From Setoptus koraiensis (lineage: Eukaryota > Animalia > Arthropoda): DNA of 64,000 nucleotides. Every line of letters begins with the position of its first letter. Within the stretch, counting starts at the first letter, position 1. Positions 1-64,000 of the stretch are shown in pieces. A program made the translations under genes and the position numbers. The notes beneath the pieces are model-generated. The model made no database searches, was not told the DNA's origin, and saw only the letters and a list, made by a program, of their open reading frames with translations. The DNA lies in the NCBI GenBank assembly GCA_048013815.1, contig CM106585.1, positions 10,168,001-10,232,000 on the forward strand. Reading direction: 5' to 3'.

Positions 1-1144
1 TATCTTCTTTGTTATGTATATCTGTTATAAGATCGAAGGCGCAATGACATGATATTATACGAACAATGCAATTTTGCGCCTTACGACTCGCGTGCCAGAG
101 GGCTCAAAATTCAGCCTGGCATATCGCTTCCAAATTTTCGGGCAGCCAAGTTTTGTAGACAAACTTGTCGACCACTGGGCAACAACCAGAAGCCGATCAC
201 ATTGGCGTGTTGAATGTTCTGATCTTGTGGCAGACACACACATTCTCTTTAGGATATACAGGGATGGTTAATGTATCGATTGATATTGATTTTGGTTTGC
301 AGTTTAGCCGCAGCGTTCAGCAACCCACCAGAATCTTTATACTTCTTCTTGCTAACGAGGTGTGGCAAATTTAAGCAGAATAGAGATGATAGGAGCCACT
401 GGTTTGTCACACCTAAATTCTGATCAATCACTACCAGTTGATTCGATTTGAGTCTCTTATATTGATGACTACAGTAAATTGTCTTTGATTTCTGTTACGG
501 ATATCAGTCGTGAAAGTCGATGATAGTTTTGCTGATCGCGCGTTGCCAGCGTTTAATCATGATCAGCCAAGTTGACTCAGAGACAGCCACCAGTTAGTAA
601 ATACTCTAACTATTAGTAAACAGTTATAGCTGTCTCTAATCAACACATCAAACTAATTGCTGACTGTTTATGCCTAAAATGACTATGGCATGGGTGGGTT
701 CATGAAAGGTAAGGTTGATTGTGGTTCTCACACAGTCATCTTTGCTTTGCCTGATCTTGTTAGTTGCTAGCAATTTGAAGCAGCCATTTAGTGAATCTGG
801 GAGCGCATTTAGTAAACCAAACAGGATCACTCAACCAGTTTTCGTTTATGATGATCAATAGGTGATGAATGAAGCTCCAACTATGTTGGGTGACACCACT
901 AATGAATCAACTGAGGGTCTGTCCTTCAACTTTAAACGATTTAGGAGATTCGTTAGGTTCACTGCTGGCGACCACTTTTAGCTATATCAAGTTGGTTAAA
1001 GGTGTGTGTGTGTATGCGTGTGCTCAATTATGCCGCTTTCACAATTGTTCACCACACTCACCCAAAATTCACGGAGATTGGCATTTTGTTGTTGTGATCG
1101 TTGATCACTGGCGAACGTCTTCTCCCCGCTATTACCGTGGTAAT

Positions 1145-1197
1145 TTCAACTGTAATTTATAGTGGATAATGGTTATCATCTATAAATTACAGTTGAA
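1145..1197. repeat. Inverted repeat / hairpin (perfect 18-bp arms)
   Basis: TTCAACTGTAATTTATAG (1145-1162) is the exact reverse complement of CTATAAATTACAGTTGAA (1180-1197); the inner GATAA/TTATC can add 5 more pairs. Confidence 0.75.
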
Positions 1198-4100
1198 CAT
1201 CTAAAACAACACACATCCCATCACTAAAAGCGTGAATAATAATGAATTCATTGTAAGTACATCTATTGGTCGCTAGTGTCACTTGTGAACTTGTATCATT
1301 ATTATGGGACACATCTACTAAGGTTTGAGTTTATCTGCTTGTTAGCTTGCTGTCAATTCGACTATGATTTATCAATCGTGTAGGTTGGTGTGTGCACCTG
1401 GGAGTTGTGTATTGTTGTAGTGAAGCGCGCTTATTCGGCCAATATGTCCTAATTGATTGGTGGACCGATGCATGCTTCACGCATCAATTTACTAACGGTC
1501 ACAGATAGACATGGCACACTAGAACGGTAGTACACTCTTGATTCGAACAATTGGTAAAATTTGAAATAAACAGCTAGAAATAGATGAACGTGTGCTGCCG
1601 AATTGCTGAACAGCAGCACCGTGGAGCTGCAACAACAGCTCGAGTCTCGTCTAGACTTTTGCGAAAGACTTTGCCACCATTTAACTCACTGTTGCTCATG
1701 CATAATTGCTGCACAATTGTTGTTATATGGCACTGACCAAAGATCAATAATCGGATAATACTAATCGAGTGTCGGTGATCCAGTTATAAATAGTCGGCTA
1801 GCTAAGCGTAATTTTGAGAACGATTTGCATAAATGTGTCTATGGGTCCATCCGCAGATTCGGTTTCACCTTGCAAAAGTTGAGAATAAAAAGTGAGCGAT
1901 CCAGTTGCTCCCATCGCCACTCAATGTAAATAACTTGTGTCTATAAGGCATAATAAGGCAGATAGAGTCTGCAATGATAATGTAATAATAGTGATAGTAA
2001 TATAGTGATAAACATTTGCATAATTGGAACTGCACGCTTGCAGCGATTGTTCCAATTATATTTTGGTATGTGCAACCATATGCAACCAAAGCGCTGTTCA
2101 TTGTTACCAGTCGATTGTGACCGGTGCAATGTTTTATTGTGCGTGCCTGTACATGTTTGTGGGCGCTTGGCCCAAAGGTGCGCCGACTCACAACCGAGAC
2201 CCGCACACACACACTCGACCAATCAGTGACTCTGATTCAGTGTGCGGCGCATCGATGATCGAGAACATTCCATAACCGATATCTGTGCTACAGATTCTGC
2301 AGCGCGTGCGCTGCCCCAACACTGAGTGCCGTGTCGTTACATTATCCCTTCGGTGACCGAAATTCGGTTCTGCGACAACTGTAATCACAACTGTTGCCGG
2401 AAGCAAGTGAATACAGTCAGCTCAACAATAATGGCAGCAACAGGAAAATGGCGCCAATCCATTGTTTGTCCGCTCTTACAGGCTGTTAGAGCGGCGCTCT
2501 ATCAACGTGCTTGACGGTGTTCATGTGCCCTCAGCAACGGCTCGGTGCGATTCCGTACATTTGGTTGTGCACATACCGGCTCATCACGATAGCGACGATT
2601 ATTTGGTCGACATACTACCAATATAACGTAATAATATAACGTAATAATATAACATAGACACCGCCAATATTCAATTATCTCTCAGCGCCCTTGGCCGGCG
2701 AGACCTAATGATGCTGCCTATACACGCAGATATATATTAGACACATATAAATATTAATAGCGGCAGCAACGATAACAATTCTCTCCATTATATCTGTCTA
2801 TGTCATCCGCGTCAGATACAGCAGGAATACATGCGAATATGGTTTGCGCTAGACTGCTCGCCGGAGCTGGGCTTCATCATCACGTTATCACGAGATAGTA
2901 GATTAAAACAATAACACCGACAACAAAGAGCCTGCCGCCGACATACGTTCGTATTTACGCTGTTGTTGTTCATGTGGTGGTTTCATAAATAGGACGACGA
3001 GCGGAACACGAACAAACGAACAACAAAATAGGATATTAAGCTCTTTCCGGACACTTGTTGATTTGTGCTAATAGAAACGAAGCGCATCACACCAGACGCA
3101 TTATGAGGCACCGAATACAATTATTACACTGCAACCGCACACACATTAGGTGCGCCTTTGATTTTGCGGCGAATACCTTTTTCGTTTAGATCAATTTACT
3201 AGATCATGGCTATTTAGATTTGAACATATAGCAACAACATGTACAGCATGTCAGCAATAATTAATAATTAACTGACATGCATGATATCACTCAAACAACA
3301 AAAAAATGAACTTCAATTATATTTAAAACAGATCAATGTGCGTTAGTTATGAACTGCCATTACAACTGCTAGTCAATAGGGTGCGACGCTAAAACCAACG
3401 TCTACTTATATCACCTACTGGATCAGACGAAAATGGAAAGGTTCATTTGAAAGTGTGGACACAATCGTCATACACACTGTTCGGTGCCGCAGTGTGCTCT
3501 ATCACTTAGAGAGAATCAGTCACAATCGTATATGTGTCTCTCTCGCTCTCTTGATATGTGGTTCTTTAGCGGTTAGTGTGGCTATAATGTGGCGATGGAA
3601 TCGGTAAACTAATCGGCTTACATGCAACAATCTTCTACTGCTGCGGTTGCTGCTTAAGCTATCATAGTTCACACTCAATTATCGGATTAAAGGCAAAGGT
3701 GTGTTATATAAGTAACTATGGCAATTATTTTGAGCACAGCGATCATCAATGCTAGAGAAAGAAAGGAAAAAAGAAGAAGAAAAAGAATGAATCATTCGCT
3801 ATCACAAATTACAAACTCTGAGCCTCTCTGTGAGCTTGAGTCGCCCCAGATTAATACAAATAATCGTGGAAACTAGTACAAAGAACACAGCGTAGGAAGA
3901 GGTGATTAAACGCCGAAATACCTATTAAGTTGGGCGTCTGATCGAGCCCATCGAGTAATCAATTGATCGTGGTTGCATCGACGTATAACCTCTGTTTCTA
4001 TCACGTACCTACAGTTGCAATTGCTATTTGCTCTCTCTACCTACGATGCAAATAATGTCACAAAACTTACCTGCATGTCGAACGGTCTACTTGGCATAAT

Positions 4101-7100
4101 AGCCAAATAGACATCTATATATACATCTGTGTATATTTATGTACATGTGTTTGTCAAAAAAAGAATAGGACGTGAGCGTAAAATTTCACTATAATGTTTG
4201 CTAATAGGATTAATGCTGACAAGAGGAGGAAAACAATCGTTATTAAATGCGGTAAATACGCTTGGTTTTAGAGACGTCCCAGACGGCAGCCACCGGTACA
4301 AACATCCTTCGATACTTAGAGAAACGGATGGATGCAAGTAGGGGCTGACTCAAATCATCGACACGGCATACAATTCGAAGATTGTGGTGATAATGCCGTA
4401 ATCAAAAAACCGACACCATTAGTCTGCCGCAACCATTCCTATTGCTCAGGGTGATTGAAGGGTGATGATACTTTTTGGGTTAATCTCGATCACTCAAAAG
4501 CTTTGATGTTAGTTAATATTGGAGGCGCAAACACTGTTCAGTGATAAGCCATTCAATCAAGCCGGAGAATAAGCGAAATCTCTTTGTTGCGGCAAATGTA
4601 TGGAATTTCGTGAGCATGCATCCGACGAAAGCAACAGAACGCAGTATAGAGATTCATTGTGGTCAATGAGGAACTTGTCGCAGAACCCTCACATCACCAT
4701 AATTACCAATGAGTTCTGTTCATCTTTTGAACATGCTGAAAGAACTCTTCGATTTTTGCGCTGAACACGGGAGACACGGCGGCGTCAAATTAGTGTAATT
4801 TGCAAAAAAAAAGAAACAGCAACATAAACTGTAAAGAGAGACTATCTGGAATAGTTTTGCCGAACATTTTTAAGCATTTCTTTTGGGAAAGCCCACTATT
4901 TCCATGTATGTGTATTGTTACTGGACGGACAAGTAGAGAAGTTTCTATTGGCTCACATACACATATTTTGAAACCATTGTGAGAAGAAGTTTCGAAAACC
5001 GACCAAGATTGTCCCTGTTGTTCAATGGAAAAGAGATGAGCGCACTGATGGGATCAATCACCATGACACCTAACAAACTAACTGCACTGACTTCGGCAAT
5101 TCCACAATGGAAATTTCGGCAATTTGTATGCGAAATAAACACGGAGGCCTCCGTTAAAGGATTGATGGATGCCGTATTATAATAGACATAGCCATGGACG
5201 AGAGGAGAATTGGAGCAACAAACACTCACACTTGCACATATAGTCCGTGTGAGTTGAGGATCCTCTATGTTCATCATAATCATTTATCTTGCGCTCTTTG
5301 CACCTACCACTGGTTGTGTTAGAGGTGGCAATGGTAGTAGTCAAACAAGAGATGATGTGGTCGTGATTGTGATCATACTGTCGGTATGAGTCAAAGGACT
5401 CCTACAAAGAAGGCAACAAGTCATTTGGTAGGTTGGAATGGCAGCAAAAAAGTCAGGTAGCATTATTTGCTGGATCTTTCGGCATCTATGGTAACCGTGT
5501 GTCTACCTAGTGTTTTTAGAAAAGCAATAGCAACTGCTTGGCAGCAACAGAAACACGGTTAGATATTCCGACAGAACAAGACATACTACTTGAGAATTCT
5601 GTTCGTATGCCCGTACATCCCGTGCCTGCCGCATGTACAGGCACGGGAAAGGGCAATGGATGGTGCTGTATTTTATATTAACAACAATGGCCCGACAACA
5701 ACAGCTTGGCACTTTATCCTAACCTTCTTCTTTTGTGTTTACCTGGCCACTTTGAGAACTTTTGCGCCAGGGAACCTCATCGAAGAAGCTCAAACTCGAC
5801 CTCAGGATGAGCGCATGACTATTTTGGGAGCGACCTTCAATTCTGTCTATTCTCTAGCACTTGTTTGTGTCCGCTCAATAGCTGCCTCTATGATTTGTCT
5901 CCTTTTCTCCTCTAGCTTCTCGAATGTTATTAGCCGAAAATTGTTGTTTTATTAGGTGCTAATATTGTCGTTGACGTTGCAGCAGCTCTCGGTGTGATAC
6001 TGAAAATAGAGAAACGAAGGTGGCGATTGTCAAATGATTATCAAGCACATAAACTAACTAAGGAAAAAAGCAGCACGCCAAAAGCAATTTGTTTTCCATT
6101 GTTTGGAAAAGAAAGAGTTGTCAATAATGTTACCTTGGCAAACACCAGTTGTCGACTGTTATCTCCATTAGAGAGACCATTTGGCGATAATGTTATTATT
6201 GTTGCATGTATATTGCCGTTCAGTGTAGACCGAGAGAGCTATCAACATTAATTGGCCGCCATTAGGAGTGTGTGTGTGTGTGTGTGAATTAGCAGTGGCA
6301 TTCGATCTGAAGTTGCTATTATTATCATTGGCCAACGTCGACAAGAGGCAATCTACAACTTCTCGGCAAGCTCGGAGCCGTAGCTGAGTAGAAGTTTGTT
6401 GTTGCGAGCCAAATCATCACTGCTGCAACAGTGGTCAAGTAGTGGCGATGAGCACTCTCGCCACTACCTATACAGAGCGAGAGATAGAGAGACACACTTG
6501 CCGAATTAACATGAAAACAAAAATATTGTTATGTATTAATTATTTAATCTAAATTTAATTACTAATATCTTGATCGATAAATCAAATGATTCGGCCTTTG
6601 GCCTGGCTCCAGCATGCCGCTCTCAACATGATCTCATGAGAGAAGCAGCGGCGGCGCAATTGAGACCAGGTAGTAAAGTTGTGGCGGTTGTAGTCGCACG
6701 TCACATAATTATCAACAAGTACCACACGATATATAGAGTACAACAACAAGATAAATCGAGAAATTCAGTTCATTTGAATGAATTATAGATATTAACCGCC
6801 ATGATGGTCGGCACTTACATACGAGGCGGCTCTCTCTTAATGACCACAAATTGGTTTAATGATACCATCGCCTTTTACTCGCCCTGAAACTATCCACTGA
6901 TAGCACCGAGAGCACCGAGAGAAGAGATATAACTGGATGGTGTGCGGATTGCCACACACTGGCCATGCCCAAACGAAACTTATTGATTCGAGAAACAACA
7001 CGCCAGCCAGTTGATTCGGGCCGAGCAGCGCATTAGGAAACTGGGAGCGCTCTTGCTGAAGTACAAGTGGGCAACGAGGCGGCGTGCCAGCATAACTAGA

Positions 7101-8655
7101 ACATCATCGATAAAATCGTTACAGAAAAAAAGAGAAGAGGAGGCAGATGATATTTTGCCATCTTGGGCATTGGCGTATTTGCCAATGGACCAACAGCATG
7201 CAGCGCCAGAAGCATGAAAATGACGATGATGCTGATTCTGATGATCAAACTACTCGGTAGCCCAATTAAACAAAAAGATAGAGAGAGGGCGGCTTTGTGT
7301 TTGTATCGCTTCGTGTCGTTTGTATGCACCATTGAATCGGCACTAGCACTATGGTCGCACTTCGAAATTATGATCAATTCTAAATCATAACAACTAATAA
7401 CATGGAAGAGGCATAATAATAACCATGATTGTGCCGCAAAATTCGTGTGTGATTGCGTGCAGTATCTCATATACTTGTTATTTTATGTTCGACGAACATG
7501 TTTGAATTGATTGAGCCGAAAAACCGCAGTCAGTCAACGCCGCGCCGCAACGGGCCAAACAGCAGCGCGGCAACGCGATTTTCATTAAAATCATAATTGT
7601 ATATTAGCAAATCATTGGCAACGATCACTTTGCAACAGTCAGTCAGTCAGTCAGTGAGCCAGTTAGTTAGATACATTTGTTGTTGTCTAACGACGACGCC
7701 AACGAACAAAACGAGTTGAGCCTCGGCTTCGCGCTGTCAGTGTTTGCGATGATGCCGAACCACAACACACAGATTCAGAGTTGTGTAAACAACTCGTCGG
7801 CTATACGAGACCCACTAGGGTGGCTTGGGCGGCGAAACAAAATGGTGCAGCGGTGATATCCGGACAAACGATTCAAACGATCCGATCAATTTACAAGCGG
7901 ACCAACTGACCAAATGGGCACTCTTTTGTGTGACCGGTCGGCAAACATCGGCCGCTCATTTGTTATGTCTATCAGCAAGAGAACAACAACAACAGTTATT
8001 GTTGTTCGCTTGCTACAATCACAATCGCCATTTCAGCGTCGCTAAATTTCAAAGAGTTAGTCGCTGGAAAACAGACGAGAACAGAAAGAGAAGCGCCAAC
8101 AGCACCAATAGTGACTGTGACTTTCTCCCTTGTTTTGTTTTTTATATTTGTTGAAAAGCGACTTCTTTCACTAGTGATTTATTGACAGACAGAGGGTTGC
8201 TTGCTGGCAAACTCTCGACCACAGACACACACTACTCTCTTTACATGTATACAAACATATAAAATAGGAGGAACACACACGAATTCTTCTAAATGGCGAC
8301 ATTTTTATGGTCGTTTGTCGCCTGAAATCGATCATGAACTGATTAGAAAGAAAAGCAGAAATGTTTAATGCTGCTGCTGCCGACCACCACTATTGACGGG
8401 CCAGCGCAAATTCAATTTAAATATAACTCGACATTATTATGGCTATGGCAGTTAGAAGTTGCTCTAATTGAATGATCATTAGCTACATGTGTATATCGGC
8501 AAAAGATACATCATGTCGTCTATTCTACCTGCGGCGATTTTTATCTATATAATCTCCCATCGCGCGACTCAACACACTCACAAGTAATAGCAATAGCGAA
8601 ATTCGTGCTCTGAATAGTTTTTCGCTGGTGTTGTTCTCAGATTAACTCCACTCAC

Positions 8656-9925
8656 CTGAACTCTGGCCTCTGTCAATCTTGTTCTTTGTGCGAGCTCCTC
8701 TCTAGTGTAGATATCTAGATGTGTGTCGATATAGGATTGAGGCATGATTAGAGAATAGTTTAGTATAGGCTGTCGTGGTATTGGTTTAGACGCCCGACTT
8801 TACGAGCAACAAACCATTGACGCTCGCTATCAGCCGATTGACTTGTTATCAACTTGTTAACTCACCTGGATATTGAGATTTATCAAACGCCTTCTCGAGT
8901 TCGTCCAATTGTAAGGCTGTGAATGTTGTTCTAGATCGTCGTTGTTTTCGTTTCAATGTACAATTTGGTTCAGTGTCCGAATCTGAATCATTTGAGTCAT
9001 CCATCGAACCTTCATCTACGCGTTGTTTCGGCAGAGTTGGTTGATTGTTGTTGTTGTTAATCGTCATGGTCAATTGAGAGTAGAATTAATGTAGAGTGAA
9101 ATAGAAATTAAGAGAATAGAAGAGAAAGAAAGAGGACATATTAGAGAAAAGATTGTAATATCATCATGATATTGTTATGATCATGATTTAAGAGACACAC
9201 AAATACACAGACAGAGAGACAACAAGGGCAACAACAAACAAACAAGCTGCAAACAGTGTGTTAAATTTAGTTGGTATCCGAGCGTATAGATGATGAGAGG
9301 AGGACGACGGCGAGGACGACGACGACCTGCTTTGTCACGCTTCAAGTTTGTTCCTTTTTCTTTGGGTCTCTCTCTCTCTCTCTTTTGTTATCATGATTAT
9401 TGTTATTATTCTACTTGTTGCTTGGTGTTGGTTGTGATGGTGGTGATATAGTTCAATGGAGAAGCTGAATTGTGTGCCTAGTTTGAGGACAACTCTCAAT
9501 CTATCTAGTGTGCATATATGACCCGCGAGAGCCATCAGCGCACTGGCTAACTGATTGACAGTGAACTGGATGATAATGATGACATTAATTACAGTCAGTC
9601 TTCATTGGTGGTTTTGTCATGACTTGCCACACACAACCACAAAACAACGGCAACAGGTTCTGTCAGATTGTGTTGGAGATATCACTAGAACCACAAACAA
9701 AGCCTCGACGGAGTCGTATTATTGTTCATTCAAATTGAGCCAACTTGTTGTTGATCATCACATCATGATGCTGATTTTGTTGCTGTTGTTGTTGCTGTTG
9801 TTGTTGGTCATCAATTAAGATATCTGAGACGACGACCACCACCACCACGACAAGCGTCAATATCTTTTTTCAATCGCACCAACTGAAGCCTGGCCCGTCA
9901 CCGGCCGAGAAGCTACCAGAGAGGA

Positions 9926-9956
<31 letters not shown>

Positions 9957-10834
9957 TCCAAATTGGACAAGCTCCATCACGCTATATTCAAATCATGCGG
10001 TCAGTCGTGGTGCCTGCGGTCAGCATTTGTCGAGACAACTCTACCTACTGGGCACTGACCACCTATTAGTTAGTCATTAGTGACTGCTGTTGGCTCGCTC
10101 AGCCGTTCGTTCGTCCGTCCGTCTGGCTTGTGTGCGTAGTTGTGACGCAACCACATACTAAATTATCTTGTCTCATCTAAATTATCTATGTTTATGACCA
10201 CACTTATATATAGGTTTGCAGTTGGTTGTTGTTGTTATTATTAGAGCAATGGTTGTCGTGTGTGACTACCAAAACAATGATAATAGATCATGATGATGAT
10301 TACGGGTGTAGAGCACTTACCTGGATCGTATTTAGTGTTGCTGTTTGAAAATGTAGAGCTTACTTGATTATATAAACTACTATCGGCCACATTATCTACT
10401 ACTGTCAGTTGTTTAAGGCTACTTGCAATTTGTTGCTGTTGATGTGGCTGAGATTGTTGTGATTGTTGTTGTTGCGATTGTTGCTGTTGTTGTTGCGATT
10501 GTGATTGATCATTGTGATTTGATGAGCTACTTGACGAATTGCTCTTCTTACTTCCGCCAATTACACCAGGTCTAATACTTCCAGTTTCTTGAAATCTATT
10601 CAATATTTTCGAGACGCATCCATGGCTTACTTTTAATTGGCGACTTATAACACACGGTCTAATACCCTTGGCGGCCATTTCAACAATTTGCCATCTGATG
10701 TGATGCGGCAATGGTCGCCCATTGATAAATAGGCCACCCAATTGATTGACTCTACCCTGGCCCTGATAGGGGTAGGTGCCATAGTTATTGGCTAGGTAGG
10801 GCCTAAAACTTGCTGCTAACGAAGGCATAATCAT
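8656..10834 (-). CDS. Pax3/7: Pax3/7 (paired/gooseberry group) transcription factor, partial: exons 10834-10321, 9015-8866, 8714-8656; later exon(s) not found
   Basis: Exon 1 encodes [19 protein letters not shown]...[29 protein letters not shown]...[12 protein letters not shown] (group III paired domain, N-terminal half). Donor CCAG|GTAAGT at 10321 (phase 1) matches acceptor gtag|AT at 9015. Exon 2 encodes [29 protein letters not shown]; exon 3 encodes [20 protein letters not shown] and ends CAG|GTGAG, the typical paired-class homeodomain intron position. Confidence 0.88.
9926..9952. repeat. (AG)13 microsatellite in Pax3/7 intron 1
   Basis: Direct reading. Other short SSRs occur at ~6267-6285 (GT)n, ~7637-7655 (AGTC)n and ~61740-61756 (AG)n. 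Confidence 0.9.
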
Positions 10835-12378
10835 TGAAGACGATAATGATTGCTTGATTGATTATAATTATTTAACTTGTATGTATATTTGTTAATATGC
10901 TGGTGCTAGTGTATAAACTGCAACACTTGTTGTCGCTGTTGTTGTCTTGATACAACAATTATTATTTTGTTATTATCTTGTTGTCGCTGAAATTATTAAT
11001 TATTGTATTGTCTGTTATAATTGTAACTAACTAATTGTGTTATTCGATGAGTACTACTGTTAATGTCACTAACCGTTATAGATTTACGCTGATTGTGATG
11101 CTGGCACACTAAATCAATTAATTAATCTGAAGCGTTCGCTCTGCTCGTTAAATTGCTTTGTGTCGAATGATGGCGATTTGCTGATGCTATTCGCGCTATT
11201 TGTGCGAACATTTGATTTTAAACACAAAACGACGCTCAATCATCGAACAAACAGACAGAATTGTTCGCAGTGAAATGAAAATTCATTCTATCCATTGCAC
11301 TCCAGTCAGTCAGTTGTTCGCTCGTCGTCTGTTTGTTCGTCGTTCTTTTTGTTCCACGACTCGCTCGCTCTCCCCATTCGGCTCTGCTCACTCTGGCGCC
11401 ACCAGCCCACTCATCCCCCCACCCTCGCCCTTCATTTTGAGCTCGCCTATACTTTTGACGCATGCGCGTCAATCCAAGTCTCGTCTATAGTTCGATTCGT
11501 CGAACTATCTGTATCTGCCACACACAATCTGGCTATTCTTTTCCCTGTGAAAAGTATTGCCACCACTATAATTGTTATTATTATTGTTGCTGCTGCCTCG
11601 AGAACGCATGCGCACCATACCTCGGCCCACTGCTGCATGGCCACTCTGAGAGCTAACCATAATCGCAACAGATAATTGTTCTGTCAGCAATGGTGATGTT
11701 CGTCCGGTGCTGTTGTCCGGCGAACAATTCGGACAAGACAACAACAGCGGCCCCATAGAACCTGTTGCTAATATTCCATTTCGGAATAATTATTCGGACG
11801 CTAATGTCTGGATCAGCACCCATAAAATTTATCGCGAACTCTCGTCTAGGGATCTTGTCTCACTAAATGGCAACTAAACAATTGATTATGCATCAACAAT
11901 TGATGGGGTTTTATCATTAACCATCCATCTGATCCCCACATGGGAGCATCTATAATGTGAGCGCTGCATGAGGATTTATTAAAGTCAAATATAATAGTTG
12001 TCTAACAGATCAGGAATATTTCGTCGTTGTCTAGCTACATCTAGAGCTGTCGATAAGGGTTTCAAATGCGACTATTAGCGCCTAAACCCTGAACCCTTAC
12101 TCACGACCCAGAACAAAGTGATTAGAAACTAACGAAGACACTCTGACCAGCTTGACACCCGAATCAATATCAATGCACTGTATCTGCCAATGGGTCAGAA
12201 GTTCTGAAGATAAAACCCGATCTTGTGTGATTTTTCGAATCAGTATTTATTCGTTAAAATGGCACTCATGCTCTAATTTGTGATCTATCAAAAAAAAAGT
12301 ACAAAAGAATGGTTGAAATTGATTGTGATCATTGTTACCAAGTAGATCTGTGTCAGTAATCAGTTGATCATGTTGAAA

Positions 12379-13429
12379 CTATTTGCCAAATGGTGGCAAA
12401 CCAAATAATTCTGGCTTGAACTGCTCTAAGGAGCTTATAATCAGATTCGGTTTCACCTGAAGATTTGTCACATCTGTCTGTTTGTCAGGAACAAGTACCA
12501 CTTGCATTCCAGCCGCAACGGCCGCTTTGACACCGTTTATTGCATCCTCAAATACCAAAACGCTCTGTTGCGATTTTGGCGGCTCAGCAAATCGTTTGCC
12601 AGCCTGAATAAAGACATCGGGGAAAGGTTTACCATGCTTCACCTCTGGGTCTGAGCCAGCAAAGACATGGTGCGAGAATGGCTTACGCAGAATGTCGCCA
12701 AGGTGCGCAGTTTTACTCTCGAACTCTAGCTTGGGCGACCCAGTCGCAATCGCTATGGGTATTTTATTCTTTTCCAAGTGTTGAATTAATCTTGAGGCAC
12801 CCGGCATTAGACGGATAGTGGGGGATAATTCTTTCATTATGACTTCGTATTGCGCTATCAGATCCTCGGGGGTGAGTTTGTCGGTTAGACCGAGCTTGGC
12901 TAAGCATATGGCGGCGCCCTCTTTCGGGGTTGTTCCTAAGGTTAAGATGACGATTAAAAGTTGAGAGACAAAAATGGGACAAACAAAAAACAGTATATTG
13001 GTCGATTTGTTAATGATTTGATCGCTATAATCTATAATAACAAGGTTACCGGTCGCAACGAGTTCTGCCAGGCTCATACATACCCATCATCTCTGATTTG
13101 AGTTTCCACGAGAACTCTTTGCCATATTTCTTACACACTCTACCCAAGGCTATCGTGTAGTATTTTTCACTATCGATCAATAGACCATCCACATCAAATA
13201 CTACATGAGTTACCGGGTGAAAGGAATTAGTGGCATAACTGGAGCTTGTTGACATGTTGTTTAGAATGGTAGTTAACAAACTATTACGACTAGCGTCTAT
13301 TTTATTATTTGTAGATATAGCTCTAATGGGTGGTCTAATATGAGATGGTTTGTAGAGATGTGACAATTTTGTTGATGATGAAATGAGACGTTTGAAATAT
13401 TCTAAGCTAGGCATGTGACTGGTTGCCAT
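12379..13429 (-). CDS. HDHD1: HAD-family pseudouridine-5'-phosphatase (HDHD1/GS1-like), 2 exons 13429-13084 and 12935-12379, ~300 aa
   Basis: HAD motif I VVFDVDGLLIDSE, IAIATGS, VKHGKPFPDVF and VLVFEDAINGVKAAVAAGMQVV. Donor ATGG|GTATGT and acceptor ttag|GA are both phase 1. Confidence 0.9.
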
Positions 13430-13747
13430 ATTTGTGATATATTGCTGCTGATTTTTCAAGGTATGTGTCACGCGCTTTTGTCAGTTTAAAAGGACTTTTG
13501 CAAACCGCATAATGACGACTCATAATCTTAAATATGGTACTTTATATATCGGTACATTGCATATGACCATTAAGAAAAAAGAATGGCCAAGACCGAGAGC
13601 GCGCTATTTGAAACCATTCGTAACGGTTACGTAAAAACAGTTGTGACGTAATGATTGTACGAAAATGTTGCTTGAACCTCCATCATCTATCGACATTCAA
13701 CCAATATGATTATCATCAGCATTCATTAGGATTAAATCGCTATGTAG

Positions 13748-14266
13748 TCATGTCGGTCCCTGAGTTGGCCCTTTTGTTTTACTTTTTCGTATTCGGGGAA
13801 GACGTTCTCTAGTCAATAAATTAGCAACATTTCGTTGCAATCTATGAAGACTTTTGATCTCTCTTCTGCGCTCTTCAGGGATTACCGGCTGATGAGTTGA
13901 TCTTCGACTGCCTTTGTGGCTAGTTGCGGGCTTTCTAGAACGCAAATTATACCTGTCGTGCCTCTCCTGTGAACGGCTTCCAGATCTATTTCTCCGGTGA
14001 TCTCTCTCGCTGCTCCTATATCGACGATCACTACTTCTCCTCCGATGATCCCTGTCACTACTTCTATTTCGTTGATCCCTGTCGCTACTTCTTCTCCGAT
14101 TTTTTCTGGTTGGATTTTTTGATCTGCCTCGTCTCCGCCGCTCATTGCCGGCATCACTAGTCGATGATCTACTACGAGATCGAGTTCTAAATCGTCTCCC
14201 GGAATCATTTTTTTGTCTCGATCCAAACTCATCGCTTCTCCTCCTGGTTCCTGAATACCTGGCCAT
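13748..14266 (-). CDS. Arg/Ser-rich basic low-complexity protein (~172 aa)
   Basis: ATG at 14266; RSRSRS and repeated RRSSDRD units encoded by ~24-nt DNA repeats; no recognisable folded domain. Confidence 0.55.
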   Translation of the reverse strand: MARYSGTRRRSDEFGSRQKNDSGRRFRTRSRSRSSTSDAGNERRRRGRSKNPTRKNRRRSSDRDQRNRSSDRDHRRRSSDRRYRSSERDHRRNRSGSRSQERHDRYNLRSRKPATSHKGSRRSTHQPVIPEERRREIKSLHRLQRNVANLLTRERLPRIRKSKTKGPTQGPT

Positions 14267-14678
14267 CAATACCTACCAGATGCAAATCAATCAATTTTTT
14301 TTTTCTTGAAGCTATTCCAATCTCTCAAGTACTTCATGAAGTTGGCCCAAAGGATAATGAGCAGATTGATTTTCTCTGAGCTTGTGCTTGGATTCTCTCG
14401 ATAAGTCACGCGCTTCTCAAACCCCAACACAGTTATATCTCATTCAGTAAACTGCCCCGCTATAGATGTTGTTGAGACGAAATAATTGCACAAGACAGTA
14501 GACTTTTGTTTAGTTGGACCGTACACAGGTGAAAAAGAAAATTTGAGTGGAATGAGATGACAGATCTGTACCTGGTTATTTGATGCTATACAATTAGGTG
14601 AACACACATACTGCACTCATTTGACTAATGTGTCAAGTTGAATTTTAATTGAATAAAATGCTTAGCAAATATATAAAT

Positions 14679-16265
14679 TTATATATCAGTTTTGATTGGC
14701 TTGATCTTCGTTTTTTTGTCTTCGTCGTCATCCAACTTCAGTTTACAATCTTCGAAGGCATCATTCTGCATTTCAAGCTCAGCCATCGAACCTTTTTTCA
14801 AGTCGGCCACGAATGGAGACCTGAGCCAACGCTTGAATATGAGATTCATTTGACCGCGTTTGACGGGGTCGCCCATGTTCACTGTTGGTATGATCCTGCG
14901 AGGTCTTAACCATTTAATAAATCTCTCTAAATCATTGTAGCTCGAATGTTCGCTGTAGGGAACTGGATAGATGGCGATGTTACCTTCGGTTTCGGGTCTC
15001 ATGTGTTTATTTCTTTTGTATTCCCAACCACTAGGTCTTAGCGCAACAATATTGTCAAAGTGATCATTGACCTTATCAAGATATTCTCTCATTCCTCTAC
15101 ACCAGAGATTCTTGAGAGGTAAAACGTGAATTTTTGCGTCTTTTTGCTCATCCACCAGCACAGCATTTAGGCGCTTGTCCTGCAAACAATCGAAATAGCC
15201 TCTTTTGTACTTGTTACACCAAACCTTGATATTGAGGGCTTCAGCTACAGCCATAAATACTTTTTCCTTTCCTATGCAATAAGAACCACAGACTATCAGA
15301 GTCCTCGGATTTATTTCCATGGCATATTTGCATATCGACACTGTGTTTTCCAGTACCTCTTTCTGGGAGGGAAAAGTTTTGGTAGTATCACAGAATGTAG
15401 TATCTAGAAAACAATGGTCAATGGGACCGTGCTTGATTTCAGCGATTTGCTCCATTTCTGGACATGCTCGGAAGTCGCCTGTGTGTAAATATCTCTTGTT
15501 GTTTGGCAACTCGAACAGTATGATGGCAGCGCCGGGACAGTGGTTGGCATCGTAAAATGTGCACCTAACACCATCAACATAGAAGGGCTGTCCGAGATCA
15601 TAGTCTTTTATAAATTTATTTGCTACATTGAATTTGTGTCTCACTAAACGTTTGGTTACCGGAGTACAATAGAGAGGATAACTAAAACCCTTGGTCAGTC
15701 CAATATAATGATCAGCGTGGAAATGTGACAAAAAATAATGCTTGAGTGTATCTGGTTCCTTTGCGAAATTGAAGGCATCAACGCAAATTGTTGTAAAGGG
15801 AATTCGCTTGTAAAATGGGCACCTGCGCCGCTCCTTCGCCTTAGTTTGATCGAATATCTTCTCTTCCTCGTAGTTGAATGTTTCGGCAAAATCTTCCTCG
15901 GAATACTTGCGCGGTGGCACATATGGTTTTACCTCACTAGTAGTCATAAGGCTGGAGGGTTTCTTCACAGAACAATAAATAGTTTGACACTCATCATCAT
16001 CATCGTCAAATTCAGTCAGGACAACTTCTTGTTTCTTGCTCTCGTCTCCGTTTTCGAGTGCCAGAATGGGAGAATCAGAAAATGATGTGTGCCCTACAGA
16101 GTGACGGGTAGCTTTATCGCCTGTTGACGTATTGAAACTGTCATTCCCAGGCTTGAAGAAAGCAGTCAACTTGAGTTGTCGTGAGGTTGGTGTTTTGTGA
16201 GGTTTGAGGCTTTTAATGAGATCAACTTTGGGTTGAGTATTTTTAGATTTTCGCACTGGAGCCAT
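14679..16265 (-). CDS. DCLRE1A: DNA cross-link repair protein SNM1A-like (metallo-beta-lactamase/beta-CASP nuclease), single exon, 528 aa
   Basis: Motifs FLSHFHADHYIGL, DANHCPGA, LHTGDFR, LDTTFC, YSEHSSY and IIPTVN. Confidence 0.92.
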   Translation of the reverse strand: MAPVRKSKNTQPKVDLIKSLKPHKTPTSRQLKLTAFFKPGNDSFNTSTGDKATRHSVGHTSFSDSPILALENGDESKKQEVVLTEFDDDDDECQTIYCSVKKPSSLMTTSEVKPYVPPRKYSEEDFAETFNYEEEKIFDQTKAKERRRCPFYKRIPFTTICVDAFNFAKEPDTLKHYFLSHFHADHYIGLTKGFSYPLYCTPVTKRLVRHKFNVANKFIKDYDLGQPFYVDGVRCTFYDANHCPGAAIILFELPNNKRYLHTGDFRACPEMEQIAEIKHGPIDHCFLDTTFCDTTKTFPSQKEVLENTVSICKYAMEINPRTLIVCGSYCIGKEKVFMAVAEALNIKVWCNKYKRGYFDCLQDKRLNAVLVDEQKDAKIHVLPLKNLWCRGMREYLDKVNDHFDNIVALRPSGWEYKRNKHMRPETEGNIAIYPVPYSEHSSYNDLERFIKWLRPRRIIPTVNMGDPVKRGQMNLIFKRWLRSPFVADLKKGSMAELEMQNDAFEDCKLKLDDDEDKKTKIKPIKTDI

Positions 16266-16930
16266 ATTTTATGGCGATCTACAGTTGAGTGGGGGCATAA
16301 AACAGATTCTTCTCCACTTTCCTCTAATGTGAATCTCACACATGCCATGCAAATAAATATAGTAGGGCGCCTGGCGTCTCTAATTCCTGTGGTGCCTCAT
16401 GTTTTTGCCGACATATTTACATTAGGTGATCAAATATTCATAAATTTATAGGGACCACAATTGATTGAGGATGAGGAGTGTGATGGCATTACAATCAAGT
16501 CATCTTTTCAGTGGCCTCGAAAAAATTGTAAACAATGAACGTGAACTGGACGCCTGGCGGACATTCATGCGCACTACAAACAACCATATGACAATGATTA
16601 GAACAGCTGGTTTATCTTGTCGAGACATTTCTACATTCTGGATTGCCAAGAATTTATTTATCTGGCTGTAACAAACATGAGTCATCATTCTGAGGAGAAG
16701 CCATTCGTCATCACTCACCGAGTCTCTTCGATGATTACGTATCATTGTAGAGAGATATCATTAGAATAGCTTTGGTTTCGGAGTTTCATTTGGTTCAATT
16801 TAGGCCAAGTATATTATTGTCTGTGTCGAATAACATCTATTTCTCAGTTATCGCCTAGTCGCTCTATTTTTCACTAGAATTAATCTTATAAATAATTTAC
16901 ACAAGGAAACAACATACAAACTGCCATCCT

Positions 16931-17749
16931 ATGGAATTCCCAAACCTTGGCCAACAGTGTGCATTAATAGAATGTAAGCAATTGGACTTTTTACCGGTAA
17001 AATGCGATGCCTGTGATCAAATATTTTGCGCCCATCATTTCACCTACGATAATCACAAATGCAGCAAAGCAAAAGCAAGAGATGTCCAAGTTCCAGTCTG
17101 TCCCATTTGTTCCGAACCAGTGCCCAGTAAAAGGGGCGAACTGCCTGATGTGGCTGTATCGTTGCACATAGATCGATATTGTCGCAAGAATGACAAACTG
17201 GATCCGTCTAAAAGAGTCCAGCCAACTAGCAACTTAGAGAAATGTAATTTTGGTAGATGCAAACAAAAAGATATAATTTATCTACAATGTAGCGATTGTA
17301 AGTCAAAATTCTGCTTAAAGCATCGCCATCCCCTAGATCATCAATGCCCCGGACCCAAAACTCAATGGCAATCATTCGCTGGTGCATGTTCGTCAAGCGC
17401 CTCGTTAGGCACAACAAAGTTACGATCTACCGCGCACCAATGCGCCACAAGCATTGCCAATGGAGCGTCCAAAGCTCACAGTATCATGAGCAGATCTGGT
17501 CAAGAAGCCTTGAATCGACTCAAGAGTAACTCATCCAATTCTACTAGTACTAACGCCAATAGACCAAGGAACGAAATTGTCGAAAGTATTCAGGGCACCT
17601 TGAGCGAACAAGACGCGCTAGATATTGCCATGAGCAACTCCATTGCCGAACAACAGAATCAAAGAAATAGCTCGGTTCTGTCTGATTCACAGCAGCTCAC
17701 GACCAATAGAAGAAATAGTTCCAAGCAGAATGGCTGCACCATGAGTTGA
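16931..17749 (+). CDS. ZFAND2B: AN1-type zinc finger protein 2 (AIRAP/AIRAPL-like), single exon, 272 aa
   Basis: MEFPNLGQQC...LDFLPVKCDACDQIFCAHH...DVQVPVCPIC; a second AN1 finger (CSDCKSKFCLKHRHPLDHQC); UIM-like SEQDALDIAMSNS; C-terminal CaaX (CTMS). Transcribed divergently from DCLRE1A. Confidence 0.92.
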   Translation: MEFPNLGQQCALIECKQLDFLPVKCDACDQIFCAHHFTYDNHKCSKAKARDVQVPVCPICSEPVPSKRGELPDVAVSLHIDRYCRKNDKLDPSKRVQPTSNLEKCNFGRCKQKDIIYLQCSDCKSKFCLKHRHPLDHQCPGPKTQWQSFAGACSSSASLGTTKLRSTAHQCATSIANGASKAHSIMSRSGQEALNRLKSNSSNSTSTNANRPRNEIVESIQGTLSEQDALDIAMSNSIAEQQNQRNSSVLSDSQQLTTNRRNSSKQNGCTMS

Positions 17750-18207
17750 ATTAAAATTGTGTGCAACCTAGGACTCCACTCTAGAATTATATTAATTATC
17801 CATGTCATTCATTCATTTAGTTGAGGTGGGCACATCAGGGAATAAACACTAAGCATTATCCTCCCAAGAATAATACGGCCAGTGAGGAACTAATCTCACT
17901 CATTAGAACTTTGATTATGTCATGGAATAGATGGATGGATAGCGCTTCTACGTAAAAGGAATGCATCTTGTCTTGTTCATGTTTCATATCATCAGCTTTC
18001 GACCGAAAGGATAACACTGAAGATCAACTTCGAGAAAACTGTTTTAATTAAGTCAAAATAGAGCACCAGTAGATCTATAGTCAATAGACCTGATGGTGGT
18101 TTTTAGACATGATCCTGATGCTGTTGTGAATAAAGTGTTTTACAGTTTTGAACTTTTTTGTTAGACACCAGTATTCCATTTGGCCTACTTCCAAATTAAA
18201 TCCATTA

Positions 18208-19410
18208 TCAGTGCTCAGCGGTGTCACCCAGATAACGACCGAGCAATTTCAAAAAGTTTTCGGTGATGAATCGACCTCTAATCGAGTCAATCACTTCAGT
18301 TCTAACCACACCATTATGTCTAGGAGAATTTGTTGTTCGTTTTAAAAGTCGGTTCAAGATGTCTGGCAATGAGTCACGAATGCCGCTAGCATCAGCATTT
18401 ATATCTTCTTTTAGGTAAACTATTTTTCTAGCTAATGATGGGCTGAACTCAAATGATTTGAATTCGATTTCTCTGAGATTTTCTTGATCGCTACTGAAAG
18501 TTAATTTCAAAGGGGAATGTCCAGGTGCTTCGTCACTGACTATCAACTTGATTATTTCGCACATTTGAGCCGTTATTATCCACCAAAACAGGTCATTATT
18601 GTAAGCAAGATCTAAACTTGGCACTGGTTCTGTATAACCCTTTTCTGACAATTTTGCGATAGTGTATATTATGTCCCGCTGATACACAAACAAATGCTGA
18701 CATGCCCAATGAATCCTGTCTAGATTCTTCAAGACATCATCCGAATGCTTTATGCTCACAGTTGGTGCATTTTTCATGTTTGCCATTATTTCCTCAGAGA
18801 AAACAAGCCCCTCTAGTCTATCGCCATTCGTTACAAGCGGAATATTATTGGCCTGTTTTCCTGGCCAATAAAACTGTGCATCGAATAAGCCAATTTCATC
18901 AGTGACGTTGAATATCAAATTTTTAACAGTGTCCATAAGAAAGGGAAAATCTGCATCTTTTTTCACTAACGCTAACTTATCTAGTAACACTCCCTTACAT
19001 AGAGCGATGACTTTTCTCACATAAAAATGAAAGACATTTCCAAGGCTATGTCTAAGAGAGAGAAGTCTTTCATCGTGATATCTGGCAAGATAATCATGAA
19101 CAAATGTATAGCTACAAACGTCGCTCTCTTTACCAACCTCTATAATATTTTTCAGCTCTCTAACGTCATGAACAGGATCTGTTTTTGTGTTGAGACAAAC
19201 ACTCAATAGATTATATGTGGGGCGCTCTTGGCTAAGTTTAATAAAATGTTGAGCGAAATTTTCATTGAAATCGTCCAAAGTGGTTACTTTCTTGAGTAAA
19301 TCAGAACAATTGCGCAATTGTTCATCCTTAAATATACGAACCGATTCAGCAAACTTCAAAAATGTTGCTGTGACTAATATCAGAATGAACAGCTCTGATG
19401 AGATTGCCAT
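18208..19410 (-). CDS. Orphan secreted Cys-patterned protein (400 aa), paralog of 55620-57326
   Basis: First ATG at 19410 gives the signal-peptide-like MAISSELFILILVTATFLKFAES. Long intronless ORF sharing two conserved blocks with the 55620 protein. Confidence 0.75.
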   Translation of the reverse strand: MAISSELFILILVTATFLKFAESVRIFKDEQLRNCSDLLKKVTTLDDFNENFAQHFIKLSQERPTYNLLSVCLNTKTDPVHDVRELKNIIEVGKESDVCSYTFVHDYLARYHDERLLSLRHSLGNVFHFYVRKVIALCKGVLLDKLALVKKDADFPFLMDTVKNLIFNVTDEIGLFDAQFYWPGKQANNIPLVTNGDRLEGLVFSEEIMANMKNAPTVSIKHSDDVLKNLDRIHWACQHLFVYQRDIIYTIAKLSEKGYTEPVPSLDLAYNNDLFWWIITAQMCEIIKLIVSDEAPGHSPLKLTFSSDQENLREIEFKSFEFSPSLARKIVYLKEDINADASGIRDSLPDILNRLLKRTTNSPRHNGVVRTEVIDSIRGRFITENFLKLLGRYLGDTAEH

Positions 19411-20629
19411 CTTGTTGTTCCTGTGCGAATCGTTTATATCCCAATGAAAATATAAAGTTGGACTGAACAAACTCGAAACTCAATCGCGGTAATTAGCTAA
19501 AGCATAATACTTCGCTCGAATCATCTGGATATTTGGCACACATGGATGAGTTATACTAAGTTGGATACTCGAACTGGATTCTATTTATAAATTGCGAACG
19601 ATTCTTAAATAATTTGGACACGAATAGGCAAGGCACCCTCAGGGGAGATATGCAAACACTACGCTTGCGGGAAATTAGATTGGAAACAGTGTATGCCTAG
19701 TCGTGCCTGCACTTGTTGATATTCTTCTTATATTTCGTGCTTCAATCCGATCGCGGTAAATTTTTGTCAGCTCATGACTCTCCCTCCGCTGCCACTAGAA
19801 CTATTCATGACTGACGAGCATGCGAAAGTTAGTATCGTAAGTTTGGAAACTCCAATATTGGAGAGTTGGCAAGGCGACGATTAGAATATTCGGTTCTATC
19901 AGTTCACGTGCAACATCCTTCCTAGTCACAGATGGAAGCATCCTTGACCAAGCGAACGCAGGAATGACCGACGATTTTAGATTGTCGTCAGGGGATTAAG
20001 GAAAGTCAAAGTGCAACAGAATCAAGCTACGCGCCGGTTACCTTTCGTTCATAAATGGTTTCTCCATAAATCTTTTTTCCAACTAAGTATTGTTGGTGAT
20101 CGCCATCCATCGTTTTTAGAGTGATTAGACGAAAGACTCTTACCTGTCCCATCTCCCGTTTCTATTTTGGGAGCTGGGAGCTTTTCATTCCAACGGGGAG
20201 CTTCCCGATAGCCGGGAAAGGCGCCACAGAATTAGCTTAAAAGTAAGCAAATCAATACAATTATTAATGAAATCATGTAAGATCATACGAAATTTATGTT
20301 TCGTCTCTCGTCTAGATTGGGGATCTCCCCATTTTTCTGGGATATCCAAATATTTTCCCGGAGAGTTGACCTCCCCACCTCCTCTAATCCTTGCGTTTTC
20401 AACTCACTCTGAAGCCTGGTGTTCTAATTCAAAAACTTAAGCTCTATATCCAAATTGTAAAGAAAATGGCTAATTCATTTCATCGTATCAATATAGTAAT
20501 CAAAAATCAAATTACATGAACTCAGCATCAACAACTGTTTGGTGGAATCTTAGGAAATCAACTGTTGTTTGATCGAAATTCTTTTTTAGCTTGAACATAG
20601 CATATGTATATGACGACTCCGATTGTCAT

Positions 20630-23600
20630 CTAGGCGCCAGGAGCTGGTAGTGTCTCGAGATCAGAAATGGATCCTTCAACTTCAAATCCGACTTCAAAAT
20701 CTATCTTCACTTTATCTCTTTTCCTAGGCATTTCAATGGATTCAAACTGCTGGTTTTCCATCGATTCAGTTTGTAGTTTGATTTGTCCTTTGGGTTCACT
20801 CGTGTATTCCTGCAAAAATTTTTCGATGGATTTTGAGACGAAATTTTCTTGTCTGACATACGTTTTAATATCCTCCATTATAGAGACTCCGACTTTTGCG
20901 TGAGCTTTGAGATGAGAATAATGCCCTACGAAGAAAGCATCTACTTTTTTAGTCGCTTCTTTTTCTGAGGCCGACTTGATAAGTGATGATCCAACGTCCT
21001 GTCAACAACGAGTATAAGAGTAGAAATGGTTAGGTCAAGGAATTCATATGCTGCAACAAGGACCACGATCGCCACGGTAATTTGCTATTATCTTAACCTA
21101 GGTGATTTTTTTTTTCAGAAAAAAGAGTCGTAGCTAGTTCGCCAACTTCGCCTCTTGCAACCTACCTTGATTACTTTTATGAAAATATCCATGCCAAGTT
21201 GATTATAAAATCTATTGAAATTGTGATCCATAAATTCCCACAGCACTTGTCGACCCACATCTGATGCAGCCATATATTGTAGGTACCTATGTCTATTACT
21301 ATCGCGAACATAGTAACTATTCAGTATCCAATCTATTACTTTACGAGCTTTTGATTTTTCTTCGACTTGGCATAAGGCTAGCGCAATGGACTGTTTTGAC
21401 CCGCTGAAATCTGTCTTTCTGTATAGTTCAAATAGGGCGTCGAATTGATCGTCATCACCAAATTGTGTCACGGCATAATAGATGACCCCTTTGATGGATG
21501 GATCTACTAATTGTTCGTTGTAATAATAAATCAGCTCAAATCTCCTGAGACCTTCCGCTACTGCTGGCTCGTATGCAGTAATAAGACCAGTCTTGAGTAC
21601 TGATGGCCTAGCTATGGTTGTTGCATAAGCTTCATTGCGGTTGCTATCCCAACCAGAGTACCTATACCGATGATAGATACTCTTGAAAAGTTGTCTGCCA
21701 AACTCTTTGAACTTTTTCCGTACACTGGGTGACTTGACAAAGCTTAGCATATTTAGATAGACATCAATTAACTTTGTCACCACTGAACCATTGTCTTCGC
21801 CTTTATAAGAGTTGGTCATTCGCAACATTTCTCTGGCTGACAATTTACCGGCCAAAGTTAAACTATGAGCATCGGCAAGTAGATTGTATCTATCTATTGC
21901 AGATAACTGCTTAGATTCTATGGCAGGATAAAGAGCCTCTCTCAATTCTTTCGAATAGTTTACACAGTAGAAACCTTTGAAATTTGCATTCAATTTTATC
22001 CATTCTCCATGCTGATCATCAACATGAATCTTAGATTTTTCATGCGATAAAACGCCCTTTTGTGTTACATGTGATTTTCCATCGCTCGTAATGAAAGTAA
22101 TAGGCACAATCCAGTTGGGTTTACCTTTATTGGATCCGAATAGATTTTTCCATACGGAGTCAGCACTAGAGACATCAGATGTGAATTTCTTTTGAACTAT
22201 ATCCAATTTGATGGTGAGCTTATCTTTATCTAAGATTTTCTTGGAAATCGATACATCCAAGTAGGGATAGCCCGCTTGACTTGTCCACGATTGCATCATC
22301 TCTTTGATTGGTTCACTACTAACGAACTCCATCGCTGCCCAGAGATCATTTGTTTCGGTATTTCCGTAGGAATGTTTTCTTAAATAATGTTCTAAACCTG
22401 CACGGAATACACTGTCGGACAAGTGATCTTTGAGCTGGCCCACAATGGAGGCACCTTTGTTGTAGGAGATATTATCGAATATAGTTTCGATCTCTTGAGG
22501 GTCATTCACAGAAGCTTGCACTGGATGAGTAGAATGTTTAGCATCGTCGAACAAGGCAACTGCGTGAGAATTTACAACAAACTTTTCCATACTATCGTAT
22601 TGTGGATACAATTCGCTTATGACAAAATATTGCATATATGTAGCAAAGCCCTCATTTAGCCAGAGATCGTCCCACCATGACATTGTGACCAAATTTCCGA
22701 ACCATTGGTGAGAAACCTCGTGTGCCACTGTTTCGGCCACCAAAACTTTGAGCTGCACCGGTGAATTCTCATCGTCGATCAACAAATGTGATTCTCTAAA
22801 AGTTATGAGACCCCAATTTTCCATTGCACCCATTTGGAAATCTGGTATGGCTATCAGGTCTAGTTTTTGTAACGGGAATTCAATATTGAAATAATCCTCT
22901 AGGAATGGCAAACTTTTCAGTGCGACATCAAGCGCGAATTTACCAAATTGTCCGCTGCCTGGCGAAGAGTAAACTCTAATAGGTCGCCCTTTATTTGTGC
23001 CCTCAACATAGTCAAACTCACCCATAATGAAGGCCAGCAAATAGGTTGACATCTTGGGTGTCGTTGCAAACGAAACAGCCTTCTTGTCTCCAAGATCATA
23101 TTCTGATTTGACATGCATATTCGACAGGGCCAGACGGTCTTTTGGTACCATCAAAACAACATCAAAAGTGGCCTTCAAAGCTGGCTCGTCAAAACAAGGC
23201 AATGCTCTACGGGCATTAGTAGGCTCGAAGTCTGTTGTTGCATGATATCTTCTCTCGCCGCTGGCACTTGTATATTCGCTTCTGTAGAATCCCTTCATGT
23301 CATTGCGAATTTCTCCCCTGTATTTGATGGTTAATCGCCCCTTTCCATTGGAGAGATTCGATCGTAGATCTAGCCTAACTATTTCAAACTTTGGACTTTG
23401 ACAGACTCTTACCACCTCTATTACTTCACCATTTTCAGTAGTATAGAAAGCGTCCAAGATATCCAATCCGAGCGAATGCAATACAATTTTATTGCTCAAA
23501 TGTGTCTCTCCGTGTCCAATTTTTTCTAGATCGACCTCAACATCTACAGTTATTGCGTTATGGAAGGTGAAGTATGTCATTTCTGGCTCAATTGCCAAAT

Positions 23601-23847
23601 TATAATGCACTGGTTTGACGTGATTTGGCAATCTTATTCTGTCATAGCAATTGTCATCAACGTCATAAATTCTCGTATTGGGTTCCAGGGAAAAATCTCG
23701 AGCCAACTGGATAATTTGCCGAACTTCCGAACTCATTTCGTGGCTCACTGACGGGTCGATTGACCACAGCAGCAAATAGTCGACGATAATCAGACATTTC
23801 ACTACAGCGCCCAATGACACTCTGGTGCACTTCATCGTTATTTTCAT
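20630..23847 (-). CDS. M1-family zinc aminopeptidase (puromycin-sensitive aminopeptidase-like) with N-terminal signal/anchor; exons 23847-21166 and 20998-20630, ~1016 aa
   Basis: GAMEN and HEVSH-x18-E (WLNEGFAT) motifs, FEPTNARRALPCFDEP, YNKGASIV. Donor AAG|GTAGGT at 21166 and acceptor acag|GAC at 20998 (phase 0) join in frame to the 20630-20878 ORF. Confidence 0.9.
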
Positions 23848-24213
23848 TCTTTCAACTTAATCTCTTTAAAATCCTAGTCGAAACTCGTATGTAATTAGAT
23901 CAATATTGCAAGTTTGACACATGATGAGTCGATCATGTGTCGTTCTTTCATCTAACAATGGATTTCTGACTGATCACATTTTTATATAAAATTTTATGAC
24001 CGCCACCTTAAAATCGAGAGCTATGAATAGAAATGGGATTTAGTGGTGGTTTAACGAAAATAGACGACGTATTTCTATCATACACAAGCAAAGATTTGGA
24101 GTTTGTTTTAGAAGTGGCTCTCTGCCTAGAAATAACGAGCATCTCGATAAATTCAGAAAGTATACAGTGAGATTGTCGGCTTTGAACAATGGCAAGAATT
24201 GTTACCAATCAAT

Positions 24214-24825
24214 TTATTTAGCATTTTGTTGCATCTTTCTAATTGATCTATCGAGGACATCTAAGTGTAAAGTGAGTCTGCACATAACCCAATAGGAATG
24301 AAACTGAGCTAGATCTGGATTTGACTCTTTCATCAAATCATGCAATACTTTTTCATCGAAGTTTGTCTCCCTCATCCAGTGTATGATATTGCTCATGCTA
24401 TTATAATATCCCTCTGTCAATATTTCACAAGCCGGATATATTTGGGTATTTTGCGCAATCTCTTTTTTCATTTGTGTGAAGATGGCTCTCCTCTCCGAAC
24501 TATCCGTAGACCACAAATGTTGAACGGTGTCCCAAACATCATCGACGGGTCGTTGTTGTGCATTCACTGAGGCAACAATTGAGCTGGCAAACTGCTTGAC
24601 AGTATCGCTTATTGGAACGAGAGGTTTATCGGCGACTGATTCAATACAGCGCCTCATAACATCTTGATTGAACTGATTTCGTTCCGGAAGTCCAATCATG
24701 CTTGTACTACGGTACATATCCTCGGAATTGAAGCATGTGGGTATGGCAGCGAGAGACGCCCTTGGTAAAATCGTAAGGACGTTACCAAAGAATACAAGAA
24801 CCACCAGGCAAATATGATTTTTCAT
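24214..24825 (-). CDS. Orphan secreted protein (203 aa, 4 Cys in the mature part)
   Basis: ATG plus hydrophobic MKNHICLVVLVFFGNVLTILPRASLA; single exon; no recognisable domain. Confidence 0.75.
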   Translation of the reverse strand: MKNHICLVVLVFFGNVLTILPRASLAAIPTCFNSEDMYRSTSMIGLPERNQFNQDVMRRCIESVADKPLVPISDTVKQFASSIVASVNAQQRPVDDVWDTVQHLWSTDSSERRAIFTQMKKEIAQNTQIYPACEILTEGYYNSMSNIIHWMRETNFDEKVLHDLMKESNPDLAQFHSYWVMCRLTLHLDVLDRSIRKMQQNAK

Positions 24826-25256
24826 ATTTTCTTTGTGCGTTTGTAAAATGGTTATATATTTATTTATATTCGTCCTTTCTTGTTATTTAATTCTATTACT
24901 GCCGATTCCAACTGTCTGAAAAATGAATTGTTCATTTCATGAATCTCATTTTCCTCGATCGATGTTTAGTGAAAAAGAATAAATTGAAAACGCACTTTTG
25001 TGTTTTTCTATGCCTTAGTAGCAACAACAGTACACCGAACATTCTATTTATAGTTCGACAAATGAAGCTACTTTCATTCACAACAATTCACATTTTTTCG
25101 CCTTATTTTTTCCTAGTGATCATGTCGTTTTCGAAAAATATCACGATGATTTGGGATGCTTGTTAGTACAGCGATAAGAAGAAAATTTCAACTTGTTGAA
25201 ATAATTCGGCATGATTCGGAATCGTGTTTGGCCTTTTTCACAGCGTGCTTGCCGCA

Positions 25257-25584
25257 TCGAAAGAGTTGATATTTTCATTTAAAGTCACGCTTTAGATATC
25301 TTACCTATATAGAAATTTCATTTTATTTATACGAGAACCATTGGCAGAAAATTGAAGGTTCTCAAAAAAAAACACCTTGTTTAGATTTTTTGCAGTAAAT
25401 TTATATATGCATATATATGCAGTAATTTATATAACAGATCCATAAAGAAGTACTTGGAAAATGCGCATTTTCAATGTGAAAATAAACCGGAAATACACTT
25501 TTTCCATTTTTTTTTCTTTTCGTGACACGAAATCGTGTGGCGGTTGCACTGAGAATTTCCAAATGAAAATATCAATATTTTCGA
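25257..25584. repeat. Imperfect 24-bp inverted repeat bounding AT-rich DNA (possible decayed MITE)
   Basis: TCGAAAGAGTTGATATTTTCATTT (25257-25280) versus AAATGAAAATATCAATATTTTCGA (25561-25584): 21/24 complementary, inner 15 bp perfect. No target-site duplication identified. Confidence 0.4.
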
Positions 25585-25643
25585 GCGAGTGAGAAGACTG
25601 TCGGGTAGAAAAGAGGCGCCATTGTGTTTTTGTGTTGAAATTG

Positions 25644-25649
25644 TTTATT
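25644..25649 (-). promoter_or_regulatory. Candidate polyadenylation signal (AATAAA) of the silk-like gene
   Basis: TTTATT on + strand, ~150 nt downstream of the stop at 25797. Confidence 0.45.
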
Positions 25650-25796
25650 TCAATATTATGTATATAAAAAAGTCTTGCTCTGTTTTGTTTAACTTGACTT
25701 AAATTTGTTACTGTACATACTACACACTAACATTCGTATTTTGTTGTTGACGCACAATGGTTATCCTAATCAGCATTAGATTGTTGTAGCATGCGG

Positions 25797-28700
25797 CTAA
25801 GCAGCAATGTATTTAGCATTCTCCAATCCAACGTTTAATTTCATGCCATCTCCATCGACGTTGCCGATTCTATTTTTAACAATATGATCATTAACATTGA
25901 CGAGATTGTTTTCGTAACCGGATGTGGCTAACGATGTTGTGCCCACTGATATTAGTGAGCCAACTACACCGTTTGAGCTTGTTGTGGCAGTTGAAGCAGT
26001 TTGTAATGGAACAATAGATGATATTGGCGCAACAGCTGGCGATAGATCACTCATGGCCGGCTTGGTCAGTAAGGTGGGCACCGTTGAGCCACCGATAGTG
26101 GCGCCGCCTAAGCGCGTAGATGATATTGCCACCTGACCGTCGGGATTGACAGCAACATTGGGCGCCGTTCGAACAAATTTTGTTACTGGCGTTGTGGTTG
26201 CCATGGCGCTCGGTGTTGATATTGCGGCCGCCGTAGCGGAATTGCCAGCCTCGGGTTGACCTTCGCCCCCCATCTGCACTACTGGATCGCCCATTATTGT
26301 TGATCTTTTTCGTCTAGATGATGAGCCTGATGCTGCTGCTGCTGCCGAATCTCCGGCGCCCGATGAACCGGAAGCCGCCGCTGCTGCCGACGATGACGAA
26401 TCACTGGCTCCCTGGGATGATGTTGAAGAGGCCGCTGCCGCTGCTCCATTTGAGGCTGCTGTTGTCGCTGCAAATAGTGGTAATTGTAGGAATGGGGACG
26501 GCAACAAGCTCATTGGCATTGTAAATGATGGCAATCTATAAGCTGGTGTTGATATCGCTGGAGATGCTAACATTGGGCCAACACCTGACGAACTTATCAT
26601 AGGCGGAGCTAGTAGTGAAGATGATAGGGAAGAGGACAAAAATGAAGGTAACATAGAATTTGACATTACTGTTGGTGTTGCTGATATTGCGGTTGGTGTC
26701 AACATTGTTGGCGCTTGCATGAATGTAAACGGAGCTGACGTAAGATAGCCGGGCAATACACTCAATGGTAATGATGCCGGTGCAACTGCGCTTGCTGAGG
26801 CGCCGCCACTTGAACTGCCACTGCTCGATGATGACACGACAGACGCCCTCTTTCGTCTAACCAATCCGACATCTTCAGCAGCGCTACTACTTACTGCTAC
26901 TAATGAGGGAGCCTCATACGACGAAGCCAATATTGAACCCAAAACAGAACGTTTCTGGCGCAATTCTTCTGACATGTCTACCGATCTCCGTCTTCTGCCT
27001 GACGCGGCTGCTGCTGCTGCTGAGCTACTTGCGGGGGCCGCCGCCACAACTGGTGTCGCTGCCACGACCGGGGTAACGGCCATGACAGGGGCGGCAACGA
27101 TTGCTGGGGGCGCTGGTGCTGATGAAGAAGCCGCTGCTGCTGCTGCGGACCTCTTCTTTCTACCTGCTGCTGCACCCGCTGCTGATCTTGATGCTGCACC
27201 GGCTGCGGCTGCGTCACCCGCGGCTGCTCCGGCTGCCGATCTCGATGCTGCAGCGCCCGCTGCTGCTTGAGGCGATCGTTTCCTTCTACCTGCTGCGGCT
27301 CCCGCTGCCGCCGATCTCGATGCTGCACCCGCTGCCGCTGATCTTGATGCTGCACCGGCTGCGGCTGCGTCACCCGCGGCTGCTCCGGCTGCCGATCTCG
27401 ATGCTGCAGCGCCCGCTGCCGATTGTGGTGATCTCTTCCTTCGACCGGAAGCGGCTGAGGCCGCTGCCGAGCTACTTGCTGGTGCTGCTGCAACAACGGG
27501 TGTTGCTGCGAGAACTGGAGTTACTGCCATCACTGGGCTGGCAACGATTGCTGGGGGCGCTGGTGCCGATGAAGATGCCGCTGCTGCTGCCGCAGATCTC
27601 TTCCTTCGTCCTGACGCAGCACCCGATGCAGCTCCACCGCCTGCTGCTGATGCGGCCGCCGCGCTACTTGCGGGGGCTGCGGCAACAACGGGTGTAGCTG
27701 CGACAACTGGGGTGACGGCCATGACAGGGGTGGCTACCACTGCTGGCGGTGGTGGTGCTGATGACGATGCCGCCGCTGCTGCTGCGGATCGTTTCCTTCT
27801 ACCTGCTGCGGCTCCTGCTGCCGCCGATCTCGATGCTGCACCCGCTGCCGCTGATCTTGATGCTGCACCGGCTGCAGCGCCATCTCCAGCGGCTGAACCA
27901 GCGGCCGATCTTGATGCTGCAGCACCCGCTGCTGATTGTGGCGACCTCTTTCTTCTACCTGATGCAGCTGCTGCCGCTGCCGAGCTACTTGCTGGTGCTG
28001 CGGCCACAACTGGTGTCGCTGCTAGAACCGGGGTTACCGCCATCACTGGGCTGGCGACGATTGCTGGGGGCGCTGGTGCGGATGAAGAGGCCGCCGCTGC
28101 TGCTGCAGATCTCTTCTTTCTACCTGCTGCGGCTCCGGCTGCCGCTGATCTCGAGGCTCCCGCGGCACCTGCAGCACCTGAGCCTCCACTTCCTGAAGCG
28201 GCTCCTGCAGCGGATCCTCCTGAACCACCACTGCCCGATGCAGCTCCTGCTGCGGATCCTCCACTTCCTGATGCGGCTCCTGCTGCCGAGCCGCCGGATC
28301 CTCCGCTACCGGATGCTGCTCCAGCGGCTGATCCACCACCGGACGCTGCACCTGATGCTGCTCCACCTGATCCTCCACTTCCTGATGCGGCTCCTGCTGC
28401 CGAGCCGCCGGATCCTCCGCTACCGGATGCTGCTCCAGCGGCTGATCCACCACCGGAAGCTGCACCTGATGCTGCTCCACCCGATCCTCCACTTCCCGAA
28501 GCGGCTCCAGCGGCTGAACCGCCGGATCCTCCGCTACCGGAAGCTGCTCCTGCTGCTGAACCACCGCCTGATGCTGCTCCTGCGGCCGAACCGCCCGATC
28601 CTCCACTTCCAGAAGCGGCGCCAGCGGCTGATCCGCCACCCGACGCTGCTCCCGCTGCTGATCCACCCGAACCACCTCCGCCTGACGCGGCTCCGGCTGC

Positions 28701-31700
28701 TGACCCACCTCCTGAAGCTGCTCCAGCCGCTGCGGCACCCGAGCCTCCAGCTCCTGCTGCTGCCGCCGATGCTCCCGCTGCTATGGGAACCGCAGCAACA
28801 ACAGGTGTTGCTGCAACCACTGGGGTTGCGATTACTGGATGTGCTGCCGAAGATGCTGCCGCTGCTGCTGATCCTCCGCCTGCTGCAGCTCCCGCTGCCG
28901 AGCCTCCGGATCCTCCACTACCTGATGCTGCTCCTGCGGCTGATCCACCCGAACCACCGCCTGATGCTGCTCCCGCTGCTGATCCTCCCGAACCACCTCC
29001 GCCTGAAGCGGCTCCTGCGGCTGAACCACCACCGCCTGATGCTGCTCCCGCGGCTGATCCACCCGAACCACCGCCTGAAGCGGCTCCTGCGGCTGAACCA
29101 CCGCTGCCTGATGCCGCTCCCGCTGCGGAACCACCATGTCCACCCGACGCGGCTCCCGCTGCTGCGGCTCCTGATCCACCGGCTGCTGCTGCCGCGCTGC
29201 TAGATGCGCCCACAACTGGTGTTGCGGCAACCACTGGTGCCACTGCTACAACTGGGGTAATTACACGACGTGCTGGGGCCGATGCGGCGGCTGCTGCCGC
29301 TGCAGATCGTTTCTTTCTACCTGATGCTGCTGCTGCCGCTGCCGAGCTACTTGCTGGGGCTGCGGCCACAACTGGTGTCGCCGCCATGACCGGGGTAACG
29401 GCCATGACAGGGGTGGCTACGATTGCTGGGGGCGCTGGTGCTGATGAAGAAGCCGCTGCTGCTGCTGCGGACCTCTTCTTTCTACCTGCTGCGGCTCCTG
29501 CCGCTGCTGATCTTGATGCTGCACCCGCTGCGGCTGCGTCACCCGCGGCTGCTCCGGCTGCCGATCTTGATGCTGCGGCGCCCGCTGCTGCTTGAGGCGA
29601 TCGCTTCCTTCTACCTGCTGCGGCTCCTGCCGCTGCTGATCTTGATGCTGCACCGGCTGCGGCTGCGTCACCCGCGGCTGCTCCGGCTGCCGATCTTGAT
29701 GCTGCGGCGCCCGCTGCTGCTTGAGGTGATCGCTTCTTTCTACCTGATGCAGCTGCTGCCGCTGCCGAGCTACTTGCTGGTGCTGCCGCTACGACTGGTG
29801 TCGCTGCGACAACCGGGGTAACGGCCATGACAGGGGCGGCCACCACTGCTGGTGGCGGTGGTGCGGCTGAAGAGGCCGCCGCTGCTGCTGCAGATCGCTT
29901 CTTTCTACCTGATGCAGCTGCTGCCGCTGCCGAGCTACTTGCTGGTGCTGCCGCTACGACTGGTGTCGCTGCGACAACCGGGGTAACGGCCATGACGGGG
30001 GTGGCTACCACTGCTGGGGGCGGTGGTGCGGATGAAGAGGCCGCCGCTGCTGCTGCGGATCTCTTCTTTCTACCTGCTGCTGCACCCGCTGCTGCTGATC
30101 TTGATGCTGCACCGGCTGCGGCTGCGTCACCCGCGGCTGCTCCAGCGGCCGATCTCGATGCTGCGGCACCTGCTGCAGCTTGTGGTGATCTCTTCTTTCT
30201 ACCTGCTGCACTTGCTGCTGCCGCCGACGATGACGCCGCTGGTACGGCAATGTATGACGGTGCAGACATTGATACAATTGGTGCGAGCATAGGACTTGTG
30301 ACAGGTATGGCTGCTGCCACTGGTGCAGCTCCGCCAGATGCGGCCGCTGCTGCTGCTGCGCTTGGAGATCTCTTCTTACGACCGGATGCGGCCGAGGCTG
30401 CTGCTGCCGATGATGCAGCAGGGGCTGGTGCAATCATTGGCTGAGCGGCAAATGTGAATGTCTGCCCTGGGGCAAATTGCATTGGATAACCGTAGGCTCC
30501 TGAAGCCGCACTCGCGGCCGCGGCTCCGCCACCTGAAGCTGCACCGGCTGCTGCTGCACCCGATCCGCCACCTGAAGCTGCTCCGGCTGCGGCTGCTCCA
30601 CCGCCCGATGCCGCTCCTGCTGCACTTCCTGAGCCACCTGAAGCTGCGCCCGAAGCCGCTGATCCGCCTCCAGAGGCACCTGACGCTGCAGCTCCTGCTG
30701 CTGAACCACCGCTTCCGCCTGACGCGGCTCCCGCCGCTGCTGCGCCCGAACCGGAGCCTCCACCGCCTGATGCGGCACCTGCTGCTGCCGCTCCGGATCC
30801 TCCTGATCCTCCCGATGCTGCTCCTGCTGCACTACCTGAGCCACCGCTTCCTCCAGAAGCTGCGCCCGCCGCTGCAGCGCCTCCGCCCGACGCGGCTCCA
30901 GAAGCTGCCGAACCGCTTCCAGAGGCACCTGATGCGGCTGCTCCGGCTGCTGAACCACCATGTCCGCCCGAGGCCGCTCCTGCTGCTGCTGCGCCCGAAC
31001 CGGAGCCTCCGCTACCTGCCGCTGCGGCACCGGCCGCCGAGCCACCATGGCCGCCCGAGGCTGCTCCTGCTGCCGCTCCTCCTGATCCGCCACCTGAGGC
31101 TGCGCCGGCCGCTGCTGCACCTGATCCGCCACCTGAAGCTGCACCGGCTGCTGCTGCACCCGATCCGCCACCTGAAGCTGCGCCCGCTGCCGCTGCACCT
31201 GATCCGCCGGCTGCTGCTGCTGAGGCCGCTGAGCCGCCCGAGATCAATTGTGGCATGTATTGAGCCAGTGAACGAACTGGCGTTAGAACAGTCTGAGCTG
31301 TATATAATCTTGGCTGAGTGTATATCTTAATTGGGGCCGGAAGAACGGCCGGTGCGCTCGAGGAAGCTGCGGCAGCCGCTGCTGCCGATCTCTTTTTCCT
31401 GCCAGCGACGGCAACTCCACCACCACCTGATGTTGCTACACCCCCACCGGATGTTGCGGTAAAACCTCCACCTGATGATGATACAACATGTCCACCATTG
31501 TTCGAAATGGTAGTCATGCCGTTTCCGGATGATGAGATAATTTGATTGCCGTTACCTGATGATATTGAACTAAATGTGCCAGTGCCTGAATTTTTTGCTG
31601 CGTTCTGTGCAGCCGAAGCCATACCGAAAGCAGCAGAGAGTGCATCAGGCGATCTCTTTCTCCTACCTGATGCTGCACCGGCTGCAGATCCGCCTGAGCC

Positions 31701-34700
31701 TCCACTACCTCCCGCGGCACCAGCTGCGGATCCACCACCTGATGCGGCACCGGCCGCTGAACCGCCTGAGCCTCCACTACCTGATGCTGCTCCAGCGGCT
31801 GATCCACCGCCAGACGCTGCACCTGATGCTGCTCCACCTGATCCTCCACTTCCCGATGCTGCCCCAGCGGCCGAACCGCCGGATCCTCCGCTACCGGAAG
31901 CTGCTCCTGCTGCTGATCCACCTCCCGAAGCGGCGCCGGCTGCTCCTGCACCCGAGCCTCCGCTACTTGATGCTGCTCCTGCAGCGGATCCTCCCGAACC
32001 ACCACCACCTGATGCTGCCCCAGCGGCTGATCCACCGCCTGATGCGGCTCCTGCAGCGGATCCTCCCGAACCACCACCACCTGATGCTGCTCCAGCGGCT
32101 GATCCACCACCGGAAGCTGCACCTGATGCTGCTCCACCCGATCCTCCACTTCCCGAAGCGGCTCCAGCGGCTGAACCGCCGGATCCTCCGCTACCGGAAG
32201 CTGCTCCTGCTGCTGAACCACCGCCTGATGCTGCTCCTGCGGCCGAACTGCCAGATCCTCCACTTCCAGAAGCGGCGCCAGCGGCTGATCCGCCACCCGA
32301 CGCTGCTCCCGCTGCTGATCCACCCGAACCACCTCCGCCTGACGCGGCTCCGGCTGCTGACCCACCTCCTGAAGCTGCTCCAGCCGCTGCGGCACCCGAG
32401 CCTCCAGCTCCTGCTGCTGCTGCCGACGCTCCCGCTGCTACGGGAACCGCTGCCACAACTGGTGTTGCGGCAACCACTGGTGCCACTGCTACAACTGGGG
32501 TAATTACACGACGTGCTGGGGCCGATGCGGCGGCTGCTGCCGCTGCAGATCGTTTCTTTCTACCTGATGCTGCTGCTGCCGCTGCCGAGCTACTTGCTGG
32601 GGCTGCGGCCACAACTGGTGTCGCCGCCATGACCGGGGTAACGGCCATGACAGGGGTGGCTACCACTGCTGGGGGCGGTGGTGCGGATGAAGAGGCCGCC
32701 GCTGCTGCTGCGGATCTCTTCTTTCTACCTGCTGCAGCTCCTGCCGCTGCTGATCTTGATGCTGCACCGGCTGCGGCTGCGTCACCCGCGGCTGCTCCGG
32801 CTGCCGATCTCGATGCTGCGGCACCTGCTGCAGCTTGTGGTGATCTCTTCTTTCTACCTGCTGCGGCTCCTGCCGCTGCTGATCTTGATGCTGCACCGGC
32901 TGCGGCTGCGTCACCCGCGGCTGCTCCGGCTGCCGATCTTGATGCTGCGGCGCCCGCTGCTGCTTGAGGTGATCGCTTCTTTCTACCTGATGCAGCTGCT
33001 GCTGCTGCGGAGCTACTTGCTGGTGCTGCCGCTACGACTGGTGTCGCTGCGACAACCGGGGTAACGGCCATTACAGGGGTGGCTACGATTGCTGGGGGCG
33101 CTGGTGCTGATGAAGAGGCCGCTGCTGCTGCTGCGGACCTCTTCTTTCTACCTGCTGCGGCACCCGCTGCTGCTGATCTTGATGCTGCACCGGCTGCGGC
33201 CGCGTCACCCGCGGCTGCTCCGGCTGCCGATCTCGATGCTGCGGCACCTGCTGCAGCTTGTGGTGATCTCTTCTTTCTACCCGATGCGGCTGCTGCCGCC
33301 GCTGAAGAAGATGGTGCTGCTGCTGGGACAAGCATTGGTGCCGGCTGGGCAATGGTCATGTAACTGGGGGGTGTCGCGACAATCGCTGGTGCGGCCGACG
33401 ATGCACCCGCAGCTGCGGCGGCAGCCGATGATCCACCTGATGATCCGGCTGCTGAAGCCGCCGCCGCTGATCCAGAAGAGGCTCCTGAGGCTGCTGCCAC
33501 TGGTGCAACGGCGTATGATGGGGCCATGAAAACTGGCGACGCGGCTACTGCTGGTCTTGCTGCAGAGCTGGCCGCTGCCGCTGCACCTGAACCAGATCCG
33601 CCGGCCGCTGATGCCGCCGAGGCAGCACCGCCTGCGCCTCCTGACGCTGCTCCACTTGCTGCGCCGCCGCCGCCTGATGCCGCGCCACTTGCTGCACCGC
33701 CTCCACTTCCGGAGGCCGCTGCTGCAGCAGCCGACGATCCTGCACCATGCGCTGCACCTATTGCCGCAGTTGGCACGGTCATCATGGCGGCCATGGGTGC
33801 CGCCACCAGTTTTGGTGCTGGTGCGCTAGCTGCTGCTGCTGCTGCGGCCGAACCTGACGCTCCCACTGTTGCGAGCCGATGTTAATACGTTCGAGAACGA
33901 TGAGATTTTTCCGAAACATAATGCATAACGCATGCAAAATCACGGGTAAATGAGATAGAAGGAGATGATTGGAAAGCAGATTATTTTTGTTATTTAACAG
34001 GGTGTTCGTTGATCCTCAAAGTTGCGATTAGTTCTTTCGCTAATATGTTAGTTAGACAGAAGCTAAGTGGATTGTTTGCTTGTTCGTACTTATCGGGCCT
34101 CTGGCATACGGAGCGGATACCGGTACAGCAGCGGCAGCCGAGGCGGCTGGATGAACGGCGGATGCGGCGAGGGCGTTTGGATGTGTGGCAACCATATGTG
34201 ATGCACGTGAGACACTTGAGCCAGCAATAGCCGGAGATGATACCAACGGGGTACCAAGTAGATTCTGGCCCGGTGTTAGTCCGGTTATTGGGTGCGCAAT
34301 ACCACCGGGATGGCTGCCGGACGATGCCGAGACTGCCGCTGCTGCGGTACCGTGTGGGTTTGAACGGCCCCCGCTACCAGCTACATTTGAGCTGCTTGTT
34401 GATGTTGTTGCCGTCGACGATCCCGAGCCTGACGAAGAGCTTGCGGCTGACGCTGCGGTACCGGGCGTACCCGACGTTTCGTCATTTGTGGGGAATGAGC
34501 TTGCTATTAGATCGCGCGTTGTGGCACCCAATAAACCAAATGGTTTTGTAACGGCATTGTCGAACCAAGCACCGGCGGCGGCGCCACCAGTTGCCACCAA
34601 ATTTTCGCCTGTGCCAGCAATACTAGCCAATGGTCTAGTTAGAGTATCGTCGAAACCCGCTCTAACACCGTCTGACCAAACTTTGTTTGCATTGGACAAA

Positions 34701-35452
34701 CTAGTGGCTATGTTTTGCAAGGCCACACCTGTTGTTGTTATTGGTCTACCAATAGCGTCCTTAAATATTTTTGCGTAACTATCTGAGCCAGTTAGAACGT
34801 TGTCTGCACCGGAAGTGAATAATTTCTTTGATGATTTAGCTAAAGCGTCACTAATGCCTTCAATTAAATTGTTGCTCTTATGCTGATGTAATGTAGTGCT
34901 AGTAGCTGTGCCCGCTGCACCGCCACTTGTTGATGTTGTTGCTGTTGTTGAACTACCACCACCACCACCTCCGCCGCCACCAACACCACCTGATGCCGCC
35001 GCAGCGGCAGCTGCAGAACCGGATGCGCTCACTAATCAAGTGATCAATGTCAGAGTTAATTAATATGAACGATAAACAATCGATTTGTATCATCATTGGC
35101 GATATCTGTTAGACTATTCACATACAAAATTCACTATGCCAATATAGTTCATTGGACTCGATAATATAATCTGAAAGATTGCAAACTAAATGGCACTCAG
35201 AATCTCACCTGGCTCACGTAGTCATTAGTTGAAAACTAAACTAGATCTCGTGAATTGCTCTTAAAATTGACTAAATTGCAGATCACGAGCTTGCTAATTT
35301 TTCAGAATAGTAAATCAACGAAAAAACTTATTTTCCTCATGCGCACAAATAATTCACTTACCTAAGGCCAATTGGTGGGTCAAAAGTGCCACAACCATGA
35401 GGATCATCCCCAACCTGGTTGAGGCCTCATGTGAGATAAATGTGCTCCTCAT
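25797..35452 (-). CDS. Giant secreted Ala/Gly/Ser-rich silk/cement-like polyprotein with multiple furin-type sites; exons 35452-35362, 35031-34090, 33865-25797; ~3033 aa
   Basis: Exon 1 encodes a signal peptide (MILMVVALLTHQLAL) and ends TTAG|GTAAGT. Acceptor ttag|TG at 35031, donor ATAA|GTACGA at 34090 and acceptor acag|TG at 33865 are all phase 1, joining ORFs 35354-35548, 34052-35032 and 25797-33866 into 9102 nt. 27 R-X-K/R-R sites; no Cys seen. Confidence 0.85.
26990..33860 (-). repeat. Coding tandem/higher-order repeat array inside the silk-like exon 3
   Basis: Recurrent 39-aa and 51-aa units plus GGSAAGAASG-type arrays; 29211-29420 is identical to 32454-32663. Confidence 0.95.
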
Positions 35453-36911
35453 GGTGCCTAAGATTTTCCGTATTGTTGGTATGTTTGATGTGATTTTAGA
35501 TAAGAAATTAAGAATTGACTCGATTTTTCTCTTCCCATTCGCTCTCAATCTAAGGAGATACTCTCATAATAGATGCTGACCTATGTTAGCCTCACAATTT
35601 CTGTTATGCAGACTACTCACTTTCAAAGCTCCTCTTCTTGATCACAGTTTGTTTTATGAAAATTCTCAACAAAATCTCAATCTATTCCTATAAATTAAAT
35701 ATCTCTCTTGGGACTAATTTTCTTAGGATATTAGTCAAATAAGGTTCCGAGTTATTATATAATGTTGATGGAATTTATATTAGTGTGTGTCGGTTCGTGT
35801 ATGTGTGTATGTCGTGAAACAATTGTTCGAACAGGCACTACACTCAATAGAATATAAATTCAATTAATACTTGTTTCTTACTATATATTCTTGTGTAATC
35901 TCTGAAAAAAGGTAGCCGGCAACAGCAACCAAGACTAAACTATACGTTCTATTTAACTCAATCAAATCGATTCAGCAATTAAGATACACACAGTGTCACT
36001 AGTTATACTTGTAGATACAAATTGGTTGATTTGCCTGAAATGCAGTTAAAATGGATGCTATCAATTTACACACTTGAAATATGTTTTTTTCTGAGTGTAG
36101 TCCATAATCGATGATATAGTCTTGATTAGAATTTATTATTCGCACATAACATGTTAAATATTTGCCAACCACTCCCAATCTGTCTATATGTAATCACAAG
36201 TTACAGCAGCCATAAATACAAAATTTTACATACATTTGTTGCACTTGTTGATTGAACTCAATTTTATAGACCAGTCTTAAACAAACTCAAAACAAATTGA
36301 GGTGTAATTTAATATCAATTACGTTCTACGTTCTAGAGTGTAGCAAATTGATAGCGAATAAATTGTGCGATAACAAAATAATCCATCAATTGATTGAAAC
36401 TTGCAACTATTTGATGCCATTTCATTTAGCTGATCCGACGCTTCAAAATACTATTTCTTCAATCGGTTGCTACGAGACTTACTTTTATGTAACAGATTGA
36501 TAGCTGATTGATTGAGAGATCACACCATGTGAGATATTCGTATGTCAGACATGCCATATTGCAAGATGGATGATAGAAGAAGAATGTTTTTTCCTATGAG
36601 CAAACCAAAAACTAGCCAATTATAAACTACCCGACTAGTAACAACTCAACCTGATTAGCAAACCTCGGCTATTTGCTAGCCAATAATAGGCACTCAAATG
36701 AAAACTTGATTATCACTTTCCATAGTCCAACTTAGTGCCTCACAAGAATCTACTATTTTTTGTACTGAAATTAAAAAACTAGCCCTTTTATTGATTCTTG
36801 CCGGCAATATTGCCTTATCTTAGTCGTTTCTTGAATTCGGCGATCTCTATCTTCGAGTCCTCTATTTTATTTTACTTTATTTTACAGTTCGTCTGACTCA
36901 TCTTTTCTTTG

Positions 36912-38306
36912 TTATAAGTTGAGAAGTACTATTCTCTTCACAGTTGGTTTCCTCTTGGTAGCTTTGGATGGTTTTTTTTTGAATCGACCATAAATTGTCC
37001 TGGCAGGTTTTGGTTGCATGATATTATAATTAATATTTATCTGAGTCGGTCTTTTCGTTTTCTTGCTAGAAACTTCATTCATTGCCATTACTGGTGCGGC
37101 CTGACTGGGTTCATCCTCAGTCTTGTCATCCTGATAATATCTACTCCGCACGATCAGATAATACAGCAAGCATATCACAGCTACTGCGATGAAAAATAAT
37201 AGAAATATCAATCCTATGAGAAATAGATAGCTTCCATATTTACACGGAAGTTTAGCATCAGGACTCACTGGAATTGTCTCATTCAATCCTGAAAACTCAC
37301 ATATCGCATTGAGATTCTCTCGAAGATGCTCCGATGAATCAATCAAACGACATGTATTGTCGTTGGAACAATTGATGAAAAGACTTTTTGGTCCACTTTG
37401 TTCGAATCTGTATCCCACTTCGGCCATTCCTCTAATAGCATCACCTTCATTTTCATCGCTTAATGCTTTATTCAAGTCCATTTTTATCGTTATAGGACAA
37501 TTTTTGATTATCTGTTTGTGGTCATGTATCATTTTACTTAAATTTCCAACAAATTCGAATCCATTCACTCTGATTACTGTTTCTCCTACCTTAGGCAAAC
37601 CATCTCCACAGCAATAACCTTCACAAGGAAACTTGAAATGATCGTCTTGTATCATGAATTTTTGTTTGTTCGGGTACTGAATACCGAGTGTTCCATTATC
37701 GTTATAATTAAAACTAATTTCGAATGTTCGATTGGCATTCTTCGGAGGATTTATTAAAAAAAATCGACCTGGTGAGTTGCCCAATGAAATGTGCTCAGAG
37801 GTCATTGTATACAAAAGATTTTCATGGTCGCCTAAACTACTAAATAGTTTTGATGGTGACCAAGGGGCCTCATCTGAATTTTCTGGGAAGAGGCTTTCGG
37901 GGAAGTAATCGAGAATTTCTCCATAATAGATATAGTTGAATTCAGTCATATATGCTACGTTATTACTCTCGAAATAAAGCCTCGGTGATAAAAGGGTATT
38001 TATGATTGTACAATCAAATCTTCTCAGTTTTGCGAAGACACTAATGGTCACATCTATGGGTATTTTGGTTTCAGTTAACTTTAGTGTAAGACGATACCAA
38101 TCAAGGAATGAGCCACCAATTTGACAACCAAGTAACCGAACATCACCATCACGATTAATTTTGATGTGAGCAGCGTATTTCTTTGCGCTATCCAAAGGTT
38201 CACACATAGACACTGGCCCTACATCGCTCGGATACGAATTTGCATAGATTAGTCCAACTAATGAAAGGAGTATCGTGGTTCGGTGCCTCTGATGCAGGTA
38301 CCACAT
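36912..38306 (-). CDS. Orphan type I membrane protein (464 aa)
   Basis: Signal-like TILLSLVGLIYANS, Cys-containing ectodomain with several N-x-S/T sequons, one TM (YLFLIGLIFLLFFIAVAVICLLYYLIV), Lys/Arg-rich tail; single exon. Confidence 0.75.
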   Translation of the reverse strand: MWYLHQRHRTTILLSLVGLIYANSYPSDVGPVSMCEPLDSAKKYAAHIKINRDGDVRLLGCQIGGSFLDWYRLTLKLTETKIPIDVTISVFAKLRRFDCTIINTLLSPRLYFESNNVAYMTEFNYIYYGEILDYFPESLFPENSDEAPWSPSKLFSSLGDHENLLYTMTSEHISLGNSPGRFFLINPPKNANRTFEISFNYNDNGTLGIQYPNKQKFMIQDDHFKFPCEGYCCGDGLPKVGETVIRVNGFEFVGNLSKMIHDHKQIIKNCPITIKMDLNKALSDENEGDAIRGMAEVGYRFEQSGPKSLFINCSNDNTCRLIDSSEHLRENLNAICEFSGLNETIPVSPDAKLPCKYGSYLFLIGLIFLLFFIAVAVICLLYYLIVRSRYYQDDKTEDEPSQAAPVMAMNEVSSKKTKRPTQININYNIMQPKPARTIYGRFKKKPSKATKRKPTVKRIVLLNL

Positions 38307-39280
38307 TCCAATATTGGCTTTTCTCTCGCGTTATCTTATCTTAGTATGTATTGTCAACATAACTCAGCAACAGCATCATCGTATCTACCTGCTGGCCTAA
38401 CACGATTATCTACTTGAATCTCACTTCGTCGCTCACCACCCTCCACTCACGTTGTCTTCCGTGGGATACATTTATAATCGGGTGAGGGTGATGCATAAAC
38501 GATTCAATAGAACAAACATGAATCATTAATAAAAAAACATGAACAAATGAGCACGTAGAGCGAGCGATAGCAGATGCTTATGTTTGGATCGTGTGATCGT
38601 TGCTTTCGTGCATGTCAGAAGACATAAAAAAATCATTGCTGCAATTTCGTCTATCGCTCCTCGTGAAAGCCAGTCATTGCAACCGAATTTTTACATTATG
38701 ATAAAAACCTGGCTGATGGAAACATACTGACTACTCCAATACCCATGGGTACTAAACGAATCGAAAATCAAAAAATACAATTCATATTCAGCCGTGCTAT
38801 TCATAGCCTATTCTTATGAGTCCAAGTAACCTCGAAAAAAGTCGATTTGCGAATATCTCCGTATAGAAGCATTTTTTCTATCTCTACCAAAAAAAATTCT
38901 TTTCATTGCGTTTGCGAGATATTGAAGTGTATTTTTGCGAGGATGAGGTGACAAAGATCTATTATATGTATATTGGCTTTATTGTTGGTCCTAAGTTTAT
39001 GCAACTCAGTGAGTGGCTCGCATGAGCACTGAAATGGTTCTCTAGCATGCGATGAACTGCATTACATGAGTGTGAAGAACTAGTGAAATTTTCATTGTTA
39101 GATTAAAAATAGATTCTGTCTCTAAGGAGGACACTCTGTACATGTACTCATCTCGATGTACGATGAATCATCGCCGAACTTATTCACAGATATTTTGGCA
39201 TATTTGAAATTCGGTGCACCAGCTCGATTGTCGTAGAGCCAATAATTAATAACTTTTTGAATCATTATTATTGACTCATC

Positions 39281-39970
39281 ATGAAATCGATTGTATTTTT
39301 GTTAATTGTCCTTGTGACAGTACAAATTGTCTCTAATGGGCCGTCTGGCGTTTCGGCGGGAGTCGGTACTAAATTAAAAAATAAGCTTCTCTCCTGTATC
39401 CATCCTAAGGCGAATGATGAGAAAGAAGAAAAACACGAAAAGCACGAAAAACCCGTCGACCCCTATAACCCGGAAAAAGAGCACAAGTTTGAGAAAGAAC
39501 ATGAAAAAGAGCATGATGTTGAGAAAGAACATGAAAAAGAGCATCATGTAGAGAAAGAACATGAAAAAGAACGTGAGGAGAGCCATCGGTATCACGAGGA
39601 TAAATACACCGATAATTTGTATTACGATGATCATCATCATGATCATCATGATGATCATTATGATGATCATCATGATGAACCTCATCACCACGATGAGTTC
39701 TCTCGTCATGAAGAAGAAGAATACAGACACGACAAATACGAAGATGAAAGAGAGTACGAACTAGAGAAGGAATTGAGGAGGGAGCGCGAAGAGAATCATG
39801 AGCTAAAAGAAGATCTTGAGCGAGAGCATGAACTCAGAGAAAGAGAGGAAGAATATGGATCAGGTCGTAGAAGCGAAAGAGAGGAACGATATGAAGAACA
39901 TGGTTCAAGTCGTAGAGGCGAAAGAGAGGAACGACATGAAGAATCCGACTCCGATTCAGACGACGACTAA
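39281..39970 (+). CDS. Secreted His/Glu/Asp-rich low-complexity protein (229 aa)
   Basis: Signal peptide MKSIVFLLIVLVTVQIVSNG; EKEHEKEH repeats from a 30-nt tandem unit (~39491-39572); DDHHHDHHDDH tract; acidic tail. Confidence 0.8.
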   Translation: MKSIVFLLIVLVTVQIVSNGPSGVSAGVGTKLKNKLLSCIHPKANDEKEEKHEKHEKPVDPYNPEKEHKFEKEHEKEHDVEKEHEKEHHVEKEHEKEREESHRYHEDKYTDNLYYDDHHHDHHDDHYDDHHDEPHHHDEFSRHEEEEYRHDKYEDEREYELEKELRREREENHELKEDLEREHELREREEEYGSGRRSEREERYEEHGSSRRGEREERHEESDSDSDDD

Positions 39971-41331
39971 ACAACGATCATTGGCCAGCAAAATAAAGGC
40001 ATGTTCTCTTGACGGAAATAAATAGCTATGGAGGATACTGTTCTTACATCTATGGGACTGATTGAAAGGAGACGAATTCCAGTTCGCTATACACATTGTC
40101 ATGCTACGGTTGTCTAACCAAGATAAATAAAATAAAATAAACAAGCTCATTAATTAGTCTGCAATGTTCAGCATGATATGCCGTTCGACAGATTAGAGTT
40201 TCGATGGCAATAAGTAACTCACTTAGTAGCTCACAGTAATTGATACTGTGTCAGAAAAATCAAAGTAATGGTCATAATCAACTGGACTGGTCTTTCGTGA
40301 TTAGATCAACGAACATAATTTTCGGGAAATAAGAGGGAACTTTTTCATATGAATATATGTAATTGTAGATTGGATTGCGTATGATGACGCGCACACATTG
40401 ATAGCGGTTTGGATGATTGTCGTTGGTTCGTTTTCTCAGAGATCAATCCGGACCTGCATCATTGTATCTGATCAATTTTTAAGCGATGGCTTTTCTTTTC
40501 AGTTCGACCAAAATATCTTCATTTGTTAAATCGGCATTCCCATATCTGTTGCCATCCTTCCTAGTAAGAAAATTGCTTATGGTCAGCTCAAATGGTTGAT
40601 CTCCGAGAACTTCCAGAAATCTTTTTCAATTGAACAAAAACTATCGTATCATCATTATCTAGATTTCTCCTGAACGTGGATGAATCCTTGGTTTCCTTAA
40701 TGCAGCTTATTGAATAGTCGATACTTGGTTTTGATAAGTCCTGTTAGCGTTTTACTTGTTTCATGAACATTGACATGATGTAGGTAAAATTGTTGAGAAG
40801 TTAATCTTCGGCACCAAATAGACCATTGAAGGACATGATGGTTCATCTAGGTGAAAAAATCCAAAAGAGTCAATGAAGATAAAGATCTATTAAAATACTT
40901 TTTATGGCCAAAGGTTATAAATTATAGGTCAATCAAAACATACTGGATTTTCTGATTATTCGCGAGTTGGTTTTTGAAAGAATTCCCTCAAAGTATGACA
41001 GTAGGGTTCTTATCTTCTATGCACTAGTATCATGGTGGATATCCCAAATGCAAAACAACGTTTATCGTTCGAGGTAGATTCAGTCAGTGCGGTTCCAAGG
41101 ATATTCGCCGCCATGAATAGACCAAGATTTATTTATTCCCATTTAGCCTTTCTTGTGCTGGTCAACCTATCTAAGTATGACTGCTTTGATAAATTTCCAC
41201 TCAACCAAACATCAGAATTAACGATTCAGAAAGAGTAGAAAATGAAGCCAGAAGATACCGTCAGGAAATATTATATCAAAATGAAACAACATTGTTGATC
41301 ACAAGGCGTCTCTTATGTTATTGTTTATGTT

Positions 41332-41850
41332 TCATTGTACACAAGTCTCATTTGGGTAAAACGTTTCAAGTTGATCGCACAAATCATTGTATTGATTAGT
41401 TAATAAATCGATATTGCTGTATGATGGATATGTTATCCCGCGTTTGTTCGTGACGTCTCCGGAATCTATGATTCTATGAAATTGGGTGACCTTTTCTTTG
41501 GCCTCTTTCAACCAAAGTTCCTGTTCAACCATTTTTTGATTGTATAATAAAATCAATTGATGTTGGATTTTTCCAGGGTTTTGAAAACGCTGAAAAAATG
41601 GTAAATCAGGGACTCTTTCAGTGCCCGAATCTTTTATTTGTTCTATATAATAAGATAGTTCGTATGTTGGACAATTATCCTCAGCGTAGGTCAGCAATTC
41701 TACGCTGGCAAATTTCAGAGATCGTATTTTTCTGATCGTGGTTGCATCGCAGCGCTTAAATCCGCTCATTGCCATATTATCGATTTTTATGAGTTGGCCT
41801 AGCGATGTTCCGACCACTAAACTTAGAACCATTGCTCGTAAATAGATCAT
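41332..41850 (-). CDS. Orphan small secreted protein (172 aa, 4 Cys)
   Basis: First ATG at 41850 gives MIYLRAMVLSLVVGTSLG (signal-like); single exon. Confidence 0.65.
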   Translation of the reverse strand: MIYLRAMVLSLVVGTSLGQLIKIDNMAMSGFKRCDATTIRKIRSLKFASVELLTYAEDNCPTYELSYYIEQIKDSGTERVPDLPFFQRFQNPGKIQHQLILLYNQKMVEQELWLKEAKEKVTQFHRIIDSGDVTNKRGITYPSYSNIDLLTNQYNDLCDQLETFYPNETCVQ

Positions 41851-42928
41851 CTTATTATAATTGTTTGCTTGTTGGATTTGAAAGTACAATTTGACATTCA
41901 ATATCAGTCAGATCAGTTCATCCCTTCACGCTACATCTAATGTCATTGAAGCCCAGTTATCACAGCTTTGGTTTACCAAAAGCACCGAGCTTTGGCAAGT
42001 TTCTATATATAACTTGCCTCGTGTGCATACCAATTTATCAACAATGACGATCAACTGTGGGGTGCTCGGGATAGGACGCCTTTTCATCTCGTTTGTGAAA
42101 TCCAAGGTTCCTAGGTTATATGAGGCATAGTCGATAGCAAGGACAGGCTCTGAGGTTTAGCGTCGATTTTCTGTAAACAAAGCGGGGTGATTGTCATAGA
42201 ATATGGATTGACAAATCAATGCAACCATATTAGGCGTGAGAAAACGTACTAGAGTTCGGAAGGCCGATCAAGCAAAAGATCTCTGCTTTCGGGCAATCTC
42301 CGAAATATTCGGTTGTCCCACTATACGCAGGATTAGCTTTAGTCTCGAATGGCTCACGCATTTATCTCAGAAATTCAGACGTTGATGCCACTAAAGAGTA
42401 ATCAATTGGTGCTAACAGGATCTTTTCATAAAAGAAATAATTGCTCTACGTGGCTGGAAGCGACCGTTATAGAATAATAACATGGCACGGTCAAAACATC
42501 TGAGTACAGATTCAGATAGCTGTACATTATTTCAAGCTATCTAGAATTGTGAAATGCTGGCCATTTCTAAGCATGCTCAATTGTGCACCGATTTTTAAGT
42601 TGCCAACCACCACTGACAAGAGTGCTTAGTCAGAAGAAATTGTAATTAAACAGACTGTAAAATTAATTGCTATCATGATATATCGTATTGCTAATGCTCC
42701 ATCGCTTGTGCTGTACATTATGTAATGAATATTGAGTCTTTCTGTCAGTCATTCAAACCATTTTCTGGGCCTAACGATTAATCAGCTTGCTACTCTTTGA
42801 ACCTAATCAAAATTGCACTACATCACGAACATTTTCATGATAAGAACCAATCAAGAACCAGTTAGACTGGCATGCCACTTGTTTTATCTTAGAAAAATTG
42901 ACTTTGTCTACGATTGTCTACGACCAAA

Positions 42929-44601
42929 ATGTCATCCCTGTTGGCCTTCTCAAACATTCTTGAGATAAATAACTTTCTGAAGCAAAATTTGTTGATGAAA
43001 ATACTGATAAGCATTGCAACTGTTTGTTTTCTTGGTACAGTACATTTTCTACTGAAACGATACAAGAGGTTGCAATTGTTCAAAAATTTGGGGATACCAA
43101 CGCCAAAAATCAATCTGATAAATGGAAACCTCAGCGAATATATTGAGAATCCTGCCTATTTCGAAACAAATGCAAGATGGGTGAAAGAATTAGGACCGTT
43201 GCATGGCTTTTATTTAGGGGATATGGCCGTTCTACAAGTGAGCCATCCAAGCATTATCAAACAAGTTTTTCAAGATAGGCAAACATTACCGGCGGATAGA
43301 ATTCAGGCAATGACCAAGGAAATAAATTCTGGTATTTTGTTTGTCAAGGATCCTAGATGGAGGACCATGCGCAAGACCATTCAGCCCACATTCAGGTGAG
43401 ATTCAATAAATACTGGTTTGATGTATATTGTTCAATTGTTTCACGCCTATCAAATCTTATACCTTTTCTCGATCCGTCCAATCTTATCGAATGCAGCCGG
43501 TTCAAGATTCAGGATGTGGAATGTGACGCATTAATTGAACAAACTCTCACTAAGATGATGAATTATCTTGAAAAGAAAAGCAAAATTCACAACAGAGCAC
43601 CGTTCGAGATCGACATTATTGGTCTGATGGAGTCAACAACCCTCAATCTGGTATCAGTGCTAGCATTCAACATAACGAATAGAGATGTAAGCGAAGCGGA
43701 TGTGCATGTTGAAAAATTTGAGGAGTTCCTAGCCCGATCCAGATACGAGGGCATCACCGGGTGGTCGATGAGCTTTCCCATCTTACTAACCATTATAAGA
43801 TTTATATTGCAGCACATAACTATGGGCCGATTCTTGAATAATTTAATCACTCATGCAGAGGAAAAAATTGACCAAGGTCTAAAAGAAATCATGAATAATA
43901 CAAGAAGCCCAGATAAGAATAGACATACATTATTGGATTCAATGATAGAGATGCACCACGATGGCCATTTAACTCGTCTTGAGGTTGTAGGGAACGTCGT
44001 GGGGGTATTGATTGCCGGTTACGACACTACAAGCAGCACACTTTCGAGTTTATTTTGGTTACTCGCAAAGCATCGCGAAATTCAAGACAGATTGCGCAAA
44101 GAACTTATAGAATATGGATCAGAAAGTGTGTGGCTAGAGTCATTGATACACGAAACTATGAGGTTGTATCCGGTTGCTGTTACATTCACATCTAGAATAT
44201 TCCAGCAAGATATCGAGCTTGATGTCACAGGGATATTGGATAGTGGCAAAACTAAACTGATGATACCCAAAGGTGTTGTTTTTGTTTATAATGCCTGGGT
44301 GAACAACAGGGATCCCAAGGTTTGGGACAATCCAAACGAATTTATTCCCGAACGTTTCATTGACCCTCAAACTGAGACAATTGATAAGAAATTGGTCGCC
44401 TCGTTGGCCGCTTTTGGTTTCGGTAGGCACATTTGCTTGGGTCAAAACTTGGCCTTCCTAGAAATGAAGACCATCATAACTAAAATTATTCTGTCATACA
44501 GGCTCAAATTGATATCTCCAGACGAGCTCAGATTGGTATCAAAGGCGAAGGTTTTGTCGAAATCAAGAGACAAAATAAAGCTCTATTTCGAACAGATTTG
44601 A
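42929..44601 (+). CDS. Cytochrome P450 (microsomal, CYP3-clan-like); exons 42929-43395 and 43497-44601, ~523 aa
   Basis: N-terminal TM anchor, WRTMRK, I-helix AGYDTT, ETMR (ExxR), PERF and heme motif FGFGRHICLG. Donor AG|GTGAG and acceptor gcag|C are both phase 2. Confidence 0.92.
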
Positions 44602-44712
44602 TCGTATCGGGAGCCATTTACCGACCGGATGTACCCGAAATGAACTGTGAATTATCAGTGATGAGTGCTCGCATCGGCATGATGCATACTTCTTGTGTAG
44701 AGTGTTTTTGAA

Positions 44713-44991
44713 TTATTTATTGCTAAATTTAAAACATGAACAAGTTTTCCATTTATAAAGGCCCAGAAATGAATGATCTTCAACCATTCCAAACTCAAAC
44801 AATTTCCCCTTGCAACATCCTTGACACAATGTATTTTGTTCTTCTGCCGGTAGATAGGATTCATTTGTAGCCACTTGATCGCAAATTTTGTCATCTCTCA
44901 GCAGGAGCGCCGATTGGCTGAGCTGTATGTTGAATGCCATCGTACAAAATCCAAAAAGACAAAACCATAAGAGTGGTGATAAGCTCGACAT
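44713..44991 (-). CDS. Small secreted cysteine-rich peptide (92 aa)
   Basis: Signal-like N-terminus; mature pattern C-x18-C-x2-CC-x23-C-x-C. Confidence 0.65.
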   Translation of the reverse strand: MSSLSPLLWFCLFGFCTMAFNIQLSQSALLLRDDKICDQVATNESYLPAEEQNTLCQGCCKGKLFEFGMVEDHSFLGLYKWKTCSCFKFSNK

Positions 44992-45450
44992 GCTTCTACC
45001 TTGACCAATGCGTTAACAATTGATTTAATTGAAAAAAATTCAGATGTTTCTTTATCATGTGTGTTTCTATCTGGTCCCAGTGAAACTATTTTTTGTGTAT
45101 TTATTCAGTCTCACTCAGTCGGCCCATGTCGAGAAGTTCCGGCTAAAAAAAAGTAGGCTATAAATAGAATTCAATGGTAGAAATGTCGATTCACTCGGAA
45201 CGCATAAAAACGCACAAACATGTTTTGGGATCTTAAATTGAGTAGAGTTAATTCTTATGAAAATAAATCTTCTTGCATAAAAAAGAGCTTTCATTTTTAT
45301 CTCTTTAATATACACACACACTCATTCTATTCGTTTGTTTTTTGTTGTTGTTGTCGTTGCTGTGTTTCGATTTCATTACGATAATCGATGACGATTTGAT
45401 AAAACGTGTTGCCATGACAGAGTTGCGTCATAATATCATCGTTTTATGCC

Positions 45451-48400
45451 TTAAGGGGCTTTGGTGGTGCTACCTGCTGCTTTCTTCTTCTTTTTCTTGC
45501 CCTTAGACGGAGCTGCAGTGGTCGTTTTATCTTCTGACGTTCCGGTGGCGTCTTTTTTTGTAGCATCAGTAGGCGTACCAGAGGCAATTGGTTTGGCTGT
45601 TGTAGTTTTTCGCTCATTGACTATAACAGTCTGGGTTTTATTCGCCGGTTCTGTATCGAATATACTTCCGGTAAAATGTGTACCATTACCAGATTTGTCG
45701 AGGCCAGTAGCTTCAGCAGCGTCTTTTGTGGTCAATATTTTGACACTATCCCTAGACGATGGCATTATGCCCCTTTGGGCCTCATCGTACAATACCTGAA
45801 GGGCCTTTTCCTCTTGATCGAGCTTGGAGTCGCCACCGGTAGAGGGATCGTCGTTGGTTAGACTGCCCGTCAAGAAACCGTAGATGTGATCTAGATGAGG
45901 GCTATCGCCAGTTGCGTTAGTCGCTGGTTTGCCGACTATCTTGAATACTAAATTATGTGATTTTTTTTCCAAAGGATAGGCGCGCAACTGCAGTTTTACC
46001 TTAATTGTTTTTTTATCGCCAGCTATCATATCGCCAGTGATTTCATTGATGCTATCGTCGATGGTCATATTGTTCAACTGTTTTAATTGTTTCAATTGAT
46101 CGTCCGTCAAATGGGGCAAATCATGCGTGATTGGTGTCGCATTGAGATTTATCTTCCTCAGTAGATCAATGTAAAACGGTGACTTGGGCCCCACTTGTAT
46201 CTGAAGTCCGGATGTTTCGCCCAATTTGTAACCATGTTCAGCGCCACTTTTAAAGCGCATATACTCACCGGCAACCGCCTCAATGTGCCCACTATTGTCT
46301 ATGTAGGCCTTGAATCCCTCAGCGGCCGCTAACGAGCCAACAGTGGCACCCACAACCCGGCCCGAGTCTCTACCGCAGTTCATGCCTATTTTAGAGTTCA
46401 CCTTGGGCAATGGCTTGTCTGGCGTAGGTTTCTCGTAATCTGCGACACGCGAGGTTATATCGGTGCTCGCTCGCATACCCGCCGCCGCGCCAAGAGTGGC
46501 CCCAATTTTAGAGCCACTCCTCGCCCCCGATCTCTGCACATAATAGATACCCGCTTTAGGGCCCAGTTTGGCCCCGCTCATAAAGCCGACCTTAAGCGCG
46601 GCTTTAAATGCGGCAAAACTTGCCTCGCTGTAAGCGGCCCGTTTCGAGGCAAGCTCGTGCAGTTCGTGGAAGGTGTACGTCCTAGAGCCCAGCGCCCGCT
46701 CCAGTTGGGCACCCGGCCCGTCCAACGACGGGTCTGGCTTGCGAGCAGTGTTGTATCCAATAACGGTGCCCACCATATAACCAAGTCTAGCGCCTAGATC
46801 GTAGGCGTCTGGACGTTCTTCGTCGAACACATTGTTTTCGGAGTAGCTAGTTTTCAGCTTCAACCAGATACTGTCGGCCTCTTTGTCGTAGGCTGCCTCT
46901 AGGCCTGATTTCCAGCCACGCTCGAGCGAATCTCTAAATGCAAGTTGATTTTCGTGCAGATATTTGCTGTCATTTCTGACATTAGTCACAGCTTGGCTGA
47001 GATTGTCCAATGCCACCTTAATTCCGAACACATAACCTGCTGCCGATGCAATCTTGAAAACATGAAAGGCGCACTCCTCTATGGTCTCGTTGTCATGTGC
47101 GTGATCCTCTAATCCCAACGAACCGTTAGCCAAGTTTGGCAGAACAGTTGTAGATGATTTTTCTGGTGCAACAGTTGTCTCCTGCCCTCCGGAGGGATCG
47201 CCGGTCGGTTTAACCGCTGCCTTGGCTGTAGTTGCTGATTTTGCGCCAGCGGGTTTAGCTGTCGTGGGGGCGGCAGCGCGACTCTCACCCGCCTCGGTCG
47301 AATTGGCGCTGGCCAGGGGGGCCTCAGTAGTTGTTGTCGTTGTTTTCGGATGTTTCACAATAACTTTTTTGCGCACAATCTTCTTCTTGGGCTTCGCAGG
47401 AGCCGCAGTGGTACTGGCGGGTGCCTCAGAATCAGACGATGGCTCAGTGGTTGTTCCGCCCGAGGAAGGAGCCTCTTGATCCGACACGTCGCGACCGAAT
47501 CTGTTGCCGTGACTAGCTGAATAGCCCTGATACACCATTTTAGCGAGCAATTTAGGGTCGTCGCCAAGCTCGGAATCTTCTATTTCGTGATCCAGATAAG
47601 AGTTGGTCGACTCTGGAATACTCAGGTCTTGCCCAACATCCTCTAGATAGCTAGAGCTGTAGTGCATGCCTGGTGACACCTCTGGCATAACTAAAATGTC
47701 GCGCCTCCTTCTTTTTATTTTGGCCCCAGAATTCAATTTATCGAGTTTTTGAGTTGACTCGTCCATACTACCTGGCTTGTTTTCATTTAGTAAAAGCTTG
47801 TACCTGGTGATAGATGTCTTGACAGAGTTTGCCATCAACTTCGCCACCAGTGACGACGTCTTAGCTCCGGCAAGTCTGCCCTCTGTTGCTTTTTCTTGGC
47901 TGCCAGGATCCAGCGCGAGATCTCTGATTGTCATAATGCCAGCCATTTTGGCCAAACTCAGCGCCGATTTCTCTATCGCTGTTAGCAATTCTTTTTTTGT
48001 ATAGTTGCTCTTGTCGGCCAGTCTCTCTATTTCGCCCATGCCATATTCAATGTCGCGATAAATCTTAGACATATCCGGATTGTGTAGAATTCCCGTATTT
48101 GGACTGTTATTACTAGTGGTGCCGCCTCCGCTACCCAATAATAAATCTATCATTTTGGCATGTTCCGGTCTATTGTAAATTATGTCACTGTCTAATCCTC
48201 GCTCAGACATTGAATCCAGTTCAAATTTTTTCACACAATCGCCCAGGTGACCATTCTCAAATGCGCTGTGATGAATACCCTCGTGGGGATCGCCCAATGA
48301 GCTACTGTGCTTCATTACGAACCCCTGAAGCGGAACCATGGCTTAAATAATGGTAAGTAATGATGTAAGTAATAGTTTGATAAAAAGTTAGATTAGGACA

Positions 48401-48558
48401 TTTGCACATGTTATGATGCGGTCAAATGGTTTATCTCTTCTTTGACATAAAGTTCACACCCAATTACCTGGTTGCCACCTAGAATGGCTGGAAGAACAGC
48501 CCATCCATGGTAGGCACATTACTGTGGCCGTCATCAGATATATTGAAACAAACAACAT
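45451..48558 (-). CDS. Large orphan secreted protein with GxxxG glycine-zipper region and Thr-rich linkers; exons 48558-48468 and 48341-45451, ~993 aa
   Basis: Upstream exon with good-context ATG encodes the signal-like MLFVSIYLMTATVMC and ends CCAG|GTAATT (phase 1), matching acceptor taag|CC at 48341. KRRRR site at ~47701-47715. A further 5' exon is possible (acceptor tgcag upstream of the ATG). Confidence 0.78.
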
Positions 48559-60975: not shown

Positions 60976-62034
60976 GATTATTTATGCTGAAAAGTAATTT
61001 GTACCTTATTATCGATGAATCGAGACACTACTAGACTTTCGCAGAGCTTGATCGGCACTACTGACAAAAGAATAAAATATAATGGTGAACAGTAGATGAA
61101 TTTGATCAACTTTAGGCCAGGTGACATCGGTGATCGGGAGCTATAATTTTAGCTGTAAGTGTCGAAATAGCTGCAGTGACAAAATTAGCAGGAATCAATT
61201 TTATTTCAAGCATGAAATGACTCAGAAAATTTAAAGTGAAATTTTGCCCGCTCTATACTATGGTAGCTCTCATTTCGAGGCGATTGTGAGGTATCTTCGC
61301 CGAGTTGTAGTGCCGTAAACAGACGATTTCTCGACGGGTGGAAATTGGTCATGTTAACACACTCAAGTCACGTCATCCGCACTCCTTTGGCGTGACGCCT
61401 CACATTAATCGATAGTGGATCTGGTTGAGTGCCAAATTTACATAGTGCTGTAAACAAATTAATAAGCATCGTGCTAGATCGTCATCAAATCAGCGAGACC
61501 GCATTCAAACAATCTGTTGAGATGACAATATTTATACAAACGCAATCTATGTGGTGATTCGAAATCTCACATCAGATACGATTGTGCTTTCTCCGAACCT
61601 GGGCGGCCTGCAGGCTATTTCCTCTGTGCTCTGGTTCCGGCCATCTCACAATGGGTAATTGTTCGAGGTAACATTGATTCCTGAATTGGTGACAATAGAA
61701 TTGCCTCGAGGCCAGTTGAGCACATCAGAGATAGAGGGAGAGAGAGAGAGAGAGAGATTGTACGATTTCACTTCATTGAGCAACCAAAGACCGTTTAGGA
61801 TATCAATTAATGATTACAGGTAGATCTAGTATGGTCAGAGTAGCACTCTTGAGAGACGGACTTTGGCAAGACTCATCATTAATTAATTAGACCGCAAAAA
61901 TCCGTTAATGGATCCGCCAACTGACTGAATTGATGCTTAGGTAACAGATTTCAGTTTTGATGGCAATTGCTTCGTGCGATATTATAGAAACCCTGGCTCC
62001 TCAATCTGTCACATATCCGGTTTATGTTTTAACT

Positions 62035-62640
62035 GGGATACGGTCGTTTCAGAGACGTAAGTTTCAGCGAAGTACACTTCGGAGACGTATATTTCAGAGA
62101 ACGTCTATTTCAGCGAACGTATTTTCCAGAGAACGAATGTTTCAGCGACGGACATTTCATCGAATATGATTATTATATGATTATCATGATATCATATGAA
62201 TACGATACTTGACGACTGATTGATATTACTAATTGAACTACTCCTCTACTTCAGTCTCATCGTCATCTATTGAGAAGACAAAAGTAAATTTCAGATTGTG
62301 AGCTAGACTTTTTAGAAATTCAAGATTTTCTCGATTGCTTCGATCTTCATAAACAGATCTTATGCTTTGTTCGCGTCTAGCTAACGCTGTGTTTGGCGGG
62401 ATGAGCTGGCCGGACTCCAATTTTTCTATCATTATCATCACAGCATGATCTTCATCTCTAAACAATCCAACACGACCATAAACTCCAAGATGCTTATGGC
62501 CAGATAAGCAACCAAACCTGCAATACCACGCTTCCAATGCATTTTGAGTGCGAGGTAAGCTGCGATCCTTTAGTTCGCTCACTGACCACATCGCAGATGC
62601 GAATTGGGGACCACTTCCGGTTCCCCGAACATAGCAACGT
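62035..62640 (-). mobile_element. Truncated Mutator-like (MULE/Phantom-type) transposon: transposase C-terminus plus one terminus with subterminal repeats
   Basis: YVRG...PQF..MWSV...LPRTQNALEAWY.RF...HKHLG...FLKSLAHNL matches the C-terminal region of animal MULE transposases (PRTNNxxEGWH...LRxIAHNL). Eight 15-16-bp (G/A)TTTCAG(A/C)GA(A)CGT repeats at 62046-62168. The 5' part is missing (in-frame stop upstream). Confidence 0.75.
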
Positions 62641-62855
62641 AATAATTATACTACCATAATTTGATCATGCATGCACATTCAAACAATTGATAGAACTTTG
62701 AGAGGATGGATCGCCTGACATAGCTGAGAACGTACTATAAACCTCAATGAGTTGCACCCTCTATATGCATGTCTTTATTGTGAATATTTATCGGATTCCT
62801 ATAGTGTGAGCGTGGCGGTTTTGACTAGTTTACCGATGAATCGAAAGGAATTTGT

Positions 62856-64000
62856 TTATCTCAGATCTAGAGTGAAGGAGTATTGCAAGAATGTATACAC
62901 TGCTGTTGTGATCCACACAAAAATCTTTGATAGGAAAATAGTTTAGAAAAAAAGTTGATCGTTAATAATTGATGCCACAAGAGTTGGTACTGATAAGGAT
63001 TTGGATAAATGAGTTTGCAAGAAAGATCATTATGAAACTTACTGTAAGAAAACGATCGTGCTTGATTGCGAAAGTACGAAACAAGACAAATGATGTGGCC
63101 GATCTAGATCGGAGATGCTCCGAGGTCTCTGTCAATGCGGATCTATTTCGTGGCTTCAGCAAGGACTGAGCTGATAGCAATATTAAATTCTCATTGATGA
63201 TTTTGTACTAGAATCATTTTTTTGTTTGATGTTGAGATTAAATGAAAAACAAATGTTCTTACAATTAGAAGAGCGATGAAAAATGATGAGAAAAGAGCAG
63301 TGAAGTAGACTGATCATTGTGCGAAATTACCCTTCGCGACAGCTGGGACAGGAAGAATATTTGACAAAACACATTGATCACGTAGCTAATACCAGCAAAG
63401 CCAAAGACCAGAAAAGTGATAGCCAGCCGTCCGGAACATATCGCACAATTATAGGCACTGACCATTGAGCTTAGAACCCAAGTGCATGAGCACAATGACA
63501 TAAATACATCTAAATCGGTTCTATCGGTGAATACTTCTTTCAGTATTTTCATTTCATACAATAGTTGATGCAAAACTATCAACATTTTTTCGCATTCCTC
63601 ATCACATGTTTGCAATCGCCAACGAAGAGAATCATCAAATGAGGTCTTCTTGCGTTCTTTTGCTCGATCTTCCAGTGGATATGTTGGATATGTCATTTCT
63701 TTTTCATTAAGATATGCAGAGAATGCTGGATTTGAGGCAGTTAGATTTCGGAATGATAAGTCCCGCTCCCTCTTCAGAGTAAATCCAACACAGTTAATAG
63801 AGCGCCCATAATGTTGGTGATACGAAATTTTGATCATGTTTAGTTGCTCAATGAATTCTGTTAATTGAGTATTATAAATAGATAATCTATTAGCAAAAAC
63901 AATTGCCACTTCCATAAGGAAATAAGAATCTCCGAAACTAATCAAATGCAGGCATACACCCATAAATATGTAAGCAGTTTTCGACCAAGCCAACAAACCA
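62856..64000 (-). CDS. Gustatory-receptor-like 7TM chemoreceptor (paralog 2), 5'-partial at the window edge; exons >64000-63331, 63165-63043, 62924-62856
   Basis: HQLLYEMKILKEVFTDRTDLD aligns with HQLLFEFKLIKAQFTSRTDLD of paralog 1; 123-nt and 69-nt exons; last exon IFVWITTAVYTFLQYSFTLDLR. Confidence 0.8.

Follow-up and report, generated by a model that had tools for sequence, protein, structure and literature searches.

A silk-like gene of Setoptus koraiensis as a candidate convertase-processed polyprotein precursor

Introduction

Can a gene with the composition of a silk be the precursor of many separate peptides? This question is raised by a locus on the minus strand of contig CM106585.1 of the arthropod Setoptus koraiensis (assembly GCA_048013815.1), probably a plant-dwelling mite with a small genome poor in introns. 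The window, that is, the whole stretch of DNA that was analysed, comprises 64,000 nucleotides, and all coordinates given here are positions within it. A preliminary description had proposed a three-exon gene for a silk- or cement-like protein of about 3000 residues, which convertases would cut at 27 sites into a cocktail of about 28 peptides. We find that the best reading of the locus is a secreted, convertase-processed polyprotein precursor for a protein-based material, to which we assign a probability of roughly 55%.

Gene structure and expression

The exons and the polyadenylation signal are as follows.

35620–35900, minus strand: 5' non-coding exon, covered by X4 record 23 and joined to 35456
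35362–35456, minus strand: signal-peptide exon, with the ATG at 35452–35450 and 30 codons plus one nucleotide (phase 1)
34052–35031, minus strand: alternative exon (exon 2 of the preliminary description), which has a phase-1 acceptor, lacks its own start codon and includes a stop at 34052–34054
25797–33865, minus strand: large coding exon of 2688 codons plus two nucleotides that finish a Val codon
25644–25649, minus strand: AATAAA polyadenylation signal, about 150 nt downstream of the stop

The start of transcription lies upstream of 35900, and splicing removes two GT..AG introns. A transcript-like contig of 1013 nt (depth 13.8) links the 5' untranslated exon to the signal-peptide exon and the latter to the large exon, with 35362 joined straight to 33865. 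Both joints (35456/35620 and 33865/35362) are GT..AG on the minus strand; at the first, the contig skips 163 nt that are bounded by CT..AC on the plus strand. The non-coding exon reaches at least 23 nt past 35900 in this contig. Intron depth is 0 in the data that yielded it, and four runs from that study cover the stretch 25600–27000 at 0.70–0.94. One assembled contig documents the splicing, and the proportions of isoforms are estimated roughly from k-mer depth.

The signal-peptide exon ends at the donor G|GTAAGT, with its GT at 35361. Its predicted signal peptide, already claimed in the preliminary description, is recognisable by inspection from a basic n-region and an 11-residue hydrophobic core (LGMILMVVALL). 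The large exon begins at the acceptor AG|TG (33866/33865) and ends in a stop at 25797–25799, and the minus-strand open reading frame from 25797 to 33866 has 2689 codons. Because the middle exon is skipped in the transcript contig, the isoform in the assembled transcript has 2719 aa and not about 3000. The gene described at first is real, but its three-exon model and its length are not those of the one assembled transcript.

Together, these observations support a real, expressed gene for a secretory product. The preliminary description had allowed that no transcript might exist, but the gene has a spliced contig with a 5'UTR and a polyadenylation signal after the stop.

Composition and modules of the large exon

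Two regions stand out in the product of the large exon.

26985–33278, minus strand: array of modules, each delimited by G-R-x-[KR]-R sites
25800–26984, minus strand: non-repetitive C-terminal region, with three further sites that would give pieces of 8, 30, 177 and 169 aa

Ala, Gly and Ser make up 72% of this product, in agreement with the Ala/Gly/Ser-dominated chain noticed at the outset, and Cys is absent (A 985, G 491, S 468, P 153, V 138 and C 0 in 2689 codons). The GC content of the exon is 0.59–0.67 against a background of about 0.40, while GC3 is only 0.355, with A-ending codons favoured (GCA 53%, TCA 42%, CCA 60%). In composition, GC3 and codon bias, its coding thus appears silk-like.

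The array contains nine A peptides (38–48 aa), nine B peptides (51–60 aa), three C blocks (295–395 aa) and two unique pieces (u) of 84 and 56 aa, in the order A B A A B C u C u A B B A A B C B A B B A A B. B peptides are uncharged, with poly-Ala at both ends and a hydrophobic Pro/Val/Thr core between. In each C block, a B-like head is followed by GGS/AAGAAS repeats; at 21–29 kDa these blocks are fibroin-like and account for more than a third of the chain. Hydrophobic Pro/Val-rich segments alternate with poly-Ala segments that flank Lys pairs.

Low-complexity DNA of this kind invites the suspicion of an assembly artefact, or of a decaying repeat without functional product, as GC-rich repeats yield long open reading frames in several frames and arrays are prone to misassembly. 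Here, however, a single frame is open over all 8.07 kb, and repeat copies differ by 5–25% in DNA, mainly at synonymous sites. Per pair, A modules differ synonymously at 7.6 codons and non-synonymously at 0.33; the corresponding values for B modules are 14.75 and 3.8. The module peptides are under strong purifying selection, and it is the peptide rather than the DNA that is selected. Further counter-evidence comes from the spliced transcript with its UTR, signal peptide and polyadenylation signal, and from homologous architecture in other organisms. The artefact reading is largely refuted, and we regard it as very improbable.

Convertase-type sites and amidation signals

The large open reading frame contains exactly 27 R-x-[K/R]-R sites (RKKR 16 times, RRKR nine times, RRRR and RQKR once each), the first at 33267–33278 and the last at 26304–26315. 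Ser follows at P1' in 26 cases and Ala in one. This recount reproduces the figures of the preliminary description exactly. In 2000 shuffles of the same protein, the mean number of sites was 0.19 and the maximum 3. All runs of four basic residues match the consensus, and 107 of the 147 Lys and Arg residues fall within sites. Since many sites are copies that arose through module duplication, the 27 cannot be counted as separate events. That every module type ends in such a site, and that relatives in other organisms have them too, provides independent support.

Furin has R-X-K/R-R as its consensus where a secretory protein exposes it, and a Gly ahead of basic residues acts as the signal for amidation. 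The sites fit the specificity profile of furin: P4 and P1 are Arg at every site, P2 is basic (K in 26, R in one) and P3 is free (K, R or Q). Gly occupies P5, the amide-donor position, at 24 of the 27. Because the sites and the P5 Gly recur in relatives whose intervening sequence has diverged, a processing signal is favoured over compositional accident. As for the proposed cocktail of about 28 peptides, the furin-profile sites and their retention in relatives speak for it, but the products would not all be short, given the three blocks of 295–395 aa.

A single long chain of about 230 kDa that stays uncut, silk-like or elastomer-like, would offer another account of the same sites. The RKKR clusters would then be charged spacers, cross-link sites, or sites of polyanion or chitin binding between poly-Ala blocks. 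Known fibroins work as long chains, and the silk-like composition and codon bias agree with such an account, as does the alternation of hydrophobic Pro/Val segments with poly-Ala flanking Lys pairs. The latter is shared with tropoelastin, in which hydrophobic Pro/Val/Ala domains alternate with poly-Ala domains carrying basic residues. However, the Lys residues of elastin are spaced by two to three Ala and are cross-linked, whereas the basic residues here form a strict R-x-K/R-R cluster after Gly, and the two proteins share no sequence relationship. What is conserved is Arg at P4 and P1, not Lys, and RRRR, RQKR and the RKRR of a relative lack the Lys pair. Moreover, the conserved Gly before the cluster and Ser or Gln after it have no role in cross-linking but suit amidation and pyroglutamate (pGlu) capping. 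As the secretory pathways of animals contain furin-type enzymes everywhere, it is unlikely that a disordered chain with 27 optimal sites would stay uncut. An uncut chain is consequently improbable.

Relatives and the conserved N-domain

The alternative exon is absent from the spliced contig, yet it has a low-depth contig of its own: X4 record 26 covers 34427–34758 at depth 3.8, with a flanking intron depth of 0. Eleven phase-1 GT donor candidates could lead onward from this exon, all of them weak (e.g. 34089). Spliced onward to the large exon, it would give a three-exon isoform of about 3033 aa; read through to its stop at 34052, it would give a separate N-domain protein of 356 aa. Within it lies one further feature.

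34478–34885, minus strand: conserved N-domain of about 135 aa, with about four degenerate helical repeats, kept in four other loci

Identity of this domain to its relatives is 51–64% in the domain alignment and up to 69% in local tblastx matches. Alignments A1 and A2 (six sequences from five loci) contain 66 invariant columns, including the blocks DN.LTG.D, RP..T.GVA.QN.ATS.SNANKV and FDNA.TKP. AlphaFold2 with six sequences gave a helical model, which is unusable at a pLDDT of 42.7, and a profile of the domain found only a chance match (E 0.46) among PDB sequences. Phage tape-measure proteins, matched weakly in the ESM Atlas (score 0.77), were set aside as compositional resemblance.

Only four related loci were found, all in public metagenome and run assemblies. 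An exhaustive phmmer search with the N-domain returned only two clusters among 1.84 billion representatives, both unnamed and again from metagenome or run assemblies. Plant-surface metagenomes are the source of the relatives, and their loci showed no synteny with the window. When the C-terminus, the A/B-module block and the N-domain profile were used in word-indexed protein searches, these returned nothing or P0001 only, as low-complexity words swamped the candidates. In Pfam, no family matched the termini at E ≤ 1 or the whole protein at E ≤ 0.01, and the alternative exon was likewise without a match. The preliminary description had considered that the protein might belong to an already characterised mite fibroin or cuticle family; Pfam, PDB and phmmer searches revealed none.

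In three of the relatives (L001, L003 and L004), the order is signal peptide, N-domain, low-complexity region and G-R[KR][KR]R sites, the N-domain being contiguous with Ala/Gly arrays cut by G-R-[KR]-[KR]-R. P5 is Gly at nine of ten sites in the relatives, one of which contains RKRR. The signal-peptide exon of L001 and L003 ends in phase 1, as it does here. In L003 and L004, whose contigs stop within their arrays, P1' is often Gln, which would cyclise to pGlu and give peptides capped by pGlu and amide. The 177-aa C-terminal piece resembles the C-terminal tail of P0002 (BLASTP E 8e-7), with the alignment beginning at RRKR. Module lengths and sequences diverge strongly among relatives, while the caps and the composition are kept. 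A signal peptide, a 135-aa N-domain and Ala/Gly arrays punctuated by G-RxxR define a small, previously unannotated family.

Comparison with known systems

The closest parallels in organisation are multi-copy precursors processed by convertases and amidation, such as FMRFamide-type neuropeptide and arthropod antimicrobial precursors. These share the signal peptide, the tandem peptides each bounded by R-x-K/R-R, the Gly before the basic cluster (with Gln after it in the relatives) and the fixed stoichiometry per mRNA. However, they yield short receptor ligands or cationic amphipaths, whereas the units here measure 38–395 aa and are low-complexity Ala/Gly/Ser/Pro/Val sequences, almost uncharged, in a precursor of about 2700 aa.

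This likeness raises the possibility that the cleaved peptides are bioactive, acting as antimicrobials, antifreezes, anti-desiccation agents, pheromone carriers or salivary effectors delivered into a host plant. A multi-copy precursor with convertase sites and amide or possibly pGlu caps follows the logic of bioactive peptides, and the plant-surface origin of the relatives is in keeping with it. There are precedents in antifreeze glycoprotein polyproteins and multi-copy antimicrobial peptide precursors, and fish type I antifreezes are Ala-rich amidated peptides of about 37 aa. Against this, the peptides here are of low complexity, nearly uncharged and without the aromatic or cationic residues that peptides with antimicrobial or receptor-binding activity typically have, and the three Gly/Ser/Ala blocks of 295–395 aa, over a third of the chain, have fibroin-like repeats. 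A material fits better than a ligand, because the modules of the relatives differ greatly while only caps and composition are kept. We therefore consider bioactive peptides unlikely.

Spidroins and insect or mite fibroins share with the present protein a very long single coding exon, the high Ala+Gly+Ser content, poly-Ala, Gly-rich repeats, a bias to A/T-ending codons, non-repetitive N- and C-terminal regions, and secretion. They differ in that 27 optimal convertase sites would dismantle the chain here, which argues against an intact long chain. In addition, the termini here have no homology to spidroin N and C domains or to the termini of fibroin heavy chains (no Pfam match), nor a relative among PDB sequences. 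In Tetranychus urticae, the Gly/Ala/Ser proteins predicted to be 'fibroins' are rich in serine (27–39%; PMC4856440).

A search for arthropod cuticular proteins (R&R chitin-binding and other Pfam families) gave no Pfam match, either in the product of 2689 aa or in the alternative exon. Only module B resembles cuticular low-complexity regions, through a loose motif of the AAP[AV] kind.

Many non-signalling copies separated by short protease-recognised spacers also occur in profilaggrin, the RxKR-cut nematode polyprotein allergens, the diatom silaffin precursor and fish antifreeze glycoprotein polyproteins. Their sequences are unrelated to the present one, in which three module classes are interleaved in fixed order, and none of them, to our knowledge, gives amidated poly-Ala peptides. 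No comparable convertase-cleaved silk, cement or cuticle polyprotein was found in the literature.

A proposed route to the material

As a secreted polyprotein precursor, the chain would be processed in several steps. A furin-type proprotein convertase would cut after each site in the trans-Golgi or secretory granules, a carboxypeptidase D/E-type enzyme would trim the four basic residues, and the Gly exposed at 24 of the 27 sites would be converted to a C-terminal amide via PHM/PAL. One mRNA would yield a fixed set of products: nine Ala/Gly A peptides of about 38 aa, nine uncharged B peptides of about 50 aa, the three GGS/AAGAAS blocks and several unique end pieces. As no Cys and almost no Tyr or Lys would be left, and the ends would be uncharged, these products would be joined by non-covalent contacts, in beta-sheets of poly-Ala/Gly-Ala like those of silk, and the material could be a fibre, coat, cement or matrix. 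Through the alternative exon, the signal peptide can be followed by the 135-aa helical domain and then by a stop or by the array; the latter order, as seen in the relatives, would be the ancestral one. The role in 'fibre, glue or cuticle' suggested at the outset is a guess from composition.

A more specific proposal is tentative, and we hold it to be possible but doubtful. End-capped poly-Ala peptides (amidated, possibly with pGlu) and short fibroin blocks, not long chains, would build an extracellular material such as a thread, coat, cement, or spermatophore or egg matrix. Neuropeptide machinery would free the units, beta-sheet stacking of their poly-Ala ends would assemble them, and the new N-terminal domain would be optional by splicing. 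We know of no well-studied precedent for short, uncharged, Ala-rich peptides as building material.

Significance

The locus supplies synthesisable peptides and exact targets for mass spectrometry. The new family, with its conserved domain that has no Pfam or PDB relative, occurs in tiny genomes of arthropod type from plant-associated sources. If the released peptides do the work, nature would here form a silk-like material from short, capped peptides of defined sequence that assemble supramolecularly in fixed proportions, a design that peptide-materials chemistry tries to engineer. The convertase, carboxypeptidase and amidation pathway would then serve the bulk production of a material rather than signalling, and a silk-like biomaterial would arise by a route not described before.

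Transcript and gene model

The polyprotein gene lies on the minus strand, where a signal-peptide exon precedes a large exon (25797–33865). Logan contigs from four sequencing runs were aligned to 33500–35900, and a contig of 1013 nt from one of them, X4 (depth 13.8), matches the window with zero mismatches. It extends from 35900+ to 35620, resumes from 35456 to 35362, and continues from 33865 downwards. Both gaps have GT..AG borders on the minus strand and an intron depth of 0, and the contig therefore represents a spliced transcript. The preliminary description had proposed three exons and a product of ~3000 aa. The ATG exon of that model is confirmed by this contig (30 codons and one further nt from the ATG at 35452, with donor G|GTAAGT), whereas the middle exon (35031–34052) is skipped. 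Since the ATG exon is spliced directly onto the large exon, this isoform encodes 2719 aa, not ~3000.

The middle exon is represented by a separate X4 contig (34427–34758, depth 3.8). Like the large exon, it has a phase-1 acceptor, and it is without a start codon. The first 14 residues of the two exons are alike (V-S-A-S-G-S-A7-S in the middle exon, V-G-A-S-G-S-A7-S in the large one), and their starts differ mainly in third codon positions. The acceptor phase, missing start codon and mirrored start together indicate an alternative exon served by the same signal-peptide exon. It could either stop at its own end, giving a 356-aa protein, or be spliced onward to the large exon, giving 3033 aa; several weak phase-1 donors, for example at 34089, are candidates for the latter. 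Because the relatives have the two parts in a single exon, this species seems to have gained an internal alternative acceptor through duplication of the exon start.

Four runs from the study that produced the spliced contig cover the 3′ end of the gene (25600–27000) at 0.70–0.94, and two RNA-labelled runs cover it in part. AATAAA occurs ~150 nt past the stop. A TTAAC branch-point-like motif is found ~25–30 nt upstream of both the middle exon (34052–35031) and the start of the large exon (33808–33865), on the minus strand.

Composition of the large exon

A sole minus-strand frame is open from 33866 to 25797 (2689 codons). Ala, Gly and Ser make up 37%, 18% and 17% of its product, which also has 153 Pro, 138 Val and 13 Tyr but no Cys. 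While G+C is ~40% for the window, it reaches 59–67% across 26–34 kb, a consequence of the amino-acid composition of the product and not of the locus; GC3 is 0.355 in this ORF versus 0.405 in seven neighbouring genes. Codons ending in A are favoured (GCA 53%, TCA 42%, CCA 60%), a bias that is also typical of silk genes. Antisense and off-frame ORFs of up to 627 aa result from the GC-rich, stop-poor repeats, and plus-strand ORFs in this region, such as 27712–29595, were rejected as genes.

Convertase-type sites and modules

Exactly 27 R-x-[KR]-R motifs are present, the first (33267–33278) and last (26304–26315) where the preliminary description had placed them, and 26/27 are followed by Ser, again as reported there. 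Chance would provide a mean of 0.19 and a maximum of 3 (2000 shuffles of the protein). All runs of four basic residues conform to the motif, the only remaining basic pairs being two RR and the KR within RQKR, and the sites contain 107 of the 147 Lys and Arg residues. Arg is invariant at P4 and P1, P2 is Lys in 26 sites and Arg in one, P3 is K, R or Q, and Gly occupies P5 in 24/27. Such a profile combines furin specificity with a preceding Gly, the classical amide donor (convertases, PHM/PAL).

The sites divide the sequence into three module classes and a number of unique pieces.

Modules of the polyprotein
Class A: 9 copies, 38–48 aa; Ala/Gly, plus 2–3 Arg and a single Asp
Class B: 9 copies, 51–60 aa; uncharged, poly-Ala ends flanking a Pro/Val/Thr core, GRAVY ~1.1
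Class C: 3 copies, 295–395 aa (21–29 kDa); B-like head, then GGS/AAGAAS repeats
Unique pieces within the array (u): 2, of 84 and 56 aa
N-terminal piece: 1, of 196 aa, ahead of the first site
C-terminal pieces: 4, of 8, 30, 177 and 169 aa; non-repetitive

Their order is A B A A B C u C u A B B A A B C B A B B A A B. Module copies share 75–95% DNA identity, and their differences are mostly synonymous (7.6 synonymous versus 0.33 non-synonymous codon differences per pair in A, 14.75 versus 3.8 in B). This indicates that selection maintains the peptide sequences, and that the array did not arise from a collapsed assembly.

The N-domain and its relatives

The product of the middle exon includes a conserved domain of 135 aa. 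An exhaustive search with phmmer, covering 1.84 billion representatives, returned only two protein clusters with relatives of it, P0001 and P0002, both unnamed and from metagenome and run assemblies, with no annotated relative; a pattern scan of metagenome contigs added two more loci. The domain has no match among Pfam families and no relative among solved structures. Its Atlas look-alikes are weak, and AlphaFold2 gave a helical but unusable model (pLDDT 42.7).

One gene architecture is shared by three related loci, L001 in the assembly of a public run, L003 on a contig labelled ‘plant metagenome’, and L004 in an environmental metagenome (JGI sample 3300010395): signal peptide, 135-aa domain, low-complexity Ser/Thr/Gly/Ala, then peptides bounded by G-R-[KR]-[KR]-R. 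From signal peptide to array, all of this is a single exon, preceded by a phase-1 intron placed as in the window, apart from the signal-peptide start ahead of that intron; the L003 and L004 contigs stop within their arrays. The domain is 51–64% identical in the domain alignment, and local tblastx matches reach 69%. In P0002, the C-terminal tail can be aligned with the window's 177-aa piece from RRKR onward (E 8e-7). A fourth locus, L002, carries a short gene for the domain alone, paralleling the possible short isoform here. Its 66.9-kb metagenome contig carries chitin synthase as one unbroken 1794-aa ORF (10358–15742, minus strand), and its organism is, judging from this contig, likewise an intron-poor, chitin-making animal. 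The related loci derive from plant-associated samples and have no neighbouring genes in common with the window, and are therefore not close relatives.

Gly stands at P5 in 9/10 of the relatives' sites. In L003 and L004, the site is followed by Gln, and the peptide start QAAAGAA equals that of module A past its Ser-Pro. A Gln-first peptide ending before Gly and basic residues is classically expected to acquire pGlu at its N-terminus and an amide at its C-terminus. The main rival to cleavage, an uncut chain in which RKKR provides spacers or cross-link sites, is disfavoured, since it is the Arg, Gly and Ser/Gln positions that are conserved, not the Lys pair.

Genomic neighbourhood

The genome is compact and intron-poor, and the neighbouring genes are mostly single long ORFs. 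Taken with the chitin synthase ORF of L002 and the plant-associated origin of the related loci, this suggests that the organisms are probably small arthropods with few introns, for example mites living on plants.

Other genes in the window
10241–10834 (minus): ORF whose N-terminal half is a paired domain (Pax3/7-like), then poly-Gln/Ser
12379–23847 and 42914–57326: aminopeptidase N-like (910 aa), SNM1/DCLRE1-like (528 aa), AN1-type zinc-finger protein, P450 (two exons), Nrf-6-like acyltransferase (two exons)
39281–39970 (plus): 229-aa ORF, signal peptide, then extremely His/Glu/Asp/Lys-rich (HEKEHEKEH, DHHHDHH repeats)
45451–48339 (minus): 962-aa single-ORF protein, Thr/Ala/Pro-rich stretches, one KRRRR cluster, Gly/Ala-rich middle

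Neither the 229-aa nor the 962-aa ORF belongs to a Pfam family. The former could be a secreted protein with a metal-binding or mineral-related function; the latter (local G+C 0.51) has no sequence relationship to the polyprotein.

Proposed processing and role of the products

The polyprotein is secreted, expressed and selectively maintained, and carries a conserved processing-type signal. A furin-type convertase would cleave all sites, after which the basic residues would be trimmed and the peptides amidated, leaving nearly uncharged, Cys-free, Ala/Gly-rich units. Among these, the B peptides would resemble triblocks (poly-Ala, hydrophobic core, poly-Ala) and the C blocks small fibroins. Given these properties, a material role through non-covalent beta-sheet assembly is favoured. 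Bioactive peptides, whether antimicrobial, antifreeze or effector, are a less likely possibility and fit poorly with the low complexity, the near-zero charge and the three long blocks.

In the spider mite Tetranychus urticae, 17 Gly/Ala/Ser ‘fibroins’ with 27–39% serine have been predicted, and are still unverified as silk components (PMC4856440, PMC12534534). Full-text literature searches turned up no account of a structural or silk-like protein that is interrupted by signals for convertase cleavage and amidation. On the favoured reading, the gene encodes a precursor of the convertase-processed, multi-copy kind that would carry silk-like material instead of signalling peptides.
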